From assembly GCA_945883905.1 (NCBI GenBank), contig CAMCYL010000004.1, positions 2,190 through 66,189 on the forward strand: a stretch of DNA of 64,000 bases, written 5' to 3'. This stretch comes from Akkermansia muciniphila. Lineage in GTDB: Bacteria > Verrucomicrobiota > Verrucomicrobiia > Methylacidiphilales > CAMAQI01. A model generated the notes under the pieces. It did no database searches and had not been told where the DNA came from. It was given only the letters and a program-made list of their open reading frames with translations. Of the stretch, positions 1 through 64,000 are shown piece by piece. A program made the position numbers and the translations under genes. Numbering within the stretch: position 1 is the first letter of the stretch; each line of letters starts with the position of its first letter.

Positions 1-758
1 TGAACGTCGTCATCCCGAAGCGATCCAATTGGCCATCGCTCATTAAAAGCAACGCTATCCGTTACCAGATAGGCCTGCGGTTCCCCTTTGATCGTCGCCG
101 ATCCGACATGAAAAACGACGCTCTTCGGATAGTAAAGCACTCCCAACCCCTTCTCTCGTACCTTCAAACAAAGCGCAATATCCTCCAATCCAAATTCATC
201 GAAACCACCCACCTCCATGAACAGCGATCGCCTCATCAATAAACAGGCCCCTAAAAGAGCCTGATACTCCCGTGCTCGATTCACCACAAGTTCCTCGTGA
301 TGAAAACTTTGATAAATCGCATAAAAACCGCCTAGTCCCCGATTCATCACATAGCCCGCATGATTAATTAATCCGCTCTCTGGAAAAACAAGCTTTGGTC
401 CCACAATTCCAATGCGTGAATTTCTCATCGGTTCCAACAACGCCTCCAACCAGCCCGCTTGAGGAATCGTATCATTGTTTAAAAAAACGAGAAATTCAGA
501 ATCGGCCTTTTCCGCTCCCAAATTTGAGGCCTCATTAAATCCTCGGTTCTCCTTAAGGCCCCACCACCTCAATAAAGGCCACTCCTTTTCTAAAGAGCTC
601 AAATAATCCTGCGTTCCATCCTGCGAAGCATTATCAATAATATGAACCCGTGCTCGAAGAACAGGGGAAAGCGTTTTCTGAAGTGCCGCCAAACAGGCCT
701 TCGTATGATGAAGCTGATTAAAAGTCGGAATAACAATCGTGACGAGATCCTGTGGCAT
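1..758 (-). CDS. Glycosyltransferase family 2 protein (C-terminus runs off the window edge)
   Basis: Absent from the ORF track because it is truncated. My reverse-strand translation from the ATG at 758 reads MPQDLVTIVIPTFNQLHHTKACLAAL..IIDNASQDGTQDYL..ENRGFNEASNLGAEKADSEFLVFLNNDT..FGLEDIALCLK. This is the typical GT2/GT-A layout. Confidence 0.8.
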   Translation of the reverse strand, partial: MPQDLVTIVIPTFNQLHHTKACLAALQKTLSPVLRARVHIIDNASQDGTQDYLSSLEKEWPLLRWWGLKENRGFNEASNLGAEKADSEFLVFLNNDTIPQAGWLEALLEPMRNSRIGIVGPKLVFPESGLINHAGYVMNRGLGGFYAIYQSFHHEELVVNRAREYQALLGACLLMRRSLFMEVGGFDEFGLEDIALCLKVREKGLGVLYYPKSVVFHVGSATIKGEPQAYLVTDSVAFNERWPIGSLRDDDV

Positions 759-1261
759 CCCTCAAACTAGTAAGGAATTTCCAAAAAATAAACTCTAAAG
801 AAAAACACTCTCTTGGCCTAATAGTCAAAAGCACCGCCTTTCAAATTCAGCGGATCGAATCGCGCGGAGCCGCAGAGGCGCGGAGAAAGAGAGGGTTAAC
901 CGTCCATCCTCGCTCATCGAGGAAAGCTGAATCGCTGGATAGCCAGTAAGCTCCATCGCTTAAATCCCCAGTTTTGAATGCATTTAAGCTAGAAGCTTCT
1001 AGCTATATGCCATTAGTCTTTTAATCCTTGTGCAGCTCCCCCCTATCCGCCTATCAGTCTAACAGCCCAATAGCCTTCCTCTTCCCTTCTCTTCATTCAG
1101 CCTAAAGATCAGTCCCATTAGCGAAAATCAGTGCAGATCAGTGGTTTATTCCCTTTTTACTTGGCGTTTTTTGCCTTTCGTTGCTCCCCTTCCACCCTCC
1201 GAGCTAAAATTGCAAGCAGCTCCGCTGTTAGAATGGAATCGATTTACGATCCTTTTGACGG
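759..1261. repeat. Intergenic mosaic of dispersed repeat modules (CGCAGAGG-type and GGCTA/TTAGCC-type)
   Basis: gccgcagaggcgcggag (about 865-885) resembles the repeats at 4091, 4990 and 26320. Positions 1040-1090 are the reverse complement of sequence at 11760-11800. gcgaaaatcagtgcagatcagtgg is typical REP-like filler. The ORF at 752..949 translates repeat sequence. Confidence 0.6.
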
Positions 1262-2584
1262 TTAATCCCTCTTCTCAAACTCTTTCAAAATAACTTTCAA
1301 GCGATGATCCCATAAATGCTCTCGTGCCGTCCGTTGCTTCGCCATCGCTCCTCTCGTCAAGGCCTCCTCCGGATTCGCTAACAACTCACAGGTCTTCGTC
1401 TCCAATTCCTCCAAAGTCTCCCCTACGACAATCTCCGGCTCCGGATAACAACTCATCACATCCGGACTCCTCAAATTCACTGAAACTCGTCCCGAGGCCG
1501 CAATCTCAAATAACTTTTCATTCCCTGTCGCATCCCGTAACGGATTCGCTCCATTCAAATGCACGGTATATTTTTGATAATACTCCGGTAATTCTCCTAA
1601 ATTAATATTCTTGCCCGCCTTCACTCCATACGGCTCCCACTCCGAAGCATTCGAAAAAACATCAACCAATCCCTTCTCATACAAACGCATCACAAGCGCA
1701 GGGCGATCATAACGCGTCACCAACTTCACCAACATCGTGAAATCAAGTAAAATCCCATGATCATTCGCAAAGGCAAAGGCCTTCGGATAAATCTCTCCCG
1801 CCATCTTTAATAACTCCAACGAAGGCGCAAAAGGATTCTTCGCCTTCACCTCCATCGCTACTGCTAATAACTCCCGCGTCTGCGGCTCCAATCGATACCA
1901 CTTCTGCACTGCCTCATCCCCCGCTCGTAAGATATGTTCCCGACTCATCATTCGCAGCGAAATCAAATCCCCCCCCGCCTTCATTAAATCAATGGCATCC
2001 TGATGAGGCGCACCACGAAATCCAGGGTTTCCAATAAAGACCGCTTTATCTTTAACTTCACACGGAAACCGCTGCTTCAAGAATTCGGCCGGTGCCGCCA
2101 ACCGTGAACTCAACTGCTGATCAACCCCAAAAAGTCGTGCCTCCTGCGCCATACTCTCCCCGTAAAAAACATGCCAAACTTTCGGATGACGGATAATCGA
2201 CTGAAATTTCATCTCCGAACTCGAAAACCACACGTTCGTCGGATAGGTAATCCAACTTCGAAAGTCATCAAACCAGATCGATCCAATTTGCTTCACTCCT
2301 GCGGCATCAAAAAAAGGCTCCGGATAAAAAAGCCAAAAGAGATCAAGACCAAACACGGTATCAATTTGCAAATCCTCTAAAAACTCCCTCCAATGTTCCG
2401 CAAGTCGTTTCAACGATTTCTCCTGCGACTTCTCCCCCAACATCGATCGCTGAATGCGCGAAGGAAAGGTATCCCGCACAATCGCCTGATGTCCCAAACG
2501 CTCACAAGCCGAAGCCATGAACTCCGTAGTCTTCGCAAAAGGAACCGAATGATCGTTCGATAAAAAAAGAACCCTTCGACTCAT
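1262..2584 (-). CDS. CgeB-like glycosyltransferase-domain protein (DUF3880 / Glyco_trans_1_2-like), paralog 2
   Basis: 440 aa. The C-terminal part (LFEIAASGRVSVN..NPEEALTRGAMAKQRTAREHLWDHRLKVIL) resembles CgeB-type GT1-like domains. The start overlaps the upstream gene stop by 4 nt. Confidence 0.45.
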   Translation of the reverse strand: MSRRVLFLSNDHSVPFAKTTEFMASACERLGHQAIVRDTFPSRIQRSMLGEKSQEKSLKRLAEHWREFLEDLQIDTVFGLDLFWLFYPEPFFDAAGVKQIGSIWFDDFRSWITYPTNVWFSSSEMKFQSIIRHPKVWHVFYGESMAQEARLFGVDQQLSSRLAAPAEFLKQRFPCEVKDKAVFIGNPGFRGAPHQDAIDLMKAGGDLISLRMMSREHILRAGDEAVQKWYRLEPQTRELLAVAMEVKAKNPFAPSLELLKMAGEIYPKAFAFANDHGILLDFTMLVKLVTRYDRPALVMRLYEKGLVDVFSNASEWEPYGVKAGKNINLGELPEYYQKYTVHLNGANPLRDATGNEKLFEIAASGRVSVNLRSPDVMSCYPEPEIVVGETLEELETKTCELLANPEEALTRGAMAKQRTAREHLWDHRLKVILKEFEKRD

Positions 2585-3681
2585 GAGACCCCCTCAACAA
2601 TCGACTTTAATCGATGTTCCCAAAGCCCTTCATTCTCGATCGCGATCTGATTCTTCCTTGCAAACAGATGCCAATCCTCTGAATGCTCCCTGAAATCATT
2701 CCGAACGGTATTCCACTGGGTATCCCCCGAAAGCACCACGACTCCTTGCCACGGCCCAACATAAATCTCCGGCGAAAGCAAAATCGGCACTGAACCCATC
2801 GCCATCGTCTCCGGAATCCGCTCGTAAGGAACCCCTAACAAAAGAGGACTCATTAAATGGAGCTGTGCGCGATATCGAGAAAGTATCATATTTTTATCAT
2901 AACGATCCAAATCCGGTTTCGCCTCGATCCCATACTGTTTCAATAGCTCCACCGCGCCAAAAATATCTAAATCTTCACGTCCTCCATAAAGATACCAAAG
3001 ATTCACATAAGGAATCACCTCCGACTCCCGCAAACGATCATACGGTTTTAAAAACTCCAAACGACTCGTACAAGATTTCAACCGCTCAAAACAGTCGAGT
3101 TCAAACTCCGGTAGATAAGAGGGATCCAACTCACAAGCAATTCTTCCTATTTGCTTCGGACTCGCATCGAGATCAATATATCGTCTTGGCGCCCCAGGAG
3201 GGAGAAAGGACCACATCATCCCAGGAATAATCTGGAGCGTATCCTGAAGATAATAATGCCGACATTTCTCATGCACCAACGGCTTTTCCCAAGAGCCCAA
3301 TTTCAACTCCTCCCAATTCCAAAACTGCAAAATATTCTTCAGGGGATGCAACCATAAATGATGAATCCGTAACGGCTGACCCTCTTGATGAAAAATAAAG
3401 GGAACCATCAAACTACTCGCATCTAAAGAGATCACATGATCAATCTCAAAACCTAAAATCATCTTCATCAATTGATCGACTAATCCAAAACGACCCAACT
3501 GACGCTCCTCCTCACTCTCCTCCTTCAAGGTCTCAAAAGCCTCCCACAACGCAGAAACATCCCGAGTAATCACATGGACCCCTGCCTTTTCTCCCGCCTC
3601 AAACAAAAAACGTGAAATCCGACGATGCCGAGGAAATCGGTCATCCCCCAAAACCAGCACATTCTGAATACGAGCCGCCAC
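2581..3681 (-). CDS. CgeB-like glycosyltransferase-domain protein, paralog 1
   Basis: 366 aa. It shares end motifs with the neighbour (..ETMAMGSVPILL.., GLWEHRLKSIVEG versus HLWDHRLKVILKE). Confidence 0.4.
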   Translation of the reverse strand: MAARIQNVLVLGDDRFPRHRRISRFLFEAGEKAGVHVITRDVSALWEAFETLKEESEEERQLGRFGLVDQLMKMILGFEIDHVISLDASSLMVPFIFHQEGQPLRIHHLWLHPLKNILQFWNWEELKLGSWEKPLVHEKCRHYYLQDTLQIIPGMMWSFLPPGAPRRYIDLDASPKQIGRIACELDPSYLPEFELDCFERLKSCTSRLEFLKPYDRLRESEVIPYVNLWYLYGGREDLDIFGAVELLKQYGIEAKPDLDRYDKNMILSRYRAQLHLMSPLLLGVPYERIPETMAMGSVPILLSPEIYVGPWQGVVVLSGDTQWNTVRNDFREHSEDWHLFARKNQIAIENEGLWEHRLKSIVEGVS

Positions 3682-3738
3682 CCGCAGAGTGTAAATTCAA
3701 CAGACGAAAATACCAAGAGAAATTAACCCCATTTTCCA

Positions 3739-4008
3739 GTGATTTATTTTGTGACCCCCCCCTTGCTCGCGCCTCACTTTTCTCAAGGACTCATCTGGGA
3801 TGCTTATTGGGGTGCAGTCGTAGAATCACTTACACGAAAATACAACTTTCAAAATCCGAGTTGGGTTGAAAACCCTGAACGTTTTCTAAAAAAACCGTTC
3901 TTCGGCATCGAAGCCGCTTCACTGCGTGCCACGCTTTTAATTGAAAGCCCCATCGAATTCCGTCGTAGAAACCTCTTCGTCACCGCAAATGCTCTCGAAC
4001 CCGTTTGA
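3739..4008 (+). CDS. Hypothetical protein, possibly a 3' gene fragment
   Basis: 89-aa GTG-start ORF. Only the C-terminal two thirds look protein-like (..NPERFLKKPFFGIEAASLRATLLIESPIEFRRRNLFVTANAL). I recognise no family. Confidence 0.25.
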   Translation: MIYFVTPPLLAPHFSQGLIWDAYWGAVVESLTRKYNFQNPSWVENPERFLKKPFFGIEAASLRATLLIESPIEFRRRNLFVTANALEPV

Positions 4009-4084
4009 AAAACACCGATGCTTTAAGTTGTTATTTCATACAGGAATTTCAAATAAAAAGAGGCTTCAATACAAAGAAAACCCT

Positions 4085-4234
4085 ATTTAACCGCAGAGGA
4101 CGCTGAGTATCGCAAAGGAAGACCTGTATTTAATTTCTTAAAACCAAAAATATTCTCATTTTCCTGCATTCCAGCCTTCCTAAGAGTTATAATCCTTTAT
4201 CCTCTGCGATACTCAGCGTCCTTTGCGGTTAAAT
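4085..4234. repeat. MITE-like repeat A1 with about 35-bp terminal inverted repeats
   Basis: Left arm atttaaccgcagaggacgctgagtatcgcaaagga (4085-4119). Right arm tcctctgcgatactcagcgtcctttgcggttaaat (4200-4234). The internal part is homologous to 4990-5114 in inverted orientation. Confidence 0.8.
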
Positions 4235-4244
4235 TGTCTTACTC

Positions 4245-4580
4245 CTATGCAGTTCCATACATCTCCACAATCAACTCTCTTAAAAGTTGCGCCGTACTCG
4301 GTTTTAAGCGATCAATCCTCTTGACGAATCGACTCTTATTCACGGTCCGAATCTGATCGATACAGATATCCGCCTCTCGACCGGCACATAGAATCCTCAA
4401 TCGACACCGCCACTCATCACGAAGCTGCGTCGTCAAAGGGCAGATAACGACCGTCTTTAAAGCCGCATTCCGATGATCATCACTCAAAACGACACAGGGT
4501 CGTGTCTTTCCAATCTCACTACCCTCCACAGGATCAAGTCGCGCGAGAAAAATCTCGTACCTCTTTGGAGAAGCGGTCAT
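4245..4580 (-). CDS. mazF: Type II toxin, PemK/MazF-family mRNA interferase
   Basis: 111 aa. EIFLARLDPVEGSEIGKTRPCVVLS..VVICPLTT..IDQIRTVNKSR is the PemK/MazF signature. It overlaps the antitoxin stop by 4 nt. Confidence 0.85.
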   Translation of the reverse strand: MTASPKRYEIFLARLDPVEGSEIGKTRPCVVLSDDHRNAALKTVVICPLTTQLRDEWRCRLRILCAGREADICIDQIRTVNKSRFVKRIDRLKPSTAQLLRELIVEMYGTA

Positions 4581-4933
4581 CGAAACTCCGATTTCTTAAC
4601 TGAACTCCAAGGAATCTCCTCTAGTCCCTCTAAATCGGTCGAAGCCCAATCGACTTCGATCGTATCCTCTTTAGCCATTGCCTTATAAGTCTCTTTCCAT
4701 GAAAGCTTCATAGTCATCGGCTTCGCAGCTCTCAAAATCAAGTGATCCTCCAATGTCTCCACAAGAATCCCCCCCTCCAACCCATACTTCTCAATGACCC
4801 CCTGAGGGAGCCGAATTCCCCTCGAGTTTCCGATCGCTGTAAGTTTACATTCCTCAAAAGGTTTCATGTAATTACTGTAATTCTTTTTTAAACCAGTGTC
4901 AAATCCTAGAGCTCTTCTTGGTAAATTGATCAT
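4577..4933 (-). CDS. mazE: AbrB/MazE/SpoVT-family antitoxin
   Basis: SpoVT-AbrB core ..LTAIGNSRGIRLPQGVIEKYGLEGGILVE... An internal ATG at 4867 (MKPFEECKL..) would give a more typical 96-aa antitoxin, so the start is uncertain. Confidence 0.8.
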   Translation of the reverse strand: MINLPRRALGFDTGLKKNYSNYMKPFEECKLTAIGNSRGIRLPQGVIEKYGLEGGILVETLEDHLILRAAKPMTMKLSWKETYKAMAKEDTIEVDWASTDLEGLEEIPWSSVKKSEFR

Positions 4934-4989
4934 TCCATTTCAGTAGTCGACAGTCCACAGAACGACTAGGGAAATACAAAAATTATTAA

Positions 4990-5114
4990 GCGCAGAGGAT
5001 AAAAGAATAGAACTCTCAGGAAAGCCGGAATTCAGGAAAAAGAGAAAGTTTGGGGTTTTAAGAACTAAAAATAAGGATTTCCTCTGCGTTACTCTGCGCC
5101 CTCTGCGGTTAAAT
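4990..5114. repeat. MITE-like repeat A2 (inverted, 5'-truncated copy of A1)
   Basis: cgcagaggataaaagaatagaactctcaggaaagccggaattcaggaaaa...cctctgcggttaaatt aligns by eye with the reverse complement of 4085-4234. Confidence 0.75.
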
Positions 5115-5233
5115 TGCTTTTGTATTTACTCCCCTCCGTACATTTTCAGCAACAAGCCAACACCCAAACTCCAGTTTTTTCATCAACTTCTATTTCCTTT
5201 CGCAATTTTCTTAAAAACCGCTATCATCTTTTT

Positions 5234-6064
5234 ATGCAGCGTTTTCTTATCCTCATCCTCCTCAATGCATCTCTTTGCGCCGAGGAAAAATCCCCTTCTC
5301 CCGGCAAGGAGGAAAATTGGCTCCAGAAAAACATCGAAGAACAGCAAAAACTTCAATCCAATCGAACTGCCAACGAGGCCGATAAAATAAATCCCTTCCA
5401 AGCGATCGCAAAACCGAATGAGGAGAAACCGAAATCAACAGAACCCTTTGCCCTGATCCAAAATAAAGAAACTGCTGTAAATAAACCGATCAACAAAATA
5501 GAGGCCCCCCGTCCAATCAATACCGACACCTCTTTCAAACCGGCTGTTTCCGGGATGCTCTCCGATAACTTTAATCAGATTCAAGGGGAAAAACAGAGCC
5601 GTGCCGCAGTCGAACGGATCGATTCCGCCAATAAGGAATCCGATCGTTTAAACACACAAGAAGAGGATCCCATTGAAAAAGCTCGTAAGGAGCGAATTCA
5701 ACAAAACTTAAACTCCAAAGCGAATGATAAGTTGTTCGATAATAAATTCGAACTCCCTGGAAGCTTTGATCATCCCAATGCCGAAACCCAACGTAAAAAT
5801 CCCTATCTTTCCGAAAATCAAAATCGTTTCCAACAAAACCGTGATTCCTTTGGAACGACTCCCGTCAACAATTTACAAACCATTCAGATGATCAAACCGA
5901 TCGAAACACCCCAAATGATCCAAAATCCGGCCCTGAACCGCTCTGTTTTCGAAAATCAAAAGCTGCGCAACGAAAATCAAAAGCCGATCTACAATCAAAT
6001 GATGACCATCCCCGGCACCGGAAGAAGCAGAATTCAAGATCCCAACGATTTCCTCAGACGATAA
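5234..6064 (+). CDS. Secreted low-complexity Q/N/E/K-rich protein
   Basis: The ATG at 5234 gives the signal peptide MQRFLILILLNASLCAEE. The TTG start in the track (5114) lies inside repeat A2. The rest is N/Q/E/K-rich, and I recognise no family. Confidence 0.55.
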   Translation: MQRFLILILLNASLCAEEKSPSPGKEENWLQKNIEEQQKLQSNRTANEADKINPFQAIAKPNEEKPKSTEPFALIQNKETAVNKPINKIEAPRPINTDTSFKPAVSGMLSDNFNQIQGEKQSRAAVERIDSANKESDRLNTQEEDPIEKARKERIQQNLNSKANDKLFDNKFELPGSFDHPNAETQRKNPYLSENQNRFQQNRDSFGTTPVNNLQTIQMIKPIETPQMIQNPALNRSVFENQKLRNENQKPIYNQMMTIPGTGRSRIQDPNDFLRR

Positions 6065-6112
6065 TCGATGCCCGAAAACAAAAAAAATAAAGTCCATTCA
6101 AGGACATTATTT

Positions 6113-6275
6113 CACGCAACGACGCCACGTTAAATCCTTCCCCCTCTCGTTCTGATCACGGCTCCTCCGAGCCTCCTCCCTCTTTTTAAAAATAGAAATG
6201 AAGAGCTGATGGCTCAGCGTTATGGGCGAAGGGGGAAAAGAACAGCTATTGGCTAGAAGCGATTAGCCTAAAGCG
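6113..6275. repeat. Dispersed repeat modules (B-type left module plus C-type module)
   Basis: acgacgccacgttaaatcc..ctgatcacggctcctccgagcctcctccc..tttttaaaaa matches 20412-20490 and the reverse complement of 23300-23385. gggcgaagggggaaaagaacagctattggctagaagcgattagcc matches 21610-21655. Confidence 0.75.
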
Positions 6276-6319
6276 AAAGAAATAAATACACGCCTGATCC
6301 ATCGGCGCTCCATTAAAAA

Positions 6320-6531
6320 ATCCGAGAATTTCTCATTGAGAGGATTGTGAGCTCCTTCCGAAGAGAGGTAAAACCGATCCCCTACAGAGAATCTCGATCG
6401 TTTTTTGAAAATATTTTTTTCAAAGAAACCGGAGAGATTCTCTGTAGGCGGCAGACAACGAGGGAGGCGCCGAAAGAAAAGAGCTCGCGATCCTCTCCCT
6501 CTCTGACGTTGCGGCGTCGCGTCGTTACGTG
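6320..6531. repeat. Dispersed repeat B2 (inverted relative to 27799-28050)
   Basis: tccgagaatttctcattgagaggattgtgagctc ... gagctcgcgatcctctccctctctgacgttgcggcgtcgcgtcg. By eye it is the reverse complement of the 27.8-kb copy. Confidence 0.75.
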
Positions 6532-6944
6532 AAACAATCCATAAAATAAATTTTTAATCCCGTAAATCCTATCAATCCATGTAAAATTTTTCATTCATTC
6601 AAAATCATAACCAACAGTTGAAGGAATCCTAAAACAGCTTAAAGCTCTTTCATTCCGTCACGAAATTCAGATTTCAAACCCCTGTTGGTTATAAGTTGTG
6701 AATAAGTTGAGATTTATAACCAAGAACTTTCAATAAATCAGACTTGAATGACTTTTTGCTTTCCCTCTGAGAGAAATTCTCCATCTTTTCCTCAACTTAT
6801 TTTCGTCGGCAACTCTTAGAGGATCAGTAAATTAGAACCGATTTCTGGAGTTATTGACGTCATTAAGAAGAAGATGATCTCTTTCTTTTAAAATAAAGAA
6901 ATAAAACCATCTCCTAATAACCGCTCTTGAATGGAATAAAAGTT

Positions 6945-8039
6945 ATGAAATGTGTCATCGGGAAAGAAGCATTAATTGCAGGTCTTCAAATGGTTCAAAA
7001 CGTTGTCGCTTCTCGCACAACTCTCCCTATCCTTGGAAATGCCCTCTTGGTTGCAGAGAATGGTAAGCTGACGATCTCTACCACAGATCTCGACATGGGA
7101 ATCCGTGCTTCGATTGCTTGTGAAGTGATTAAGCCAGGAACGACAACTCTTCCCGCGAAACGATTTTTTAGCATTATTCGTGAACTTCCTGCGGTTGAAC
7201 TCACTTTAGAAGTCAACGATGAGAATCAAGCAACGATTCGTGCGGCCTCCTCCTATTTCAAAATTCTTGGTCTGCCTGCAGAAGATTTTCCAGCTTTTCC
7301 AAAAACAGAGGGAGCACGTCAATTCAAAATGACTCAAGGGACCTTCCGCGATATGTTGCGTCGGACCGCCTATGCGATCTCGAATGATGAGAGTCGATAT
7401 GTCTTAAATGGTGTTTTCTTAAGCTTTCATGATACCAAATTAACCATGGTCGCGACCGATGGACGTCGTCTTGCGCTCGTTGAACATGAGATGGAATTTG
7501 CCAAAGGAAATGAAACCGATGCAATCCTTCCGACGAAAGCCGTGAATGAACTCCAACGAATTTTAGGCCAAGAGGAGCCATTAACGATCTCCTTATCTGA
7601 TAATCAGATTGCCTTTGATTTAGGGGAAACCTTCCTTGTATCAAAACTGGTTGAAGGAAAATATCCGAATTACAAACAGGTTATTCCTCCTGAAGCGAAA
7701 GATCGTGTGATCATCGAGCGTGAACTGCTTTTGAATGCGACCCGTCGTGTTTCATTACTATCGAACGATAAAACAAATTCGATTCGATTAAGCTTTGGAC
7801 AAAACAATTTAGATATCATGTCGAACACCCCGGAAGTCGGAGAGGCCAAAGAATCAATTCCTGTAAATTATAAAGGAAAAGAGTTCTCTATCGCCTTCAA
7901 TCCGACCTATCTCCAAGATCCGTTGCGTCACATTGACTCCGATGAAATCTTCTTCGATTTCATTGACGAACTTAGTCCTGGGGTCATCAAATACAGCAAG
8001 CCTTTCTTGTATGTGATTATGCCGATGCGCACGGCATAG
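6945..8039 (+). CDS. dnaN: DNA polymerase III subunit beta (sliding clamp)
   Basis: MKCVIGKEALIAGLQMVQNVVASRTTLPILGNALL.., ..YVLNGVFL.., ..LVEGKYPNY.., ..PFLYVIMPMR. These are canonical DnaN features. I prefer the ATG at 6945 over the TTG at 6927. Confidence 0.95.
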   Translation: MKCVIGKEALIAGLQMVQNVVASRTTLPILGNALLVAENGKLTISTTDLDMGIRASIACEVIKPGTTTLPAKRFFSIIRELPAVELTLEVNDENQATIRAASSYFKILGLPAEDFPAFPKTEGARQFKMTQGTFRDMLRRTAYAISNDESRYVLNGVFLSFHDTKLTMVATDGRRLALVEHEMEFAKGNETDAILPTKAVNELQRILGQEEPLTISLSDNQIAFDLGETFLVSKLVEGKYPNYKQVIPPEAKDRVIIERELLLNATRRVSLLSNDKTNSIRLSFGQNNLDIMSNTPEVGEAKESIPVNYKGKEFSIAFNPTYLQDPLRHIDSDEIFFDFIDELSPGVIKYSKPFLYVIMPMRTA

Positions 8040-8040
8040 T

Positions 8041-9201
8041 TTACAAAGGATCTCCCCCTTCATTCAGAATTTTGAGATAAGCATCATAAACGAAAAATCG
8101 ATTTCGTTTTTGACCGGTCATTTCTCGAACGATTCCCATTTCGATGAGTGATGAAACCGCTTTTGTGGCTGTTGGAAACGTCATTTGATGATCACGACAG
8201 ATCTGTTTTAAATTCAAAATGGGACGTTTTTCAAATTCGTGAAAGACGCGAAGGATGTTGGCAGCAAGACGTTTTGTTTCTTGCACCTGTTTTCGATCCT
8301 TTTCAAAAAGTACTATCAAACGTCGAACAGTTTCAACCGCTCCCAATGCAGTTTCTTCAACCCCTTCGAGAAAGAAATCCAACCAGCTTTCCCAATCCCC
8401 TTGAGTGCGAACAATATCCAGTTTTTCGTAATAAATATTCCGATGTTTTTTGAGATAAAGACTTAAATAAAGAAGTGGAAGAGAAAGAAGGCCTCCTTCA
8501 TGAAGAAGCAAAGCAATTAAGAGCCGTCCCAATCGTCCATTGCCATCGAGGAAGGGATGGATGGTTTCAAATTGAACATGGGCAAGAGCCGCTTTGAGGA
8601 GGAGTGGAGTAGAGTGATCATCATGGAGAAATTTTTCTAAATCGCCCATGCAACGATCAACTTCATGGGGAGGAGGAGGAACAAAGTGTGCTTTGCCTGG
8701 TCTTGTGCCGCCGATCCAATTTTGGCTTCGACGAAACTCCCCGGGATTCTTATCACTTCCACGACCTCTGGACATGAGTTGAGCATGCATCTCTCGAAGA
8801 AGACGGTTACTCAAGGGAAAACCGTCTTTGAGCCGACTCATCCCGTGATTTAACGCAGCGATGTAATTGGAGACCTCAACCACGTCATCAAAAGGAACTC
8901 CAGGGACTTCATCGATTTCAAAAAGTAAAAGATCCGACAGGGAAGATTGGGTTCCTTCAATTTGTGAAGAGAGAACCGCTTCTCGACGAACATACGCGTA
9001 AAGAAATAGGTCGGGATCAGGTAACAATGTGGCGACACTGTCGAGCCGTCCGACAGCAATCGTCGCGCGTTCGAGAAGCCTTTGGCGAGATCCCGTCAGA
9101 TCCAAGGGAGGGACAGGAGGAAGCGATAACGGGATAAATGCTTTTACGGTCTCTCCTCCTAAAGTGGAAATACTGTAATTACCTGTTTCAGATCGAATCA
9201 T
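8041..9201 (-). CDS. fic: Fic-family protein (AMPylase-type, Fic_N plus Fic plus C-terminal wHTH)
   Basis: Intact active-site motif HPFLDGNGRLGRLL. N-terminal SSQIEGT matches the (S/T)xxxE(G/N) inhibitory helix motif. I prefer the ATG at 9201 (MIRSETGNY..) over the start at 9246. Confidence 0.85.
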   Translation of the reverse strand: MIRSETGNYSISTLGGETVKAFIPLSLPPVPPLDLTGSRQRLLERATIAVGRLDSVATLLPDPDLFLYAYVRREAVLSSQIEGTQSSLSDLLLFEIDEVPGVPFDDVVEVSNYIAALNHGMSRLKDGFPLSNRLLREMHAQLMSRGRGSDKNPGEFRRSQNWIGGTRPGKAHFVPPPPHEVDRCMGDLEKFLHDDHSTPLLLKAALAHVQFETIHPFLDGNGRLGRLLIALLLHEGGLLSLPLLYLSLYLKKHRNIYYEKLDIVRTQGDWESWLDFFLEGVEETALGAVETVRRLIVLFEKDRKQVQETKRLAANILRVFHEFEKRPILNLKQICRDHQMTFPTATKAVSSLIEMGIVREMTGQKRNRFFVYDAYLKILNEGGDPL

Positions 9202-9334
9202 AGGATAAACCTTTAATAAGAATATTCTTATTAAATAAAATAGCAAGTTTCTTTAATAAAAGATTACTTATTAAGCCCAGATTCTGCTTTAGGAATCGAT
9301 TTTATCTGTAAAGCATGTCACCAGAATGGTGAAA

Positions 9335-9385
9335 GAGAAATGGAGCGCTGATCCGTCAGCTGCCGGAGCGGCATGGTTGTGGGGT
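9335..9385. repeat. C-type repeat fragment
   Basis: ggagcgctgatccgtcagctgccggagcggcatgg matches ggagcgccgatccgtcagctgacggagcggcatgg at 21573-21607. Confidence 0.7.
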
Positions 9386-9951
9386 GATTTGAGTCCCGGT
9401 GTTCGTGTCACGATGTCTTTATCTAAAGCAAAACTGGGACAAAACACATTGTGCCACGGGGGCGGTGCGCCCCTTTCAAAATCACTGTTTTGTGCGGAGC
9501 AAATTTCATAAACCAGGGTCGGAAAAAGTAAATTCGATCCCACCGATGATACCACAGCCAAATGAGTCTTGGTTCAGGTGCCTCTCGTTTGAAAAAATGA
9601 TGCACATCAAGGGCGCGTTTTTTTTGTAGAAAGACAATGGCCACTCCTTATCCAAAAAAGTGGATTTCGATCCAAGAACAAATCGATAAACTGAAGCACG
9701 TAATATTTCTGACTCAGTGCCACCTTATGCTTCCTTTTTTGACCCAGTGCCACATTATGGGTAAAAAGAGTGTCAAGATATGGGTTCAGTCACACAATGG
9801 TATTGTGTGATCATGAGAATTGGCTTCTTTTCAAAGATTTTTTCGAGAATCGTATACTTCATATTTTAATTTTATTTAGGAACGAAATAGCGACTGTTTT
9901 AAAAGTCTCTTTTTCTTTTACGAGGGGGATCGGATTTGTTTCAATGGGAGG

Positions 9952-11742
9952 ATGGCGACTTATTCCAATATCTCCTCCTATCTCTTTGCGAACCTGACCG
10001 ATCTTAAGGAGCTTCGGGGGCGTTTGATCTCAGAATGTAAAGAGCGACAACTCAAGGGCTCTATTCTTTTAAGTAATGAGGGAATTAATCTCTTCATCGC
10101 CGGAACTCGTTCCGATGTTGATGCGGTCGTCGCTTTGATTCGGGCGGTTCCCGGTCTGGAGAAACTCGCCCCCAAATATAGTGAGAGTGATCATCAGCCG
10201 TTCAATCGAATGTTAGTTCGCATTAAAAAAGAGATTATCTCTTTCGGTGTCGAGGGGATCAATCCTGCCAATCGGACCTCTCCAAAGCTTTCCGCTCAAG
10301 AACTGAAGCAGTGGCTCGATGAGGGAAAACCGGTAACGCTTCTTGATACTCGTAACGATTACGAAATTAAACTCGGAACTTTTAAAGGAGCGCTTCCAGC
10401 AGGGATCGGTCACTTCCGTCAATTCCCCGAGGCCGTTCGTAAACTTCCCCCTGAAATGAAGGAGGCTCCGATAGTGATGTTTTGTACCGGCGGGATTCGT
10501 TGTGAGAAAGCCGGGCCGTTTATGGAGATGGAGGGATTCAAACAGATCTTTCAACTCGATGGCGGAATATTGAAATATTTTGAGGAGGTCGGCGGCGATC
10601 ATTACGATGGGGAATGTTTTGTATTCGATCAAAGAGTTGGTGTTGATCCTGCATTAAATGAATCAGAGACAACCCAATGCTATGCCTGTCAAACGCCGTT
10701 AACGAAAGAGGAGCAGGAGGATCCCCGCTATGTATATCCCCATAGTTGCCCTTATTGTTATAAAGCCCCTGAGATTATTTTAAGCGAACGTCTAGAGGAG
10801 TTGCAGTCCAAACTTCTTGCGGTGACGACTCCTTTACCCGGTTCCGTTCCGTATGAAAATCGACGACCGATGCAAGTCCCTGAGAAATTTGAGGGGGTTG
10901 AAGTCGCCGATTTTCTTTACGGAATATTAAAACATCAAACTCGTGAGGAGTGGAAAGCGTTGTGTGATCTCGGTCGAATTCTCGATGAAGAGGGGAAAGT
11001 GGTAGCCGCGACTGATCGAGTCAAAGCGAAGAAAAGACTGTATCATCTTCAACCCAATCTGGTCGAACCTCCGGTCAATCCAGGGATTCGGTTTATCTAT
11101 GAGGATGAAGCGATTCTTGTTTTATTCAAACCGGCTCCGCTTCCTGTTCATCCCTGTGGACGTTATAACCGCAATACCTTGGATTATATGATTAGTCTCG
11201 TTTACCCGTTACGAAAAATCCGGGCCGCCCATCGCATTGACGCGAATACCACAGGTATTATGGTGATGACCAAAGCGCGACGATTTGCAGCGATTTTACA
11301 GCCGCAATTTTCTCGGGGAGAAGTGGAAAAAACATATCTTGTTAAAGTCCAAGGAATCGCGAAAGAAGATCGATTTGTAATCGATCTTCCGATCTCTGCG
11401 GAACCGGGAGAGGTCGGAACCCGGGAGGCCGATCTGGAACATGGGTTACCGGCACGAACCGAATTTGAGGTCTTAGAGCGGCAATCGGAGGGAACCACTC
11501 TTTTGATTGCCAAACCGTTGACCGGTCGAACCAATCAGATTCGTGTTCATCTCTGGGAGAAGGGAATGCCGGTCCTCGGTGATCCGGTTTATTTACCAGG
11601 AAGAAAACTCGGAACGACTCAAACCAATAATCTCGCGGATGCACCACTTTGTTTACATTCGTGGAAAATTGGATTCACCCATCCGATGACAAAAAAACCG
11701 GTTCAGTTTGAGAGCGAAAAACCGACTTGGGCAGAAATTTAG
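9952..11742 (+). CDS. Fusion protein: rhodanese-domain TrhO/YceA (UPF0176) N-terminal half plus RluA-family pseudouridine synthase C-terminal half
   Basis: N-terminal half: ..LLDTRNDYE..GTFKGA..VMFCTGGIRCEKA..LDGGILKY (UPF0176 rhodanese with active-site Cys), then CxxC..CxxC (CYACQ..CPYCY). C-terminal half: ..VLFKPAPLPVHP..AHRIDANTTGIMVM..EKTYLVKVQG..TGRTNQIRVHL (RluA family). Confidence 0.8.
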   Translation: MATYSNISSYLFANLTDLKELRGRLISECKERQLKGSILLSNEGINLFIAGTRSDVDAVVALIRAVPGLEKLAPKYSESDHQPFNRMLVRIKKEIISFGVEGINPANRTSPKLSAQELKQWLDEGKPVTLLDTRNDYEIKLGTFKGALPAGIGHFRQFPEAVRKLPPEMKEAPIVMFCTGGIRCEKAGPFMEMEGFKQIFQLDGGILKYFEEVGGDHYDGECFVFDQRVGVDPALNESETTQCYACQTPLTKEEQEDPRYVYPHSCPYCYKAPEIILSERLEELQSKLLAVTTPLPGSVPYENRRPMQVPEKFEGVEVADFLYGILKHQTREEWKALCDLGRILDEEGKVVAATDRVKAKKRLYHLQPNLVEPPVNPGIRFIYEDEAILVLFKPAPLPVHPCGRYNRNTLDYMISLVYPLRKIRAAHRIDANTTGIMVMTKARRFAAILQPQFSRGEVEKTYLVKVQGIAKEDRFVIDLPISAEPGEVGTREADLEHGLPARTEFEVLERQSEGTTLLIAKPLTGRTNQIRVHLWEKGMPVLGDPVYLPGRKLGTTQTNNLADAPLCLHSWKIGFTHPMTKKPVQFESEKPTWAEI

Positions 11743-11744
11743 GC

Positions 11745-11880
11745 TCGATATTTCCTTCAATCCCGGAGAAAGAGGGGCTATTAGGCCATTAGACTGTTCA
11801 GTCGCAAGCGACTTAGGCATTAGGGAGAAGGCTAAAAGCCATACAGTCTAAAAGCCTATCGGCCTTCTTTCGACGAATGT
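11745..11880. repeat. C-type repeat cluster
   Basis: ggggctattaggccattagactgttcag..ggcattagggagaaggctaaaagcc..aagcctatcggcc. It is related to 1040-1090 (reverse complement) and to 6250/21640. Confidence 0.6.
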
Positions 11881-11933
11881 CGTTTTCAGAATTTCTGAAC
11901 GAATTCCCAAGAGTTGCCTTATGCTCTTAGGCA

Positions 11934-12461
11934 ATGTACTTTACTGGCATGACGGACAAACAAATTTTTGATGCCACTACAGGTCAAGGCTCTGAAGAAC
12001 TTCAGAAGATTTTAAAGATTTGTTCGGAAACAGGGGAATGGTGCCTTATTGGCGGCCTTGCTCTAAATACACATCTTGAGGAGCCTCGCTTTACCCGAGA
12101 TGCAGATATTGTATTCACTCACGAAAAAATAGGTGATTTATGCGAAAAGCTCGAAGCAGAAGGATTCAAGATAGAACGGTTTGAGTACTCTATTAATATT
12201 CATGGATTGAGCCGTGTCTATTTTCAAATGAGTACAGATGTTGAATATAAGGATTTCCCCAAAAGAGCCGTCGATAAAATCCTTTGGGGAATCCCCGTAA
12301 AATCAGCCTGTATCGAAGATTTGATTAAGAGTAAAATTCTCGCATCTCAAGAACCGAAAAGACGGACTTCAAAACGAATTCAAGATATTGCCGATCTTGA
12401 GCGTATTCGCGAAGAGTTTCCTGAATATTCAAATGCTATTCCCCACCGTGATCGAATCTAG
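11934..12461 (+). CDS. Minimal nucleotidyltransferase-fold protein (DUF6036/AbiEii-like)
   Basis: ..WCLIGGLALNTHLEEPRFTRDADIVF.. has the GG..A..R.T.D.D layout, and ..DLIKSKILAS..KRIQDIADLERI is the tail typical of MNT-like NTases. The start could be the ATG at 11949. Confidence 0.4.
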   Translation: MYFTGMTDKQIFDATTGQGSEELQKILKICSETGEWCLIGGLALNTHLEEPRFTRDADIVFTHEKIGDLCEKLEAEGFKIERFEYSINIHGLSRVYFQMSTDVEYKDFPKRAVDKILWGIPVKSACIEDLIKSKILASQEPKRRTSKRIQDIADLERIREEFPEYSNAIPHRDRI

Positions 12462-12551
12462 TTCCATTTCGCATCACCCTTCTTTCCCCATGCCAAACAA
12501 TTGGATCAAATAAAAGCTTTATTATTATTATTTATTTTTTAACTTTACGAT

Positions 12552-14957
12552 GTGAAAAATGCGCAGGCGATTTTTAGAAATTCAAGTTGGATTTGGGCAA
12601 ATCAGCCTCATTGGGATTTAAATAATGGCTATGTGCTTTTTCGAAAAAGCGTCACCCTCGATCGTGTTCCCCGAGGGGCGAGGTTGTTTATAACGGCGGA
12701 TCAATCGTATCAATTGTATATCAATGGGAATTTCGTTAATCGAGGCCCCGCACGTGGATTTCAAAGTCGGTGGCCTTTTGATGAAGTTCCCGTTGAATCA
12801 TATCTCAAAAAAGGGGATAACCTCATTGCGATTCGTGCCTATAATCCCGGATATAGTAATTTTCAATATATCCATCAAGGCGTCGCAGGACTTCTCGTCG
12901 CGGGAACTTGGGGGAAGGTCTCTGTCTCTTCAGATGAATCGTGGAAATCTCGTCGTCAATCCGGAGTGACCAAGGGAACAGTTCAAGTGAGTGTGATGCT
13001 ATTTAGTCAAGAGCACATTGATCTTCGTGAGGAACCGACGAACTGGATGAAAGACTCCTTCAATGATCAGGCATGGGAAAAGGCGTTAATTACTTTTTCC
13101 CCGAGCTATAATCGACCTCCCTGGACCTCGCTTGAAGCGAGAGGTATTCCATTAATGGAAGAGAAAACAATTAAGCCACTAACGATCCTCGGAGTTTCTC
13201 AAGGGAAATCATTACCACAACCCAAGATCCTTCGAGATGTTGTTATTCCTCGCTATCGGGAAGGTTTACAACATGATCGAAAAGAGTCTCCCTATCGAGT
13301 TCTGAAAATAGCGGCGAGTGGGCGGGAAAAGTTTCAAAGTTATTTGATCGATTTTGGAAAAACTCAAATCGGTAGTTTAAAGGTGGAGATCAAAGGATCA
13401 CGGGGTGGGGAGATTATCGATACGTTTTACGGGGAGACCATCGATAAAAAGACTTTAGCACCCGACTTTCTTGAAAATGCTTTTAGTCATATGGCGTTTG
13501 GCGGTCGGCTCATTTGTTCTGCTCAAACAGAGAGCCATCTTTTTTATCATGCATATGGATTCCGCTATTTAATTGTGACGGTTCGTGATTCCGAAGGGCC
13601 CTTTGAAATCGATCTTTCCTTACAAACGATCCGCTATCCGTTCGAATGGAAAGGGAGATTTGAGAGTTCCGAGGCGGACTTAAATAAGATCTGGCAAGCC
13701 AGTGCTTGGACTCAACAAGTTTGTTGTTTAGATGCTTTTGTCGATACCCCTTGGCGGGAGCAGGCTCAATGGTGGGGGGATGCCTTAATTCAAGGAAAAA
13801 CGGCCTATCATCTTTCCGGAGATACGGCCTTGTTTAGACGTGGAATCGATCAGATTGCCTTTCAAAAGACAGAAGATGGATTGACCTATAGTCATGCGCC
13901 AACGACAGCACATTATACGGTCATTCCCGATTTTTCGTTGATGTGGATATTAACGGTTTGGGAAGATTATTGGAGAACCGGTTCTATTGAGATCTATCAA
14001 AAACATCATGAAACGGTATGGGGCATGATTCGTTATTTTGAGGCTCATTCGCAAATTAAAACGGGACTTATTCAGCATGACCCTCGGTATTGGCTCTTTT
14101 TAGATTGGCGAGAGATCTATCGGGAGGGATATCCGACCGTTTATAATCTCTTATTTTTAATGACTTTAGAAAAAGTTTTAAAGCTTGAAAAAATTCTTCA
14201 TCCCAAGAGAGATCTTAAGCGGTATAGGCAATGGGGCTCTCGACTCCGTCAATCGTTGCTTCGACTTCGAAATGCAAAGGGGCAATTTGAAGATGGGCTT
14301 ACCGTTAAAGGAAAACGGGTGAAGAGTACTTCAATCCAAGCGCAAACCTTAGCAATTCTTGCGGAGCTTGATCCTGCGAATGATCTCGCTCGTTTAAACT
14401 CCTTAGTTTTACCTTGGATTCGCGGTGAAATTGAATTAGGGGATGAGAAGAGTATGTTTCCCTCCGCCGCTTGGACGACCTATGTTTTTGATGCCTTAAA
14501 GAAATATGGATATGAAGCGGAGATTATTCAATTTATTCGACGGCATTGGACAGTGATGGCCGAGTATGGAACGACTTGGGAGGATTTTAAGCCCTCCCTT
14601 GGAAATTTTAGCCATTCTCATGCGTGGTCGGCTCATCCCCTTTCCCATTTAATGTCAATCTTGGGTGGAGTGATCGCAACAAAGTGCGGATCAAAAGAGA
14701 TTCAATTTAAACCGTTCTTTTACGGGAAAAATGTGGAAGTAAAGACGCCGTTACTTCAAGGGGTTGCGATTTCTGGATGGAAAAGAGTCGGTAATAAAAT
14801 CGATTGCTGGCTAAAACTCCCAAAAGGAGTTGAAGCGATCGTCCATCTTCCAGGACAGAAAGTAAAGCGAGTGAGAGGAACAAATCATCGGAGCGGCCTA
14901 ACGGTAGCTTCGACTTCTCCAGTTACATCTAAAAAAACTCTAAAGAAAACAATATGA
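12552..14957 (+). CDS. GH78-like alpha-L-rhamnosidase family protein
   Basis: N-terminus SSWIWAN..YVLFRKSVTL..ARLFITADQSYQLYINGNFVNRGPARG..GDNLIAIRAYN (Bac_rhamnosid_N-like). Later ..DTPWREQAQWWGDAL.. is six-hairpin glycosidase-like. No signal peptide. GTG start. Confidence 0.65.
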   Translation: MKNAQAIFRNSSWIWANQPHWDLNNGYVLFRKSVTLDRVPRGARLFITADQSYQLYINGNFVNRGPARGFQSRWPFDEVPVESYLKKGDNLIAIRAYNPGYSNFQYIHQGVAGLLVAGTWGKVSVSSDESWKSRRQSGVTKGTVQVSVMLFSQEHIDLREEPTNWMKDSFNDQAWEKALITFSPSYNRPPWTSLEARGIPLMEEKTIKPLTILGVSQGKSLPQPKILRDVVIPRYREGLQHDRKESPYRVLKIAASGREKFQSYLIDFGKTQIGSLKVEIKGSRGGEIIDTFYGETIDKKTLAPDFLENAFSHMAFGGRLICSAQTESHLFYHAYGFRYLIVTVRDSEGPFEIDLSLQTIRYPFEWKGRFESSEADLNKIWQASAWTQQVCCLDAFVDTPWREQAQWWGDALIQGKTAYHLSGDTALFRRGIDQIAFQKTEDGLTYSHAPTTAHYTVIPDFSLMWILTVWEDYWRTGSIEIYQKHHETVWGMIRYFEAHSQIKTGLIQHDPRYWLFLDWREIYREGYPTVYNLLFLMTLEKVLKLEKILHPKRDLKRYRQWGSRLRQSLLRLRNAKGQFEDGLTVKGKRVKSTSIQAQTLAILAELDPANDLARLNSLVLPWIRGEIELGDEKSMFPSAAWTTYVFDALKKYGYEAEIIQFIRRHWTVMAEYGTTWEDFKPSLGNFSHSHAWSAHPLSHLMSILGGVIATKCGSKEIQFKPFFYGKNVEVKTPLLQGVAISGWKRVGNKIDCWLKLPKGVEAIVHLPGQKVKRVRGTNHRSGLTVASTSPVTSKKTLKKTI

Positions 14958-15043
14958 AAAATCCAAATCCGGATCCGATTAAACACAAAGAAATTCCGAT
15001 CTGGCGTTTTTCTTCTAGTATGTATTGTTCAAAGGGGCGTTGA
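14954..15043 (+). pseudogene. Remnant 5' end of a MaoC-dehydratase gene (first 17 codons, then unrelated tail)
   Basis: ATGAAAAATCCAAATCCGGATCCGATTAAACACAAAGAAATTCCGATCTGG (14954-15004) matches 19239-19289 at 48 of 51 positions by manual alignment. All 3 differences are synonymous third-position changes. The frame then runs RFSSSMYCSKGR*. Confidence 0.7.
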
Positions 15044-15044
15044 T

Positions 15045-15830
15045 TCATAAGGGGATACCAAGTGCCTGAAGGATCTCTTTTTGTGCGGTAAAAAGAGCTT
15101 CATCTATTTTTTGGGGATGAACGGCTCCTATTCGTTGATGGAACCGATTCACTGCGAGAGCGACACGAAATTGAAAATGGGGACTTTCGATCGGTATCAC
15201 CCGATCTTCGATGCCTTCAATCATATCGCTGTTTTGAATGTAGATTTTTTTCTTGGCGATCGAATTTAAAGTTTCAAGAAATTTTACTTTTTGAACTTTA
15301 TTCTGCTTTAGCCACTCCAGCGATTTTTCTAAAGCGAGGAGTTGCATTTCCGGCTTCAGTCGGGAGAGCAGTACTTTTCCTGAGGAAGTTTGAAAGGGAT
15401 CAAAGGAACTTCCGATTTCACAGGTTAATCGAAGTTTTTCAGGACTCTCGATTTGATAGAAAACATTTAAGAGTCCTTCGGAAAGAAGACTCAAATGAAC
15501 GCTTTCACGAATGGTTTGAACGAGTTTTTGGAGGGGGAGTCGTGAGGCCTCTTTAATTTTTTCAATGGGACTGTGCAGGCGTGAAAGCTCAAATAGTTTA
15601 AGCGTTAACGCATATTTACCTGATAGATCATCGCGACGAAGGTAGCCCATCGCCACGAGACAGTTGAGCATTCGAAAGAGCTCCTGACGACTTTTCCCTA
15701 GAAGTTGTGCGAGGTCGGCAAGGGACAAGGGAACTGCCGCATTTGCAATTTCCTCAAGGATCAAAATCCCTTTTTCGAGCGCCGGTACTGCATAAGAGGG
15801 AGAAATTGTTTTTGAAGATTTTTTATTCAT
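15045..15830 (-). CDS. IclR-family transcriptional regulator
   Basis: N-terminal wHTH ALEKGILILEEIANAAVPLSLADLAQLLGKSRQELFRMLNCLVAMGYL plus a C-terminal IclR effector-type domain. Confidence 0.85.
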   Translation of the reverse strand: MNKKSSKTISPSYAVPALEKGILILEEIANAAVPLSLADLAQLLGKSRQELFRMLNCLVAMGYLRRDDLSGKYALTLKLFELSRLHSPIEKIKEASRLPLQKLVQTIRESVHLSLLSEGLLNVFYQIESPEKLRLTCEIGSSFDPFQTSSGKVLLSRLKPEMQLLALEKSLEWLKQNKVQKVKFLETLNSIAKKKIYIQNSDMIEGIEDRVIPIESPHFQFRVALAVNRFHQRIGAVHPQKIDEALFTAQKEILQALGIPL

Positions 15831-15878
15831 TGTTCTTGACTATTTTATATTTAGAACGATGTTTTGTCAATAAAACAT

Positions 15879-16958
15879 ATGACTATTCCTTATTTACCGG
15901 AACTTCCTAAAAACAAAATTCCGATTATGATCATTGGTGCAGGAAGTATTGTGAAGGACGCGCATTTGCCTGCCTATCGTCAAGCGGGATTTGAAGTGGT
16001 GGGGATCACAAATCGTAATCGAGCGAAAGCAGAGGAATTAGCCTCGAGTTTTGGAATCTCGCATGTTTATCATACTTTAGAAGAGGCCCTTCCGCATCTT
16101 CCCAAAGAGGTCGTGTTTGACTTAACGCTTCCCGCTAATTATTTTGCCGAATATCTTTTGAAGCTTCCGGACGGGGCACTTGTTCTCATTCAAAAGCCGA
16201 TCGGGGAGACGATGGAGCAGGCAAAGGAAATCCTTCGAATTTGTCGCCAGAAAAAGTTGAGGGCCGCGGTTAATTTTCAGCTTCGCTTTGCTCCCTTTGT
16301 GATCGCTGCAAAATATTTAATCGATCGAGGGGTGATTGGAGATTTATATGATATGGAGGCACGAGTCACGGTTCAGACCCCGTGGGATCATTTTGAGTTT
16401 TTGAAAAATGTTCCTCGATTAGAAATAGTATATCACAGCGTTCATTATATCGATTGCATTCGACACTTTTTAGGGAACCCAAAAGGAATCTACGCGAAGA
16501 CGCTTCGTCATCCCAAACTTTCATCGATGGCAGAAAGTCGATCCTCCCTTATTCTGGATTACGGGGAATCGGTAAGAGCAAATATTCAAACGAATCATTT
16601 TCATGAATACGGGTCGAAACATCAAGAAAGCTATATTAAGTGGGAGGGATCAAAAGGAGCGATTAAAGCAAAACTCGGACTTTTGATGAATTATCCGAAA
16701 GGGGTCCCGGATCTTTTGGAATATGCGACCAAAAACGCAAAAGGGGAATATGAATGGCAAGAGATTCCCGTGAAGGGAAGTTGGTTCCCTGAGGCCTTTA
16801 TTGGAACGATGTCCCAGATGATGCGTTTGCAGGAGGGAAGCGATTCATCTCTCTGTACCTCCGTCGAGGATTGTATTCACACAATGGCTTGCGTTGAGGC
16901 CGCTTATGCTTCGAGTCTTCAAGGGGGAGTTTCTCCACAATCTTTTTATAATTTATGA
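15879..16958 (+). CDS. Gfo/Idh/MocA-family NAD(P)-dependent oxidoreductase
   Basis: Rossmann fold IPIMIIGAGSIVKDAHLPAY.. and ..VLIQKPIGET... I prefer the ATG at 15879 over the non-ATG start at 15864. Confidence 0.8.
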   Translation: MTIPYLPELPKNKIPIMIIGAGSIVKDAHLPAYRQAGFEVVGITNRNRAKAEELASSFGISHVYHTLEEALPHLPKEVVFDLTLPANYFAEYLLKLPDGALVLIQKPIGETMEQAKEILRICRQKKLRAAVNFQLRFAPFVIAAKYLIDRGVIGDLYDMEARVTVQTPWDHFEFLKNVPRLEIVYHSVHYIDCIRHFLGNPKGIYAKTLRHPKLSSMAESRSSLILDYGESVRANIQTNHFHEYGSKHQESYIKWEGSKGAIKAKLGLLMNYPKGVPDLLEYATKNAKGEYEWQEIPVKGSWFPEAFIGTMSQMMRLQEGSDSSLCTSVEDCIHTMACVEAAYASSLQGGVSPQSFYNL

Positions 16959-18106
16959 CAATACTTAAAGGAATGACCTGGGATCACACGCGCGGATATC
17001 TCTCCGTCGCTGCGACGGCACAACGGTATCACGAATTGTATCCCGAAATAGAAATTCAATGGGAAAAACGTTCGCTTAAACATTTTGGGGAATTTCCCGT
17101 TCATAAGCTGATGGATGATTTTGATCTGATGGTTATCGATCATCCTTATATCGGTTATGCCGCAAAATATGAGGTCTTTTTACCGATATCCGATTCACTC
17201 GCTACGGATTATTTACTCGATCAATCGGCGAATTCCGTGGGGGATTCTTATCGATCCTATGAGTGGAACAAAAAACTGTGGGCCCTTCCGATTGATGCGG
17301 CCACACCGGTTGCCGCATGGCGAGCGGATCTTGCTGAAAAAAAGGGATGGGTAGTTCCAAAAACATGGGAAGAATTGCTGGAGGGATGTGATCGTGGATT
17401 TGTCGATGTTGTGATGGAGGATATCAATGCCTTAATGAATTGGTATGGAATGATTCTTGCGGTGGGAGAAACCCCCTTTCAAAACGAATCGGCGATTGCT
17501 TCAGAGGCGGCAGGTGTAGAGGCTCTCGAATTATTGAAAGAGTTGGTGAGACGGGGAGATCCCCAAAAAAATAAACATAATCCGATTCAATCGCTTAACC
17601 TTTTAAGTTCGAGTGCGAATACCGAAAAAATTTATTCCATTTTTCCGTATGGCTATTCTAATTATTCAAAACGGGGTTATGATGATTTTCCGTTAGTCTT
17701 TGGGGAACTGCCGACCTTTCGCGGAAAACCGCTTCGGACAACGATCGGCGGGACGGGGATTGCGATCTCATCCAAATCACGTCATCCAGAGATCGCGATT
17801 GACTATGCTCGCTATACCGCAAGCCCCGAAATTCAACGCACATTATTTACCGATGCGGGAGGACAACCGGCGCACCGAAAAGCGTGGGTGGATGCGGAAA
17901 ATAATCGACTGAGTTATCAATTTTTTAAGAATACCCTTCCGATATTAGATCGCTCATTTTTGCGGCCACGTTATGTCGGATATGATCAATTTCAAGAACA
18001 TGCGGGGCAGGTGATCAATCGCACCCTTTACGGCTCTCAAACGACAATAGAGACCTATGAAGAGTTAAATCGTCTTTATCGGCTCTCTCTTAAGGAGGCT
18101 TTATGA
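16955..18106 (+). CDS. Solute-binding-protein family 1-like protein without a signal peptide
   Basis: ..[13 protein letters not shown].., ..[27 protein letters not shown].., ..[11 protein letters not shown].. resemble SBP_bac_1. The N-terminus [14 protein letters not shown] has no signal or lipobox. ATGA overlaps occur at both ends. Confidence 0.55.
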
Positions 18107-19242
18107 AACCGCTTGAGGGATTGATCGTATTGGATTTTAGTCAGTTTTTGGCCGGACCCTCGGCGGCCCTTCGGCTTGCTGATCTTGGGGCGGAGGTGAT
18201 TAAGATTGAGCGACCGGATGGAGGAGATCTTTGTCGCCGTTTGTATATCTCGAATCTAGAACTTGATGGAGATAGCACTTTATTTCATTCGATTAATCGG
18301 AATAAAAAAAGTTTTTCGGCAAATTTGAAAGATTCCGAGGATCGAAAAAAAATTGAGTCATTGATTCGAAAAGCCGATGTGATGATCGAAAATTTTCGTC
18401 CTGGAGTCATGGAAAAATTAGGATTTGATTATGCAAGCGTTCAAAAAATAAATCCTAAAATTATTTATGCTTCGGTGACCGGCTATGGGAGACTCGGACC
18501 TTGGAAAGATAAGCCAGGACAAGATCTTTTAGTTCAATCCCTTTCTGGACTGACATGGCTTTCAGGAAATGCCGATCAGGGACCAGTGCCGATGGGGATT
18601 GCCATTGCGGATCTTTATACGGGGGCGCACTGTGTTCAAGGGATTCTCGCTTGTTTAGTTCGTCGGGGAATAAGCGGAAAGGGGGGGAGGGTGGAGGTCT
18701 CTTTAATGGAATCGATTCTTGATTTTCAGTTTGAGGTGATTACGACCCATTTAAATGACGGTTATAAACCCCCCGATCGCTCTCAAGTGAATAATGCGCA
18801 TGCTTACTTAGGGGCTCCGTATGGAATTTATAAGACCCAAGAGGGTTGGATGGCACTATCTATGGGGGATATTGCTCAATTGGGGGAACTTTTAGGGTGC
18901 TTGGCATTAAAAAACTATCCGGATAAAAAAACCTGGTTTACCCAAAGAGATGAAATTAAAGCGGTTCTTGTCAATCATCTGCAAACCAAGACCGCGGCTC
19001 ATTGGCTTTCAATTCTTGAACCGGCGGATATATGGTGTGCTGAGGTCATGAGTTGGGAAAAGCTACGAAATCATCCTGGGTTCCAAGTGCTTGATATGAT
19101 TCAAAAAGTCGGACGAAGTGAAGAGATTTCTTTAGAGACCACCCGGTGTCCAATTCGAATTGATGGAGAGATTTATAAATCCTCTCTGGGGTCGCCTAAA
19201 ATTGGACAACATAACGAGGAAATTAAGGAAAAATATTTATGA
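18103..19242 (+). CDS. CaiB/BaiF family (class III) CoA-transferase
   Basis: [39 protein letters not shown].. and ..[12 protein letters not shown].. are family III CoA-transferase hallmarks. Confidence 0.9.
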
Positions 19243-19751
19243 AAAACCCAAATCCCGATCCGATTAAACACAAAGAAATTCCAATCTGGAATGCCGAAAA
19301 CTGGTTCTATGAGGATCTTGTCATCGGACAGCGCCAACGTTCGATTCGTCGAACGATCTCCGAAGGGGAGAGCATGCAGTTCAATGCCTTAGTGATGGAT
19401 TTCCATCCTTATGTGGCCGATGAAATCTTTGCGCAAAAAGAGGGAATTTTTGGCAAACGACTTGTCGCTGGAGCGATGGTTTTTAGCGTTGGATTAGGAT
19501 TGGTGGCGACAAACTGTGTCAATTCCTTTAGCTATGGATACGACAAGCTTCGTTTTATTAAGCCGACCTTCATTGGGGATACGATCTATACGATTAAAAC
19601 AAACCTCGAAAAATCTCCTAAATATGAAACATTAGGCTTGTATCGTGCAAGTTATGAGGTTTTTAAAAATGAAGGAGAGCTCGTGCTTTATTGTGAACAT
19701 ATTCAAACGGTTAAATATAAAAATCCGGAAACATTCAAAACGAAGCAATAA
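19239..19751 (+). CDS. MaoC-like (R)-specific enoyl-CoA hydratase/dehydratase (hot-dog fold)
   Basis: 170 aa. ..[36 protein letters not shown].. is a MaoC dehydratase-like motif. ATGA overlap with the CoA-transferase. Confidence 0.8.
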
Positions 19752-19763
19752 AGGTTATGTTTT

Positions 19764-20240
19764 TTATTTAAAATCAACCAAAGCAACGGCCATAGCGGCC
19801 ATTCCCTCTTCGCGACCGATGAAACCGATGCGCTCGTTGGTCGTGGCTTTAATTCCGATTTGATCCACGGTGATCCCAAGGGCTTTAGAGATTTTGCTCT
19901 TCATCTCTTGTAGATGGGGAGAGATTTTCGGTCTTTCGCCAATGAGGGTCGCATCAATATTAAGAATATTCGCCCATTTTTTATCGGCAAGCACACGAAT
20001 CTGCTCCAGAAAAACAAGGCTGGAACAGCCCTTCCATTGAGGATCGGTATTCGGAAAAAAATGACCAATATCAGTCTCTCCCATGGCCCCTAAAAGGGCA
20101 TCGGCGATTGCATGGATTAAGACATCGGCATCGGAATGTCCGTCGAGGCCTTTCTCGAAAGGGATCTCGACCCCGCCTAAAACAAGTTTTCGTCCTGTGA
20201 CCAGTTGATGCACATCATATCCCATTCCTACGCGATTCAT
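19764..20240 (-). CDS. ispF: 2-C-methyl-D-erythritol 2,4-cyclodiphosphate synthase
   Basis: GMGYDVHQL..LGGVEIPFEKGLDGHSDADVLIHAIADALLGA..GDIGHFFPNTDP is the canonical IspF sequence. Confidence 0.95.
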   Translation of the reverse strand: MNRVGMGYDVHQLVTGRKLVLGGVEIPFEKGLDGHSDADVLIHAIADALLGAMGETDIGHFFPNTDPQWKGCSSLVFLEQIRVLADKKWANILNIDATLIGERPKISPHLQEMKSKISKALGITVDQIGIKATTNERIGFIGREEGMAAMAVALVDFK

Positions 20241-20385
20241 GGGATCATTGCTAAAATATTCGAGGGAAAAAGCGAGGGATTTTTTATCGCTATTAAAAAT
20301 GGAGGGGGATCGAGAAAAATAAAAACCGCACTCTTAGGAAAGCATGAAAGCTTGAAAAATTTCATTAATATCCAAAACAAAAAAA

Positions 20386-20772
20386 CCTTAAAGATATTGT
20401 CTCACGCTACGCTACTACGACGCAACGTTAAAACCCTCCCCCCCTCCTTCTGACCACGGCTCTTGCGAGCCTTCTCCCTATTTTTAAAAAGTTCTCGAAA
20501 ACGAGCTTTCGATCCCTTTTTAAAAACAGGGATCTATCGCTTACGCTCTTGGGGTCAGAACTTCCCCTCCCTTCATACAAAAACAATCGGAGAATTTCTC
20601 TCTGAGAAGATCGTGAGCTCATTATCCTCTCCCTCTCTGACGTGGCGTCGTCGTGTCGTTAACGGAACCCCTGCTCACCCCCGTTCCTGGTTGCCTACCC
20701 TCGGCTCTCCAGTTTGTTGCCTTTTTGGATTTTCGCTTTGCGATGGGAGTGTGTGAGACAATGTATTTAAGG
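20386..20772. repeat. Composite MITE-like repeat B3 with about 22-bp outer terminal inverted repeats
   Basis: Outer TIRs are ccttaaagatattgtctcacgc (20386-20407) and gtgtgagacaatgtatttaagg (20751-20772), about 19/22 complementary by eye. The inner part 20401-20660 is about 85-90% similar by eye to the reverse complement of 23143-23403. Confidence 0.75.
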
Positions 20773-20855
20773 ATTTCTGTTTTGGCCGCGAGAGCGATTT
20801 TCCTGCTTTCGCGCCCGCTTAAGAGAACATCTTTGGCTCTCCTGAAAATCAGCCT

Positions 20856-21428
20856 CTAAATCTTATTGAGGATCGCACGAAGAACCTCGTAGGGCCACAT
20901 CATTGCATCGACTTCGGTGGTTAAATCATTCCCATAGAAATCGAGGACAGGACGGGATTCCGCTTCGTAAACTTTTAGACGGTTACGGATCACCTCTTCA
21001 TTGGCATCATCTAAGCGATTATCCTTAAGGGCACGTCGTTTTAGACGTTCAACCAATTTGGCTTGATCGGGACAGTTGAGATGAAAGATATGCTGGACAT
21101 CCAGTTGATTATCCATCTTTTTCGCTTGGTTGACGTTGCGAGGAATACCATCAAGGATGAGGCGATCGATTTCCGGTTTGTAGCGCCCGAGTTTCTGCTG
21201 ATTTTCGATGTGGTGGGACCAAAGTTCGATCGTCAGATCATCGGGAACCAGAAGTCCTTTGCTGGAGTATTCTAGAAATGATTTTCCGAGATCGCTACGA
21301 AGATCGAGAGAACGAAAAACATCCCCACAGGCACAATGATAAAAACCGGGGATTGTGCCAAGAACTTTGCCCTGAGTCCCTTTTCCGGAACCGGGAGCAC
21401 CAAAAATCAGTATAGTCTTAAATTTCAC
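20856..21428 (-). CDS. adk: Adenylate kinase (short-LID type)
   Basis: P-loop ILIFGAPGSGKGTQGKVL, ..LLVPDDL.., ..ILDGIPRNVNQA... 190 aa, with no Zn-finger LID. GTG start. Confidence 0.85.
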   Translation of the reverse strand: MKFKTILIFGAPGSGKGTQGKVLGTIPGFYHCACGDVFRSLDLRSDLGKSFLEYSSKGLLVPDDLTIELWSHHIENQQKLGRYKPEIDRLILDGIPRNVNQAKKMDNQLDVQHIFHLNCPDQAKLVERLKRRALKDNRLDDANEEVIRNRLKVYEAESRPVLDFYGNDLTTEVDAMMWPYEVLRAILNKI

Positions 21429-21570
21429 AGAACTGTTACATCACCAAAAAACCGCACTTTTAGCAAGAAAATCGCCCTTTTTCTGAAAGAGTACTCTTAC
21501 TTAGTTCTTTTTTGAATAGATCTTATAAGGAATACTACTTTATCTCATTTCTTGGATTATAAATTAAAAA

Positions 21571-21660
21571 ATGGAGCGCCGATCCGTCAGCTGACGGAGC
21601 GGCATGGGCGAAGGGAGGGGTAAAGAACAGCTATCGGCTAGAAATTATTAGCCTTTTAGT
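21571..21660. repeat. C-type repeat
   Basis: ggagcgccgatccgtcagctgacggagcggcatgggcgaagggaggggtaaagaacagctatcggctagaaattattagcc combines the modules seen at 9335-9385 and 6225-6270. Confidence 0.75.
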
Positions 21661-21721
21661 TTTCAATTGCTTCACCTACTGGTTATGTCATAGTTCAAGG
21701 ATGACCTTTTTTCCTGTTGCA

Positions 21722-21949
21722 ATGCTTGGACTCGGTGGACAAGAAGTGACGTTGATCGTCATTGCTGTCATTCTTCTTTTCGGAGCCAAGAAAATCCCTG
21801 AATTGGCGCGTGGACTTGGTAAAAGCGTCGGCGAGTTTAAAAAAGCAAAGCAGGAGTTCGACCATGAACTCGCTGAAGCGACTAAAACTCCCGCTGAACC
21901 GCAAAAACCGGGAACAATCTCAGTCCAAGATCCCATCCAAAAAAATTAG
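21722..21949 (+). CDS. tatA: Twin-arginine translocase subunit TatA/E
   Basis: MLGLGGQEVTLIVIAVILLFGAKKIPELARGLGKSVGEFKKA is the canonical TatA N-terminus. The ATG at 21701 is an alternative start. Confidence 0.9.
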   Translation: MLGLGGQEVTLIVIAVILLFGAKKIPELARGLGKSVGEFKKAKQEFDHELAEATKTPAEPQKPGTISVQDPIQKN

Positions 21950-22049
21950 TTTGTTTTTTAAAATAATTTATTTGGCGATACATGGAACCCCTCTTCTCTC
22001 AAAATTTTAGTGTTCTCTTTAGATCCTGATTTTACCCTCACGCCAAATA

Positions 22050-23096
22050 ATGGACCTTCAGATTGATTCAATCGCTTTTGGAGGCGACGGTGTGGCACGA
22101 CACGAGGGGAAGGTTTGGTTTGTTCCCTTTACGATTCCTGGTGAAAAAGTTCGTGTGGAGATTCTTTCGGAGCAAAAGAAATTCGGACGTGCCAAAGTTC
22201 TTGAGATCCTGAGCCCTGCCCCTGAGCGTGAAAAGCCACTTTGTCCCGTTTACGAAAAATGTGGAGGGTGCCAATATCAGCATCTGACGTATGTAGAGGA
22301 GTTAAGTTCGAAAACGAAGCAGGTTGAAGAGACATTACGACGGATTGGAAAGATGCCCTCTGCCCTGGTTCGACCCATTATTGCGAGTCCTCAGCCGTAC
22401 GGATATCGGAACCGGATCGTACTTCATCGACAGAGTGGTGTTTGGGGATTTCGGGGGAATAATCCCCGAGATTTAATTGCGATTACTGAATGTCCGATTG
22501 CCTCTCCGGTGGTGAATCAAGAGTTGGAAAAATTTCTTAAAAATCCAGATCAGAAATTGGATCACGTCTCGATTCGGGATCCGTTGATCTCTCGGAGTGG
22601 GTTTCATCAAGCGAATGGAGATTTGGCGAAAATTTTGATCGATCTCGTGGGGGAATATCTACCGGAAAAAGGGGATACGCTCGTCGAAGGATATTGTGGG
22701 GGAGGATTTTTTACCGAGGCGTTGGCGCCTCGTTTTCAATCGATCTATGCCATTGAAAAGGATGAGCGACTCCTTCGTGATGCCGATCGACTTCAGTTGG
22801 CGAATGTCAAATGGATTCATGACTCGGTGGAGATCTGTTTACAGGAGGCTCTTTTAGAGTCGGAGGGGAAAGTTGTTTTAGTTGATCCACCTCGGGAGGG
22901 ATTAGAGTCTGGGATCACTTCGATTTTGAATCGCTCTCAAGTTGAAGATTTAGTGTATGTGAGTTGTAATCCCTCGACTCTTGCGCGTGATGCTCATGCG
23001 CTTTCGGAGGCCTTCGATTTAAAGATCGTGCAGCCGCTCGATCTCTTTCCACGAACAGCGCATATTGAATGTGTTACGCAGTGGAAAAAAAGGTGA
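22050..23096 (+). CDS. rlmD: TRAM-domain 23S rRNA (uracil-C5)-methyltransferase, RlmD/RumA family
   Basis: TRAM domain IDSIAFGGDGVARHEGKVWFVPFTIPGEKVRVEI. Fe-S Cys cluster CPVYEKCGGCQYQH. SAM-MTase motifs GYCGGGFF, LVDPPREGL, YVSCNPSTLARD. Confidence 0.85.
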   Translation: MDLQIDSIAFGGDGVARHEGKVWFVPFTIPGEKVRVEILSEQKKFGRAKVLEILSPAPEREKPLCPVYEKCGGCQYQHLTYVEELSSKTKQVEETLRRIGKMPSALVRPIIASPQPYGYRNRIVLHRQSGVWGFRGNNPRDLIAITECPIASPVVNQELEKFLKNPDQKLDHVSIRDPLISRSGFHQANGDLAKILIDLVGEYLPEKGDTLVEGYCGGGFFTEALAPRFQSIYAIEKDERLLRDADRLQLANVKWIHDSVEICLQEALLESEGKVVLVDPPREGLESGITSILNRSQVEDLVYVSCNPSTLARDAHALSEAFDLKIVQPLDLFPRTAHIECVTQWKKR

Positions 23097-23146
23097 AATA
23101 GAGTCTGTTCCGATGGTCTCCTTGTTGTCGGAATAGGCTCTATTTC
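23095..23146 (+). terminator. Long hairpin directly after the rlmD-like stop (no U-tract)
   Basis: gaaatagagtctgttccga (23095-23113) pairs with tcggaataggctctatttc (23128-23146). The stem is 19 bp with two G-U pairs and a 14-nt loop. It lacks a T-run, so it may be REP-like rather than a classical terminator. Confidence 0.35.
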
Positions 23147-23403
23147 ACCTCTCCTCGGAAAGAGCTCACGATCCTCTCCGTGGTAAATTCTCGGATTGTT
23201 TTTGTATGAAGGGAGGGGAAGTTCTGCCCCTACTGATCAGATCAGTAAAAGCGTAAGCGATAGTTCCCTATTTTTAAAAAGGGATCGAAAGCTCGTTTTC
23301 GAGAACATTTTAAAAATAGGGAGGAGGCTCGGAGGAGCCGTGGTCAGAACTGGGGGGGGAGGGATTTAACGTGGCGTCGTGGCGCGAGAGAATGCATTTA
23401 AGG
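23143..23403. repeat. Repeat B4 (inverted copy of B3)
   Basis: cctcggaaagagctcacgatcctctccgtggtaaattctcggattgtttttgtatgaagggaggggaagttctg...tatttttaaaaagggatcgaaagctcgttttcgagaac...gggatttaacgtggcgtcgtgg..gagaatgcatttaagg aligns with the reverse complement of 20386-20660. Confidence 0.8.
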
Positions 23404-23564
23404 TTTTTTTGTTTTAGTGACACTAGTGGCCTTCATGAGAGAGTCCTGATTGAATTTTCCTGAAAAGGAGACAGAAGCAAATTTTTATTATGGAAGTTAA
23501 CGCTAAATCCTTCCATAAGTTAAGATTGCCTCTTGCGAGAGGTCGTTGCTAGCCTCCTCCTCTT

Positions 23565-26312
23565 ATGACATCGGCACAAATTAGACAAAGTTATCTCGAT
23601 TTTTTTAAAGAAAAGGAGCATGCGATTGTCGCCTCTTCCAGTCTCATGCCCGATTCTCCGAATCTGCTGTTTACGAATGCGGGGATGAATCAGTTTGTGC
23701 CGATTTTTTTAGGCAACTCCCCGTGTCCCTATCCGACGAATCGAGCGGCCGATACACAGAAATGTATTCGTGCTGGTGGTAAGCATAACGATCTAGAGGA
23801 TGTTGGTTTTGATACGTATCATCATACTTTTTTCGAGATGCTCGGAAATTGGTCTTTTGGAAATTATTTTAAGAAAGAGGCGATTGAATGGGCGTGGGAA
23901 CTCATTGTCGAGCGCTGGAAATTTCCGGCGAATCGCGTTTATGCGACGGTTTATAAACCGGGTCCTGGAGATCCAGCCGATTTTGATCAAGAGGCTTACG
24001 GCTATTGGGAGGCAATTTTTAAAGCGGCCGGACTTGATCCTCAGGTGCATATCGTTTATGGCAACAAGAAGGATAATTTCTGGATGATGGGGGATACCGG
24101 TCCCTGCGGTCCTTGCTCGGAATTGCATATCGATTTGACACCCGAAGGGGATACAAAAGGAAAATTGGTAAATGGTGGCGATGCCGCCTGTATGGAGATT
24201 TGGAACCTTGTCTTTATTCAGTTCAATGCCAATGCCGATGGGACTTTCTCTAAGTTACCGGCCTGTCATGTCGATACAGGGATGGGTTTTGAGCGAGTCG
24301 CTGGAATTATCCAAGGAACGAAAAACTTTTCCGATTTTAAAAATGCACGGATCTCAAATTATGAGTCGGATGTTTTTCTTCCGATCTTTAAAGCGATAGA
24401 AGATAAAGCAGGAAAAAAATATCACTCTACATTGCCGACGGATACGGCAAAAAAAGAGGTCATCGCCTCCGATATTGCCTTTCGAGTGATTGCGGATCAT
24501 TTAAGAACGCTCTCCTTTTCAATCGCCGATGGGATTATCCCTAGTAATGAAGGGCGTGGTTATGTATTGCGACGAATTTTACGCCGAGCGATGAACTACG
24601 GTCGGGATCTTCAACTCACAGAGCCCTTTTTGTACTCCTTAGTGCCCGTGATCGCTGATCATTTCGGGGATGTTTTTCCGGAGACCCGAAAAAACATGAG
24701 TCGAATCACGGAGGTGATTCGAGGAGAGGAGGAGAGTTTTGTAAAAACGATTGGGAAAGGCACAGAAGTATTTAATCGCTACGTTGAAGAGTTCTCTGCT
24801 AAATCGATCAAAAACTTTTCTGGTGAGGCCGCATTTACCTTGTACGACACCTACGGATTTCCATTGGACCTGACGCAACTCATGGCGAAGAAAGTTGGAT
24901 TTGAGGTCGATGAAACTGGATTTCAACAATGGATGGAAATTCAACGGAAACGGTCGCAGGCGGCGCAGAAGAAAGAGGTGATCAAGGTTTCTGAATCAGA
25001 GGATGCCGCGGTTGCAACACGGTTTTTGGGGTATGAAACATTGGAGTCGGAGGCAACGGTTGTAACGGTGGGAGAGGATTTTATTATATTAGATCAAACG
25101 CCGTTTTTTGCGGAGATGGGAGGACAACTGGGAGATCAAGGAGTTCTCAGGACCTCACGAGGAGAATCGATTTCGATTTTAAATACGATTAAAACGGATC
25201 AAGGATCGATTGCGCATCGAGTCGATAAAAATTCGTTGGGAAAACTTTCGAAAGGGGAAAATGTCACTGTGGTCGTGGAATCAACACGTCGAGCGCGGAT
25301 TGAATCGCATCACTCGGTGACCCACTTGATGCACTGGGCTTTACGGGAAGTTCTTGGAACTACCGTAGGACAAAAGGGGTCGTATGTGGGTCCGGATCGT
25401 TTACGCTTCGACTTTGCCTTTCATCAAGCGATGACGCCGCAGCAAATCGTGCAAGTGGAGTCGATGGTGAATGAAAAAATTACGTCAAAGAGTCCTGTTT
25501 CTTCAACAGAGCGTGCTTATCTGGAGGTCAAAGGGGATCCCTCGATTCTGCAATTTTTTGGGGATAAATATGGGGATCAAGTCCGCGTCGTTGATATTGG
25601 CGGTTATTCTAAAGAACTTTGTGGAGGAACTCATGTCAAGAACACCGCGGATATCGGGTGGTTTAAACTCGTCAGTGAAGGAGCGATTGCTGCGGGTGTG
25701 AGACGAGTCGAAGCCCTTTGTGGGGGTGCCGTTGAAGAGTATCTTCATGCGGAGGGATCAAAGCAGCAGGAAAAAGATCTGAGCTTACGTCAAAAACTAA
25801 CCACATTGCCTCCTCTTCCGGCCCTCTTAGGAAACTCTCCCGAATCGCTTTGGAAATCATTTTCGGCACGCCAAGAAATTTTGGCAAAGGCCGAAATCGA
25901 AGTTCGTGAATTTGAAAAAAAGCAAGCCAAGGAGATGGAATCGGTTTTCCAAAAGCAGGCGGCTGAAAATGCGCCGGCTCTTGCGGGAAAAGCTCTCCTC
26001 GTAAACGAGATTCCGACTTTAATCCTTGATCTAGGAGAGGTTAAATCGGCTTATCTACCCTTTTTGATCGATGCTTTAAAAAGAGAGATCAAAGGAGTGA
26101 TTGTACTTGCCGGCCATGATGCGGGGAGGGTCTCATTGATGGCGAGCGTTGATGCAGCGTTCACCGCTAAAGTTCAGGCGGGAAAGATCATCCAAGCGAT
26201 CGCGCCGATCGTTGGAGGAAAAGGGGGGGGGAGACCGGACCTTGCACAAGGAGCGGGAACGGATCCGACAAAAATAGATGAGGCGTTAGCAAAGGCGAAG
26301 GAAATGATCTAA
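23565..26312 (+). CDS. alaS: Alanine--tRNA ligase
   Basis: 915 aa. MTSAQIRQSYLDFFKEKEHAIV..LLFTNAGMNQF..HHTFFEMLGNWSFGDYFK-like motif. Editing-domain HSVTHLMHWALREVLG. C-terminal DHHA1 GGKGGGRPDLAQG. Confidence 0.97.
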   Translation: MTSAQIRQSYLDFFKEKEHAIVASSSLMPDSPNLLFTNAGMNQFVPIFLGNSPCPYPTNRAADTQKCIRAGGKHNDLEDVGFDTYHHTFFEMLGNWSFGNYFKKEAIEWAWELIVERWKFPANRVYATVYKPGPGDPADFDQEAYGYWEAIFKAAGLDPQVHIVYGNKKDNFWMMGDTGPCGPCSELHIDLTPEGDTKGKLVNGGDAACMEIWNLVFIQFNANADGTFSKLPACHVDTGMGFERVAGIIQGTKNFSDFKNARISNYESDVFLPIFKAIEDKAGKKYHSTLPTDTAKKEVIASDIAFRVIADHLRTLSFSIADGIIPSNEGRGYVLRRILRRAMNYGRDLQLTEPFLYSLVPVIADHFGDVFPETRKNMSRITEVIRGEEESFVKTIGKGTEVFNRYVEEFSAKSIKNFSGEAAFTLYDTYGFPLDLTQLMAKKVGFEVDETGFQQWMEIQRKRSQAAQKKEVIKVSESEDAAVATRFLGYETLESEATVVTVGEDFIILDQTPFFAEMGGQLGDQGVLRTSRGESISILNTIKTDQGSIAHRVDKNSLGKLSKGENVTVVVESTRRARIESHHSVTHLMHWALREVLGTTVGQKGSYVGPDRLRFDFAFHQAMTPQQIVQVESMVNEKITSKSPVSSTERAYLEVKGDPSILQFFGDKYGDQVRVVDIGGYSKELCGGTHVKNTADIGWFKLVSEGAIAAGVRRVEALCGGAVEEYLHAEGSKQQEKDLSLRQKLTTLPPLPALLGNSPESLWKSFSARQEILAKAEIEVREFEKKQAKEMESVFQKQAAENAPALAGKALLVNEIPTLILDLGEVKSAYLPFLIDALKREIKGVIVLAGHDAGRVSLMASVDAAFTAKVQAGKIIQAIAPIVGGKGGGRPDLAQGAGTDPTKIDEALAKAKEMI

Positions 26313-26345
26313 GAGTGTCTCGCGCAGAGACGCAGCGGCGCAGAG
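26312..26345. repeat. Left arm of the 34-nt inverted repeat bracketing the GxxExxY gene
   Basis: agagtgtctcgcgcagagacgcagcggcgcagag. Its near-perfect inverted partner is at 26781-26814. Confidence 0.8.
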
Positions 26346-26348
26346 TTT

Positions 26349-26750
26349 ATGATTTTAAGTGAAAATGAAATTGGGACTGAAGTGATTCGTGTTGCGATTG
26401 ATATTCATCGTGAATTAGGGCCCGGCTTATTGGAGAGCGTTTATGAAGAGGTTCTTTTTAAAGAACTCGTTAAAGAAGGTTTTATTGTTGAGAAACAGGT
26501 TTTAGTTCCGATTATCTTTCGAGGAGAACGTTACGCTGAAGGTTTCCGTGCGGATTTGATTGTCGAAAAGAAAGTCATCTTGGAACTAAAATCAGTTGAA
26601 AAACTAACCGCTGCCCACAAAAAGCAGATTCAAACCTATCTTTCTTTGACAGATCTGCGACTTGGTTATTTACTAAACTTTGGAGAAGCCTTAATGAAGG
26701 ATGGCATTGTAAGAGCAGTCAATCGTCTTCCTGAAATTAAAAACACATGA
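26349..26750 (+). CDS. GxxExxY protein (PD-(D/E)xK nuclease-fold family)
   Basis: 133 aa. ..IHRELGPGLLESVYEEVLFKEL..ADLIVEKKVILELKSVEKL..QIQTYLSLTDLRLGYLLNFG is the textbook GxxExxY family layout. Confidence 0.85.
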   Translation: MILSENEIGTEVIRVAIDIHRELGPGLLESVYEEVLFKELVKEGFIVEKQVLVPIIFRGERYAEGFRADLIVEKKVILELKSVEKLTAAHKKQIQTYLSLTDLRLGYLLNFGEALMKDGIVRAVNRLPEIKNT

Positions 26751-26780
26751 ATATAACAATACCTTTTTTGATTCCTCCTT

Positions 26781-26814
26781 CTCTGCGCCTCTGCGTCTCC
26801 GCGCGCGACACTCT
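26781..26814. repeat. Right arm of the inverted repeat bracketing the GxxExxY gene
   Basis: ctctgcgcctctgcgtctccgcgcgcgacactct. Its reverse complement agagtgtcgcgcgcggagacgcagaggcgcagag matches 26312-26345 apart from a few positions. Confidence 0.8.
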
Positions 26815-26832
26815 TTTTCTTGGGCACACTCT

Positions 26833-27744
26833 GTGAAAAAATATTATCTCTTTCTTTTCTTGTGTGTCGCTTTTGGCTTTTGGGCCGGTCATGTGACGAT
26901 GGTACGTCATACGATGGATCAGATCGTTGCCCAAGGAGAGATTGCTCGAATGAAGGCAACGGGGATGCAATCCACGGAGGGACCGGTCTGGATGAAAGAG
27001 GGGTATCTGATATTTAGCGATCTTACCGGAAACGAACTTAAAAAATATACCGTCGATGGAGAAATCACCTCCTATCGGAGTCCAAGTTCAATGGCGAACG
27101 GGAATACCGCGGATCGTCTGGGACGACTTATCTCCTGCGAAACAGAATCGAGACGTTTGGTCATTGAAGAGAAAAATGGGGTGATTCGCACCTTAGTCGA
27201 TCGCTGGGAGGGGAAAAAATTGAATGGACCGAATGATGTGATCATTCGGTCGAATGGAACGATTTGGTTTACGGATCCGGGATATAAACTGGATCCTGAC
27301 AAGCGAGAGATTTCGAAAAATCAGGTTTACTGTTATGATCCATTGACGCAGAGCTTAAAAGCGATTCTTGATACCTTTGAAAAACCGAATGGATTATGTT
27401 TTTCTCCGGATGAAAATTTGTTCTATGTGGGAGAGGGTGGAAAATCCCATGAAATCTGGGTGTTTGATGTTCGATCGGATCATAGTTTAGCGAATGGCAA
27501 GGTTTTTACGACATTAGAACAAGGGGCACCCGATGGCATGCGTACCGATGATCAAGGTCGACTCTATGTTGCTGCCGGAAGTGGAATACAGATCTTTGAT
27601 CCGAAAGGACAATGGATTGGAACAATCGCGGTAGATGAGCCTCCCTCAAACCTCTGTTTTGGTGGCGTGGATCGTAAGACGCTCTTTATCAGTGCGAGAA
27701 CCTCGCTTTATATGATTCCATTACTGGTTCGCGGTTCTTTGTAA
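26833..27744 (+). CDS. SMP-30/gluconolactonase/LRE-family beta-propeller protein with N-terminal signal/anchor
   Basis: ..EGPVWMKEGYLIFSDL..NGPNDVIIRSNGTIWFTDP..PNGLCFSPDE..PDGMRTDDQGRLYVA..SNLCFGG. N-terminus MKKYYLFLFLCVAFGFWAG. GTG start. Confidence 0.8.
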   Translation: MKKYYLFLFLCVAFGFWAGHVTMVRHTMDQIVAQGEIARMKATGMQSTEGPVWMKEGYLIFSDLTGNELKKYTVDGEITSYRSPSSMANGNTADRLGRLISCETESRRLVIEEKNGVIRTLVDRWEGKKLNGPNDVIIRSNGTIWFTDPGYKLDPDKREISKNQVYCYDPLTQSLKAILDTFEKPNGLCFSPDENLFYVGEGGKSHEIWVFDVRSDHSLANGKVFTTLEQGAPDGMRTDDQGRLYVAAGSGIQIFDPKGQWIGTIAVDEPPSNLCFGGVDRKTLFISARTSLYMIPLLVRGSL

Positions 27745-27798
27745 TATTTCCTTCCATCAATAAATTTAGCTTGCAGGATTGAAATCCTAAAGCAGTTC

Positions 27799-28050
27799 TC
27801 ACGCCACGCCGCGACGCCGCAACGTCAGAGAGGGAGAGGATCGTGAGCTCATTCCTTTCGGCGCCTCCTTCGTCGGCTGCCGCCTCCTTCGTCGGCTGCC
27901 GCCTCCTTCGTCGGCTGCCGCCTCCCGAGAATCTCTCCCGTTTCTTTGAAAAAAGGATTTTCAAGAAACGATCGAGTTTCTCTGGAGGGGCTCGGTTTCA
28001 CCTCACCTCGGAAAGAGCTCACGATCCTCTCCGTGAGAAATTCTCGGACT
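27799..28050. repeat. Repeat B5 containing a 19-bp tandem expansion
   Basis: cacgccacgccgcgacgccgcaacgtcagagagggagaggatcgtgagctc ... ggaaagagctcacgatcctctccgtgagaaattctcgg. The unit cgcctccttcgtcggctgc is repeated about 3.4 times at 27862-27925. Confidence 0.8.
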
Positions 28051-28119
28051 TTTCCGTTTTGAACTCGAATGATTTCCTTCTTTCCAAACTCTGTTGAAGT
28101 CCTTTAACCTCAGCGGGTC

Positions 28120-28398
28120 ATGATCCACCGTGCACAAACTCTCCGAAGTAAAAATTTTCGGCATATCAAGTTTGGAGAGGCCCCTTTAGACCGGCATGAT
28201 TTTGGTCAACTTTTTGATATCCTTCGGGATCTCGAGATTGCTCTTTACGATAAGAAATTAATTCCCGTCGCCCATTGGCGACATATGAGTATTAAACTTG
28301 ATCGACATTTTCTTCATAATGAAGAGGCATTGACGACGTTAGATATTGAAACCCTTTTCGATGCAATCGAAGTGATGAGCGATCAGTTGAATCAATAG
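28120..28398 (+). CDS. Hypothetical protein
   Basis: 92-aa ORF with a non-repetitive, helical-looking sequence. I recognise no family. Confidence 0.3.
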   Translation: MIHRAQTLRSKNFRHIKFGEAPLDRHDFGQLFDILRDLEIALYDKKLIPVAHWRHMSIKLDRHFLHNEEALTTLDIETLFDAIEVMSDQLNQ

Positions 28399-28424
28399 AA
28401 TGACTTTCTTTATTTAAAAAGATT

Positions 28425-29177
28425 TCATGGAACTTGTTTTTGATTTTGGGAGATGACTAGAAGCTTATTTTGAATAAAACCTTGATGCCAATATTTCTGA
28501 TCATGAAAATAAATCTTAGTAAAATTACCTGACGCTGAAATTTCGCTGTTTTTTCGATGACGCCCCATATCATTTCGAGCAAAAACATAAAGCCAATGGG
28601 AAGAAGTTTGAGACTTTCCAAAGAGCTTCCAAGGTAAGTATGCTTTCAGATTCCAACCCTGTGGGTGCTTTTTTGTTTCAAAACGAACACCTGTTTGAGT
28701 TTTAAATAAATGTTCAAACGCATCGCCACGATAAATACCTCTGATAGTTGCCTTGTTTGGAAGTAACATTTGGAGAGAAAAATTGTTAGGGGTAAAATGA
28801 AATTCCCAATACGATTCTACGCCTTGTTCTTGAATTAAAATCTCAAATAGATCTCCTTTTACCCAAGTTTGATCATTATCTTTTGTGACTAAGCTAAAGG
28901 GGTCAGAATCAAGGAGTTCGGCAAGGACAAGAAATCCTTTATTATTGTAGGAAAACAGCACTGATCCAGCAGAATTATTTTTAGAAAATGATTTGCTCCA
29001 ATGTTGTTTTAAATCATACTTTAGTCCTGGATAATTATGAATTACTGAAAAATTCGAAAGCGAAATATTGTTATATGTTGGACCTTGTAATATTTCCTGT
29101 GATTTTGAAAATCCCTCATTAAAAAAAGAGCCAAAGATAAGAACTAAAAACACCCAAATAAACATTTTGTATCTCAA
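28425..29177 (-). CDS. Secreted CBM9/DOMON-like carbohydrate-binding-domain protein
   Basis: Signal peptide MFIWVFLVLIFGSFF. ..WVKGDLFEILIQEQGVESYWEFHFTPNN.. resembles the CBM9-like 'D.VE.F.d......Y.E' core. Confidence 0.4.
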   Translation of the reverse strand: MRYKMFIWVFLVLIFGSFFNEGFSKSQEILQGPTYNNISLSNFSVIHNYPGLKYDLKQHWSKSFSKNNSAGSVLFSYNNKGFLVLAELLDSDPFSLVTKDNDQTWVKGDLFEILIQEQGVESYWEFHFTPNNFSLQMLLPNKATIRGIYRGDAFEHLFKTQTGVRFETKKHPQGWNLKAYLPWKLFGKSQTSSHWLYVFARNDMGRHRKNSEISASGNFTKIYFHDQKYWHQGFIQNKLLVISQNQKQVP

Positions 29178-29187
29178 TAATTAAATA

Positions 29188-29883
29188 TTACTTTTTCAAG
29201 AGTTTCATATCATCTACGTAAACTTCTAACATATATCGATTCAATTGAGAGATCATTCGAATTCTACCTTTTTCATTTTTTTCCCAAAATATGCCTGCTG
29301 GCTCAACGGATGACTCATCGGCAGCAATAAAAAACTGAATCTCTTCAGGCGCTGAAGGTAAACACTCAATTTCTCCAGAGTCCCATAGAACTGCCTCCTG
29401 TTTGTCTAAATCTTTAATGATAGATTGAGCTACACCTTTATCGTAATCGTAAGAAATAGAAATTTTAAATCGATTACCTAATGTAAATCGAATATTATTT
29501 GTTTCCGCAATAAAATTACCCTGCTCAAAATGCATGATGCCAATGCGATATTTTTGTCGATACGATTCCCCTTGTTCGACTTCTGTAGAACCAATATAAA
29601 TCTTAAGTCCTTTATAAAGCCCAATAATGACGTGAGGGTAAGGACTTACTTTTCCAAACTCAACAGTAAACTCTTGGGTATAGCTTTTTCCATTCACATA
29701 ACTTGAATTTAATAATCGAGCATCACTCGGGACTATTCTACCGTGATCATAAGGGGTATGCCCTGTTTTTAAAGAAGGCAATTCTTCGAAATTATTTTCA
29801 TATAAAATCTCTTGAGAAGAAAGTGGCAATAAAAAAAATACAAGAAAACGAAAGAAAGAAAATATGGAAAAGTTTGAATTCAT
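29188..29883 (-). CDS. Secreted hypothetical protein
   Basis: Signal peptide MNSNFSIFSFFRFLVFFLLPLSSQE. It lies 10 nt upstream of the 28425-29177 gene, implying co-transcription. I recognise no family. Confidence 0.4.
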   Translation of the reverse strand: MNSNFSIFSFFRFLVFFLLPLSSQEILYENNFEELPSLKTGHTPYDHGRIVPSDARLLNSSYVNGKSYTQEFTVEFGKVSPYPHVIIGLYKGLKIYIGSTEVEQGESYRQKYRIGIMHFEQGNFIAETNNIRFTLGNRFKISISYDYDKGVAQSIIKDLDKQEAVLWDSGEIECLPSAPEEIQFFIAADESSVEPAGIFWEKNEKGRIRMISQLNRYMLEVYVDDMKLLKK

Positions 29884-29938
29884 ATTATATTTTTATGTTA
29901 CTAGAGTCTTATTCTATTGTCAAATTTCTACGGAGAAA

Positions 29939-31990
29939 TTATCTTAAAGGGTAACTTTTACTACGCTCGTAAAATTTCTGCAATTGGGATCTCTCCCATG
30001 CATTTTGAATTTTTAAACCAGAGCGGAGTAATCCATTAAACCATGCAGGTATATAAGTTCGACTCATCGTCATTCGCAACGCAGATAACTGAGAAAAATA
30101 ATTTTTCTGATGCTCTTTATTGTTTAGTCGAATTGATTCGTAGAGGTGCGCAGATAAATAGAGTGCATTTAACATTTGAAAAGCATATTCAGCATAGTTG
30201 CGATTTTCAAACCAATGATTTTGAGTGGTTAATCCGTCGGGGTAATGCTCTTCAAGTCGTAAGATTTCCCAATCCATCATTTTAATCGCTTCTCGGAATT
30301 GATACTGCCCTTTATCAATTTTCTGTAGAATCAACTCCAGGCTTCCTAAATCTGTTTTCGTTCCTAATTCCTTTAAAGGAGCTTTGCCATCCCAAAGAAT
30401 TAGTTCAGAGAGTAAACTGCAATGAGCCCACGACCGATAATCTGAAATTGAAGAAAGATTTTCTTCATGAATTTGATAAATTTCTTTTGAAAAAGAGATC
30501 GTCGATGCAGGATAACGAGTCTGAAAATAATGGGTAAACCAGCCCTCCTGAAAGTCACCTTCGGAATTCCAACATGCCTCTGCATAGGCGCACTGCGTCG
30601 TTGTGCGAACTCCCCAATGACAGAGCGCTGTATGCATGTAAGTCATTCCAACGAGTCCTTGTTTTTGATACTCTTTTAAATCTTGATGAATTTTAGGATA
30701 CAAAACTAAAGGCAAATCCTCATATTTTGAAAGGTTGTAATATTCACCTAAAACAAGTGGCATCCCGTAGGGAAATTGTAGATGTTTTTTCAGATGTTCA
30801 GCATAAAATGAATTACTGATACTGTTAGAATCATGAAACGCTCTATCGTAGGATCGACTAATTGGATAATAAACTAAGAAATCTAATCCATTTTGAAGAT
30901 TTTTAGGAACAGATCGTGTGGGAGTTTCGGCAAGTGTCGTGGTGCCCTCATAAAGACATCCCGAGATGCTCAATCGACGATTAATAAGCTTTTCTTCATA
31001 TGCCTCATCTAACCACTCTCGTACTCGGGATAAAAAATAAAGATATTGGTCTAATCCATTGCCAATCGCTTTACTTTCTGGTGCTTGGCAGACATCCCCC
31101 CATACATCAAATCCCCAAACATAAAGAATGTCCACATGCGCCCATTCATTTTTAAGTTGTTCAAAAAAGCGTGGCTTTAAATAGGCATACATCGATTCAT
31201 GTGTGACATTTAAAGTGGTAAATATTGCTTTATCTTTAACTCGCACTCCAGAGGAAGGAAGTCCATACCACTCTGGATGAGTTTCCCAAATTGTTTTTCC
31301 AGAATCCAAAGGAGTATCGGGGTGAAGCATCGACTCGAATATATGTCCACCTGAATAAAGTCTTATTCCTAATTTTTGAGCTAAAGCCCTCGTTAAAGGC
31401 CGGTCAGGATAAAAATTTAAACGCTGTCGCGCCATCCAAATAACAATATCATAGGAATCACGATGAGCTTCATGAAATTCAAAACCACGTATTAAAGAAA
31501 ATGACGGCTCCATTGTTACAGGTTTTTGAATCGAAACCCATGTGCCTAATGGAGGGGAACAGATACCGTCTTCCCAAGGAGTATACCAATACCATCCCTG
31601 AATCCTTAAAAATTCATAGACTCCCCATAATACAAACTCACGGGATGATCCTGTAATATTTAAACGACCCCCTTGAGGTTTTAAATAAAAACAACTTTTT
31701 CCATTCTGAGATTTTAATGAGGAATCGATGCAAAGTAAAAAACTAAAGTCGTGAGGACCTTCGTCGTCGAAGACCGATTTGAATTCAATAATACAGTTCG
31801 ATAATGTTTTCTGAAGATGCTCCTTAAGTTCAACCGCTGCATAAGCCAGTGTTGCACGATTCACACGATCTAATTCTTTCTGAAAATCGATTGCTGACTC
31901 TTCGTAGGCCCAAACTCCCGTATAACGGTCCGCACACTCATAAGGGAGTAAAATTGCTATTCTTTTTAAAGAAGACGGTTTAAAATTCAT
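29939..31990 (-). CDS. DUF4838-like putative glycoside hydrolase
   Basis: 683 aa. ..GGHIFESMLHPDTPL..ETHPEWYGL.. resembles DUF4838 (GH20-like) proteins. No clear signal peptide. Confidence 0.3.
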   Translation of the reverse strand: MNFKPSSLKRIAILLPYECADRYTGVWAYEESAIDFQKELDRVNRATLAYAAVELKEHLQKTLSNCIIEFKSVFDDEGPHDFSFLLCIDSSLKSQNGKSCFYLKPQGGRLNITGSSREFVLWGVYEFLRIQGWYWYTPWEDGICSPPLGTWVSIQKPVTMEPSFSLIRGFEFHEAHRDSYDIVIWMARQRLNFYPDRPLTRALAQKLGIRLYSGGHIFESMLHPDTPLDSGKTIWETHPEWYGLPSSGVRVKDKAIFTTLNVTHESMYAYLKPRFFEQLKNEWAHVDILYVWGFDVWGDVCQAPESKAIGNGLDQYLYFLSRVREWLDEAYEEKLINRRLSISGCLYEGTTTLAETPTRSVPKNLQNGLDFLVYYPISRSYDRAFHDSNSISNSFYAEHLKKHLQFPYGMPLVLGEYYNLSKYEDLPLVLYPKIHQDLKEYQKQGLVGMTYMHTALCHWGVRTTTQCAYAEACWNSEGDFQEGWFTHYFQTRYPASTISFSKEIYQIHEENLSSISDYRSWAHCSLLSELILWDGKAPLKELGTKTDLGSLELILQKIDKGQYQFREAIKMMDWEILRLEEHYPDGLTTQNHWFENRNYAEYAFQMLNALYLSAHLYESIRLNNKEHQKNYFSQLSALRMTMSRTYIPAWFNGLLRSGLKIQNAWERSQLQKFYERSKSYPLR

Positions 31991-31994
31991 ATTT

Positions 31995-32010
31995 TGTTAC
32001 TAGTGTAACA
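31995..32010. promoter_or_regulatory. Inverted repeat TGTTAC-N4-GTAACA immediately upstream of the 29939-31990 gene
   Basis: tgttactagtgtaaca lies 5 nt upstream of the ATG at 31990. The half-site tgttactag recurs at about 29897-29905, upstream of the 29188-29883 gene. Confidence 0.3.
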
Positions 32011-32293
32011 TAAAAATATTGAGAATGCAAATTTTAATAATAGTCCAAGGCTGGAACGAATTAATGTATGAGATGAAGTGGGGGAACTGGGGGTTGGAGC
32101 AACGGCAGGAGTTGGGTATGATCGAGTGATGATTGATCGCTACAAGGAGACGTGAAGCGTTGAGGCCTCACACAATGTTGATCTCGGCTTCAGGTATGAC
32201 TTCAAATTTATAATCTAAAGATTTTTTCATAAAACTTGAAAGTATCCTCTAGCGATCTTAATATTATCTGTGTTAAAAATTTTTTTGAATAAA

Positions 32294-33310
32294 ATGCTCA
32301 AAATACTTTATTGGAGTTGTGGAGTATATTTATTAATATCTACAGTTTGGTTTCTTTTTTTCCGAATAAGAGCTCAACACCAACCAATCCAAGTTTTATC
32401 TTGGAGTTCCAACTTAATGCCTCCATCGATCAGGACAATAAAAGCGATTACGTGGAATATTTCTCGTTGTCGAGGACTCGAGAGTTCTATAGACCCATGG
32501 AAAGGAGGAAGGCCTTCAGAGCGTCTTGATCGTGCTCATGAAATTGGAAAATTTCTTCTGAAACATGAAGTAGATCTCGTCTTTCTCAATGAGGTCGATT
32601 TTGGAAGTTCTTGGAGCGGAGGAATAGATCATAGTGAGCTGATTGCGATAGCAGGAAAGTTCCCCTACCTGATCAAGCAATGGAATGAAAATTTTTCGAT
32701 TCCTTTTTTACGAATTCAAGGAGGCTCAGCGATCTTAAGTAGACTTCCTCTGATAGAGGCGACTTATCAAGAACTTCCTAATCCAACTGGATTTCAGAGA
32801 TGGTTATTTGGATATTACAATCCATGGAGTGATGTTCAAAAAAAATGGAAAAATGAAATTGCTTCTGAACCACAGTATGGAATACGAGGTTGCGCGGTTG
32901 TTCGTTTGAATGTTCCGGAGTGTTCCCCTATTTATGTGACAACACTTCATATGCCATCAAGAAGTAAGTTAATTCAAAAAGCGACCGTTGAACGGCTTCT
33001 TGAGATTCAAAGAAACAATCAAGGGGGGTGGATTATCGGCGGGGATGTAAATTTAACTCCAACACATTCGTTGGATTTAAATCAGAAAAATGCATTAGAC
33101 TTTTTATTAAGCGAAGGGGGATTTCAAATCGATTTTTTCGCATTAGAAAATCCTAAAGCCTTCTCATTTCCAACCGTTAGTCCTCGTATTGCAATTGATT
33201 GGATTATGGGAACAGTTCCAATGGAATTGCATGATCAAAAATCATTAAAAAGTGAGCTTTCAGATCATCTTCCCGTATTTGTAAATATTGTTATTAACCC
33301 AATGCACTAA
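32294..33310 (+). CDS. Endonuclease/exonuclease/phosphatase (EEP) family protein, membrane-anchored
   Basis: ..IKAITWNISRCRG.., ..DLVFLNEVDF.., ..GGDVNLTP.., ..LSDHLPVFV are EEP catalytic motifs. TM helix MLKILYWSCGVYLLISTVWFLFF. The GTG at 32270 is an alternative start. Confidence 0.8.
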   Translation: MLKILYWSCGVYLLISTVWFLFFRIRAQHQPIQVLSWSSNLMPPSIRTIKAITWNISRCRGLESSIDPWKGGRPSERLDRAHEIGKFLLKHEVDLVFLNEVDFGSSWSGGIDHSELIAIAGKFPYLIKQWNENFSIPFLRIQGGSAILSRLPLIEATYQELPNPTGFQRWLFGYYNPWSDVQKKWKNEIASEPQYGIRGCAVVRLNVPECSPIYVTTLHMPSRSKLIQKATVERLLEIQRNNQGGWIIGGDVNLTPTHSLDLNQKNALDFLLSEGGFQIDFFALENPKAFSFPTVSPRIAIDWIMGTVPMELHDQKSLKSELSDHLPVFVNIVINPMH

Positions 33311-33527
33311 TAAAACCGTTTCAAATACTCTCGCTTCGCCTTCGTGCTCATTTTTGTTTCGTGGTAACCACGAACTTGAGTCAACGAATCATTTCGCACT
33401 TTGCAAATTCTTACCTCCGGTAACATTTAATGTGAGTCAATGCGCATGCAATAAGAGATAATATAAAATATTGATTTTATCTAAAAGTAGGTTACATGTA
33501 TAACATAAACTATTTTTACAAATTAAA

Positions 33528-34301
33528 ATGAAAGCCAAAACGCCAATATCAGATCACGCAGATCATTTTTTAAAGAGAGCAACGGAGCTCCTTCAAGAGG
33601 TGCTTCAAGAAGAAAAAAAGGTTGTTCAAAGGGTTGCGAAGATTTTTTCCAAGGCAATTGTGAAGGATCGTTTAATTCATGTCTTTGGGGTAGGAGGGCA
33701 TTCAGTGATTGGGTGTGAAGAGTTTTTTTGGCGGGCTGGGGGGCTTGCTTGTATTAATCCTCTTTTTGATTTTAGTTTAATGCTTTCAGGGGGTGGCGTG
33801 AAATCAACGATGTTGGAGCGTACTCCAGGGGTGGGCGATAAAGTGGTGAAAGCTCATGGGGTCAAAGCAGGAGATGTTTTGGTGATAACGAGTATTTACG
33901 GGATGAATGCGGCCACTATTGATGCGGCTCTTGAAGCAAAAAAGAGAAAAGCGACCGTGGTGGCAATTACCTCGGTAGATCATGCGAAAAAGACCCCAAA
34001 GAATTTTCCGGCAAGGCATCCGAGTAAAAAAAATCTTTTTGAAATAGCTGATATTGTTGTGAATAATCATGTTCCCCACGGTGATTCGACCATTCCAGTA
34101 AAAGGGGTTGTTGTGCCGATGGGAAGTGTCAGTACAATTTTAGTAAGTTTTTGTATTCAATGGATTGTGATGGAGACCGCAGCATTTCTTGCGAAGCAAG
34201 GAAAGAGACCTCCGATTTGGTTGAGTGCGAATGTTCCTGGTGGAGATGAGATAAACAAGGATTTAATGGAGAAGTATCTTCCGCGAGTTAAATTATTATA
34301 A
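33528..34301 (+). CDS. SIS (sugar isomerase) domain protein, UPF0309 family
   Basis: ..KDRLIHVFGVGGHSVIGCEEFFWRAGGLACINPLFD.. and ..VLVITSIYGMNAATIDAALEAKKRKATVVAITS are UPF0309/SIS signatures. Confidence 0.75.
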   Translation: MKAKTPISDHADHFLKRATELLQEVLQEEKKVVQRVAKIFSKAIVKDRLIHVFGVGGHSVIGCEEFFWRAGGLACINPLFDFSLMLSGGGVKSTMLERTPGVGDKVVKAHGVKAGDVLVITSIYGMNAATIDAALEAKKRKATVVAITSVDHAKKTPKNFPARHPSKKNLFEIADIVVNNHVPHGDSTIPVKGVVVPMGSVSTILVSFCIQWIVMETAAFLAKQGKRPPIWLSANVPGGDEINKDLMEKYLPRVKLL

Positions 34302-34392
34302 AATGGTTAGGATTGTCGACAGAAATTGCATTGTTATTTAGGGTGACGATAGATTAACAAAAGATTTTTGAATAAAAGCAAAAAGCATAATT

Positions 34393-35796
34393 ATGATAAA
34401 AAACATTCAGAATTCTAAAACCTATCGATGCGGAACATTAGTTTACACAAAAATGGGTTTGATTTCATTGTTTTCGTGGCTTCTCTGGGGAGATTTTTGC
34501 TATATACTAATGGAAAAAGTAGTTCCTACACTTGTTCCGTTAAAGTTAAAGGAAATGGGGTTTAGTGCAACTGTGATGGGCGCCATGATGGTGACCATTC
34601 CTTCAGTTCTTAATTTTACGATTACTCCGATGGTAAGTTATCAAAGTGATCGTTGTCGCAGTCATTGGGGGAGACGAATTCCTTATATTCTTGCTTCAAC
34701 GCCCTTTGTGGCATTATTACTCGTCATGATCGGTTATTCAAAACCGTTAGGAGAGTTGCTTATAGGGCTTATCCCCTTTGAACTATCATCGACCACTTTT
34801 TTTGTTGTTTGGATGGGTTTTCTCCTCACCTTCTTTCAATTCTTTAACATGTTTGTTAGTTCTGTTTTTTACTATCTTTTTAATGACGTCGTGCCACCTG
34901 AATTGATTGGTCGTTTTACCTCTTTATTTAGAATGATTAGCTATTTTGCAAGTGGATTATATAATCTTTATATTTTTAAACATGCCGAGACTCACATGAC
35001 AGAGATTTTTGTCGGAATTTCAATTATTTATCTTATTTCATTTATAATGATGGGATTGAAAGTGAAAGAAGGTCAATATCCTGAGATTATTTCAGAAATT
35101 GAGAATCCACCACGCTTTTTAGAAAAAGTACAATCGTACTTTAAAGACTGTTTTTTTCATCCTATCTATCGAAATGTGTATGCGGGACATGTTACATGGT
35201 ATTTGGGAACCATGATTAATGGTGCATTTTTATTATTATCAGCACAGTCATTTGGTTTTAATTTGGAGCAGTACGGAAAAATTTCTGCAACCTCTGAAAT
35301 ATTTTGTGCTTTCTTGTTTATTCCTCTCGGATGGGCGGTTGATCGCTTTCATCCCATACGAATAATGATGATAGGAACAGTTTGGTATTTTCTCTCAATG
35401 ACCATGCGATTGTTGTTTTTTTTCGGAATATTTTCTGGAAATCATTTATTTGTTTTGTGGGGGTTTGTTTTTATGTTAGTCGATATCGGAGGCGCTATTT
35501 ATAATGCAGCTGAATTCCCGATTTTAATGAAACTTTTTCCAAAGAAATTTTATGGGCAATTTTGCTCAGCAATGTCTATGGTACGGGCAATTTTTCTTTC
35601 CGTTGGCGGAATATTGGCAGGTCTATTTCTTGATTATATTCAACGAACTTTTCAGTTAGAGGGAGGACGTCAGTATCAACTGATCCCGCTGTGGTCAATG
35701 TTGTTTTCAGTATTAAATTTTGTTTTTATTTTCCGCGCGTACACTCTATGGAAGAAACTTGGCGGAGATCATACGTACCATCCTCCATTAAGATAA
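34393..35796 (+). CDS. MFS-type (glycoside-pentoside-hexuronide-like) transporter
   Basis: 467 aa with about 12 predicted hydrophobic helices throughout. Confidence 0.65.
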   Translation: MIKNIQNSKTYRCGTLVYTKMGLISLFSWLLWGDFCYILMEKVVPTLVPLKLKEMGFSATVMGAMMVTIPSVLNFTITPMVSYQSDRCRSHWGRRIPYILASTPFVALLLVMIGYSKPLGELLIGLIPFELSSTTFFVVWMGFLLTFFQFFNMFVSSVFYYLFNDVVPPELIGRFTSLFRMISYFASGLYNLYIFKHAETHMTEIFVGISIIYLISFIMMGLKVKEGQYPEIISEIENPPRFLEKVQSYFKDCFFHPIYRNVYAGHVTWYLGTMINGAFLLLSAQSFGFNLEQYGKISATSEIFCAFLFIPLGWAVDRFHPIRIMMIGTVWYFLSMTMRLLFFFGIFSGNHLFVLWGFVFMLVDIGGAIYNAAEFPILMKLFPKKFYGQFCSAMSMVRAIFLSVGGILAGLFLDYIQRTFQLEGGRQYQLIPLWSMLFSVLNFVFIFRAYTLWKKLGGDHTYHPPLR

Positions 35797-35943
35797 ATCT
35801 GGTTGAGATCTCACTGCAAAATCAACTCTTCACTGTAAGCTCCCACTCAGGCCCTCGCTCAATTATTCCTGCTTTATTTGAAACTTTGAAAAAGAACCGA
35901 TGATTTAAGTAATAGTTTAGACTCCGTTATAATAGAAAATGAA

Positions 35944-37266
35944 TCAATCGTTTTTCGTTTTTAATAATTCTCGTATGACGTTTTTCATTTTGACTTCGAT
36001 ATTCGAAGAGCAAAAAGCTGCCGCACAACAAACTTCGTATCCGCCCTCTTGATATGCCTTTTTGGTTGGAATATAGCCAGGAGTGCAGTCGCCAAGCCCG
36101 GCAAAAGCGACAAACTGCTTGCCTGCAACTTTTTTTCCGTAAAGTTGATACTCAATAAACGGCTCCCCAGGAAGAGATAAAATTTGAGCAGATCCAATTT
36201 TATATAAAAAAATTCTTTGTTGGATAAGTTGCTTGCGATTAATTTGTGCGCCTCGCATGGCGAGAAGAGAATATCTCTCAAAAGAATCAACTTTGGGATC
36301 AATCACTTTTTTCTTCCAGTTTTTGAGGCTGCCAAGAAGCTTATATGGAAAATCAATCAATAATGATTTAACTCGTATATCACTTGCTTGTTCTTTCTGT
36401 AAACTAGAACTTTTAATCGATTTTAGAATTCCTTGAGCAAGTCTACTTCCAAATATCCTATAATTTTTCTCTGTATTAAGTGTTGAATATTTTCCAAGTG
36501 TAATTTGACCCTGACAGCCAGAAAAATAGACAAATGGTGTTCCTGGATATTTTTTTTGTAGGATAAGATGCATTTCGCCGACCATTTCTGAAGAATACAT
36601 TTGTAATCCTATAGAAGATTGTGGATGGGTAGCATAAAAACTTAAAGCGCCTAAAAGTTTTTGTTTTCGATCCCAAAATGTGACTGATTGAAGCTCAGGA
36701 TCAATAAGACCCTCAGGTTCTTGTTGAAGTTTTTTGTCTCGGCAAATACTCCATCGAGTGGCTCTCACTTTTCCCTTTTTATCAAGGATACGCCGATTAG
36801 AAGCCATTTTTTGGATAATCGTTTTGCCAAGGCCTATTTTATCAACCGCTTCAAATCGAGATAACGAGTCCCGAATCCCCTTTTTCATCAAACGAGATAC
36901 CCGCTTCCACCATCCCCTCTCCTTAAAAGTGAATCCATAGGCAAAAGGACGCCGAGAATCAATTTTTTCTGCATAATCGTCATCTCTCAGAAATGGTGCC
37001 TGATGTTGATGAACCGAATGCAACATGACATGATCTTCATTCGTCTTTGCCGCACGAGCAATAAGTTTTTTCCATTCTCTATAAAATCGACCTCCTATTT
37101 CACAATAATCAACTGCACAAAATACGGTTCTAATTTTGTTTTCTTCTAAAATAATACCCCTTGCCCATTGAGGATCTCGAATCCCATTTGAAATCGGAAG
37201 GAGTCCGCCACAAAGCGGAGCTCCTACAAGTCCAGTGACCTCAATTTGAAAAGAGGTAAGCTTCAT
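35944..37266 (-). CDS. Neutral-ceramidase-N-terminal-like hydrolase (hypothetical)
   Basis: ..GIRDPQWARGIILEEN..VFCAVDYCEI..VMLHSVHQHQAP.. parallels the ceramidase_alk N-domain pattern (..saTHTHsgP). ATGA overlap with the upstream gene. Confidence 0.35.
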   Translation of the reverse strand: MKLTSFQIEVTGLVGAPLCGGLLPISNGIRDPQWARGIILEENKIRTVFCAVDYCEIGGRFYREWKKLIARAAKTNEDHVMLHSVHQHQAPFLRDDDYAEKIDSRRPFAYGFTFKERGWWKRVSRLMKKGIRDSLSRFEAVDKIGLGKTIIQKMASNRRILDKKGKVRATRWSICRDKKLQQEPEGLIDPELQSVTFWDRKQKLLGALSFYATHPQSSIGLQMYSSEMVGEMHLILQKKYPGTPFVYFSGCQGQITLGKYSTLNTEKNYRIFGSRLAQGILKSIKSSSLQKEQASDIRVKSLLIDFPYKLLGSLKNWKKKVIDPKVDSFERYSLLAMRGAQINRKQLIQQRIFLYKIGSAQILSLPGEPFIEYQLYGKKVAGKQFVAFAGLGDCTPGYIPTKKAYQEGGYEVCCAAAFCSSNIEVKMKNVIRELLKTKND

Positions 37267-39452
37267 AATAAATACTCGATGGTTAAAAGTTCATAAGCAT
37301 TGACCTGAGGAACAGTAAGAAGCAATCCCCCTATTTGATTTTCAAAAAGAATCTCTTGTTTTGTCACTTGTGAAGTCACTCTTGTGACCTGTTGTACCTG
37401 TAATTTTATAGTGATCGATTGAAGTGGATGATGAGCACGGATCGGCCGAATCATATACCCCGTAGCATTGACAATGTGAAGTTGGAGCCCCCTTGTATTT
37501 TGGCGCAATTCGATCGCAACACTTTCTGGTGCATTTGTCTCAATTTGAAAGTCTTTCTGCAAGACCTTTCTTAAAAGAGAGCGAAAAAGTGCTTGATGAT
37601 CTGGAGGGGTATAACGCTTAAAATGATCAAACCAAGCGGCTCCAATGCCGACAACTTGACCTTTACCACGAGAGACCGCCCATAGCGTTCCAAATTCTTG
37701 AGATTCATGTACGGGCATATAAGCGATTCCATTGGGTGTCATCGGACACGCAAAAACAGAGGCTTCATCAAGTAGCTTCACCTTAAGGCTATAAAATGGT
37801 CGCGAAAAAATGCGACCTTTTTGAAATTCCTCTAAAGGCATTTGTAACTGCATGTAATCTTCAAGTGCTGAAGGTTTAAATCCACCGTTTATGGATTGAA
37901 TTCCCAGAAAGTGCATCCAAGTGGCATCATCAGTTGGATTTCCGCTTGCATCATATAACCCTGATTCGAAGGTTGAAATTAAAATACCTCCTTGTTCGAC
38001 AAAGTGCCGAATTTTCAGGCGCTGTTCTTGTGAAAGGCACGCCATATTGGGGAGAATTAAAATCTTTAAAGCGGCAAGTCGTTCTGAATCGAAGAGATGT
38101 TCGTCCCATAGAATTTGAAAAGGAAGATGCATACGAGTTAAAACCTCAAAACATCCTTTAATTTCCTTATTGAGAATTTCTGCGGAGACTTTACGGCGTT
38201 CCTTGAGATCTTTTTTTTCTCGACCATCCCCTTGATCTAAAATTAAGTTCACTTCAACGCCAGAGCCCACATTTTTAATCATTCCTGACTGCGTTGAATT
38301 ATAATAATAAAGGGTTTGATTTGAGATTAAAACACCGATCTCAGCCGCAGATCGGCTCTCAGACAAATAGTCTTCGATAGAATGAAGCGTGGCGTAACTT
38401 CCTGCACTTGCGAGTGCGTTTTCAGGATCGTCATGGAGAGCCTTCATATTAACTGCAATCCAAGGATGAGAGCCTCCTGCAACAGTTTGCGCTATCGCAG
38501 TTTGAATTTCACCCGCTGGAAGTGGAGTGTAATGCCAACCACTCATCATATGATGGATATAAAGAAGACCAGGAGCCGATGAGGCCGATAAAAATCGAGA
38601 CATGTGCAAAGTGTCAAAGAGACCTTGATCGTACTTGTTGGCATAATAAAATTCCTCTGCAGAATTAAACGTTTGTACGCTTTCCATTTTAAATGGGCAA
38701 CGAGCGATATCCATAGCAAAAGTATCATAGCCGCCTCCGTTAATCCAAATGGCGGCTTCAGAATGGACTGCTTGAGCCGCTTTTTGAGCATCTCGCATGA
38801 AAGCGACCCATGATTTCTTTCGAAATTCTTGAAGTCGTCCCCATAATGGATTTCCCCAATCTTCCCATTCTGGCATCTCTGCCTGAGAATTTTCTTTAGC
38901 GAACTGCTTTCGACAGTGCTCACAGTAACAGGCCTCGGGAAAAATAAGCGGACCATCTAGAAACACGCCATCAAATCCAACATAAAGAATCTCCTGAATA
39001 GATTGGAATGCCCAATCTCTCCAAGGAGAATTCACACACATGGTGATTCCATTGCCGTAAAGAGGATAACGATCTCCATAGAGAGTACCATCTCTAAATC
39101 GTTGCTCCCAGTCTTCGTGTCCCTCCCGAAAACTTTTTTTAAACCAATGCATGTTTAAATAGGAGATCAGCTTGACATCAACTTTCTTTGCCTCTGAAAT
39201 CCAATCCTTTAAAATTTGAAAGTTGTTTGATTTGCTTGGAATTTCTCCGTTGACCCAAGGAGCATCGGGTTCGTGACCTAAAAAAACATTCACCCATTCT
39301 ACATTAGCGTTCCAAAGTGTTTTTGCTTCTGGAGCAAATGAACGAAGATCAATATTCTGAATTTTTTGAAAAGGTTCGATATCACGACGAATCATGCGAA
39401 CTGGACGATTCCACCACGAGTTATTGCTAGACGAGAGGAGGGTTGTTTTCAT
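37263..39452 (-). CDS. GH42-like / TIM-barrel glycosidase-like protein with a beta-galactosidase-trimerisation-type (GATase1-like) middle domain, cytoplasmic
   Basis: ..VFLDGPLIFPEACYCEHCRKQF.. (Cys cluster as in GH42-like enzymes). ..LKILILPNMACLSQEQRLKIRHFVEQGGILISTFESG.. No signal peptide. Confidence 0.4.
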   Translation of the reverse strand: MKTTLLSSSNNSWWNRPVRMIRRDIEPFQKIQNIDLRSFAPEAKTLWNANVEWVNVFLGHEPDAPWVNGEIPSKSNNFQILKDWISEAKKVDVKLISYLNMHWFKKSFREGHEDWEQRFRDGTLYGDRYPLYGNGITMCVNSPWRDWAFQSIQEILYVGFDGVFLDGPLIFPEACYCEHCRKQFAKENSQAEMPEWEDWGNPLWGRLQEFRKKSWVAFMRDAQKAAQAVHSEAAIWINGGGYDTFAMDIARCPFKMESVQTFNSAEEFYYANKYDQGLFDTLHMSRFLSASSAPGLLYIHHMMSGWHYTPLPAGEIQTAIAQTVAGGSHPWIAVNMKALHDDPENALASAGSYATLHSIEDYLSESRSAAEIGVLISNQTLYYYNSTQSGMIKNVGSGVEVNLILDQGDGREKKDLKERRKVSAEILNKEIKGCFEVLTRMHLPFQILWDEHLFDSERLAALKILILPNMACLSQEQRLKIRHFVEQGGILISTFESGLYDASGNPTDDATWMHFLGIQSINGGFKPSALEDYMQLQMPLEEFQKGRIFSRPFYSLKVKLLDEASVFACPMTPNGIAYMPVHESQEFGTLWAVSRGKGQVVGIGAAWFDHFKRYTPPDHQALFRSLLRKVLQKDFQIETNAPESVAIELRQNTRGLQLHIVNATGYMIRPIRAHHPLQSITIKLQVQQVTRVTSQVTKQEILFENQIGGLLLTVPQVNAYELLTIEYLL

Positions 39453-39460
39453 AAAATTTT

Positions 39461-40633
39461 TTATATGTTTTTATAATTTAATAGATTTTCACGTAATGCG
39501 AGTGCGGCCGCCCCTTCTGCGGTTGCGGTGTGATCAAAAGAGGAGATTAAAATCTCTAAATTTTTAAGCGCATGAGGAAGACAACGCATCGAAAGTTGTT
39601 GTCGTAAAAGAGTCAATAGTTTTTCTCCTGTGTTAGTCAGACGTCCGCTGAGAATAATTTTTTCAGGATTAAGTAACGTGACTGTCGAGGAGATCCCAAT
39701 CCCAAGAAATTTAACAATCTCCATAAAAATTCCAAAAGCCGCCTTGTCTGAGGTTTGTAACGCTTTTGAGAAAGCAGAATAATCAAAGGACTCTAAATTT
39801 AAAACCGTATTAACGTTTTCTTGTTTAAGTCCGTTGATCCGTTTTTCTAAAGATATTTTACCAATGACCGACTCTAAACATCCGCGATTGCCACATAAAC
39901 AATGAGGCCCATTCTCCTCAACGATAAGATGACCGATTTCAAGCGCACATCCGTTAAAACCGTTATAAATTTCCCCGTTTTGAATTAAACCAGAGCCAAT
40001 CCCATGATCGAGTTCAATATGAAGTAAACTGTACGGTCGTGGATAAGGGAGAGCTCTATATTCACGATATGCACGCGCATTATTCGCAGAATAAAGTTGC
40101 ACGGGGACTTGCACGATCTTCTGAATCCAATGACAAATCGGAATTAATTCCCATCCTTGAATGTTGATTGCTTTTAAAGAAATTCCTTTTTGATTATCAA
40201 CAAGTCCAAGATCCGCAACGGCGATCGCTCGATAAGGGATTCCGATTCGATCACTTTTCTGGAGTTGATTTTTAAGAAGTTGAGTCAGGGCTTCATGAAC
40301 GTCTTCAACCTTGGGATGAGATGAAAGAGGGAGTTGTTCGGCTCCTTCCAGATTTCCACAAGCATTTAAGGTCACAAAAATAATTTCGTCATCCCGAATT
40401 TCAATCCCTCCATAATATCCATGCCGTTCATTAATTGAAATTTCAGGGGCTTTTCTTCCAGTTTTTTTGCTCTTCCTATCTGGCTCTAAGAGAATCCCCT
40501 TCTTTTTAAGGCTATTTACGGCGTCATAGAGAGTCGCAGGTCGAATTTGAAACTCCTCAACAAGCTCAATTCGCGTCATCTTTTCTCGTTGATAGAGTTT
40601 GTTTAAAATATTTGAATGAAGGTTTTTTATCAT
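39461..40633 (-). CDS. ROK-family transcriptional regulator (NagC/XylR type)
   Basis: N-terminal wHTH ..MTRIELVEEFQIRPATLYDAVNSLKKKGIL... ROK Zn motif ..GHLIVEENGPHCLCGNRGCLES... It lies 8 nt upstream of the next gene on the minus strand. Confidence 0.85.
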   Translation of the reverse strand: MIKNLHSNILNKLYQREKMTRIELVEEFQIRPATLYDAVNSLKKKGILLEPDRKSKKTGRKAPEISINERHGYYGGIEIRDDEIIFVTLNACGNLEGAEQLPLSSHPKVEDVHEALTQLLKNQLQKSDRIGIPYRAIAVADLGLVDNQKGISLKAINIQGWELIPICHWIQKIVQVPVQLYSANNARAYREYRALPYPRPYSLLHIELDHGIGSGLIQNGEIYNGFNGCALEIGHLIVEENGPHCLCGNRGCLESVIGKISLEKRINGLKQENVNTVLNLESFDYSAFSKALQTSDKAAFGIFMEIVKFLGIGISSTVTLLNPEKIILSGRLTNTGEKLLTLLRQQLSMRCLPHALKNLEILISSFDHTATAEGAAALALRENLLNYKNI

Positions 40634-40796
40634 TTTTAATTCAATTAAGTATTATAAAATATTTAAAAATACATTAATAATAAATATTTAATTTGATTAT
40701 GTATTATAATGGATGATAATTAAGAGTCAATCAGAATTATTGGATATTTTTCTGATCTTAGTGTCGATTCGAAACTAAAGCTTGCGAGGAGAAAAA

Positions 40797-41873
40797 ATGG
40801 CTAAAATAAGGCTCGGTATTATCGGAGCGGGAGGAATTGCTCGTAGAAGAGTACTTCCAGCCTTGAGTGATTGTGACAGAATTGATGTTGTCGCAGTAAT
40901 GGATCCACATACGGCCGCTGAGGTTGCAAAAGAATTTCAGATTTCAAAATTTTTTACTAATGAGGACGAGTTATTGAAGGATGCCTCTATAGATGCGGTT
41001 TATATTGCCTCCCCTGTTTTCGAGCACGAACGACAACTTGTTGCATGTGCAATGGCAAATAAGCACGTTCTTTGTGAAAAACCGTTGACGATGACTCTCC
41101 AACAAACAGAATCTGTGATTTCACTATTTCATCAAAGAAAACTCTTTTTACAAGAAGGGTATATGATGAAATTTCATGGCGCACATCAATGGATATCGAA
41201 AACAATTCGAGAGGGAAAAATCGGTAAGGTCGTTTCTCTGAGAGCGCAATTATCTTGCTGGTATCCTCCAATGAAAGGGGCATGGAGGCAGGTCAAATCA
41301 AAAGGAGGAGGGGGATGTTTAGTCGACATGTCGACGCATCTTTACGATCTATTGCTTGATTTTGCTGGGCCCATTCAAGGAATCTCTGCGCGAGTACATC
41401 ACCAAGTTCATGATTATGAAGTCGAGGATTCAGCCGTGACGTTACTCGATTTTAAATCAGGAGCGATCGGAACGGTTGAATCGTTTTTCTGTGTTCCCGA
41501 TCATGCGGTTCCGACGCGGCTGGAAATCTATGGAACTCAAGGAGCTATTTTATCTGAAGGAACGATTGGTCAGGGGGGTAGCGGAAGCTTAAAGGCAATT
41601 TTAAACGATGGACAAGAACGATACGAGTCGCAACAAAACAAGGGATCTATAAAATCCGGATTTGAAGATGTCTCATATCAAGAGGTAAATCCTTACCGTG
41701 CTGAGTTTGAACTTTTTGCAGAATGTATTCTGCAAAATCGACCTCTTCCCACCAATAATTCAAAAAATGCTTGGAGAATTTCCCACCTCGTTAATGCGGC
41801 TTATCGATCCTCTGATGAACAGCGACGTATCGAGGTCCCCTCAGAAGAAGTTTATTTAAAACTAATGAATTAA
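40797..41873 (+). CDS. Gfo/Idh/MocA-family oxidoreductase
   Basis: MAKIRLGIIGAGGIARRRVLPAL.., ..VLCEKPLTMT... The ATG at 40797 is preceded by gaggag. Confidence 0.85.
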   Translation: MAKIRLGIIGAGGIARRRVLPALSDCDRIDVVAVMDPHTAAEVAKEFQISKFFTNEDELLKDASIDAVYIASPVFEHERQLVACAMANKHVLCEKPLTMTLQQTESVISLFHQRKLFLQEGYMMKFHGAHQWISKTIREGKIGKVVSLRAQLSCWYPPMKGAWRQVKSKGGGGCLVDMSTHLYDLLLDFAGPIQGISARVHHQVHDYEVEDSAVTLLDFKSGAIGTVESFFCVPDHAVPTRLEIYGTQGAILSEGTIGQGGSGSLKAILNDGQERYESQQNKGSIKSGFEDVSYQEVNPYRAEFELFAECILQNRPLPTNNSKNAWRISHLVNAAYRSSDEQRRIEVPSEEVYLKLMN

Positions 41874-41904
41874 AATAAAAAAAGAATAGAAGTAAGGGCC
41901 ATAT

Positions 41905-43011
41905 ATGAAAATCGGATTGATTAAAGAGATTAAGAAACATGAGTATCGAGTTGGACTAACGCCGATGAGCGCCAAAGAGTATATTCAATCGGGCCATACC
42001 GTGCTTGTGGAATCTCAGGCAGGAATAGGATCTGGCTTTTCAGATGAGGATTATAGCCGTGCCGGATGTCAGATTGAATTATCTAAGAAAGCAATTTTTG
42101 ACCAATCTGAAATGATAATTAAAGTAAAAGAGCCGTTGCCTGAAGAGTTTGAGCTATTTCAAGAGGGACAAATACTTTACACTTATCTTCATCTAGCCGC
42201 AGATCGTCCTCAAGCTGAAGCACTTTTACGAAAAAAGGTGAGTGCCATTGCTTATGAAACAGTCGTTGAAAGCGATCGCTCTCTTCCATTGCTTGTTCCG
42301 ATGAGTCAGATTGCGGGACGACTTGCAATCCAAGAAGGAGCTAAATACCTTGAGAAACCGATGGGAGGAAGAGGGGTTCTATTGGGAGGAGTTCCAGGAA
42401 TTCGCAAAGGGAAGGTGCTTATTTTAGGGGGAGGGATCTCTGGGTTAAATGCCTGTCAAATGGCTGTTGGCTTAAATGCAGATGTCACGATTGTGGATAT
42501 TTCTTCAAAGCGTCTTGCTGAATTGGATTCAATGTTTGGAGGTCGAGTTAAAACTCTCTATTCAAATTTTTATAATATTGAAACAGAACTTGTGGATGCT
42601 GATTTAGTCATCGGTGCGGTTTTAATTCCTGGGGCTGCAACTCCTAAGTTAATTAAAAAAGAGCATCTCACAAAAATGAAACCCGGCTCTGTGATTGTTG
42701 ATGTCGCTGTTGATCAAGGAGGTTGTTGTGAGACAACCCGTGCGACTTATCACGATCAACCGACTTATGTGGTGGATGGAGTGATTCATTATTGTGTTGC
42801 GAATATGCCTGGAGCTGTAAGTCTTAGTTCGACTTTTGCGCTAACGAGTGTGACTAATCGATATGGACTTCAGATCGCAAATCAAGGACTTGAAGCGGCT
42901 TTAAAAAACTCGCAACCACTAAGGGAGGGATTAAATTGTTATCAAGGACGCTTGATGAATCAAGCCGTCGCAGAAGCGATTGATATTCCATTTGAACCTT
43001 ATTTAAATTAA
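41905..43011 (+). CDS. ald: Alanine dehydrogenase
   Basis: MKIGLIKEIKKHEYRVGLTP.., ..VLILGGGISGLNA.., ..VDVAVDQGGCCETTRATYHDQPTYVVDGVIHYCVANMPGAV is canonical Ald. Confidence 0.92.
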   Translation: MKIGLIKEIKKHEYRVGLTPMSAKEYIQSGHTVLVESQAGIGSGFSDEDYSRAGCQIELSKKAIFDQSEMIIKVKEPLPEEFELFQEGQILYTYLHLAADRPQAEALLRKKVSAIAYETVVESDRSLPLLVPMSQIAGRLAIQEGAKYLEKPMGGRGVLLGGVPGIRKGKVLILGGGISGLNACQMAVGLNADVTIVDISSKRLAELDSMFGGRVKTLYSNFYNIETELVDADLVIGAVLIPGAATPKLIKKEHLTKMKPGSVIVDVAVDQGGCCETTRATYHDQPTYVVDGVIHYCVANMPGAVSLSSTFALTSVTNRYGLQIANQGLEAALKNSQPLREGLNCYQGRLMNQAVAEAIDIPFEPYLN

Positions 43012-43052
43012 TTGTTCATGTATAAAGAAGTCCGAAACAAAGGAAGACACAA

Positions 43053-44372
43053 ATGAAAAAAAATAACGCTGGCGATTTTCGATATGCCGTGGGCGAAAAA
43101 ACAGTTCCTTGGAATGCCGTAGGTGAATTTTATGATGTTGAAGATGCCGTTCAAGTCGCGCGATTTTTATTTCCAACACAAGAACCGAATAGTGAGTATC
43201 AATCAGGTCTTAAATTAGTTCAAGAAGGACTCATGAAGATGCGTCAACAAGGAAAGCCTGCGACTAAGTTGACTCTCGGAAAAACGGTTCAAAAAGCGGA
43301 GGAAATCATTGCTGAGTACACAGGATCTAAATATGCCTGCTTGACGACGAACTGGACTGCGGGGATGGAGATCGCCTATAAACTTTCAGGATTACAGCCA
43401 GGTGATGAGGTCATTATGCCAGCGATTACTTTTGTCGCTACAATGGCCTATCCGTTGAGTATTGGAGCAAAAATTGTTTTTGCAGATATTGATCCTGAAA
43501 CGATTAATATCGATCCCGCTGACATTGAACGTAAAATTACTCCTAAAACTAAAATGATCGTTCCAGTTCATATCGGTGGAACTCCTTGTGACATGGATCC
43601 GATTATGGCGATTGCTAAAAAGCATAGTCTTTATGTCATGGAAGATGCCGCCCATGGACTCGGAGGAAAGTATAAAGGAAAAAGTCTTGGGTCTATCGCT
43701 CATTTTGGAGGACATTCACTCCATGAAGTGAAAAATATTAATTCTTTTGGAGAGGGGGGGACTCTCTTAACGAACTTAGACTGTGGAGAGCAATTTTCGA
43801 AAGCCCGCTTTCTTGGGCTTGATTTCACAAAAAAAATAAAAAATTGGCTTTATGATATCTCTCCGATTATTGATCGCTTTGGTAAACCTCAAGTCGCAGG
43901 AAACCACTCCTTTACAGAGATTCAAGCATTAGGACTCATTCTTCAGATGAAACGGCTTGATGAGATTATTGCAAGACGGAAAAAAGCAGCTCAAAAAATG
44001 AATGAAATTCTAAAGCAAGAACGAGGAATTTTAGTTGAAAAAGCGGACACACAAGAAACTTATGGAACCCATCATCTCTATTTGTTGCGAATCGAACCAC
44101 AAATCGTTGGTGGAACCATTCAAGAGCTAACAAAAAAACTTTCAGACAAAGGGCTTACTTGTATTACTCACTTTGGGCCAATGTATCGATTCAATATTCT
44201 TAAATCTTTTGGGTATGATGAAGAGAGCATCGCAAAAAGTTGCCCTGTGACTGAGCGAATGTTTGACACATCCTATACGCATCTACCATTGTACCCATTG
44301 ACAGAGGAGCAAATTAACTTTCAAGCGAATGCCGTGGTTGAAGCGGTAAGAGAAATGAAATCAAACAAATAA
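43053..44372 (+). CDS. DegT/DnrJ/EryC1/StrS-family PLP-dependent sugar aminotransferase
   Basis: ..EVIMPAITFVAT.., ..VMEDAAHGLGGKYKGKSLGS.., ..SLHEVKNINSFGEGGTL (PLP-Lys followed by GEGG). Confidence 0.85.
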   Translation: MKKNNAGDFRYAVGEKTVPWNAVGEFYDVEDAVQVARFLFPTQEPNSEYQSGLKLVQEGLMKMRQQGKPATKLTLGKTVQKAEEIIAEYTGSKYACLTTNWTAGMEIAYKLSGLQPGDEVIMPAITFVATMAYPLSIGAKIVFADIDPETINIDPADIERKITPKTKMIVPVHIGGTPCDMDPIMAIAKKHSLYVMEDAAHGLGGKYKGKSLGSIAHFGGHSLHEVKNINSFGEGGTLLTNLDCGEQFSKARFLGLDFTKKIKNWLYDISPIIDRFGKPQVAGNHSFTEIQALGLILQMKRLDEIIARRKKAAQKMNEILKQERGILVEKADTQETYGTHHLYLLRIEPQIVGGTIQELTKKLSDKGLTCITHFGPMYRFNILKSFGYDEESIAKSCPVTERMFDTSYTHLPLYPLTEEQINFQANAVVEAVREMKSNK

Positions 44373-44377
44373 ATTTT

Positions 44378-47300
44378 ATGTCGAAAATGACAAAACTACT
44401 CTCGATTTGCATAGGGCTCGTTTTATTTACATATTTAAAAGCGGAAATCGTAATTCCATTTTTTGATAAACCTCCTGTGGTCGATGGTCGGGTGTCTGAT
44501 AAGGAATGGGATGGGGCTCCAACACTCGACTTGGTAGGGTTAAAAGGAGACCCGATTACAAAATTGGCTCAGGTCCGAGTTGCGTACGATCAATCAAATC
44601 TTTACTTTTTGTTTATTAATCAAGAACCTGTAATGAAAAATCTCCGAAACGATTTTACTCATACTGAAGAGCGGGATGTCCAGATTTGGAGTGATGATGT
44701 CGTGGAGATGATTATTGATCCCTACCGCGCTGAAGCATCCGATGCTTTTCATATTCTTACGAATGCTCGGGGGATCGTCTATGATGCCCACAATCGCAAT
44801 ACCGTTTGGAATCCCCAAATAAAAATTTTAACTTCTAAAGAACAAGAACGTTGGATCGTCGAAGTCTCTCTTCCTTTTCGTGATATTGGATATACCCCGC
44901 AAGGAGGGGAACGATGGGATATGAATTTTGCTCGGCAAGAGAAACAAAAGGGAGAGTTGAGTAATTTAGTCGGTAAAGAAGGAGAAGCTGGCTTCATTCA
45001 TCCGAGTCGCAGAAAAACATTTATTTTTGGTGCTACCAAAAAAAATACGGTTGAACTTTTAGGCTTTTTAAAAAAGGGAGAACCTTTTGCTCAACTTCAG
45101 GTCAATAATTTTGGTACAGAAAAGAAGGAATGGATGATACGAGTGAATAGCACTCAAGATGGAAGTTCCCTCTCGACAGAAACAAAAAAAATTAGTTTAG
45201 ACGTTAAAAAAAGTGAAAAAATAGAGATTCCTTACATCATTAAGACTGGCACGCAACTTATTTCATTGGATGTTTTTGATCTGAATCTGAAGAAATCTGC
45301 CTATAAAAATCGAATCGAATACACAATCTATGATCCAAACGCATCGACTGCGCAACGTTATTGGAAAATAGAGGATCCACTTTACACAGAGCTTTTAGGT
45401 CAAGATTCTTACGGAATTATTAAAAACACGGGAATGCCAATTTTTGGAACAGGATTCGTTCATTTTAAATTTCGCACAGCAGGACTTCAGTATGGATTTC
45501 CATATTCTGAATTTGAGTATTATCAAACGGCGGCGCGTGATAAAATAAGAAATGTAATTCCTTGGCCTACCATTGAAGATCCTCGATATCCTAATTTTAG
45601 CCATTTTTCAAGGCAAACAGGAAGTAAAGCCTGTTTCTATCCATATTTTATCTTTGTTCCAGAAGTTCCCACTGTAAAAAGACATCCATTTCTCTATGAT
45701 CCTCGTGTAGAAGATTATTTTTTAAAAGATATCGAGCGAGGAATTAAAAAATATGGGGATATCATTGAAAGTCTTTGGTTTACAGATGAGCAATCAAGTG
45801 GAATGGCAGAATATGGAGTTCTTTTCTACGAAGAGCAGAAGGAAACATACCCCTTTATTCTTCAAGTGAATGAAACGGTTAAAAAAGAATATGGATATGG
45901 AAAGTGGGGGATTCCTGAAAATAAAGGAGATCGTAATCCCTTTCGATGGATCGCATGGAGACGTTGGCTTGCTGACCGCCAAGTCAATTTAATGTCGCGT
46001 GCTTTTAAATTGACAAAACAATTAGATCCTAAAATAGTCTTCATTTCTGAAGATCCTCAAGCGGTTCACCAAGCGGTAGATTATAGTCGTTGGAAAGGAA
46101 TATGTGATTTAGTCACACATCAATTATTTCCTCGTAAGACACCTGAGGACTATCACTTCGGCTTTATCACAAAACATATCGCAGATCTATCAGGTGTTTC
46201 TGAAATATGGCCCTGTCCGCATGTTGAAGAGTATGCAGGCAGCTTTACCCCTGAAGAAACGGTTGGTCTTTTAAGTCAAATGGTTCAAAATGGAGCCACG
46301 GGAATGACAATGGCGCCTGTCGATGCCATTGGAATGAGTGAAAAAAAGAAGACCCTACACGATGAAGAATTTGGAGCTCCTGATCGCTGGAAAACAGTTC
46401 TAAATGTCATTGATGAGTTGCGCCAAACTAAAAAACCAATCTATCCTAAAGCCGACCATGCTCTTTTATATTCGACGGATACGATTGCCACTTATCCCAT
46501 GTATGAAACGAATGAAGAATTACCGATGGGTTATACACTGTTAGGACCTAGTACTCGTGGGTGGTTTGATTTTATCAGCGACTATCAAATAGAGAGAAAA
46601 GAAAAGAATTTGAATCATTATAAGGCAATTTATATTGCAACTGCGAAGTATCAAAATGAGAAAACCGTCCGAGAGCTAATGAAATATGTGGAGGAGGGAG
46701 GTACCCTTGTTTCTTTGGATCCGGAAGTATTCTCCTTTTTTTCGAGTGGAGACTCATCAGCAGACTTGAGAGAAAAATTATTTGGCATTGAGGTTCTTGG
46801 ATCTGACTCACACTCAAGTCGAATTCAATGGGGAGAGATTAAAGACCTCGTTCAAGGAGGAACCCCTCAAAAGATTAAAATTAAAAATGAAAAAGTAACT
46901 GTTATCGGGAGCTTCGAAGATGGAACCCCTGCAATTGTTTCGAACACTTATGGCAAAGGAAAAGCGATTTACTTTGCATCATCCCCTTGTTTTTCACGTT
47001 GTGTGAATCATACAGGATGGAGAACTGCGTTGAAGAAGTTCCAAATCTCCTTAGGAATTCAAATCGATCAAAAAATTTGGCGGTACCAATTACCGATGAA
47101 TTTAGCTGCCAAACTACCAAGCAGAAAAAATAATTGTCTGACCAATAACTATGTCGAATGGCGTCAAATGAATCCAATTCCCATAGGAAATATAGATACA
47201 AAAGGAACATATCAATATGAAATTGCTCCAGATGCCGTCGCAGATATATCAGCAGTGAACACAGAAATTCCCTTTGAAAAAGGGAAGCTAACGAATCGTC

Positions 47301-47674
47301 GTGCAGCGGCTAATGCTGGAAATGTGGATTACGGTATAGGGAAGATCGAAGATTGGATTGTGACCTATGATAAAGAACTTAAAGGAGTCATCACCTACAA
47401 TCTTCAAAAACCGTATCAGATAGAGGGGGTGTCGGTAACCTTTTCGGGAATATTACCAAGCCTTAAGGTTATGCTCTCTGATGATGGGAAGAATTGGAGA
47501 GAGGTAGGGACTTATCATGAGAAAAAAGCAAAAGAGACCAGTCCATTGGATGTACGTTGCTTTGAAATCACATGGAAAAAATCTAAGGCACAATATATGA
47601 AGCTTGATTTAGGAGTTCGCGAACTAGGAGAGACTCTTTCTCTTGCTGAAATCGATATTTTTGGTCTCCCCTAA
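44378..47674 (+). CDS. Giant secreted multidomain protein: CBM9-like N-terminus, glycosidase-like/GATase1-like core, discoidin (F5/8 type C)-like C-terminus (paralog I)
   Basis: Signal peptide MSKMTKLLSICIGLVLFTYLKAE. PPVVDGRVSDKEWDGAP..SDDVVEMIIDP is CBM9-like. Motifs shared with 54653-57637: YSRWKG, ADLSGV.EIWPCPH.E, NGATG, GGTLV.LDP.VF, KIWR.Q.P, CLTNNYVEW, KGKLTNR. The C-terminal end ..SDDGKNW..YMKLDLG..LSLAEIDIFG. Confidence 0.6.
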   Translation: MSKMTKLLSICIGLVLFTYLKAEIVIPFFDKPPVVDGRVSDKEWDGAPTLDLVGLKGDPITKLAQVRVAYDQSNLYFLFINQEPVMKNLRNDFTHTEERDVQIWSDDVVEMIIDPYRAEASDAFHILTNARGIVYDAHNRNTVWNPQIKILTSKEQERWIVEVSLPFRDIGYTPQGGERWDMNFARQEKQKGELSNLVGKEGEAGFIHPSRRKTFIFGATKKNTVELLGFLKKGEPFAQLQVNNFGTEKKEWMIRVNSTQDGSSLSTETKKISLDVKKSEKIEIPYIIKTGTQLISLDVFDLNLKKSAYKNRIEYTIYDPNASTAQRYWKIEDPLYTELLGQDSYGIIKNTGMPIFGTGFVHFKFRTAGLQYGFPYSEFEYYQTAARDKIRNVIPWPTIEDPRYPNFSHFSRQTGSKACFYPYFIFVPEVPTVKRHPFLYDPRVEDYFLKDIERGIKKYGDIIESLWFTDEQSSGMAEYGVLFYEEQKETYPFILQVNETVKKEYGYGKWGIPENKGDRNPFRWIAWRRWLADRQVNLMSRAFKLTKQLDPKIVFISEDPQAVHQAVDYSRWKGICDLVTHQLFPRKTPEDYHFGFITKHIADLSGVSEIWPCPHVEEYAGSFTPEETVGLLSQMVQNGATGMTMAPVDAIGMSEKKKTLHDEEFGAPDRWKTVLNVIDELRQTKKPIYPKADHALLYSTDTIATYPMYETNEELPMGYTLLGPSTRGWFDFISDYQIERKEKNLNHYKAIYIATAKYQNEKTVRELMKYVEEGGTLVSLDPEVFSFFSSGDSSADLREKLFGIEVLGSDSHSSRIQWGEIKDLVQGGTPQKIKIKNEKVTVIGSFEDGTPAIVSNTYGKGKAIYFASSPCFSRCVNHTGWRTALKKFQISLGIQIDQKIWRYQLPMNLAAKLPSRKNNCLTNNYVEWRQMNPIPIGNIDTKGTYQYEIAPDAVADISAVNTEIPFEKGKLTNRRAAANAGNVDYGIGKIEDWIVTYDKELKGVITYNLQKPYQIEGVSVTFSGILPSLKVMLSDDGKNWREVGTYHEKKAKETSPLDVRCFEITWKKSKAQYMKLDLGVRELGETLSLAEIDIFGLP

Positions 47675-47743
47675 AGATCATAAGGGTTTATTTGTCTCCT
47701 ATTATAAGCTTGTATCAAAGAAAGCTATAATTAGCATGAACCG

Positions 47744-48145
47744 ATGAAAAACACCTCAAGTCGAGATAGCGGCTTTAGCTTAATTGAGGTGCTTGTTGCG
47801 ATTACATTATTGATGGTGGGGATGCTAGGCATATTAGCACTCCTCCCTGTTGGAATGATCGACTATCATGATGCAAAGATGAAAAGCGTTGAATCGCAAA
47901 TGGTTGATTTTGTTGTTAAACAATGTTCAACCGGTAGTCCCTACGAACTGACTGGTCATAAATTTTACTTTGACCAACAAGGAGTCCTTTGTTCTGAAAA
48001 GGACTATGAGTATCTTATCACACTTTCAGTAAATCAAGTTCATGGGATACCGAATAATCAATTACTTACGCTTCAATTGAAAATTATTCGAAAAGGAAGT
48101 CGGAATCCAACGTACCAAAACACACAGCTTTTTAAAAGAACTTAA
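47744..48145 (+). CDS. Prepilin-type N-terminal cleavage/methylation domain protein, GspI-like minor pseudopilin (Verru_Chthon cassette-type)
   Basis: MKNTSSRDSG|FSLIEVLVAITLLMVGMLGIL has G at -1, F at +1 and E at +5. 133 aa. Confidence 0.8.
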   Translation: MKNTSSRDSGFSLIEVLVAITLLMVGMLGILALLPVGMIDYHDAKMKSVESQMVDFVVKQCSTGSPYELTGHKFYFDQQGVLCSEKDYEYLITLSVNQVHGIPNNQLLTLQLKIIRKGSRNPTYQNTQLFKRT

Positions 48146-48147
48146 AT

Positions 48148-49209
48148 ATGTCTAAAAATCGCGCTTTTGGATTACTAGAATTGTTAATTGCTATGACCAT
48201 TTTGATTATGTTAATGGGAGTTATTTTTTTTTCCATCTCTCAGGTCTCAAAATTAACGATTAAAACAAAAACAGAGATTGATGGTTATCGATCTGTACGC
48301 TTTGGAATGGAAATAATTAATCGAAAACTCAGCCAAGCCACGCTTAATTCTTATTGGGACTACTATACGAATGATGGTAAAAGAGTTAAAGACTACAATG
48401 TGCAAGAACCTTCTACTTATGGAAGGTACTCAGAACTTCATTTTGTTTCTGCGCCGTTAAATAAATTAGGGATTACTTCTCCCTCTAAATCTCACGGCAT
48501 CTTTTTTCAATCCCCTCAAGGCTATTCTCAAAACTCTGACTTACAAGGCGTTAAAGGTCTCTTAAATATATCTGGTTTTTTTTGCGGCGAATATATTATA
48601 CCTGCTCCCATTTCGTTATTTAAATCGGAGAAAAGATTTGGACTTCTGGAAATGCTTATTCCCACAGAACAATCGAATATCTATGCCTCTCGCTTTCAAA
48701 CAGATATAAATCAAGGATCTAATTATGCATGGTTTTTAGGTTGGATGGGGGACTTAGATACTCGTCGTTATATCGCCCCTGTTGCAGAAAATGTATTAAC
48801 GGCGATCTTTGTCCCACATTTTTCTATCAGTGATGACGTCGGTGTTTTAAACTCAGAGAATAGTCTAACGCCCAACCTCTTTTACGACTCAAGGCAAATC
48901 GGCCCCAATAACTCGACAGTAAAATTGGTGCGTCGAGTCGGTGGATCTTGGCAAGCAAGTTGGCTCCATCAACTGCCTCCTTTTGTAGATGTCTATCTTT
49001 TAGGGGTCAGCGAAACTTCAGCACAGGCTCTACAAGCAGATCCCGACTTGATATCCGATCTGTTTAGTGGAATTATATTTGAACAAGAAAATACAATTAC
49101 AAAGAATTTAGATTTAGTCGTCAATCGTGGACGGAAATATAATTATGATCTGCGTTGGTTTAAATCAACCGTGACTTTATTTTCGTCTCAAAACGAAGCG
49201 GGATTTTAG
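48148..49209 (+). CDS. Prepilin-type N-terminal domain protein, GspJ-like minor pseudopilin (Verru_Chthon cassette-type)
   Basis: MSKNRA|FGLLELLIAMTILIMLMGV has A at -1, F at +1 and E at +5. 353 aa. It starts 2 nt after the preceding stop. Confidence 0.7.
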   Translation: MSKNRAFGLLELLIAMTILIMLMGVIFFSISQVSKLTIKTKTEIDGYRSVRFGMEIINRKLSQATLNSYWDYYTNDGKRVKDYNVQEPSTYGRYSELHFVSAPLNKLGITSPSKSHGIFFQSPQGYSQNSDLQGVKGLLNISGFFCGEYIIPAPISLFKSEKRFGLLEMLIPTEQSNIYASRFQTDINQGSNYAWFLGWMGDLDTRRYIAPVAENVLTAIFVPHFSISDDVGVLNSENSLTPNLFYDSRQIGPNNSTVKLVRRVGGSWQASWLHQLPPFVDVYLLGVSETSAQALQADPDLISDLFSGIIFEQENTITKNLDLVVNRGRKYNYDLRWFKSTVTLFSSQNEAGF

Positions 49210-49212
49210 GCT

Positions 49213-52200
49213 ATGCAACAACATCGTTCGACGAATTATAAAATTTATAATATTTCAAGCCGAGGCTTTGCGATTCTACTCTCAATGGGAGCGTTGCTAT
49301 TACTTTCAATTATTGTGATATCCTTTCTAGAAACAGTACGTACAGAAAAAACGTTAATAGGTCTTAACGGAAGTGAACAGGAAGCTCGTCGTGCCGCAAG
49401 CTCAGCTGTTCAACTTGTGATGGCGCAAATTCAAAAAGCGACCTCTGATTCCTCGGGAGTGTGGAGTTCCCAGCCTGGCTTAATTCGAGTGCATCAATCT
49501 GGTAACACGATGGTTGCCTATAAACTGTATTCCTCTGATCCCTCAAAAATGATTTCTTCAAGTTTTAAGGAAGGCGAAGATGATTTTAGTGGTATTGAAG
49601 TAGGTGGAAATTGTACTGATTTAAATCAACCGATCTACTTTCAAGGAAGGACCGTTTATCCAATTCTCGATCCCTCTTTATTTAACAATGGTGATCCATT
49701 GGTTAAAGGATTAGAAAATCGCCATGGATACGGGAACGAAAATTTTCAAATGAAAGTTCAATGGATCTATCAACTTGCAGATGGTAGATTGGCTGTAAAT
49801 GGATCTTTTACAAAGGATAATCCTCCCGTCGCACGGTTTGCCTTTTGGGCAGATGATGAAAGTACTAAAGTCAATATAAATACTGCCTCAGAGGGAGTTT
49901 ATTGGGATATTCCGAGAACTGATTCGAGAGAAGATGTCAATTTTTCACTAAAGATTCCGGCTTTAAATGAATTCCAACGTTATCCTGGACACCCCGCAAC
50001 GACATCTTTAAGTCCCATTCTTAATTCAAAATCCTTGGGCGGAATTTTTAATAAAACAGGTCGTGAATATGAAAAAGCCGTCTATAGTTTTATCCCTCGT
50101 ATCTCTGAAGGTGGCTCTGAAGGCGGAACTGTAGAGCCACGAAATCCCTTAATTCAAGATACCGATCGCCTATTTGGATTTGTGGATGAGATGATCTTTA
50201 AAAACGATTCCTCTGACTTAGATCGTCAAGTGCAAGCTTTTAGCTTAAAAAATGCCGCAAACCTTTCATTTGTTCTGACGGCCAATAGTCGTTCGCCAGA
50301 GGAAACCGTTTTTTCAACTCCTCGTGTAACTATTTGGCCTCTTCATACAAATAAAGACTGGTGGACAGCCGCAGAAAAAATGATCGCTTTTTGCTCGAAA
50401 TTAAATGGTCATCTTTATGCGTTTCAACGCGAAAAAGCGTTAGATGCCATTTTTGATTATCAAGGGATTTCTCGAAATAAAGAGCTTTATGCCTATCTAC
50501 AAACATTAATTTCTAAGTCTCCTCCACATCTCAATACGAGCCTTAAAAATCATTGGGGAATAGATGCGGATCAAAATTTAACACTTTTATTTGATTATAT
50601 TCGAAGCGGTCCAGCATTACAGCACCCACAACTTGAAAAAAGCTATACAACTCAATTTAATAATATTCCTTCAATGCAAGCCGCTTCTGGAGCAGTCCAT
50701 CCGATTCTTATCAATAATACGAAAGGAATGGGAAGAACACTAAGTGTTTCACAAGTTGGTATTATCATCAGTGCATTGAGTGGAGCAGCTCCAGCCTCCA
50801 TGCAAATCTCTGCTTCGATCGCTGTGCAATTTTATAATCCAAGCCAAGGAATCGTGTATTATACGCCTCAAGGACTCGAGATTCGTATTTCAGGAATGGA
50901 TGCACTTCGTTTAAATGGGAATAATTTATTCGGCGGTGGCAATGTTTCAGCTTGGGAGTCTTTTGGCGGAGGATATATTAAAGATCTTACGAGGAATGCG
51001 ATGGGCGGTTTTTTAAGCTTAAGCACTTTTTTCTGTCATGAACTTCTTGATGCGAACGGTGATGTTTCACCGATTTTGTGGCTTGGAGGATATCCAAGAC
51101 CTAATAGAGCACCGCTTTGGAATGGAACGCAAGGAGCTATTTGTGTAGTCGATGCTACTGCTCCAGTTATTTTTTCTGGTGGGACAATAACAGTTGAAAT
51201 TCGAGATAAGAATTCACTTAGTATTATTCAAAAATGCGAAGTTAACCTTGATTCAAAAACCTTTAATCTTCCGAATTCAGCTCCTGCAACAACTCAAGCC
51301 ATTACTCCTTATGCTGCATCTGCAGGTGATCCTGATTGGTTATGGTGGAATAAAATACTCTATAATGATACCGCGCTTCCTCGCTATCGATTAATCTGGC
51401 CTGCTTTTGATACTGTTTTCTCATCTATCCTAAAAGCAAGCAGCCAAACCAATGGGGATTTTCGATTACTTGCGGCTCGCACAGGAACAAGCAGTGATTC
51501 AATCATTAACGCTAACTTTTTTGAATCCTCCACTGGGTCAACACCTCTAGTGCACGACTTTAAATCTCCTGAGGCAAATGAACAAGCCGCCGCTGCAGCT
51601 GGAACTACAAGTGCCTACTATCCAGGATCTTCTGATGAACAGAAAACCAATGAAGGAGCACTTGTCAGCGGAGCTTCCTATACAACAGGTATCTACTCTT
51701 CAATGTATCGACCGCAGGTAAATCGTAATGTATCTGAAGCTCTACAATCCAATGGTTTAAAAGGAGATTGGGACACTGGTATTTCAAACTATGGCGACGG
51801 TGCCTATATTAATAAACCAGATGAATCCTTTCGATCAAATGATACGGGCGCTAATAGATCGATTGCAGCAACCTATACTCAAGATACCTCCAGTAGAGGA
51901 ATTCATTACTTGCGTTGGTATGGCACCGCTGATGCCCTCGCAATTGCGGGGGCAGGGAATGCTGACACGTGGTACTCTCCAAATCGTCAAATGCCCTCAC
52001 CTGTGATGTTTGGATCATTGCCAAGCGGGGTGAAACGACTTCTACCATGGCAAACCTTTCTCTTTTCACCCGTAAGTGCAGCTGATTGTGATAAAGGAGG
52101 CCGTGTCCATCCCGGTTGGGGAAAAGACCTCTCCGACCATCAGCTTTTAGATTTTTTTCGAATGCCGGTTGCTGAACCGTATGCGATTAGTGATGCAACA

Positions 52201-52836
52201 TCTACCGCAGGTAAAATAAATGTTAATTTTCAATTAATTCCCTTTTCACATATCAAACGAGCCTCGGGTATTCACTCGGCTTTAAAATCTGTAAAAATTG
52301 GCGCTATCCCTTTATCCGACGCTTCAACTTATAAGTCAGGGAGCGTTCAATCTGCCTCATATCGATTTGAAATTGATCCCGAAGAAACTGTAAAGGGAAT
52401 CGAAGAAAAATTTAAAACGCCTTCAGCATCCTATCGAACCGAAAGCGAGATTGCAGAAATTTTTCTCTATCCAAAAGGAGTTCCCTATGCACCGAATAAT
52501 ACAGCTCTTTACTCTTGGTGGAGGACAAGATCTTTAACAGGAGACAATATGAGAGAACGCCCTTATGTAGAATTATTTCCTCGTCTCACCACTCGATCTA
52601 ATGTTTTTACGGTTCATCTTTGGGGAGAATCATTGAAAAAAAATAAGCATACAAACCCTTCATTTTGGGATGAACAACGTGACCAAGTAAGAGGAACTTT
52701 TCGTGGTTCAACAATGATTGAACGTTATATTGATCCACAAAATCCAAATCTTCAAGATTTTGCGTTGAATTCGAATCAACGCTTAAGTGATTTTTATCGA
52801 TTTAGAATTATTCAAAGCAACCAGCTCGTTCCGTGA
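49213..52836 (+). CDS. Giant GspK-like pseudopilin-type protein (Verru_Chthon cassette protein A-like)
   Basis: 1207 aa. N-terminus ..SSRGFAILLSMGALLLLSIIVISFLE has no E at +5, as in GspK. FWADDESTKVNINTASE (about nt 49843-49893) resembles the GspK 'DE..K.N.N' motif. It starts 3 nt after the preceding stop. Confidence 0.65.
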   Translation: MQQHRSTNYKIYNISSRGFAILLSMGALLLLSIIVISFLETVRTEKTLIGLNGSEQEARRAASSAVQLVMAQIQKATSDSSGVWSSQPGLIRVHQSGNTMVAYKLYSSDPSKMISSSFKEGEDDFSGIEVGGNCTDLNQPIYFQGRTVYPILDPSLFNNGDPLVKGLENRHGYGNENFQMKVQWIYQLADGRLAVNGSFTKDNPPVARFAFWADDESTKVNINTASEGVYWDIPRTDSREDVNFSLKIPALNEFQRYPGHPATTSLSPILNSKSLGGIFNKTGREYEKAVYSFIPRISEGGSEGGTVEPRNPLIQDTDRLFGFVDEMIFKNDSSDLDRQVQAFSLKNAANLSFVLTANSRSPEETVFSTPRVTIWPLHTNKDWWTAAEKMIAFCSKLNGHLYAFQREKALDAIFDYQGISRNKELYAYLQTLISKSPPHLNTSLKNHWGIDADQNLTLLFDYIRSGPALQHPQLEKSYTTQFNNIPSMQAASGAVHPILINNTKGMGRTLSVSQVGIIISALSGAAPASMQISASIAVQFYNPSQGIVYYTPQGLEIRISGMDALRLNGNNLFGGGNVSAWESFGGGYIKDLTRNAMGGFLSLSTFFCHELLDANGDVSPILWLGGYPRPNRAPLWNGTQGAICVVDATAPVIFSGGTITVEIRDKNSLSIIQKCEVNLDSKTFNLPNSAPATTQAITPYAASAGDPDWLWWNKILYNDTALPRYRLIWPAFDTVFSSILKASSQTNGDFRLLAARTGTSSDSIINANFFESSTGSTPLVHDFKSPEANEQAAAAAGTTSAYYPGSSDEQKTNEGALVSGASYTTGIYSSMYRPQVNRNVSEALQSNGLKGDWDTGISNYGDGAYINKPDESFRSNDTGANRSIAATYTQDTSSRGIHYLRWYGTADALAIAGAGNADTWYSPNRQMPSPVMFGSLPSGVKRLLPWQTFLFSPVSAADCDKGGRVHPGWGKDLSDHQLLDFFRMPVAEPYAISDATSTAGKINVNFQLIPFSHIKRASGIHSALKSVKIGAIPLSDASTYKSGSVQSASYRFEIDPEETVKGIEEKFKTPSASYRTESEIAEIFLYPKGVPYAPNNTALYSWWRTRSLTGDNMRERPYVELFPRLTTRSNVFTVHLWGESLKKNKHTNPSFWDEQRDQVRGTFRGSTMIERYIDPQNPNLQDFALNSNQRLSDFYRFRIIQSNQLVP

Positions 52837-52872
52837 TTTGACATTTAACACGTAAGTTTATAAGCTTATATT

Positions 52873-53508
52873 ATGCTCAGATGTTCTAAGTTTAATTATT
52901 TCAATGCTGCTTTTTCATTGATTGAGATTCTTAGCACTCTTGCGATTATTAGTATTTTAATTGGATTTAGTCTGCCCAAATTCTTTGCAATGCAAGAAAA
53001 TGCAAGACTCTCTCAAGCCGCTGATAATGTCATTGATCAAATAAGACTTGCACGAATAGAAGCCGCTACACTCAATCGACCTGCAGCAGTTGTATGGATC
53101 GATCAAAAAAATGTAGACTCAAATACTCACAAACGTTTTATTCAAATACAACGATTTATTCAGAGTCCTTACCGAAAAACACAGGATGATTTTAGTTTTA
53201 TTCCCATGAGCAAAAAAATAACTCTTCCCCAAGCAATTCTCATTCATCCAGAGGCAGAGTGGTCGAGTTTACTTCAAAAACGGACTTCAGATGTAGATTA
53301 TATAGAAGGAATAAAAGGGGATTATCGAATGATCATCATTTATCCTAGTGGTCGTACCTCTTATGATCTCTATGATTCAGAAGGAAATCCATCAGAAGTT
53401 TTTCTGACTTTAGTTTCTGAAGATGAACTTCTCCTTACAAAACCAAAAAAAATCATTACAATCACGATCGATCCTTTAACTAGTGTAGCACGTCAATGGA
53501 GAAAATAG
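52873..53508 (+). CDS. Prepilin-type N-terminal domain protein, GspH/FimT-like (Verru_Chthon cassette-type)
   Basis: ..FNAA|FSLIEILSTLAIISILIGFSLPKF..AADNVIDQIRLARIEAATLNRPAAVVW has A at -1, F at +1 and E at +5. 211 aa. Confidence 0.7.
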   Translation: MLRCSKFNYFNAAFSLIEILSTLAIISILIGFSLPKFFAMQENARLSQAADNVIDQIRLARIEAATLNRPAAVVWIDQKNVDSNTHKRFIQIQRFIQSPYRKTQDDFSFIPMSKKITLPQAILIHPEAEWSSLLQKRTSDVDYIEGIKGDYRMIIIYPSGRTSYDLYDSEGNPSEVFLTLVSEDELLLTKPKKIITITIDPLTSVARQWRK

Positions 53509-53509
53509 T

Positions 53510-54562
53510 ATGTCTAACAAACCAACAATGGATCAAATTGCCAAAGTTCTCGGTTTGAGTCGAATGACCGTTTCTACGGTCATAAATCATAGATCTCAAA
53601 AGCGATATGTTGCTACCAAAACTGAGAAAATAGTTCTCTCCTATTTAGATCAGATTGGGTACGTACGCAACTATCATGCAATGCGCTTAAAAATACCTAC
53701 TAAAGAGATCGTAGGGATATTTTATGACGGATCATTTATTGTTTCTCATGTGACGCAAGTTTTTAGTCAACTGATTAATGAGACTTTAAGTCATTCAGAC
53801 TCCCGTCTTGAACTCAAAATTGCTCCACCAACAGAAGCCGCCTCTGCGATCGAGGAGTTAATTGGACGCGGTGTCACGCACTTGGCTTGGATCATGGAGC
53901 AATCAAGTTTATATTCGTTTGAGACGATCCCTCGAGTTTTTAGTCTTCTTGAGAAGAAAAGATCGGCTATTTACAATTTTTCCGATTATAATTCTGACTT
54001 TAACCTGCATAAACGTTTCCCAAAAATATATGCATTAGGTTATGATCGTACGGCTGCCTTTCAATCCTTGGCGCAGAAACTCAAAAAATTTAAACATAAA
54101 CGTATTTGCATTCCACAAATTAGATACTCATCACAAAAGAGGATTCTGCAATATTTCGATTGGAAAAGCATAGGAATTGAGGTCTTTTTTATTCATCCTG
54201 AAAATCTTCAAGAATCTTCGAGTTCTACTTATTTCGAAAAAATTGCGAACGAAATTATTTATTATAAAAAAGAGCACTTGATTACAGCAGCTATATTTTT
54301 AGATGATGAATATGCGGCTCGCGTTCTTTCTCAGTTAACGAGAAAAAAAATTATGGTCCCTCAAGATCTCTCAATAACAGGAATGGATAATAGCCCTATT
54401 TTAGAGTTTCTTCCTCAGAGAATTGATACTATCGGAGTTCCTGTAGAAAAAGGTTATACGTATTTGAAAAACTGGATCTTTAGTCGTCAAACAGCAAGAG
54501 TACAATTGTTAGAGATGAAAATTATTTCTGGAGAAACATTAGGAGTTGCCTCTTCTTTGTAA
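53510..54562 (+). CDS. LacI-family transcriptional regulator
   Basis: HTH MDQIAKVLGLSRMTVSTVINHRS plus a periplasmic-binding-fold C-terminal domain. The ATG lies 1 nt after the TAG of the preceding pseudopilin gene. Confidence 0.85.
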   Translation: MSNKPTMDQIAKVLGLSRMTVSTVINHRSQKRYVATKTEKIVLSYLDQIGYVRNYHAMRLKIPTKEIVGIFYDGSFIVSHVTQVFSQLINETLSHSDSRLELKIAPPTEAASAIEELIGRGVTHLAWIMEQSSLYSFETIPRVFSLLEKKRSAIYNFSDYNSDFNLHKRFPKIYALGYDRTAAFQSLAQKLKKFKHKRICIPQIRYSSQKRILQYFDWKSIGIEVFFIHPENLQESSSSTYFEKIANEIIYYKKEHLITAAIFLDDEYAARVLSQLTRKKIMVPQDLSITGMDNSPILEFLPQRIDTIGVPVEKGYTYLKNWIFSRQTARVQLLEMKIISGETLGVASSL

Positions 54563-54652
54563 CTTCTTTCGGTTTATGTACGCATACAGATCTCAAACAA
54601 AAGATCCGCTTTTTGAACAGACCTTAGTTCATTTAAAACAGAATATTATTAC

Positions 54653-57637
54653 TTAGCGTGACCAAACTTCAAATTCATTAAGCCAAAGCGAAATTCCTTG
54701 GGGTCTTTGGTCAAAAGCAACTTTTATAAAACGATAAAATTTACTTTCTGGATTTAATTTCCATATTTTTTTAATATTATTACTTTCATTAAAAACATAA
54801 TCGCTTTCACTTAACATACTCCACGAAATCCCATCGATTGATCCATAAATTTTAACCTTTGGAAGATATCCACTGTAGTATAATACAAATCGATCGATGT
54901 TTTTATATTCATTTAAATTGACTATTAAATCAATATTTTCTTGTTGCGACCAGCGAACTGAGGATTCGTAGATGTTTCCTTCGTCAATACCTTTTACCGT
55001 CGAGATGTTCATCCGAGCAAGTCGATTTGTTAGCTTTCCTGTATTAAAAGTTTGAAAGCGCTCGCCTTTTGTGTCGGCGATTGAAACGCTGTCATTTTTT
55101 GGAAAAGAATTAAAATAATAACTCCCTTCATTAATTTTTTGGTTTCCAACAGATGAAGGTGTTTCATTGCTCCACTCCACATGATTTCCTGTAAGACAAT
55201 TTCCATTTACTAAATCTCTCGACCAAACTTCCATCTCAGCAAGAACCATTTTTTTGTTGGTGGGTCTTGATGAAAAAGAAATTTTAATAAAACGTTTTTC
55301 AGTTTTTAGTCCGGATAGATTTAAGATGATCTGCTCAGAATTATTTCCTAATTCCTTAGCTACCGTGCTTGTTGCGCATTCAAACTTATTGCCGTCAGAC
55401 GAAGCGTAGACTTTCATTTCTGGTAAATATCCAGAGCAGAATAGTTCAACGCGATCTAATAATTCTTGTCCATTCAAATTGATCCACAAATCAAATGCCT
55501 TAGCATCATCAAATCTCACTACATAGGGGTCAATGTTAATTAACTGCAAGTTTTCTTGTTTGGTATCTATTCCTGTTTTAGTAGAGTTCATTCGATTTGT
55601 TAGCTTTCCCTTTGAAAAGCTCTGCCACCGTTCTCCCCCTGTATCATTGACCGTTGCAAATGAATTATCTGCATTTTGATACCAATAAGAGGCCCCACTA
55701 TTTACCTTATTGTTCAATGGAATAGGTCTATTAAGAATCCACTCTACATAATTATTCGTTAAGCACATTCCTTCTTTATTTTCTTTTTTAGAAATAAAAG
55801 AGTCTGGAAATTGAAATCTCCATATTTTTTCATCGACACGGCCACCTATCGAGCTGTGTATGGCACGCATGAGACGTTTCCAAGCACCATCGCCAACAGT
55901 TCTAGCATCGTCACAAGGATTATAAGCGAACCAAAAGGCTCTTCCTCCGTTAGGATAGTACTTACATGTTACCGCAGGAGAGTTATCACCATAAAAAGTC
56001 GCCCAAGAAGTTAAGCCTTGGTCAAAAGCTCCTGTGTAACGAGTTTCACCATAAACGGTTGCCCAATAGTTGGATATTTCAATATATTGAGTAGGGGCAG
56101 TTTTAGTCACATCAACTCCAAATAGTGATTTTCTACGACCGGAAATATTAGTTCCGAGTGGATTTTGATTAAAAACCAAAGGATCTAACGCCACCAGTGT
56201 CCCCCCTTGTTTCACATAATTTTCTAATTTATCAATCACACTAGCTCTTTGAATTTTAGACGCGGGAAGATAAATAATTTTAAACTGCGATAAATTTAAT
56301 CCAGCGAGAACCTGTTCGTCATTAATAAACTTGAAAGCGGCTCTCACTTTATCGCTACTTAAAAAATTATATAAAAACTCAATATTATCTTTTCTTTCAA
56401 CAGCATACTCAGTTGTATAAACGTTTGCTGTAGTCGATGCATATGTATCTGTCGAATAGAGAATCGCTGTATCGGGTACGGGCTGTTTTATTTTAGGTAA
56501 TGTTTCTGCGACTTGGCTTATTTTTTTTATTAAATTCCATCTGGTTTTATCTGCAAATCGATCTTCATAAACAAAATACTCCTTACTAAACTGCCCCAAT
56601 CCATCCATAGGACAAAACTTTAATCCTGTTGCTCCATTTCTAAAAATATCACTAAAAATTTCCAAAGACTCTTCTCCATCGAATGAGTTAATATAGGCCT
56701 CGATATGGGGACACGGCCATATTTCTTCAACTCCGCTTAGATCAGCAAGCAGCTTTGTTTGAAATCCAAACATACGACGATGATAGTCACCAGAATCGAG
56801 TAGCTGTTGGGTGGCAATATCCATGACCCCTTTCCATCGACTATAGTCAAACGGTTGATGTAGTGCTGTTCCATTCCATGAAACAATTTTTATATTTGAA
56901 TCAACCCCTTTAACGATTCCTCTAACCTCTTCTGCAAATAATTGAAGTTTATTATAAAGCCATTTTCGATACGCCCACCAACGCTGTGGCGTCTTATCTT
57001 GGAAGCTTAAGGGAATACCATAAACGCCTCCTCCAAACTGATCTTTAACTTCTTGATTCGCTTTATCAATAAATGGATAGGTGCCTTTTCCACCATGTTT
57101 CATAAATATTTCGATCCCACCATATTCATCCCACTCCATACGTTCATCGCCTAAATTAATTCCAAATACTAAATCTCGATCATTAAATAATACTTTATTA
57201 AGTTCTGTTTTGTAAGTAGCTTGAACCGCAGGATCTACTAGCATTGGTAAATCAAATGATCGAGGTATCGTTGAGGGAGCAGTTGATGCTGTAATTAAAA
57301 CACAAGCTTTTACTCCGTTTTTTCGAATATTTTCCGGATAATTATAACGTGTGTCATAGAGCTCATTAAATCCAATATAAATAATATGTTTATCGTTTTT
57401 TAATTCACGAAAAACATCTTCGTATTTATAACGCATCCCCATCTGAAGCGAAAAGGGTTGCAACCAAGGATAAGCTCTTGTTTGATTAAACATAATTGCT
57501 CCGTTTTGAGCGAGCGGATTTCTTTGCTCTCCTAGAAGCTCATTATAAAGAGGATCTGTTAACTTTTGAACTCGATTTGAAGATAGACTAAAATCAAAAA
57601 GAAATATTAATGTTAATAGTATGTATATTTTTTTCAT
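54653..57637 (-). CDS. Giant secreted glycosidase-like protein with two tandem discoidin-like C-terminal modules (paralog II)
   Basis: The ATG at 57637 gives the signal peptide MKKIYILLTLIFLFDFSLSS; the track start at 57676 is less likely. It shares the motif series with 44378-47674. The C-terminal module is duplicated (CLTNNYVEW..KGKLTNR..EMEVWSR, then CLTGNHVEW..TGKLTNR..EFEVWSR). Confidence 0.6.
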   Translation of the reverse strand: MKKIYILLTLIFLFDFSLSSNRVQKLTDPLYNELLGEQRNPLAQNGAIMFNQTRAYPWLQPFSLQMGMRYKYEDVFRELKNDKHIIYIGFNELYDTRYNYPENIRKNGVKACVLITASTAPSTIPRSFDLPMLVDPAVQATYKTELNKVLFNDRDLVFGINLGDERMEWDEYGGIEIFMKHGGKGTYPFIDKANQEVKDQFGGGVYGIPLSFQDKTPQRWWAYRKWLYNKLQLFAEEVRGIVKGVDSNIKIVSWNGTALHQPFDYSRWKGVMDIATQQLLDSGDYHRRMFGFQTKLLADLSGVEEIWPCPHIEAYINSFDGEESLEIFSDIFRNGATGLKFCPMDGLGQFSKEYFVYEDRFADKTRWNLIKKISQVAETLPKIKQPVPDTAILYSTDTYASTTANVYTTEYAVERKDNIEFLYNFLSSDKVRAAFKFINDEQVLAGLNLSQFKIIYLPASKIQRASVIDKLENYVKQGGTLVALDPLVFNQNPLGTNISGRRKSLFGVDVTKTAPTQYIEISNYWATVYGETRYTGAFDQGLTSWATFYGDNSPAVTCKYYPNGGRAFWFAYNPCDDARTVGDGAWKRLMRAIHSSIGGRVDEKIWRFQFPDSFISKKENKEGMCLTNNYVEWILNRPIPLNNKVNSGASYWYQNADNSFATVNDTGGERWQSFSKGKLTNRMNSTKTGIDTKQENLQLINIDPYVVRFDDAKAFDLWINLNGQELLDRVELFCSGYLPEMKVYASSDGNKFECATSTVAKELGNNSEQIILNLSGLKTEKRFIKISFSSRPTNKKMVLAEMEVWSRDLVNGNCLTGNHVEWSNETPSSVGNQKINEGSYYFNSFPKNDSVSIADTKGERFQTFNTGKLTNRLARMNISTVKGIDEGNIYESSVRWSQQENIDLIVNLNEYKNIDRFVLYYSGYLPKVKIYGSIDGISWSMLSESDYVFNESNNIKKIWKLNPESKFYRFIKVAFDQRPQGISLWLNEFEVWSR

Positions 57638-57724
57638 AGTTATTCTCATTATAATGTTCTTAAAATATTTTTGCAAATATCAAACATGTTAATAATTGCA
57701 ATAACAACTTATATAAGACAATTA

Positions 57725-57740
57725 TGTATTATATAATACA
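57725..57740. promoter_or_regulatory. Perfect 16-bp palindrome TGTATTATATAATACA upstream of the paralog II gene
   Basis: It equals its own reverse complement and lies about 90 nt upstream of the ATG at 57637. The half-site tgtattata recurs at 40700-40708 in the ROK/oxidoreductase divergent region. Confidence 0.3.
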
Positions 57741-58282
57741 TTTATCATGTTACTTTTTGAAGAGTAGCGCATGAACGCCTAAATTGAACTAGATGTAATG
57801 TTTAGCTTTTATGTAATTATCAGGTATTTTTTTAAAAAAATTAAAAAGAGGTTAAGTCTCCGCCTGACTCTTGGAAGATTATGGAGGGAGGGCGATGAAT
57901 TTCGTTGATGTGGATGGAATGAAAAACAGGGATTAGATCTATTTTTTGTTGATGAAGAGTGGAGATAATGAAGAGGTTAGGTTAGTTTCAAAATTTTGAG
58001 TACTTTCCAAAGAGCGATGTTGAAGGATATTTTTCAGTGGAAGACAGGCTGTCTCAAGGATTGTTTAGCGTGGTTGTTGGTGGGAGGAATTCGGTTGATT
58101 TCATGGAAGACAAAAAGTTGGAGGTAATCTTTTTTGGGATCGGAAAATATTTGTCTCAAAGTTTCAATATCCTGCAAAGAGGGCGCAAAAGGGAATCGAC
58201 TTTTCTAAAATAAAAGATCCTAGGCATACGAAAGTAAGCTTGTAAGAAAAATGGATTTTTATTTACATCTCTATCAATTCAT

Positions 58283-58317
58283 AAAAAAAGGAGCTTATTG
58301 CTAAGCTCCTTTTTTTG
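58283..58317 (-). terminator. Rho-independent (bidirectional) terminator after the PEP-CTERM gene
   Basis: aaaaaaaGGAGCTTattgctAAGCTCCttttttt has an 8-bp GC-containing stem (58289-58296 / 58303-58310) flanked by an A-run and a T-run. It sits 17 nt beyond the stop at 58334. Confidence 0.75.
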
Positions 58318-58333
58318 GATTTAATATATAAGT

Positions 58334-59104
58334 TTATGAGGCTCGTCGTTTGAGAACAAAATGACTAACAAAAAAGAGGGTTAAGAGAGAGAGCATCATA
58401 TAAGTTGAAGGCTCAGGAACTGCGGTGATATCGCGCAACTGAAATGCATTTACTGTTGGCAATGCATAAGGTCCATCGGCTGAAAATGTAAAGACCTGTC
58501 CTCCTTGATCTGCTGTAAAAGTACCGATGAGTGAGTTTGCGATACCAGTTTCGCTGTTTAAGTTAAAAGAAGGGGCGCTTGATCCTGAAGATACCGTCAA
58601 AGTAGTGCCATATCCTCCAGTTGTAATTCCTGTGCGACCATCTAAAACCAATGCTTGAAAAGCATATACGTTTCCTACTGTGAGGCCAGAGAGATTGAGG
58701 GTGAAAGATACGGGGGTGTTGGCTGCAGAGCCTGTATATAGATTTGCCCCGTCTCTTAAAAGATTACTGAGATTTGTTGAGTAACCTTGTCCGTTTGTGG
58801 GAAGAAAAATATCATCCCGTCCAGCCACTTGTCCGAGGCTCCAACCAGTTCCAGAGTAGGTAAGGCTTGAGGCTGTCCCAGAGTTTTGAAAAGAGACCCC
58901 ATTGACTGTTTCTACCGTGGTATCTGAGTCTGAAAAACCGATTGCCGTTACAAGTGTGCCTGAATTAATAACAGATGAGTCACCAGTGACATTTGTGTTA
59001 CCTGCAGTGACGCCGTTGGTTGTTCCGGACCACACGACGGTGGCCGCTTGGAGGTTAAAGGCTCCAAAAAGGATTACAGTTAAGGGTAGTAAGAGTTTTT
59101 TCAT
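58334..59104 (-). CDS. PEP-CTERM sorting-domain protein
   Basis: The C-terminus ..ITAVPEPSTYMMLSLLTLFFVSHFVLKRRAS is PEP motif plus TM helix plus basic tail. Signal peptide MKKLLLPLTVILFGAFNLQAA from the ATG at 59104. The mature part is T/S/G/N-rich. Confidence 0.85.
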   Translation of the reverse strand: MKKLLLPLTVILFGAFNLQAATVVWSGTTNGVTAGNTNVTGDSSVINSGTLVTAIGFSDSDTTVETVNGVSFQNSGTASSLTYSGTGWSLGQVAGRDDIFLPTNGQGYSTNLSNLLRDGANLYTGSAANTPVSFTLNLSGLTVGNVYAFQALVLDGRTGITTGGYGTTLTVSSGSSAPSFNLNSETGIANSLIGTFTADQGGQVFTFSADGPYALPTVNAFQLRDITAVPEPSTYMMLSLLTLFFVSHFVLKRRAS

Positions 59105-59232
59105 ATAATTAATTAATATCATTCTTACAAAATTTGTAAAAATAAAGATCGATCAAAAATACAAAAAAGAGAAAATTATAAAACAATAATGAATTACAAA
59201 ATTATTTTTTTCTGCTGTGCGATCTCTAAAAT

Positions 59233-60039
59233 CTAAAGTTTTGAGGATCGAGAGAGATTCGCTTCTTCAATCGCCTTACGGATGGCAGGTGTCATTTCAC
59301 GAATCATCTCTTCGTCAAGAATTTTGCCAGTTTCTGCGGAGGCTGGGAACGGATCTCCCATGACTCCAACTTTCACTTCAGGGCTTTGAATTGTTGTTGG
59401 GATTTCTTCGCGAAAAGAAGAAAGCTTTGTTTTTACTTGAAATGCATCCGGATCTGTTTTCATTTTACTAAACATCGGCTCTTCATCGATGATCATTTTG
59501 GAGCGAACAACCTCGGGAGACCAATACATGAGAAGCGAGGTTTCAGCATCTGCGGCATGGTAGTCTTGAGCATTAAACATTTTAACCCAAGTAGGAGAGT
59601 ATTCCCACATTAGGGGAGTGAGAATTAGAGAGTCGTGATATCGAGGGTTCATCCATTTAAAAATTCGGAGAGTTTCATTAATATGAGTCATGACTTCACT
59701 CCCTCCATGGCCTGCTAGAATAATAAAATTACGAAATCCTTGAAGATGAAGAGATTCGATAATATCGCAAACGAGGCTTGAAAACGTCGTGGGCTTGATA
59801 TTCACAGTACCTGCAAGCATTCCTCCAGAAAAACAATAAGGAATTGTAGGAGCAACGAGAATGTCTAAGGCCTTAGCAAGTTTGAGCCCTATGACGTCTG
59901 CGTTACGAATATCGGTGTCTAAGGGAAGATGAAAGCCGTGTTGTTCGACCACTCCGTAAGGAATAATAATTGATTGATTCGTTTGCAGATACTTTTGAAG
60001 TTCGTTGACGGTCAGAAGACCCAGTTGATGAATTTTCAT
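59233..60039 (-). CDS. Creatininase-family amidohydrolase
   Basis: ..IIIPYGVVEQHGFHLPLDTDI.. and ..ILAGHGGS.. are creatinine amidohydrolase family metal-binding motifs. Confidence 0.75.
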   Translation of the reverse strand: MKIHQLGLLTVNELQKYLQTNQSIIIPYGVVEQHGFHLPLDTDIRNADVIGLKLAKALDILVAPTIPYCFSGGMLAGTVNIKPTTFSSLVCDIIESLHLQGFRNFIILAGHGGSEVMTHINETLRIFKWMNPRYHDSLILTPLMWEYSPTWVKMFNAQDYHAADAETSLLMYWSPEVVRSKMIIDEEPMFSKMKTDPDAFQVKTKLSSFREEIPTTIQSPEVKVGVMGDPFPASAETGKILDEEMIREMTPAIRKAIEEANLSRSSKL

Positions 60040-60197
60040 TGGAAATTAATTTTGAGAATGAGCCTGTGTGCGTCAACCTAAAAATTCTGTAAAAGTGACC
60101 TTTTTGACGTTAATAGATCAGTTTTGAATTAAATTGACAAAATGATCATATCGATTAGATTCAATCATAAATAATCATTAACCCCAAGGAGTCATTT

Positions 60198-61040
60198 ATG
60201 AAAGAGTATCGTTTGAAGCGTTTGTTTAATTCTAAATCAAATCGCTGTTTTGATGTTGCGATTGATCACGGATTTTTTAATGAGAGCAGTTTTTTAATGG
60301 GGATTGAGGATATACGGAATGCGATTCAAAAATTAGTGGAGGCTTCACCGGATGCTATTCAGTTGACGATTGGACAGGCTCCTCATTTGCAAAAAATTTC
60401 TGGACGTGCAAAGCCATCACTTGTTTTAAGAACGGATGTCGCCAATGTTTATGGGAAGGAACTTCCGAGAACGTTGTTTAGTCGAATGATTGAAAATCCG
60501 GTGGAACAGGCACTGCAATTGGATGCGACCTGTGTCGTCGTTAATCTTTTTCAAATTCCGGGGGAACCGGAAGTGACCGATCAATGTATCCAAAATATTT
60601 TACGGATTAAACCGATGTGTGATCGATATGGAATGCCGCTGATGATTGAGCCGTTGGTGTTTCAATCGAATAAAATAGCGGGGGGATATATGGTTGATGG
60701 AGATCTACAGAAAATTGTTCCGCTCGTTCGCCAAGCGGCAGAATTAGGGGCCGATATTATTAAAGCAGATCCGACGGATGACATTAGTGTTTATCATAAG
60801 GTGATTCAAATCGCGGGGAATATCCCCGTTCTTGTGCGTGGTGGGGGAAAGGTTTCGGATGCTGAAATTTTAAAGAAGACTGAAGAGTTGATTAAACAAG
60901 GGGCGGCAGGGATTGTTTATGGACGAAACATTATTCAACACTCGAATCCTCCTAAAATGACGAAAGCATTGATGTCGATCGTGCACGATGGAGTGACGGC
61001 AGAACAAGCGGTTAAATCTTTTGCAAAGGATTCACAATGA
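60198..61040 (+). CDS. Class I aldolase of the DhnA/FbaB/LsrF family
   Basis: ..FDVAIDHGFFN.., ..ADIIKADPT.. (Schiff-base Lys region), ..VLVRGGGK.., ..GAAGIVYGRNIIQH. Confidence 0.75.
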   Translation: MKEYRLKRLFNSKSNRCFDVAIDHGFFNESSFLMGIEDIRNAIQKLVEASPDAIQLTIGQAPHLQKISGRAKPSLVLRTDVANVYGKELPRTLFSRMIENPVEQALQLDATCVVVNLFQIPGEPEVTDQCIQNILRIKPMCDRYGMPLMIEPLVFQSNKIAGGYMVDGDLQKIVPLVRQAAELGADIIKADPTDDISVYHKVIQIAGNIPVLVRGGGKVSDAEILKKTEELIKQGAAGIVYGRNIIQHSNPPKMTKALMSIVHDGVTAEQAVKSFAKDSQ

Positions 61041-62161
61041 GTACGCCTGTCAGAATTGGGATTATCGGTGGCGGGCTCATGGGGCGCGAAGTGGCGAGTG
61101 CTTTAGGGCGTTGGTTTGTTCTCAATGACTTTCCAGTCAAAGCGGAATTGGTAGCGGTTTGTGATCTTGTTGAAAAGCAACGGGAATGGTTTCGTCAAAT
61201 TCCGACAGTCAAATTATTAACGGCCGATTATCATGAACTTTTAAGATCCTCGGAAGTCGATGTTGTTTATGTGGCGGTTCCTCATAATCTTCATGAAGCG
61301 ATTTATTTGGATGTTTTGAAAGCAGGCAAAGATCTTCTGGCGGAGAAGCCTTTTGGAATTGATCTTAAAGCGGCACGGTCGATTGAAAAGGCGGCGAAGG
61401 AGTCTGGTCGATTTGTTCGATGTAGTTCAGAGTTCCCTTTTTTACCGGGGGCACAGCGGGCATTTCAAAAGATCAAAGAGGGGAAGCTTGGGAAGATTAT
61501 CGAGATTCGATCCGCCTTTCATCATAGTAGCGATTTAGATCCGAATAAAACGGTGAATTGGAAGCGTCAGGTAAAAACGTGTGGGGAAATTGGGGTCATG
61601 GGAGATCTTGGAATGCATGCCGTTCATCTGCCTTTCCGTCTTGGATGGAATCCGACCCAAGTCTATGCACAGTTGCAAAAAATTTATTTCGAACGGCCGG
61701 ATGGAAAAGGGGGAATGGCGGCATGTGATACGTGGGATAATGCTCTTTTACACTCCGAAATTAAAATCGAGGGAGTCGATGCCTTGATTCGTTTTGAAAT
61801 GAAGCGCTTGGCTCCTGGTGAGACGAATACCTGGTTCATTGAGGTTTATGGAACGGAGGGGGGAGTTAAATTTAGTACAAAAGAACCGAAAACCTTATGG
61901 ACCTTCCAACGGGGGAAAGAGCAAGTTTGGCAAAAAGTAGATCTTGGATTTCATGGTCCATTCGCTACGATTACGGGAGATATCTTTGAGCCTGGTTTTC
62001 CGGACTGTTTTATGCAAATGTGGGCTGCCTATTTAGCAGAGCGAGCCGGAAAATTAGAGGGGCGATTTGGCTGTGTGACTCCCGCGGAAGCGGTGAGAAG
62101 TCATGAGCTCTTTGAGGCCGCTCTTCGCTCTCATCAGGAAAAACGTGCGATTGATTTATGA
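61037..62161 (+). CDS. Gfo/Idh/MocA-family oxidoreductase
   Basis: VRIGIIGGGLMGREVASAL.., ..LLAEKPFGID... ATGA overlap with the aldolase gene. Confidence 0.85.
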   Translation: MSTPVRIGIIGGGLMGREVASALGRWFVLNDFPVKAELVAVCDLVEKQREWFRQIPTVKLLTADYHELLRSSEVDVVYVAVPHNLHEAIYLDVLKAGKDLLAEKPFGIDLKAARSIEKAAKESGRFVRCSSEFPFLPGAQRAFQKIKEGKLGKIIEIRSAFHHSSDLDPNKTVNWKRQVKTCGEIGVMGDLGMHAVHLPFRLGWNPTQVYAQLQKIYFERPDGKGGMAACDTWDNALLHSEIKIEGVDALIRFEMKRLAPGETNTWFIEVYGTEGGVKFSTKEPKTLWTFQRGKEQVWQKVDLGFHGPFATITGDIFEPGFPDCFMQMWAAYLAERAGKLEGRFGCVTPAEAVRSHELFEAALRSHQEKRAIDL

Positions 62162-62282
62162 AACGGAGTGAAATTAATCAATTAATTTTATCAGCAAGTA
62201 AATGCTTTGAGATCAATGGCTGGGCCTTTCCTCCAAATCCGCAATGGGATGTCACCACTTTCGGATTAGGAGAGAGGCTTTC

Positions 62283-63302
62283 ATGAGTGTACGTTCAGGG
62301 ATTCTCTCTGGCGGAAATTGGATCGTTGATAAGATTAAATTTATCGATACCTATCCGCAACAGGATGCGTTGGCGAATATTAGCACTGAAACGATCGGGA
62401 ATGGGGGAAGTCCTTTTAATGTGCTGATGGATCTTGCAAAACTTCAAGCGCCCTTTCCGCTTTCGGGGGTTGGACTTATTGGCGCGGATGCGGAGGGGGA
62501 GTGGATTCGGAAACAATGCCAATCACATCAAATTGATTCGTCGCAAATTCAAGTGCATCCAACAGCTCCTACCTCCTATACGGATGTCATGACCGTTCGT
62601 ACGGGTGGACGACGGACCTTTTTTCATCAACGTGGTGCAAATGCCTATTTGGATCTTGAAAATTTTAATTTTTCGAATAATCACTCAAAAATTTTTCATT
62701 TAGGATATCTTCTTTTATTAGATCGTCTGGATCTCCCGGATGAAAATTATGGAACCGTTGCCGCTCATCTTTTAAGGAAGGCCCTTGAGGCAGGGTTTCA
62801 AACGAGTATTGATGTCGTGAGTGAAGATAGCGAACGATTTTCTAAGATTATTACGCCTACGCTTCCGTATGTGGACTACTGTATTTTAAATGAATTTGAA
62901 CTCGGACGGACAGCGGGAGTTGAGGTGCGTCATCAAAATAAACTGGATATCGAAGCCCTCAAAAAAGCAGCGGCATTGATTTTAACAAAAGGAATTCGAA
63001 AGTGGCTTGTGGTGCATTTTCCAGAAGGAGCCTGTGCGTTTGGGAAGAAAGGGGAATATATTTTTCAAAGCCGGGTTAAGGTTCCTCCCGCTGATATTGT
63101 CAGTAGTGTTGGAGCGGGGGATGCTTTTGCCTCTGGATTTCTCTATGCGATGCACGAAGAGATCGCCATTGATCAAGCGCTCCGTTATGCGGTCTGTGCC
63201 GCCGCTTCCTCTTTGTACGGAGCAGGGGCCTCTGATGCGGTGTTGCCTCTAGCGGAAGTATTAGATTTAGGTAAAAAATTCGGATTTTTAGAGTTTCAGT
63301 GA
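62283..63302 (+). CDS. PfkB-family carbohydrate kinase
   Basis: ..GNGGSPFNVLMDLAKL.. and the C-terminal ..VVSSVGAGDAFASGFLYA.. (PfkB signature 2). The ATG at 62283 is preceded by aggagag. Confidence 0.85.
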   Translation: MSVRSGILSGGNWIVDKIKFIDTYPQQDALANISTETIGNGGSPFNVLMDLAKLQAPFPLSGVGLIGADAEGEWIRKQCQSHQIDSSQIQVHPTAPTSYTDVMTVRTGGRRTFFHQRGANAYLDLENFNFSNNHSKIFHLGYLLLLDRLDLPDENYGTVAAHLLRKALEAGFQTSIDVVSEDSERFSKIITPTLPYVDYCILNEFELGRTAGVEVRHQNKLDIEALKKAAALILTKGIRKWLVVHFPEGACAFGKKGEYIFQSRVKVPPADIVSSVGAGDAFASGFLYAMHEEIAIDQALRYAVCAAASSLYGAGASDAVLPLAEVLDLGKKFGFLEFQ

Positions 63303-63376
63303 AATAAATATTTGGTTTCTTCCCGTTCTCAGTGGGGTGAATTCGAAGAGCGGGCTTGAAATTCTAAAGAGGGTTA

Positions 63377-64000
63377 TCAGGAGTGGATCTTCACTTGGGA
63401 CTTGTGAATGAACTGGCTCTCTTTAGCCGAGGGAGATCGATCGGGGATCCATTCATCGAAATCGCTCCATTTTGCAAAGCGAAAAGCACTCGGTTTATTC
63501 CATTTGGTAATATCGGCTAAAAGGATTTTTCGTTTGGATCGTGTGAGGACCATTTGTTTTATTTCTGCTTCTGAAAGCTCTGTTGTTGAGCACCCTTCAA
63601 TGGGATCTAAGCCAGAGGCGGCAACGAAGGCGAGGTCGAAATAAAAATCTTTAAATCCTCCTAATGCTGTTCCACCCGTGAGCGCTCCACTCACTTTTCT
63701 CAATTCACCACCCATACACAAAATTTCCGCCGCTCCTTGAACTCCTGCCGAAACGAGGGCAATGGAATGAGTAATAATCCGTAGATCCTTTCGTCGGATT
63801 AAGATTTTTCCGACTTCAAGACAAGTGGAGCCGGCATCAATAAAAATCGTCGAACTTGGAGGAACTAATAACGCCGCTTTTTGTGCGATTAACTTTTTGG
63901 CCGTATGATTTTTGAGAAGCCTTTCATCAAAAGTGGTTTCAGACTGAAGATAGTGAGCATCGAGAACTCCCCCATGAACGCGAATGATCTCTCCCAATTT
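63377..64000 (-). CDS. DeoR/GlpR-family transcriptional regulator (N-terminal HTH lies beyond the window edge)
   Basis: DeoR C-terminal sensor domain: ..IFIDAGSTCLEVGKIL..RIITHSIALV..LCMGGELR..GALTGGTA..FDLAFVAASGLDP..TTELSEAEIKQMVL..ILLADITKW. The frame stays open to nt 64000. Confidence 0.8.
   Translation of the reverse strand, partial: KLGEIIRVHGGVLDAHYLQSETTFDERLLKNHTAKKLIAQKAALLVPPSSTIFIDAGSTCLEVGKILIRRKDLRIITHSIALVSAGVQGAAEILCMGGELRKVSGALTGGTALGGFKDFYFDLAFVAASGLDPIEGCSTTELSEAEIKQMVLTRSKRKILLADITKWNKPSAFRFAKWSDFDEWIPDRSPSAKESQFIHKSQVKIHS

Follow-up and report, generated by a model that had tools for sequence, protein, structure and literature searches.

A conserved Gfo/Idh/MocA oxidoreductase and DegT aminotransferase pair, joined by alanine dehydrogenase in an operon-like unit of Akkermansia muciniphila, as a candidate amino-sugar deamination module

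We identified an operon-like unit within a 64,000-nucleotide stretch of DNA recorded as Akkermansia muciniphila (the window) in which three intact genes (40797-44372, plus strand) encode, in order, a Gfo/Idh/MocA oxidoreductase (Gfo), an L-alanine dehydrogenase (Ald) and a DegT/DnrJ/EryC1-family PLP aminotransferase (DegT). Comparison with other genomes gives good support to the Gfo-DegT pair as a conserved, uncharacterised sugar-breakdown module present across several phyla, to which Ald is a rarer addition with weaker support than the pair itself. We tentatively propose, with a little less than even confidence, that the locus encodes the cytoplasmic steps of an operon for glycan utilisation under ROK control, in which the conserved DegT-Gfo module would be completed by an Ald-closed cofactor loop. 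We take the host to be a gut-type member of the Lentisphaerota, Victivallales-like in affinity. The features of the locus are given in Table 1.

Table 1 Features of the locus and its surroundings in the window
Feature	Coordinates	Strand	Evidence
MFS/GPH-type sugar transporter	34393..35796	+	PF07690 and PF13347 matches
Neutral-ceramidase-N-terminal-like protein, 440 aa; candidate N-deacylase	35944..37266	-	weak PF04734
ROK-family (NagC/Mlc-like) transcriptional regulator	39461..40633	-	PF00480
Divergent intergenic region, 163 bp, AT-rich; presumed promoter/operator region	40634..40796	.	sequence read
Gfo/Idh/MocA oxidoreductase, AFR-like subfamily	40797..41873	+	PF01408, PF22725, PF02894 matches
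L-alanine dehydrogenase (Ald)	41905..43011	+	TIGR00518 equivalog
DegT/DnrJ/EryC1-family PLP aminotransferase	43053..44372	+	PF01041
CBM9 / GH42M-like / F5/8-type-C secreted protein, 1098 aa	44378..47674	+	Pfam matches
Creatininase-family metal amidohydrolase	59233..60039	-	PF02633 at 158 bits

An earlier note on this DNA had placed the three genes in a row, with gaps of 31 nt (Gfo-Ald) and 41 nt (Ald-DegT), directly upstream of a giant secreted protein and a pseudopilin cassette. This layout was borne out by the ORFs, domains and residues; the gene for the 1098-amino-acid protein follows DegT after 5 nt and two N_methyl (pseudopilin-type) genes lie beyond it at 47744 and 48148. The Gfo ATG is found 7 nt downstream of an AGGAG. 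A scan of the window, the output of which was not above chance, returned no terminator-like sites in the Gfo/Ald/DegT gaps, the only plus-strand sites being intragenic, at 41464 in Gfo and at 46694 in the GH-like gene. The three genes and the GH-like gene are arranged in the operon-like manner of one transcription unit. Promoter-like hexamers in the divergent region upstream of Gfo were not above chance, and no operator motif was found in common between this region and the related clusters of one other lineage (L006/L010). The divergently encoded ROK regulator (PF00480, 147 bits; NagC model, 143 bits and under its cutoff) has a counterpart of 42-44 % identity in the equivalent divergent position of the L006/L010 clusters. 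The 1098-amino-acid protein is a candidate glycoside hydrolase with a signal-peptide-like N-terminus, showing only weak similarity in the PDB, to GH42 beta-galactosidase, and it has a paralog of 31 % identity in the window (54653-57676, minus strand). The MFS/GPH-type transporter is a possible importer for the locus, although it is not homologous to the DegT-adjacent MFS genes of L005/L015.

Gfo displays the N-terminal Rossmann and C-terminal domains of its family (PF01408, 91 bits; PF22725, 101 bits; PF02894, 86 bits) together with the EKP motif, as a CEKP beginning at residue 93, and the Asp/His pair; the key residues Lys95, Asp177 and His181 are all present. The solved protein most similar to it is 1,5-anhydro-D-fructose reductase (AFR, PDB 2glx/4koa; 2glx at 115 bits), which acts as a C-2 ketoreductase on a free sugar and whose EKP lysine and Asp/His catalytic pair are kept in the window protein, Asp177 and His181 aligning with the latter. 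At about 115 bits, however, Gfo is not an ortholog of AFR, and whereas AFR is NADPH-dependent (Ser33), Gfo carries Asp36 at this NAD/NADP-discriminating position, which suggests a preference for NAD(H) that would match the NAD-dependent Ald. We know of no link between AFR and an aminotransferase. From these sequence features we propose Gfo as a candidate NADH-dependent keto-sugar reductase.

DegT scores 262 bits to PF01041 against a gathering cutoff of 19.8, and its Lys227 (HEVKN) aligns with the PLP lysine of WecE (HETKN), identifying it as of the aminotransferase type and not of the type with the dehydratase histidine. None of the NCBIfam equivalogs considered (WecE, PseC, LegC, ArnB, DesI, RfbH) was matched at its cutoff, the best match being to PRK11706 (WecE-type, 222 bits versus 375), with PseC at 210 versus 423. 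Orthologs of DegT are at least 51 % identical while the next relatives reach at most about 40 %, delimiting a distinct subfamily with a conserved N-terminal extension of ~70 amino acids and the invariant N-terminal residues D8, F9, R10, Y11, P19 and W20. The AF2 model (pLDDT 82.7) adopts the fold-type I sugar-aminotransferase fold and by Foldseek (E about 1e-27 to 7b0m, 7b0d, GDP-perosamine synthase, WbpE and BtrR) is equally near to nucleotide-sugar and free-substrate enzymes; no determinant that discriminates pyruvate from 2-oxoglutarate, or a free from a nucleotide-linked substrate, could be recognised in its sequence or fold. We propose DegT as a candidate amino-sugar:2-oxoacid transaminase working in the catabolic direction.

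Adjacency of a Gfo gene within one genome says little because genes of this family are common, with three in the window, where ald is single-copy. Their abundance, and the fact that most DegT orthologs have neither Gfo nor Ald nearby, would fit a reading in which the three genes share no function and simply lie side by side where genes for sugar utilisation are densely packed. This we regard as highly improbable, as the orthologous Gfo subfamily adjoins DegT in five lineages besides the window and the set of ROK, DegT, Gfo and Ald genes is found again in L006/L010. In all four look-ups of window-Gfo orthologs of 50-53 % identity (L177, L178 (Sumerlaeota), L179/L180 (Planctomycetota) and L181 (Verrucomicrobiae)), DegT lies directly upstream or with a single ceramidase-like gene between. 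A similarly arranged pair occurs in the Atribacterota (L069), its Gfo being a subfamily member with 50 % identity to that of L010. In these phyla the DegT partners come from another subfamily and share 31-34 % identity with the window DegT.

The surroundings of these pairs are those of sugar uptake and breakdown. The Atribacterota pair is flanked by two CUT1 sugar ABC transporter sets, that of L181 by GH127, GH172 and GH2, and the L006/L010 clusters by GH20 and GH42. N-deacylases of four kinds (creatininase-like, PIG-L/BshB1-like, ceramidase-like and M20) recur around the loci, and a divergent NagB homolog among the neighbours matches GlcN6P deaminase structures by profile (E 4e-15). No glycosyltransferase or NDP-sugar gene was found in any locus table examined. 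Taken together, transporters, GHs, N-deacylases and the NagB homolog, with no nucleotide-sugar or glycosyltransferase genes, favour catabolism of a free amino sugar and support contexts that are catabolic rather than biosynthetic. The ceramidase-like protein of the window shares 22 % identity (E 2e-24) with the gene between DegT and Gfo in L179/L180 and might, as a candidate N-deacylase, feed the aminotransferase.

The commonest neighbour of the window-DegT subfamily in other genomes is a creatininase-family gene, which is immediately upstream of DegT in five lineages (L005, L006/L010, L015, L019 and L024). Its product could be the true partner of DegT, in which case the substrate would not be a simple hexosamine. 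Candidates would then include amines of the N-acylated or lactam type, diamino sugars derived from nonulosonates, and compounds resembling amino acids, as with Fic25, a DegT-fold enzyme that acts on a non-sugar substrate; Gfo may then be a C-1 or C-3 dehydrogenase, of which its family has many, and not the reductase of the DegT product, with no closure of cofactors. On this reading the NagB-like partner could just as well be a lactonase-type member of its superfamily. Within the window, however, the creatininase-family gene (Creatininase 99, MftE 92 and IolN 47 bits, all under cutoff) is 15 kb from DegT on the opposite strand, and the pairing of the Gfo subfamily with DegT is consistent across phyla, the nearest solved Gfo relative being a ketoreductase. 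We judge this explanation quite improbable and retain the Gfo-DegT pair as the proposed functional core of the locus.

Gfo/Idh/MocA and DegT enzymes that interconvert alcohol, ketone and amine at one carbon are likewise paired in NtdC/NtdA (kanosamine), GnnA/GnnB, WbpB/WbpE and IolG + MosB. To our knowledge all of these characterised pairs are biosynthetic, utilize glutamate or glutamine and lack an Ald; the genomic context in the window, in contrast, is catabolic. The earlier note had seen in the locus a mirror of NtdC/NtdA, in which sugar C-3 oxidation precedes transamination. The pairing of dehydrogenase and aminotransferase on which that comparison drew is real and conserved, but NtdA is a poor match to DegT (102 bits, against 164 for WecE) and Gfo is closest to AFR, a C-2 ketoreductase of free sugars. 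The kanosamine pathway was rejected on the NtdA score and on the absence of NtdC from the Gfo matches at E <= 1e-15; no HAD phosphatase (NtdB-like) was found in the operon. A system of the GnnA/GnnB or WbpB/WbpE type, assessed through a UDP-GlcNAc 3-dehydrogenase model (86 bits on Gfo versus a cutoff of 450), WlbA (76 bits) and WbpE (127 bits) rather than the GnnA/GnnB sequences themselves, was also rejected, as neither WlbA nor WbpE is the top match and the pair is surrounded by transporters, GHs and deacylases, where such a system would be expected to show linkage to lpx or O-antigen genes. The scores to NtdA, WbpE and WlbA all fall below those to relatives of unrelated function.

Run in the biosynthetic direction, Gfo would oxidise a sugar to a keto sugar with NAD+, DegT would aminate this with alanine, and Ald would remake alanine from pyruvate, NH4+ and NADH in a natural form of hydrogen-borrowing amination. 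Such a route might lead to something like kanosamine or an inosamine, or to an amino sugar of the cell envelope, with GnnA/GnnB, WbpB/WbpE and NtdC/NtdA as models. The precedent of the characterised pairs is on its side, as is the AlaDH equilibrium, which lies towards alanine. Most orthologs of the window DegT stand alone among housekeeping genes such as those for ValRS, DapA and LpxK and are unusually conserved (63-72 %), so that a core biosynthetic role would fit too. Despite this we consider a biosynthetic role unlikely, since the pair keeps company with deacylases, GHs, importers of sugars and regulators that respond to them, and not with a glycosyltransferase, nucleotidyltransferase, N-acetyltransferase, phosphatase or exporter, and since its closest solved relatives are not NtdA, WbpE or WlbA. 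A DegT ortholog of 52 % identity in an Oscillospiraceae MAG, where lipid A is presumably absent, argues against a lipid A role. Two published systems running towards the amine are in keeping with biosynthesis, namely the synthetic ADH/TA/AlaDH cascades (PMC4336473) and the IolG/MosB route to scyllo-inosamine, although the latter also demonstrates that such a pair can use a free, non-nucleotide substrate (PMC6668481).

Within the catabolic reading that we prefer, the place of Ald is less secure than that of the pair. The window Ald is an alanine dehydrogenase by its TIGR00518 equivalog score (499 bits versus a cutoff of 392) and has Arg15, Lys75, His96 and Asp270, the catalytic residues known from AlaDH structures. 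Its closest orthologs, Lentisphaerota proteins of 74-76 % identity, occur in unrelated neighbourhoods, with GDH or ACT-domain genes beside the 74 % relatives, and by sequence it looks like an ordinary housekeeping ortholog. Ald was found inside the cluster only in the window and in L006/L010, among about 12 lineages with adequate flanks, and no Ald was present within 7-10 kb of the Gfo-DegT pairs of four other phyla. The L006/L010 clusters again encode the transaminase, AlaDH and reductase classes together, in a different gene order and with a co-oriented ald as last gene. Their Ald is non-orthologous to that of the window: at 52 % identity the L010 protein is more distant from it than a Spirochaetes Ald (66 %), so the Ald proteins of the two clusters come from separate lineages. 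This suggests that recruitment was independent, Ald having been recruited a second time in L006/L010. Conservation of genome context thus holds for the pair, in five other lineages, while the full triad extends to only one, and the interpretation of the earlier note stands in part, for the pair and its catabolic contexts but not for the triad as a general set.

This distribution leaves appreciable, if minority, weight to an account in which the Gfo-DegT pair is catabolic but works on glutamate/2-oxoglutarate, and Ald is an ordinary enzyme, either a chance member of the operon or one with a general part in nitrogen or redox handling, such as that of an NADH sink forming alanine in a fermenter. 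It would accommodate the Lentisphaerota orthologs and the four phyla without Ald, and most characterised DegT-family enzymes do use glutamate or glutamine, including MosB, which acts on a free cyclitol (PMC6668481). Against it, ald lies between Gfo and DegT with short gaps on either side, and with a non-orthologous Ald also in the L006/L010 cluster a single-copy gene would have had to enter the same operon by chance on two occasions, which is unlikely.

We propose instead that Ald is a candidate recycler of pyruvate and NADH with release of NH4+. Once an amino sugar (or aminocyclitol) has been imported and N-deacylated, DegT would take off its amino group to give a keto sugar, the ketone of which would be reduced to an ordinary sugar by the AFR-like, NAD(H)-type Gfo. 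Pyruvate would serve as amino acceptor where alanine dehydrogenase has joined the operon, in the window and one other lineage, and Ald would return alanine to pyruvate, releasing NH4+ and making NADH for the reductase. The net reaction would be amino sugar + H2O to sugar + NH4+ with zero net cofactor use. Here we infer the direction of deamination, the substrate, free-sugar specificity, the pyruvate/alanine pair and the sharing of NAD(H).

The earlier note was aware of no such three-enzyme cycle in glycan catabolism. That claim holds for glycans only, as the logic is already known from a bacterial taurine cluster and from synthetic cascades. In the ald-tpa-sarD cluster of Bilophila wadsworthia the taurine:pyruvate aminotransferase Tpa forms a carbonyl and alanine, Ald regenerates pyruvate and the NADH-dependent sulfoacetaldehyde reductase SarD converts the carbonyl to an alcohol, for a net conversion of amine + H2O to alcohol + NH4+ (PMC6386719). 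Bilophila is a gut anaerobe, and the three-enzyme logic and the clustering of the genes are identical. However, Tpa is not of the DegT family and SarD belongs to the iron-dependent alcohol dehydrogenases, not to the Gfo/Idh/MocA proteins, neither being homologous to the window DegT or Gfo; the substrate is taurine and not a sugar, and the pyruvate dependence demonstrated for Tpa is only proposed for DegT. The same three enzyme classes close an NAD(H) and alanine/pyruvate loop in synthetic redox-self-sufficient cascades of an ADH, an alanine-dependent transaminase and AlaDH (PMC4336473), though these are engineered systems that operate in the direction of the amine and employ omega-transaminases on non-sugar substrates. 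If the proposed loop operates, Ald would allow the module to strip amino groups without net cofactor cost, as in bacterial taurine use.

Three co-oriented open reading frames encoding a Gfo/Idh/MocA oxidoreductase (Gfo), an alanine dehydrogenase (Ald) and a DegT/DnrJ/EryC1 aminotransferase (DegT) lie in a row with intergenic gaps of 31 and 41 nt, an arrangement described in the earlier note which coordinates and domain calls bear out, as they do its placement upstream of a giant secreted protein, starting 5 nt past DegT, and of two pseudopilin (N_methyl) genes. Catalytic residues are in place in Gfo (Lys95, Asp177, His181), Ald (Arg15, Lys75, His96, Asp270) and DegT (Lys227), and DegT falls below the cutoff of every characterised equivalog model. 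A promoter and terminator scan, whose counts were not above shuffled expectation, gave no terminator-like site between the triad genes. Comparison of the spacers between the divergent genes in the window and in loci L006 and L010 (L-numbers denote loci fetched around homologues in other genomes) for a shared ROK operator returned only AT-rich low-complexity matches.

Features of the window and of related loci in other genomes, with coordinates and gene orders
Feature	Location	Strand	Remarks
dnaN	6927-8039
Fic-domain gene	8041-9246	-	adjacent to dnaN
EEP-family phosphatase/nuclease-like gene, SIS_2 sugar-isomerase-domain protein, MFS/GPH transporter	32270-35796		upstream of locus
Ceramidase-like protein	35944-37266	-	~440-450 aa; 3.5 kb upstream of Gfo
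GHL6/GH151-like protein	37263-39452	-	729 aa
ROK/NagC-like regulator	39461-40633	divergent from triad	163-bp AT-rich spacer between
Gfo/Idh/MocA oxidoreductase	40797-41873	+	all three family domains matched; AGGAG ahead of ATG
Alanine dehydrogenase (Ald)	41905-43011	+	TIGR00518 equivalog, 499 bits vs cutoff 392
DegT/DnrJ/EryC1 aminotransferase	43053-44372	+	PF01041, 262 bits
Secreted CBM9/GH42M-like/F5-8 protein	44378-47674	+	1098 aa
Two prepilin-type N_methyl genes (133, 353 aa), 1207-aa and 211-aa proteins, LacI regulator	47744-52836	+	co-oriented with triad operon
GH42M-like + F5/8-type-C paralog	54653-57676	-	31% identical to 44378-47674 protein
Creatininase-family amidohydrolase	59233-60039	-	66% identical ortholog of DegT-adjacent genes; 15 kb from triad
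Second sugar operon	60198-63997		DeoC/LacD (DhnA-type) aldolase - Gfo-family - PfkB kinase; DeoR regulator on opposite strand
NagB-like protein	L006:10581-11516
NagB-like protein	L010:9593-10528
NagB-like protein	L069:8896-9834
NagB-like protein	L178:9179-10111
Ceramidase-like gene between DegT and Gfo	L179:6347-7699		Planctomycetota
Ceramidase-like gene between DegT and Gfo	L180:2789-4141		Planctomycetota
Gene order	L069		Atribacterota; NagB-like - DegT - Gfo
Gene order	L177		frameshifted DegT - ceramidase-like fragment - Gfo
Gene order	L178		Sumerlaeota; DegT - Gfo - NagB-like (310 aa)
Gene order	L179/L180		Planctomycetota; DegT - ceramidase-like - Gfo
Gene order	L181		Verrucomicrobiae; DegT - Gfo; GH127, GH172, GH2 on flanks
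Poribacteria cluster	L028:3542-11194		Amidohydro_2 x2 - Gfo - ThDP enzyme - PIG-L deacetylase - xylose-isomerase-like TIM barrel - DegT

The Gfo subfamily of the window has members of 50-55% identity in Planctomycetota, Sumerlaeota, Verrucomicrobiota and Lentisphaeria, and in all four look-ups of Gfo orthologs a DegT gene was found directly upstream or with a single ceramidase-like gene in between. Scanning every fetched locus turned up the pair in Atribacterota also, enclosed by two sets of CUT1 sugar ABC transporter genes and a gene for a xylose-isomerase-like TIM barrel. The DegT partners in those phyla are 31-34% identical to the window DegT and represent a different subfamily, so that a single Gfo lineage has two DegT lineages as partners. 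Among solved structures the window Gfo is closest to 1,5-anhydro-D-fructose reductase (AFR; PDB 2glx/4koa), a free-sugar ketoreductase, with UDP-sugar 3-dehydrogenases scoring lower. AFR owes its use of NADPH to Ser33; the window Gfo has Asp36 at this position, suggesting that its cofactor is NAD(H), the same as that of alanine dehydrogenase. The pairing of DegT with an AFR-like Gfo constitutes a robust finding, a conserved and uncharacterised module whose role is probably catabolic.

Orthologs of the window DegT are 51-72% identical while the next relatives reach at most ~40%, a sharply bounded subfamily found mainly in Victivallales together with one Phycisphaerae and one Oscillospiraceae MAG; a metagenome scan gained only two more (L093, L094). 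Named homologues of window proteins point to Lentisphaerota, probably Victivallales, as the source of the DNA. We viewed gene neighbourhoods in ~17 ortholog lineages, of which 12 had flanks of 5 kb or more on each side. The full ROK/DegT/Gfo/Ald set appears again in a single further lineage (L006-L009 and L010-L012), in which a divergent ROK gene is followed in L006/L010 by creatininase-family, DegT, Gfo, (PIG-L), NagB-like (311 aa) and Ald genes, with GH20, GH42 and 3-keto-disaccharide-hydrolase-like genes on the flanks. Apart from the window and this lineage, neither Gfo nor Ald lies near the DegT orthologs of the ~17 lineages, so conservation of the triad extends to one further lineage but is missing elsewhere. 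Outside the window, the gene most often found right beside a DegT ortholog is of the creatininase family (five lineages); other orthologs adjoin housekeeping genes such as ValRS, DapA and LpxK. The DHDPS-family neighbour in L018 was considered as a sialate lyase and rejected, being a true DapA (372 bits). An N-terminal extension of ~70 residues in DegT contains invariant residues, D8-F9-R10-Y11 and P19-W20 among them, and is probably functionally important. Antisense ORFs of ~200-476 aa opposite DegT in L001, L004, L014, L020, L024 and L094 misled a naive ORF caller and most likely arise from sequence composition rather than being real genes.

Dehydrogenase and DegT pairs are familiar from biosynthesis (NtdC/NtdA, GnnA/GnnB, WbpB/WbpE), and to our knowledge DegT-family sugar aminotransferases have almost only biosynthetic examples (envelope sugars, antibiotics). 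The window DegT itself resembles nucleotide-sugar and free-substrate enzymes alike in sequence (25-31% identity) and predicted fold, Foldseek of the predicted structure matching WbpE, Per and WecE equally as well as BtrR and Fic25. In membership tests the locus fell outside all three of these biosynthetic systems, as well as outside IolG and MosB, which utilise free inositol as substrate and glutamate as donor (PMC6668481). The likeness to NtdC/NtdA drawn previously is a loose one, AFR being the solved enzyme nearest to the Gfo, and a GnnA/GnnB role in lipid A was ruled out by gene context and the Oscillospiraceae ortholog. We found no glycosyltransferase, nucleotidyltransferase or NDP-sugar-modifying gene beside the pair in any locus examined. 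Genes recurrent near the module include sugar importers (MFS, CUT1 ABC and one Liv-type ABC), regulators that respond to sugars (ROK, AraC), and glycoside hydrolases as well as esterases (AXE1, GDSL, SASA). Amide hydrolases recur too, in four kinds unrelated to one another, namely creatininase-like, PIG-L/BshB1-like, ceramidase-like and M20. As biosynthesis would need an N-acyltransferase after amination, deacylases would be senseless in that direction; upstream of an aminotransferase they would fit catabolism, in which an N-acyl amine would yield an amine and then a ketone.

The creatininase-family protein of the window meets no curated cutoff (creatininase, MftE, IolN), IolN being ruled out at 47 bits against a cutoff of 245, and similarity of the ceramidase-like protein to neutral ceramidase is confined to the N-terminal catalytic portion of the latter. 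We identified a NagB-like family of ~310 aa that always adjoins the DegT-Gfo pair; its members from a Sumerlaeota MAG and from the Lentisphaeria-like L010 lineage share 64% identity. Pfam gives no match for this family, and its profile hits solved glucosamine-6-phosphate deaminases at E 4e-15. The motifs MDE(Y/W) and GHxAFN(E/D)P are preserved, and the position of the NagB phosphate-binding Lys208 is seemingly lost. Neither a NagB-like nor a PIG-L gene is present in the whole 64 kb of the window. The Poribacteria cluster in L028 resembles those for inositol catabolism, and there too a DegT aminotransferase seems to be used catabolically.

The window Ald has many Lentisphaerota orthologs of 70-76% identity, and the two looked up have unrelated surroundings, one by a GDH gene and the other by ACT-domain and queuosine-type genes; it therefore looks like an ordinary cellular Ald now inside the operon. 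The L006/L010 Ald is 52% identical to the window Ald and thus more distant than a Spirochaetes Ald (66%), so the two clusters carry different Ald lineages. Judged from these sequences, this favours independent recruitment of Ald, and hence functional coupling, rather than inheritance, with two cases only. The earlier proposal of a cofactor-closed triad holds in its dehydrogenase-aminotransferase pairing, kept across phyla in catabolic-type contexts, but Ald joins in two lineages only. Closure of the cycle by Ald is a plausible addition in particular lineages, its chances being about even.

In the proposed pathway an N-acylated amino sugar would be freed by secreted GH-like proteins, imported and deacylated, after which DegT would move its amino group onto a 2-oxoacid and Gfo would reduce the resulting keto sugar with NADH. 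In operons with Ald, pyruvate would be the amino acceptor, with Ald remaking pyruvate and NADH and freeing NH4+. Net hydrolytic deamination amounts to ~ +10 kJ/mol at 1 M standard states and is slightly favourable at millimolar concentrations, a rough estimate from transformed Gibbs energies with alanine to lactate as the model; product removal would then set the direction. The design principle is already established in taurine metabolism. In the ald-tpa-sarD system of Bilophila wadsworthia, Tpa takes pyruvate, Ald restores it, and SarD with NADH reduces sulfoacetaldehyde (PMC6386719), while a synthetic version of the same three-enzyme network runs the opposite way (PMC4336473). The logic there is the same, with taurine as the substrate. 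The earlier note knew of no such three-enzyme cycle in glycan catabolism; this stands for glycans but not for the design in general, and no catabolic DegT/Gfo/Ald or DegT/Gfo/NagB-like module is described in the literature searched.

We tentatively propose, as a possibility somewhat short of probable, a transaminative breakdown of free amino or diamino sugars widespread in Lentisphaerota, Planctomycetota, Verrucomicrobiota, Sumerlaeota and Atribacterota, combining a catabolic DegT, an AFR-like Gfo and a divergent deaminase resembling NagB with N-deacylases of several exchangeable kinds (creatininase-like, PIG-L, ceramidase-like, M20), a breakdown that Ald would render cofactor-neutral in some Lentisphaerota as a sugar counterpart of Tpa/Ald/SarD. 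Conserved catabolic use of DegT, if true, would add a new means of nitrogen removal from amino sugars beside the NagA/NagB route, one used by PVC bacteria that degrade glycans as well as by Sumerlaeota and Atribacterota. Annotation of a recurrent unnamed gene set (DegT, AFR-like Gfo, NagB-like protein and several amidases) would benefit too. Were the Ald coupling true, it would be a natural sugar-level case of the hydrogen-borrowing alcohol/amine interconversion built artificially in biocatalysis, and the module enzymes could serve to add or remove amino groups on unprotected sugars.

The secreted protein adjoining DegT and its paralog are both ~1000-1100 aa, the former additionally with CBM9 and a signal-peptide-like N-terminus, no NCBIfam match and marginal PDB similarity; these two and the GHL6/GH151-like product are probably novel glycoside hydrolases. 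The genes from the EEP-family gene to the MFS/GPH transporter may be part of the same utilisation system, the SIS_2 protein matching PRK02947 above cutoff (251 bits). The 1207-aa and 211-aa proteins beyond the N_methyl genes are without Pfam match. The Gfo-family protein of the second sugar operon, from which the creatininase-family gene is divergent, has levoglucosan dehydrogenase as its top, sub-threshold match. The presence of dnaN and a GC skew whose sign flips from minus to plus around 6-8 kb suggest that the replication origin region lies within the window. The G+C content is 35-41% over the glycan-utilisation region (~28000-58000) compared with 42-47% in the flanks.

Follow-up and report, generated by a model that had tools for sequence, protein, structure and literature searches.

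In type IVa pili, the minor pilins FimU-PilVWX are found with the tip adhesin PilY1, and Myxococcus xanthus has multiple alternative minor-pilin/PilY1 clusters. The classical tips of the type II secretion system (T2SS) are not known to be cargo-specific, and GspK is devoid of Glu5. In Akkermansia, mucin uptake requires pilus-type MUL genes, and attachment to fucose-rich glycans across the Akkermansiaceae was proposed to involve a type IV-like pilus (PMC13174399, PMC12418764). In Verruconatronum, a PulG-like pseudopilin with 67 paralogs is up-regulated on alginate (PMC13274419). In the searchable literature we found no paper on the four-gene Verru_Chthon cassette, nor any tying it to LacI, PEP-CTERM/PATR proteins or GH42-like giants. 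The window analysed here, a stretch of 64,000 nucleotides, contains such a cassette.

Gene content of the locus

In a Verrucomicrobiota-type bacterium, the locus forms a glycan-utilisation cluster under sugar regulation and has its own four minor (pseudo)pilins (Table 1). Re-computation of the ORFs, strands and gaps matched the original prediction to the base: the intergenic gaps from giant paralog I to LacI are 69, 2, 3, 36 and 1 nt, and the ORF of giant paralog II (54653-57676) is 1007 aa long when read from a TTG, and its database gene (P0121) starts at the ATG at 57637. The plus-strand genes belong to an uninterrupted run of nine (40782-54562), every gap being 69 nt or less, whose first three genes lie upstream of the region initially described. 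Since this block opens at 40782, the operon is probably larger than was first thought. A gap of 31 nt separates its first two genes, and the DegT gene ends 5 nt 5' of giant paralog I; a DegT homolog (35% identity) is also found near a giant homolog in another locus (L084). The LacI gene starts 1 nt past the stop codon of D and its two Pfam matches are above the gathering cut-offs, in agreement with the idea of a sugar-type regulator tied to the cassette. A LacI operator was searched for at the locus and none was found.

The ROK gene is divergent from the long plus-strand block, and a ROK gene also heads a related locus (L089). The 729-aa GHL6 + GH42M protein is encoded on the divergent arm, the one with enzyme and regulator genes, and a 742-aa homolog was found in L089. 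On the other side, a strong hairpin terminator (58283-58316) lies just 3' of the stop codon of the PEP-CTERM gene. When the 47 ORFs of at least 120 aa in the window were all scanned with Pfam, none matched a secretin, T2SSE/F, a major pilin or a prepilin peptidase, as expected from the proposed absence of the core secretion or pilus machinery in this stretch.

Table 1. Coordinates and database matches of the genes at the locus (positions in the window)
Feature	Coordinates	Strand	Matches
GHL6 + GH42M glycosidase-like protein, 729 aa	37263..39452	-	Pfam PF14871, PF08532
ROK-family regulator/kinase	39461..40633	-	Pfam ROK, E 1.3e-42
GFO/IDH/MocA sugar oxidoreductase, first of nine	40782..41873	+	Pfam PF01408, PF22725, PF02894
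Alanine dehydrogenase (AlaDH)	41905..43011	+	Pfam AlaDh_PNT_C, E 4e-84
DegT/DnrJ/EryC1-type sugar aminotransferase	43053..44372	+	Pfam PF01041, E 1.6e-77
Giant secreted paralog I, 1098 aa	44378..47674	+	Pfam CBM9_1, Glyco_hydro_42M, F5_F8_type_C
Cassette protein B, small minor prepilin, 133 aa	47744..48145	+	TIGR02598, PilV TIGR02523, Pfam N_methyl
Cassette protein C, GspJ/PilW-like minor prepilin, 353 aa	48148..49209	+	TIGR02599, GspJ profile
Cassette protein A, giant GspK-like tip subunit, 1207 aa	49213..52836	+	TIGR02600, GspK profile
Cassette protein D, GspH/FimU-like minor prepilin, 211 aa	52873..53508	+	TIGR02596, GspH TIGR01708
LacI-family regulator	53510..54562	+	Pfam LacI (PF00356), Peripla_BP_3
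Giant secreted paralog II, 994 aa	54653..57637	-	Pfam F5_F8_type_C, Glyco_hydro_42M
PEP-CTERM surface-sorting protein, 262 aa	58334..59122	-	Pfam PEP-CTERM, E 5e-4

The cassette proteins and the flanking giants

The four contiguous genes, on one strand and in the order B-C-A-D, constitute a Verru_Chthon cassette, an identity already suggested in the original prediction. Protein A scores well above the TIGR02600 cut-off (E 4e-221, 737 bits; cut-off 332). For B, C and D the matching NCBIfam models are top-ranked, yet the scores remain under the curated cut-offs (B with TIGR02598, E 1.6e-10, 41.3 bits for 51.4; C with TIGR02599, E 7e-51, 173.5 bits for 256.5; D with TIGR02596, E 4.3e-19, 69.4 bits for 70). 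Matches to Pfam N_methyl, one of the models proposed for checking the four proteins, were obtained for B, C and D. The prepilin-type motifs read from the sequence are G/FSLIE in B, A/FGLLE in C, A/FSLIE in D and RG/FAILL, without Glu at +5, in A.

When E. coli GspJ, GspH and GspK were used as queries, families C, D and A were favoured, respectively. The family profile of C matched E. coli GspJ with 95.6% probability (E 1.1e-8, 77 columns), that of D matched E. coli GspH with 95.5% probability (66 columns), D itself matching GspH TIGR01708 (E 9.5e-5), and the N-terminus of A matched the GspK profile in hhalign (95% probability, E 3e-8, 79 columns), a similarity that is robust over about 80 N-terminal residues only. 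Protein B matched PilV TIGR02523 (E 1.6e-7), was assigned to no single family by HH comparison with GspG-K, and is GspI/PilV-like by size and position only. The profile comparisons thus back the GspH/I/J/K-type reading proposed earlier in the case of C, D and the N-terminal part of A. Since D, C and A map to GspH, GspJ and GspK and B is GspI/PilV-like, the cassette would correspond to a full minor-pilin tip set without the major pilin.

Protein A gave no match to Pfam T2SSK. Its AF2 model (pLDDT 80.8) starts with a predicted helix (model residues 2-60), and in the Foldseek search GspK/XcpX structures ranked 3, 4, 5 and 31, none of them significant; no significant structural match of any kind was obtained, including to any lectin or adhesin. 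Profile searches including Pfam detected no carbohydrate-binding module in A and no PilY1/PilC beta-propeller family in the cassette, and no catalytic family was found for A via Pfam, NCBIfam and PDB sequence searches. In the conservation profile, residues 18-500 and 900-1207 form two conserved modules, separated by a variable centre (approximately 540-860). Over 54 homologs at about 35% identity, more than 80 positions are invariant, with Asp, Asn, His, Arg and Trp frequent, and the invariant blocks include DDExxKVNINTA and HPG...PPDHLLLDLFWMPVVEPYAISEPFSTAGKINMNYQ. Motifs of the GKIN-N type are shared with the GspK consensus (FNLNAL; INxNT), which points to a structural role. The nearest homolog of A is 50% identical, and close relatives have GH141-like, GH29, GH95-like and CBM9 proteins as neighbours.

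The two flanking giants are indeed paralogous, with 31% identity over 803 aa (BLASTP, E 2e-113). Paralog I combines a CBM9-like N-terminus, a GH42-like core and a discoidin (F5/8 type C)-like C-terminal domain; in paralog II the GH42-like core is followed by two discoidin-like C-terminal repeats. Both N-termini are basic then hydrophobic (MSKMTKLLSICIGLVLFTYLKA; MKKIYILLTLIFLFDFSLSS) and read as putative signal peptides. The AF2 model of paralog II (pLDDT 73.5) was matched by Foldseek to GH42, GH164 and GH35-type structures (E 2.6e-19, probability 1.0), the GH42-like predicted fold extending over about 660 columns and comprising a TIM barrel, a trimerisation domain and a beta-sandwich, which is consistent with the glycosidase-like nature suggested for the flanking proteins. 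A candidate catalytic Glu pair (acid/base and nucleophile) is kept in both. The Pfam GH42 catalytic model did not match the giants, which form a separate, uncharacterised family with some 1,400 representative clusters at a threshold of E <= 1e-30.

Neighbours of related cassettes and giants

Cassettes are multi-copy: among the 543 relatives found, CP170506.1 has four loci or more and the MAG JBGGNE01 five or more. Neighbour statistics were established on 80 other cassette loci with a crude ORF caller, in genomes that are related to each other. The density of LacI genes per 100 kb of flank falls with growing distance from the cassette (4.5, 2.4, 2.2, 1.0 and 0; Fisher p = 0.014), which extends the proposed regulator link to other genomes; a LacI gene is present within 2 kb in 12 of the 80 loci only, in mixed orientation. 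Peripla_BP_3 was found in 7/97 direct neighbours versus 2/146 far genes. PEP-CTERM proteins (19/229 near versus 4/202 far, p = 0.004) and the PATR family (16/229 versus 5/202, p = 0.04) are commoner near cassettes, as are proteins of at least 900 aa (24/229 versus 3/202, p = 8e-5, a test biased by truncation at locus ends). The LacI, PEP-CTERM and large-protein densities all drop monotonically with distance. The idea of secreted neighbours is therefore strengthened for large and PEP-CTERM proteins. It found no support for CAZymes, for which no local enrichment was seen, their frequency being about equal directly adjacent and 6-10 kb away. Next to solo A genes we found, among others, a PKD-metalloprotease and a CotH-LTD protein. 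The theme shared by cassette neighbours is large exoproteins, not a single enzyme class.

No giant-family member was present at any of 82 other cassette loci, so that this particular combination was met only once and the bracketing by giant paralogs belongs to the window alone. Homologs of the giant family directly adjoin other prepilin genes in five of six other contexts, one of which, L089, has a ROK gene, a GH42M protein and two giants in common with the window; the single prepilins beside giant homologs carry DUF1559 (PF07596; Pfam name SBP_bac_10). Core machinery genes were observed near some A genes, a secretin lying 3 kb upstream in L067 and a T2SSE-family ATPase gene following directly in L079.

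Possible roles and comparison with known systems

We tentatively propose that the cassette is a sugar-regulated, locus-specific tip module, which would link the neighbouring large exoproteins to a type IV filament or T2SS machine whose genes lie elsewhere. A prepilin peptidase encoded elsewhere would cleave the four proteins, and B, C, A and D would then form the priming or tip complex of the filament, be it a T2SS pseudopilus or a type IV pilus, capped by A. Docking on the filament or the machine could fall to the two conserved modules at the N- and C-termini of A, and locus specificity to its variable centre. Because several cassettes occur per genome, each locally controlled, they may act as interchangeable tips on a shared machine. 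An inducing sugar would relieve LacI, and the machine would be coupled to the adjacent exoproteins, here the two GH42-like giants, either driven across the outer membrane or held at the cell surface. Against this proposal stand the single occurrence of the giants beside a cassette, the short N-terminal stretch over which A resembles GspK, the scores of B, C and D below the cut-offs, the even CAZyme density near and far, the negative search for a LacI operator and the fact that classical T2SS tips are not known to be cargo-specific. The recurring pairing of cassettes and exoproteins may show by which route such bacteria bring large enzymes to bear on complex sugars, whether by export or by deployment.

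The main rival to this exoprotein coupling, possible though doubtful, is a glycan-capture fibre, in which the cassette forms the alternative tip of a (possibly retractile) type IV pilus and the giant A binds a polysaccharide or particle, concentrating or importing the target for the enzymes of the locus, as a LacI-induced pilus counterpart of SusC/D-type capture. The sugar-catabolism setting with both LacI and ROK regulators, the variable central module of A and the relatives of A among GH141-like, GH29, GH95-like and CBM9 proteins are in agreement with capture, but A has neither a detected carbohydrate-binding module nor a significant lectin or adhesin match, and cassettes also have non-glycan neighbours (PKD-metalloprotease, CotH-LTD and PATR proteins). 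Pilus genes serve mucin uptake in Akkermansia and possibly attachment to fucose-rich glycans in Akkermansiaceae (PMC13174399, PMC12418764), and a PulG-like pseudopilin is alginate-induced in Verruconatronum (PMC13274419), which favours capture; the Akkermansia MUL2 genes, however, are a different gene set. The DUF1559 of single prepilins beside giant homologs, and the ATPase after the A gene of L079, whose N-terminus is PilT-like on our own reading, also fit a capture fibre.

It is unlikely that the cassette only has a general pilus or T2SS role (adhesion, motility, DNA uptake), being placed in a sugar locus through the density of such loci, with LacI controlling the catabolic genes alone. The lack of the giant family at the other loci, the similar CAZyme frequency near and far, the scarcity and mixed orientation of LacI genes within 2 kb and the housekeeping neighbours at many loci (e.g. 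L094) would be explained in this way, but not the 1 nt between D and LacI in a run of nine unbroken genes, the monotonic declines from the cassette or the giant-family homologs adjoining prepilin genes in other lineages; one general function also explains multi-copy cassettes poorly. We consider it improbable that A is an enzyme or toxin-like effector only presented by the other three pilins, its invariant Asp, Asn, His, Arg and Trp marking an active site and not a docking surface. The number of invariant positions at about 35% identity and the lack of a matching known fold could suggest it, against which stand the Pfam, NCBIfam and PDB sequence searches that returned no catalytic family and the GKIN-N type motifs shared with GspK, pointing to a structural role.

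Whichever partner the cassette serves, its genes can be set against described systems. The giants resemble GH42 beta-galactosidases and alpha-L-arabinopyranosidases (5XB7, 4UZS) in predicted fold, GH42M match and Glu pair, but are 11-13% identical to them and add CBM9 and discoidin-type domains and a putative signal peptide. The best models of the cassette genes are NCBIfam Verru_Chthon A-D (TIGR02600, TIGR02598, TIGR02599, TIGR02596), with relatives in Verrucomicrobiota that are multi-copy; these database entries state no function, and B, C and D of the window fall below their cut-offs. With the T2SS tip GspH-GspI-GspJ-GspK (ETEC 3CI0; P. aeruginosa XcpUVWX), the cassette shares four prepilin-type genes with H-, J- and K-like members, the major pilin not being among the four in either set, and a K-like protein without Glu5 that starts RG-(hydrophobic) (GspK consensus QRGVALL). 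In contrast, A exceeds GspK about fourfold in size and aligns robustly with it only over some 80 N-terminal residues, the order is I-J-K-H instead of H-I-J-K, and the cassette lies outside any gsp operon and is multi-copy, some copies being tied to a sugar regulator. The cassette resembles type IVa FimU-PilVWX-PilY1 in that the tip set is encoded away from the major pilin, one tip protein is very large and a genome has several sets, whereas A has an N-terminal helix and is a pilin-like subunit in its own right, not a separate adhesin as PilY1 is. Akkermansia MUL (Amuc_1099-1102) is likewise of pilus type, in Verrucomicrobiota, and functionally tied to the acquisition of complex glycans, but its gene set differs (PilM and an archaeal-type pilin). 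Finally, the PulG-like/DUF1559 expansions of the PVC group also consist of prepilin genes scattered among polysaccharide-utilisation clusters and also flank giant homologs; each is a single gene for one pilin, whereas the cassette combines four genes of the H/I/J/K type, one of them for a giant cap.

Organisation of the locus

Our ORF map reproduced exactly the genes, strands and intergenic gaps (69, 2, 3, 36 and 1 nt) of the original prediction, in which a giant secreted protein (paralog I), four prepilin-type genes and a LacI-family gene are followed on the opposite strand by a second giant (paralog II). The four prepilin-type genes, named B, C, A and D in their order on the DNA, are contiguous on one strand, with gaps of 2, 3 and 36 nt. 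The database gene of paralog II (protein record P0121) uses the ATG at 57637 as its start codon, which gives 994 aa. The plus-strand block was right as to its genes but not as to its start point, as it begins earlier and comprises nine consecutive genes, those in front of paralog I being separated by gaps of 5-41 nt. Divergent from this block are a ROK regulator, a GHL6/GH42M protein and a ceramidase-like protein, as identified with Pfam.

Features of the window, with coordinates on the forward strand
Feature	Coordinates	Strand	Size or remark
ORF upstream of dnaN	5114-6064		316 aa
dnaN	6927-8039
Fic/DOC protein	8041-9246
AbiEii-like nucleotidyltransferase fragment	11934-12461		175 aa
PD-(D/E)XK nuclease-family gene	26349-26750
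Low-GC stretch	28000-36000		GC 0.35-0.39
Three ORFs in the low-GC stretch	28425-31990	-	250, 231, 683 aa
Nine-gene block	40782-54562	+
GFO/IDH/MocA oxidoreductase, alanine dehydrogenase, DegT-type sugar aminotransferase	40782-44372	+	gap of 5 nt from DegT to paralog I
Giant paralog I	44378-47674	+	1098 aa
Four cassette genes (B, C, A, D)	47744-53508	+	133, 353, 1207, 211 aa
LacI-family gene	53510-54562	+	350 aa
Giant paralog II	54653-57676	-, convergent	1007 aa from TTG
Hairpin	58283-58316		perfect 15 bp and T-run
PEP-CTERM protein	58334-59122	-	262 aa

The presence of the oxidoreductase, alanine dehydrogenase and DegT genes in the block of paralog I, together with a DegT gene 35% identical to that of the window near a giant homolog in another genome (locus L084), hints at an amino-sugar-containing glycan as the target of the locus. 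The wider window is one of sugar catabolism, with an MFS transporter, an SIS protein, a rhamnosidase, a PfkB kinase, a DeoC aldolase, and DeoR and IclR regulators. When all ORFs of at least 120 aa in the 64 kb were compared with Pfam, no secretin, T2SSE or T2SSF protein, major pilin or prepilin peptidase was found, which bears out the claim that the core secretion machinery is absent from the window.

Several other features of the window were recorded. The presence of dnaN and a switch in the sign of the GC skew at about 6-8 kb suggest a replication origin region near 6000-8100; the ORF upstream of dnaN has no Pfam match, and no dnaA was recognised. The low-GC stretch departs from the values of about 0.42-0.47 found in the first 28 kb, and its three ORFs have no Pfam match, the 250- and 231-aa products carrying signal-peptide-like N-termini. 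The Fic/DOC, AbiEii-like and PD-(D/E)XK genes are scattered amid housekeeping genes. Just beyond paralog II lies the PEP-CTERM gene, with the hairpin directly 3' of its stop. The promoter and terminator scan of the window gave counts equal to those of shuffled sequence.

Identity of the cassette proteins and their relation to minor pilins

The best match of each cassette gene was a Verru_Chthon cassette model of NCBIfam/TIGRFAM, as had been anticipated, but only A passes the curated cut-off, B, C and D scoring below theirs. On these scores B, C and D are divergent relatives of the Verru_Chthon families. The closest homolog of A among 5.8 billion proteins is 50% identical.

Matches of the cassette proteins to the Verru_Chthon models
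Protein	Model	E value	Score (bits)	Curated cut-off (bits)	Aligned region
B	TIGR02598	1.6e-10	41.3	51.4
C	TIGR02599	7e-51	173.5	256.5
A	TIGR02600	4e-221	737.3	332.3	full length, 18-1207
D	TIGR02596	4e-19	69.4	70

The expected Pfam N_methyl domain was found in B, C and D, which carry prepilin signals with Phe at +1 and Glu at +5 (G/FSLIE, A/FGLLE and A/FSLIE, respectively), in agreement with the family consensus. The N-terminus of A reads RG/FAILL, with Leu and not Glu at +5.

Profile comparison (hhalign) places three of the four families with minor pseudopilins of the type II secretion system (T2SS). The C family aligns with E. coli GspJ over 77 columns (95.6% probability), whereas the other Gsp pilins align over only 25-29 columns, the helix alone. 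The D family aligns with E. coli GspH over 66 columns (95.5%), its matches to other Gsp pilins being shorter or weaker (GspG 26 columns, GspI 18, GspJ 46 at 85%). For C and D, the homology to GspJ and GspH thus reaches past the N-terminal helix. For the A family, the alignment with a GspK profile has a probability of 95% (E 3e-8) but is confined to 79 N-terminal columns, from the helix into a common W-A-x-Q-P motif. Used as queries, E. coli GspJ, GspH and GspK prefer families C, D and A, respectively. B gave short N-terminal matches only (GspJ 66%, GspI 45%); its second NCBIfam match is PilV (E 1.6e-7), and on size and position it resembles GspI/PilV. From the H, J and K placements and the size and position of B, the cassette therefore appears to supply every minor pilin of an H/I/J/K-type set but no major pilin.

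The likeness of A to GspK was also sought beyond its N-terminus. Pfam searches at E <= 10 with fragments of A and the family consensus gave neither a match to the predicted T2SSK domain (PF03934 / PF21687) nor one to PilY1. Greedy and sub-region hhalign runs intended to lengthen the GspK alignment remained sub-significant (probability 16-27%) and are suggestive only; the motif pairs brought together are GKIN-N with INxNT and S-N-T-Y-T-V with S-x-Y-F. When the A profile, B, C and D were compared with PDB sequences, the only match was at the N-terminal pilin helix of D. The AF2 monomer model of A (pLDDT 80.8, pTM 0.87) has a helix at model residues 2-60 and no significant Foldseek neighbour in the PDB; GspK/XcpX chains stand at ranks 3, 4, 5 and 31 with non-significant E values of 0.8-5.8, and the matches to beta-propeller structures are likewise non-significant. 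In its conservation profile, A is conserved at 18-500 and 900-1207, and these two modules enclose a variable centre at about 540-860.

Flanking giants, LacI regulator and cassettes in other genomes

The giants are indeed paralogous, with 31% identity over 803 aa (E 2e-113). Their Pfam domains are CBM9, GH42M and discoidin-type, with GH42M as the only GH42 domain matched and no match to the GH42 catalytic signature PF02449, and the PDB sequence search matched paralog I only at residues 738-867. The AF2 model of paralog II (pLDDT 73.5) gave Foldseek matches to glycosidases of the GH42, GH164 and GH35 types (about 660 columns, E 2.6e-19, probability 1.0), and this predicted structure shows a three-domain fold of the GH42 type. 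The Glu pair is a candidate one, with E165 as putative acid/base (conserved in 12 of 12 relatives) and E313 as putative nucleophile (11 of 13); both window paralogs retain their equivalents. The family first seemed rare, with 13 matches in a word-indexed search, a view overturned by an exhaustive profile search that gave 1,385 representative clusters at E <= 1e-30.

A prepilin-type gene stands directly beside the giant homolog in five of six contexts elsewhere. These prepilins have FTLIELLV-type N-termini, some match DUF1559 (PF07596), and a GntR-PBP or ROK regulator is usually near the giant homologs. In one such locus (L089 1-13060, the context of giant-family record P0123), the giants are two paralogs, one of them 36% identical to paralog I over its full length, and they are accompanied by a ROK gene and a GH42M protein of 742 aa; in place of a cassette, single PulG-like prepilin genes, three in all (250, 236 and 224 aa), are interleaved amid the enzyme genes. 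This locus resembles a natural exchange of one pilin type for another around the enzyme set of the window, and together with the other contexts it indicates that the giant enzyme family is repeatedly paired with two kinds of prepilin-type proteins. A further locus (L085 6538-21278, the context of P0129) contains a GntR-PBP regulator, a DUF1559 prepilin, a 1387-aa giant homolog, a second prepilin, 266-aa and 1138-aa proteins with a common N-terminal repeat, then an 854-aa protein and a 192-aa prepilin-like protein, and may be another kind of pilin-enzyme cluster.

The regulator has the N-terminal HTH of the LacI family (PF00356, 31.0 against a cut-off of 27) and a periplasmic-binding-protein-like sensor domain (PF13377, 36.5 against 26.5). 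It matches no NCBIfam equivalog at cut-off, and inverted-repeat scans of four intergenic regions and a generic LacI-box pattern gave nothing above chance as an operator.

A pattern scan of species-representative genomes yielded 543 relatives of A, of which the best 80 loci were taken with flanks of up to 10 kb; genes were called with our own crude ORF caller and clustered, and several loci share a genome or stem from related ones. The related loci carry Verrucomicrobiota-type titles in 79 of 80 cases. B, C and D accompany A, the gene orders being BCA(D), BCDA, DBCA and ABCD. The cassettes are multi-copy, with at least four loci in CP170506.1, a complete genome, and at least five in MAG JBGGNE01, two of the latter with two A genes. 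These two 24-kb loci (L027 and L048) have a LacI-family gene near each A gene, the A genes of L027 being in opposite orientation, which suggests local duplication of cassette and regulator units.

The commonest neighbours are the PATR/PEP-CTERM family (32 loci) and the LacI family (23 loci, verified with Pfam). LacI genes lie within 150 bp of the cassette in 8 cases, within 1.4 kb in 12 and within 5.6 kb in 23, with 2 beyond 6 kb; their density per 100 kb of flank decreases outward (4.5, 2.4, 2.2, 1.0, 0), the difference between 0-2 kb and beyond 6 kb being significant (Fisher p = 0.014). Peripla_BP_3 was found in 7 of 97 direct neighbours and 2 of 146 genes more than 6 kb away. Comparing genes within 2 kb with those beyond 6 kb inside the flanks, PEP-CTERM proteins (19/229 against 4/202, p 0.004), PATR proteins (16/229 against 5/202, p 0.04) and proteins of at least 900 aa (24/229 against 3/202, p 8e-5, a value inflated by truncation at locus ends) are all enriched near the cassette. 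The expected enrichment of regulators was thus observed, together with that of PEP-CTERM, PATR and large proteins, but not that of CAZymes: the near-versus-far Pfam comparison does not support their local enrichment at cassette edges, since CAZymes and sulfatases are frequent at either distance. Nor do cassettes generally neighbour the giant family, which was found at none of 82 other loci. The nearest relatives of the window's A sit amid GH141-like, GH29, GH95-like, DUF4838-CBM9 and LacI genes, and solo A genes adjoin a PKD-metalloprotease or a CotH-LTD protein. Core-machinery genes occur near A at only two of the 80 loci, on different contigs of the same MAG: a T2SSE-family ATPase directly after the A gene (L079 3408-4001), whose N-terminus appears PilT-like by our own reading of the sequence, and a secretin situated 3 kb upstream of a solo A gene and separated from it by a PKD-metalloprotease (L067 1395-3476).

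Possible role of the cassette and comparison with known systems

These data lead us to propose that the four cassette proteins would be processed by a peptidase encoded elsewhere and would prime a type IV filament and cap it, A forming the tip; the several cassettes of a genome would then provide alternative tips for a shared machine, some of them placed under LacI-type control. Our tentative preference, which we hold at somewhat below an even chance, is that the cassette couples this machine to the large exoproteins encoded beside it, which would be exported or displayed at the surface; this is essentially the first hypothesis of the original prediction. It is favoured because the unifying class of neighbours consists of large secreted or surface proteins of varied types and not of glycan enzymes alone. 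The main rival, in which the tip would capture the glycan itself, is doubtful but deserves attention: it agrees with the sugar-locus context, with pilus-dependent glycan acquisition in Akkermansiaceae (PMC13174399, PMC12418764) and with the induction of a PulG-like pseudopilin by alginate (PMC13274419). It is unlikely that the adjacency of cassette and sugar locus is coincidental, and more improbable still that A is itself an enzyme.

A broader scheme, which we put forward as speculative, is the following: Verru_Chthon cassettes might be interchangeable, substrate-induced tips with giant GspK-like caps, matching one secretion or uptake engine of type IV kind to many polysaccharide loci, where they would select the exported or displayed giants or capture the cognate glycan. 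They would then be to the PVC group what the specificity layer of PULs is to Bacteroidota. To our knowledge, Verrucomicrobiota are without SusC/D.

The Verru_Chthon cassette is an already catalogued NCBIfam/TIGRFAM family without assigned function. A literature search of 8 million papers with this name and the accessions TIGR02596-02600 found no paper, and the PEP-CTERM paper, presumably from the group behind the Verru_Chthon models, makes no mention of the cassette. Known kinds of system include minor-pilin tip complexes, alternative tip sets and, in Verrucomicrobiota, glycan use linked to pili. What appears undescribed is the assignment of cassette proteins to H, J and K with a giant K-like protein as putative cap, the organisation of the cassettes in multiple copies linked to regulators, their recurrent pairing with large exoproteins, and the pairing of a GH42-like giant family with prepilins. 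The bracketing of a cassette by these giants is a single case, and the function of the cassette is inferential.

Among the major degraders of glycans from algae, plants and mucin are Verrucomicrobiota and their relatives, in whose glycan acquisition pilus-type genes have been implicated only recently, via the Akkermansia MUL loci. Our results bear on how these bacteria secrete very large enzymes and acquire complex polysaccharides without SusC/D-type systems. The apparently complete GspH/I/J/K-type tip set with its putative giant cap, its multiple copies and its recurrent adjacency to regulators and large exoproteins give the cassette a testable hypothesis, that of alternative regulated filament tips providing several specificities for one machine. 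If this is true, A, its variable centre and the neighbouring giants would be genetic targets, and the cultivable Verrucomicrobium spinosum and Chthoniobacter flavus are among the carriers.

Compared with known systems, no counterpart of the type IVa PilY1/PilC beta-propeller adhesin was matched in the cassette with Pfam or NCBIfam models, and whereas a T2SS gsp operon encodes the secretin, ATPase, platform protein, major pseudopilin and peptidase, the 64-kb window of the cassette encodes none of them. Alternative regulated tips serving one machine would, if confirmed, extend the logic of the T2SS and type IV pilus tip complexes.

Follow-up and report, generated by a model that had tools for sequence, protein, structure and literature searches.

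Four adjacent open reading frames on the + strand of a 64,000-nucleotide stretch of DNA (the window) begin with pilin-like N termini, and one of them encodes a protein of 1207 aa. We asked what this set of proteins is and what so large a member could contribute to it. The four ORFs encode 133, 353, 1207, and 211 aa and are separated by gaps of 2, 3, and 36 nt; the junctions read from their translations were those given in an earlier note on this DNA. The best family match of each was the corresponding Verru_Chthon cassette model of NCBIfam. The genes and their immediate neighbors are:

44378-47674, + strand: putative secreted glycosidase-like protein, 1098 aa, 69 nt upstream of B
47744-48145, + strand: cassette protein B, 133 aa (TIGR02598)
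48148-49209, + strand: cassette protein C, 353 aa (TIGR02599)
49213-52836, + strand: cassette protein A, 1207 aa (TIGR02600)
52873-53508, + strand: cassette protein D, 211 aa (TIGR02596)
53510-54562, + strand: LacI-family regulator (Pfam LacI and Peripla_BP_3), starting 1 nt after the D stop codon

These family matches identify the set as a copy of a cassette of Verrucomicrobiota that already has a name, Verru_Chthon, with its genes in the order B-C-A-D. TIGR02600 covered A end to end (737 bits against a cutoff of 332; residues 18-1207 on model positions 1-1296). The scores of B, C, and D fell under the curated NCBIfam cutoffs (41 versus 51, 173 versus about 256-257, and 69.4 versus 70 bits, respectively) and the nearest homologue of A was only 49-50% identical, which we read as a copy that is divergent in sequence within its family. 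That family is large: A has more than 1,864 homologues, the named ones being called Verru_Chthon cassette protein A, and there are at least 574 cassette loci in GTDB genomes, several per genome and all from Verrucomicrobiota among those listed. It carries a name without a described function, and a literature search found no experimental paper on the Verru_Chthon cassette families. The G+C content of the cassette region is low, at about 0.38-0.41.

Three of the N termini carry class III junctions, namely DSG10/F11SLIE in B, NRA6/F7GLLE in C, and NAA13/F14SLIE in D (the slash marks the junction); that of A, SRG18/F19AILL, is without Glu at +5. When all six frames of the window were searched with a regular expression, the class III motif occurred only at the N termini of B, C, and D. 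These proteins also matched Pfam N_methyl (E values of 7e-8, 1e-4, and 2e-3; B scored 32 bits against a cutoff of 21), and D reached the cutoff of TIGR02532. On these sequence matches, class III (prepilin-type) status is genuine for B, C, and D, as the earlier note had proposed. The same note had singled out Ala at −1 as unusual, whereas it proved to be the norm in the family: Gly and Ala were about equal in number among the B, C, and D homologues of 79 related loci, with Ala in 42-65%, and the two were mixed inside one locus in 40 of 61 loci and also inside single genomes. Across 67 B, 62 C, and 48 D homologues, Phe at +1 and Glu at +5 were near-invariant behind Gly or Ala at −1. Cleavage after Ala at this position is a recognized alternative (PMC3244431). 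The gene order, likewise noted as atypical when written as I-J-K-H, is one of the two commonest among several arrangements in the family; among related loci flanked by sufficient sequence on each side, 12 had B-C-A-D and eight had A alone, without B, C, or D nearby. A genes and D-B-C sets are also found separately.

The mapping of B, C, A, and D onto GspI, J, K, and H found structural backing for J and profile-level backing for H and K, and it was weak for I. TIGR02599 aligned to C over its full length. The AlphaFold2 model of C (pLDDT 85, pTM 0.83), compared with the PDB by Foldseek, gave 11 top matches that were all XcpW, EpsJ, or GspJ (best E 9.2e-5, probability 1.00), and hhalign paired C with Escherichia coli GspJ at 95.8% over 79 columns. 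On this predicted structure C is a GspJ-type minor pseudopilin, and we count the GspJ fold of the model among the firm results. D matched the GspH model TIGR01708 (E 9.5e-5) and E. coli GspH (hhalign, 94.6% over 66 columns), and the D homologues of loci L081 and L086 likewise chose GspH and XpsH; its sequence therefore points to a GspH/FimU-like minor pilin, with GspH the best among canonical pilins. B would be a small minor pilin of the GspI/PilV size class. Its best match outside the family was PilV (TIGR02523, E 1.6e-7, N terminus only), and the sequence gives GspI weak preference over another small pilin.

Protein A required closer inspection, for which the following features serve as landmarks:

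49213-49443, + strand: A residues 1-77, leader and long α1 helix
49843-49893, + strand: A residues 211-227, motif FWADDESTKVNINTASE, with W, DD, K, N, N, and T invariant in the family
50755-51954, + strand: A residues 515-914, middle region, variable and indel-rich
51526-51642, + strand: A residues 772-810, G/S/A/T-rich segment, the least conserved block
51955-52833, + strand: A residues 915-1207, C-terminal region, highly conserved

The 18-residue leader of A ends in SRG; F19 and a run of 21 hydrophobic residues come next, and Glu5 is absent. In the AlphaFold2 model (pLDDT 83, pTM 0.88), residues 2-63 form one unbroken helix (a 62-residue α1). Among 78 homologues, the −1 residue was Gly in 68 and Ala in 10, +2 was Ala in 96%, +3 was Leu, and +5 was never Glu. 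When aligned by hhalign to a 54-sequence GspK profile, the N terminus matched at 94.5% (E 8e-8, columns 1-72), versus a probability below 8% for each of the GspG, H, I, and J profiles; the significance of the GspK match is limited to the N-terminal helix. Downstream, FWADDESTKVNINTASE lies in register with the GspK motif D99-x3-[C/R/K]-F-N-L-N (D in 52/54 sequences, the two N in 53/54 and 54/54), and the regular expression D....hNhN found 50/54 GspK and 62/62 A sequences. The earlier note had recognized both features, and both stood. In a Foldseek search of 350,542 PDB chains, GspK or XcpX took ranks 1, 2, 3, and 6, at E values (0.64-2.2) that are not significant and with target-normalized TM-scores of 0.15-0.28, and Pfam T2SSK gave no match to A even at E 10. 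We conclude that A shares with GspK, at the sequence level, its type of N terminus as well as its D-x3-[C/K/R]-h-N-h-N motif; A is a candidate giant GspK-like cap whose GspK fold is statistically not established.

The body of A combines conserved and variable parts. Within residues 515-914 the mean frequency of the top residue was 0.22-0.41, with gaps up to 40%, versus 0.5-0.77 in the flanks, and most of the low-pLDDT loops fall here; we consider this region a candidate specificity module. The G/S/A/T-rich stretch that had been remarked on earlier maps to residues 772-810 (frequency 0.22, 33% gaps), falls where pLDDT is under 50 in the model (residues 774-797), and is probably a lineage-specific disordered loop. 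Residues 915-1207 were mostly predicted at pLDDT above 90 (conservation 0.5-0.77), contain a second K-I-N-V-N motif at residues 997-1006, and are the part found again in 1,437 cluster representatives, each time at the C terminus of a protein of ~1150-1520 aa. The last β-strands aligned weakly with the GspK C terminus (E 0.005, probability 7.5%). Beyond the GspK-type N-terminal part, no fold relative was detected for ~1,000 residues of A, and neither a lectin, a vWA domain, nor another recognizable module was found in A. The earlier note could name no family for ~950 of these residues, whereas TIGR02600 spans the whole protein; structure prediction and Foldseek, which it had suggested for finding carbohydrate-binding or adhesin folds in the C-terminal part, returned no fold relative.

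The cassette sits inside a sugar-degradation gene cluster, in which contiguous + strand genes, separated by short gaps, extend between 40782 and 54562. The protein upstream of B has CBM9_1, Glyco_hydro_42M, and F5_F8_type_C domains (Pfam) and, as read from its sequence, an N-terminal hydrophobic signal-like segment, and it is a paralogue of the protein encoded at 54653-57676. CAZyme and LacI neighbors are shared by this locus and the two closest relatives, the closest of which (L081) also has a LacI gene downstream of its cassette; sulfatase, fucosidase, and GH neighbors recur at other loci. Alginate induces the pseudopilin paralogues of a verrucomicrobial alginate locus (PMC13274419). No gene for a prepilin peptidase, ATPase, platform protein, secretin, or major pilin was found in the window or beside related cassettes; like the weak GspI assignment of B, the unestablished GspK fold of A, and the separate occurrence of A genes and D-B-C sets, this counts against the explanation that follows.

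We think it probable that B-C-A-D is a complete minor (pseudo)pilin set of a type IV filament machine encoded elsewhere, for which it would supply a locus-specific tip. The filament in question would be either the pseudopilus of type II secretion or a type IV pilus. In the pathway that we infer, from cleavage and complex formation to tip location and the carbohydrate link, prepilin peptidase would cut each protein behind the −1 residue, whether Gly or Ala; the GspI/PilV-like B, the GspJ-like C, and the GspK-like A, which lacks Glu5, would join via their N-terminal helices into a staggered priming and tip complex; and D (GspH-like) would link this complex to the major subunit. Known GspI-J-K forms such a tip complex, capped by GspK and with GspH binding its base (PMC4471445), and GspK also counts among the modular pilins, its β-sheet being interrupted by an inserted domain (PMC8179133). 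A would sit on top as the cap, and a globular body of ~1,100 residues would therefore be displayed at the filament tip. Because A has conserved ends and a variable middle, and because the cassette is multicopy and lies operon-like with the glycosidase-like and LacI genes, the most likely role would be that of a tip, specific to the locus, through which a common machine is fitted to one polysaccharide or cargo.

The cassette could instead be a real minor-pilin set whose position among sugar genes is incidental and whose role is general, for example in secretion priming, adhesion, or DNA uptake, a possibility that we take seriously while holding it to be somewhat doubtful. The neighbors of the 79 related cassettes are heterogeneous and include the housekeeping genes LepA, UvrD, and KdtA; a related D-B-C set adjoins accB and accC; and promoter and terminator scans were at chance level, a result with no bearing on co-transcription. 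These genomes are CAZyme-rich anyway, so the link may be coincidental. Against this stand the 69 nt to the upstream glycosidase-like gene and the 1 nt between D and LacI, the two nearest relatives, whose cassettes lie among CBM9, fucosidase, GH95-like, β-helix, and LacI genes, and the multicopy cassette with its variable A middle, which suggests diversified specificity.

The nature of the filament can also be read differently. If B, C, A, and D were PilV, PilW, PilX, and FimU of a type IVa pilus, A would unite the PilX cap and the large non-pilin tip adhesin PilY1 in one chain, for adhesion or motility and not for secretion or the capture of substrates. We consider this unlikely, even though PilV is the best non-family match of B, D also matches prepilin-peptidase-dependent (Ppd) proteins and PilA N termini, A and PilY1 are comparable in size, and GspHIJK and the core minor pilins of type IVa pili are homologous and partly interchangeable (PMC4471445): Pfam and NCBIfam gave no PilY1/PilC β-propeller signature in A, PilY1 was not among its top 50 Foldseek matches, and the structural matches of C were GspJ, XcpW, and EpsJ of type II secretion. 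This reading is a variant of the main explanation, and the data hardly separate the two machines. We regard it as very improbable that A is instead a bitopic inner-membrane or surface protein on an uncleaved signal anchor, acting as a co-encoded assembly factor, receptor, or enzyme. A does lack Glu5, an N_methyl match, and a significant fold match to any pilin, Phe1 is mostly missing in its family, and its gene stands without B, C, and D at the eight loci mentioned above. However, [R/K]-[G/A] followed by x-A-L-[V/I] is kept at the helix start in 78/78 homologues, which is not expected of a plain anchor; GspK is also without Glu5 and Phe1 (E. coli GspK starts QRG/VALLIVL); the N terminus is specific for GspK among the Gsp profiles; the invariant D-x3-K-V-N-I-N coincides with the GspK signature; and GspK and XcpX were the top PDB matches.

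Among known systems, the Verru_Chthon cassette (TIGR02600/02598/02599/02596) shares with this locus its four adjacent genes, multiple copies per genome, and relatives that are all Verrucomicrobiota among those listed; the copy described here differs in its divergence, with B, C, and D below the model cutoffs. GspH-I-J-K (PDB 3CI0, 6UTU, 5VTM, 9A1F) is likewise a four-protein set with class III signals and one member without Glu5. In contrast to that set, A has 1,207 aa versus ~330 aa for GspK, with ~115 extra residues between α1 and the motif, and C has 353 aa versus ~200 aa for GspJ; the cassette reaches neither Pfam T2SSK nor a TIGR gsp model, uses Ala as commonly as Gly at −1, and lies outside any gsp operon in a variable order. 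The PilY1/PilC tip adhesins are similar to A in size and in their proposed place atop a four-minor-pilin complex, but PilY1, which is no pilin, carries a β-propeller at its C terminus, whereas A has a pilin-type N-terminal helix and no PilY1 domain by HMM or Foldseek. With the modular pilins (Streptococcus sanguinis PilB and PilC, ETEC CofB, and Thermus ComZ; Raynaud et al. 2021, PMC8179133), the shared concept is a pilin module carrying a bulky functional module to the tip. A would escape the survey of these proteins because it has no IPR012902/N_methyl match and no known extra domain. It is larger than the largest case in that survey, 860 residues, and its split conservation suggests the same architecture as in ComZ and GspK, in which the extra domain lies inside the pilin β-sheet (PMC8179133).

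Four adjacent genes on the plus strand, separated by gaps of 2, 3 and 36 nt, make up one cassette, whose products we call B, C, A and D after the Verru_Chthon cassette families:

47744-48145, + strand: B, 133 aa, TIGR02598
48148-49209, + strand: C, 353 aa, TIGR02599
49213-52836, + strand: A, 1207 aa, TIGR02600
52873-53508, + strand: D, 211 aa, TIGR02596

For each protein the best NCBIfam family was the matching Verru_Chthon cassette model. A passed its cutoff (737.3 versus 332.3 bits) with residues 18-1207 aligned to positions 1-1296 of the 1296-position model, so the approximately 950 residues for which the earlier note could name no family are covered by TIGR02600 to the end. B (41.3 versus 51.4 bits), C (173.5 versus 256.5 bits, in an alignment spanning the full length) and D (69.4 versus 70 bits) fell under their cutoffs. 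In local jackhmmer searches, these three clustered with their counterparts in 79 related cassette loci fetched from other genomes. Because B, C and D find their best matches in these families yet score below the cutoffs, we regard the window cassette as a divergent copy. At E<1e-5, over 1,864 homologues of A were recovered, of which the closest shares 49-50% identity; the named ones are annotated as Verru_Chthon cassette protein A, as TIGR02600 family or as hypothetical protein. There are at least 574 cassette loci in GTDB species genomes. All 79 fetched loci came from Verrucomicrobiota, with several copies per genome, and the complete genome CP170506.1 contributes at least six. When the C-terminal 723 residues of A were used as query against 1.84 billion proteins, we recovered 1,437 cluster representatives (50% identity), and the match always fell at the C terminus, either of a protein of ~1150-1520 aa or of a fragment. 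Literature searches on Verru_Chthon, TIGR02596, TIGR02598, TIGR02599 and TIGR02600, and on Chthoniobacter with prepilin, found no paper. We conclude that this locus is a new divergent copy of a known, named family set. In the main, this rediscovers a cassette that was already annotated; the interpretation as a tip complex with a giant cap is absent from the literature searched.

The translations agree with the four prepilin junctions that had been read from the DNA (a slash marks the predicted cleavage site): MKNTSSRDSG/FSLIE in B, MSKNRA/FGLLE in C, ...NISSRG/FAILL in A and ...FNYFNAA/FSLIE in D. B, C and D each combine a short hydrophilic leader, Gly or Ala at -1, a hydrophobic residue at +1, Glu at +5 and ~21 hydrophobic residues. 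The Pfam N_methyl model PF07963 recognized B and C (32.1 and 22.0 versus a cutoff of 21.2), and TIGR02532 recognized D (20.0 versus a cutoff of 16.3), whose PF07963 score of 18.0 was under the cutoff. These matches identify class III signals in the three proteins. The junction of A, which is without Glu at +5 and is followed by 21 hydrophobic residues, matched neither PF07963 nor TIGR02532 in HMM searches. A six-frame regex scan of the 64 kb found no class III motif outside the N termini of B, C and D.

Ala at -1 in C and D had been considered unusual. For each of the four proteins, we gathered homologues from the 79 loci by jackhmmer and read the aligned junction columns.

Residues at the junction columns of B, C and D homologues from the 79 related loci
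B homologues: -1, G 39 and A 28; +1, F 66/67; +5, E 67/67
C homologues: -1, A 32, G 29 and C 1; +1, F 60/62; +5, E 62/62
D homologues: -1, A 31 and G 17; +1, F 46/48; +5, E 48/48

Ala was about as common as Gly, making it a trait of the family. Both residues occurred at -1 inside 40 of 61 loci, and also at orthologous positions in one genome; such mixing means that the cognate peptidase must take both. PilD has been reported to cut "at a glycine or alanine" (Imam et al. 2011, PMC3244431). Since the bacterial -1 Gly has been described as invariant (Berry & Pelicic 2015, PMC4471445), the frequency of Ala is notable for the family and is not peculiar to this locus. This free exchange of Ala and Gly across hundreds of natural sequences constitutes a useful data set on prepilin peptidase specificity.

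In the A family, position -1 was Gly in 68 and Ala in 10 sequences (78/78 G or A), preceded by R/K and followed by [V/I/A/F]-A-L-[V/I]-[L/I/V...], and +5 was L, I, V, T, M, A or F and never Glu. This closely resembles the N terminus of Escherichia coli GspK (QRG/VALLIVL). In hhalign comparisons, the A profile matched a 54-sequence GspK profile (94.5%, E 8e-8) over the first 72 columns only, corresponding to the long N-terminal helix α1, and its probabilities against GspG, H, I and J were below 8% each; the B, C and D profiles gave no match to GspK. The proposal that A lacks Glu at +5 in the manner of GspK was therefore borne out, as was the report of a GspK-like motif segment. This segment, FWADDESTKVNINTASE, occupies A residues 211-227, and the invariant A motif D-E-[T/S]-x-K-V-N-I-N lies in register with the GspK signature D-x3-[C/R/K]-F-N-L-N, whose D is conserved in 52/54 and whose two N residues are conserved in 53/54 and 54/54 sequences. 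The regex D....hNhN matched 50/54 GspK and 62/62 A sequences, with the motif ~115 residues farther from α1 in A than in GspK. We also observed a second K-I-N-V-N motif in the conserved C-terminal part of A (STAGKINVNF, residues 997-1006, window 52201-52230), inside the near-invariant block MPVxEPYAISxxxSTAGKINxN. GspK likewise has two h-N-h-N motifs, but the alignment of its second pair with A was not significant.

We modeled A residues 15-1207 with AF2 from a 62-sequence alignment (pLDDT 83.2, pTM 0.88), and the model starts with a 62-residue helix. Among 350,542 PDB chains searched with Foldseek, GspK or XcpX took ranks 1, 2, 3 and 6 with E 0.64-2.2 and poor TM-scores, a ranking of a predicted model that is only suggestive. 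Pfam T2SSK (PF21687 T2SSK_1st and PF03934) was not detected in the whole protein or in four fragments, even at E ≤ 10, and PDB sequence searches with A and with the A-family profile returned noise only. Beyond the helix, hhalign forced A and the GspK profile into long, untrustworthy alignments, and the C-terminal region of A gave weak co-linear matches to GspK with probabilities of 0.2-7.5%, to which we give no weight. We conclude that, as judged from sequence, A has a GspK-type N terminus and motif; a GspK fold is not established. A fusion to PilY1 was considered and rejected: A has no PilY1 β-propeller in Pfam/NCBIfam, and PilY1 was outside the top 50 Foldseek PDB matches.

Within the large body of A, residues 15-464 and 915-1207 are conserved, and residues 515-914 are variable and indel-rich. 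The G/S/A/T-rich segment mentioned in the earlier note is present at residues 772-810; it falls in the least conserved block, has a pLDDT <50 and is probably a lineage-specific disordered loop. No internal duplication was found between the N-terminal and C-terminal parts. At 1207 residues, A is bigger than the largest modular pilin (860 residues) in an InterPro survey (PMC8179133), and it is invisible to a survey of that kind.

The three smaller proteins differ in how closely they approach canonical minor pseudopilins. The AF2 model of C, built from 71 homologues (pLDDT 85.4, pTM 0.83), retrieved XcpW, EpsJ or GspJ at all of Foldseek PDB ranks 1-11 (E 9.2e-5 to 0.11), with target-normalized TM-scores of 0.43-0.55, which identifies a GspJ fold; the best match was 9a1f_S (E 9.2e-5, probability 1.00). 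The C profile also aligned with E. coli GspJ at 95.8% over 79 columns in hhalign. C had no match to the gspJ model TIGR01711 at E ≤ 0.01, and its homologue in L083, one of the two loci with the closest A relatives, scored 29 bits against a cutoff of 64.85. Based on the predicted structure, C is GspJ-like. For D, the longest canonical match was GspH (hhalign 94.6% over 66 columns); the score to GspH TIGR01708 was 22.5 bits (E 9.5e-5) against a cutoff of 80, below GspH/FimU membership by sequence. Against GspH, D homologues in L081 (the other locus with a closest A relative) and in L086 reached 34 bits, and the one in L086 matches XpsH too. B matched PilV TIGR02523 over its N-terminal 45 residues only (31.9 bits against a cutoff of 52.2, E 1.6e-7), and hhalign did not discriminate between GspI (65%) and GspJ (80%). 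B likewise fell short of GspI/PilV membership by sequence, and we assign it weakly to GspI/PilV, by size and position only. Thus, sequence models placed none of the four proteins in GspH, I, J or K, and a fold match was obtained for J only.

The order of the genes, which had been presented as an unusual I-J-K-H, varies across the family. Among loci with enough flank on both sides, we counted B-C-A-D in 12, B-C-A in 12, A alone in 8, B-C-D-A in 7, D-B-C-A in 6 and A-B-C-D in 6. Whenever B and C occurred in the same cassette, they were neighbors in the order B-C. Another D-B-C set, whose proteins measure 218, 138 and 379 aa, is found at L086 6978-9218 (also L087), in the same ENA assembly as the C protein of the window. 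Its D scores 84 bits to TIGR02596, its C shares 49% identity with that of the window, and it adjoins accB and accC; since the A gene is absent from that 12-kb contig, cassettes can exist without an adjacent A. Three other loci (L043 2577-13894, L044 8119-17842 and L053 277-13891) hold tandem cassettes (B-C-A-B-C-A), two adjacent A genes or opposite-strand cassettes, with one cassette of the opposite-strand pair having no detected C gene. These arrangements are consistent with local duplication of the cassette.

The cassette sits in a block (40782-54562) in which every gene is on the plus strand with short gaps:

first gene of the block, + strand: GFO/IDH/MocA-type oxidoreductase, read from translation
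second gene, + strand: alanine-dehydrogenase-like protein, read from translation
third gene, + strand: aminotransferase-like protein, read from translation
44378-47674, + strand: 1098-aa CBM9 / GH42M-like / F5-8C protein with an N-terminal signal-like segment, upstream of B
start 1 nt past D, to the end of the block at 54562, + strand: LacI regulator

More genes related to sugars lie around this block, encoding a ROK protein, GHL6/GH42M-like proteins, an MFS transporter and a SIS-domain protein. Three large putative glycosidases, related to one another, lie on the two sides of the cassette, at 44378-47674 (+), 54653-57676 (-) and 37263-39452 (-). The first two, of 1098 and 1007 aa, are paralogues (31% identity over ~800 aa, E 2e-113) with GH42M-like and F5/8-type-C domains in both and CBM9 in the 1098-aa protein; in the third, of 729 aa, the domains are GHL6 and GH42M. 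None of the three could be placed in a catalytic family. The two closest relatives of A have comparable surroundings: in L081, C-A-D is followed by a β-helix/GH141-like gene and LacI, and L083 contains CBM9/DUF4838, an α-L-fucosidase, B, C, A and a GH95-like gene. Over all 79 loci the neighbors were mixed, with recurrent sulfatases, fucosidases, GHL6, GH3, GH38, GH42 and GH52, and housekeeping genes too. No ATPase, secretin or peptidase was seen among these neighbors, and the window contains no prepilin peptidase gene. A promoter/terminator scan of 40-55 kb gave counts at chance level. In a verrucomicrobial alginate degrader, 67 PulG-like pseudopilin paralogues have been described, one in an alginate locus, and a pseudopilin was induced on alginate (PMC13274419).

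Other features of the window were also recorded. The sugar-utilization and cassette region (~28000-58000) has a G+C of 0.35-0.41 versus 0.43-0.47 on either side and may represent an island that was acquired or that evolves fast; the window has no tRNA gene. A 262-aa protein (58334-59122, -) carries a C-terminal PEP-CTERM motif (20.4 versus a Pfam cutoff of 20.7 bits), a sequence match that would imply an exosortase-type sorting system in this organism. At the other end of the window, dnaN (6927-8039) coincides with a switch in the sign of the GC skew at ~6000-8000, from about -0.3 to positive, which suggests a replication origin nearby. Matches to DnaA boxes near dnaN were at chance level with no enrichment, and no dnaA was recognized upstream. 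A Fic/DOC family protein with Fic_N (8041-9246, -) comes immediately downstream of dnaN and is encoded on the other strand.

In type II secretion, GspI, J and K make a tip complex with GspK as the cap and GspH binding its base (PMC4471445), and GspK, a modular pilin in its own right, carries an inserted domain (PMC8179133). From the homology to GspH-I-J-K, we infer the processing, assembly and tip location of B, C, A and D. By analogy, the four proteins would be cleaved after G/A at -1 and would join through their α1 helices into a priming and tip complex. This complex would present the ~1,100-residue body of A at the end of a pilus or pseudopilus that is built by machinery from another locus. 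Together, the presence of several cassettes per genome, the variability of the middle region of A and the CAZyme/LacI neighborhoods suggest that each locus has a tip of its own, serving to capture glycans or export enzymes. A bolder version, which we consider unlikely, is that Verrucomicrobiota carry many interchangeable "tip cartridges", in which each cassette would build its own GspH/I/J/K-like priming complex topped by a ~1,200-residue K-type cap whose fold would resemble no solved structure and whose variable middle would recognize the polysaccharide or secreted enzymes of its locus.

These families have stood in TIGRFAMs/NCBIfam for years, named without function, and a GspH/I/J/K-type tip set provides a concrete, testable hypothesis for a gene set of which at least some Verrucomicrobiota from soil, freshwater and hosts have multiple copies in each genome. 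Such a tip set would stretch the "modular pilin" idea to a size class of ~1,200 aa and to a fold missed by domain-based surveys, and a real link to the flanking glycosidase and LacI genes would bear on how Verrucomicrobia handle polysaccharides. Were the interchangeable tips to prove true, the cap would rank with the largest known pilin-like subunits, and one type II secretion or type IV pilus machine could be programmed per locus for glycan capture or enzyme export, a functional counterpart of SusC/D-type polysaccharide utilization loci in a phylum mostly without them. In its predicted mode of action, the cassette is closest to the GspHIJK and FimU-PilVWX minor-pilin sets.
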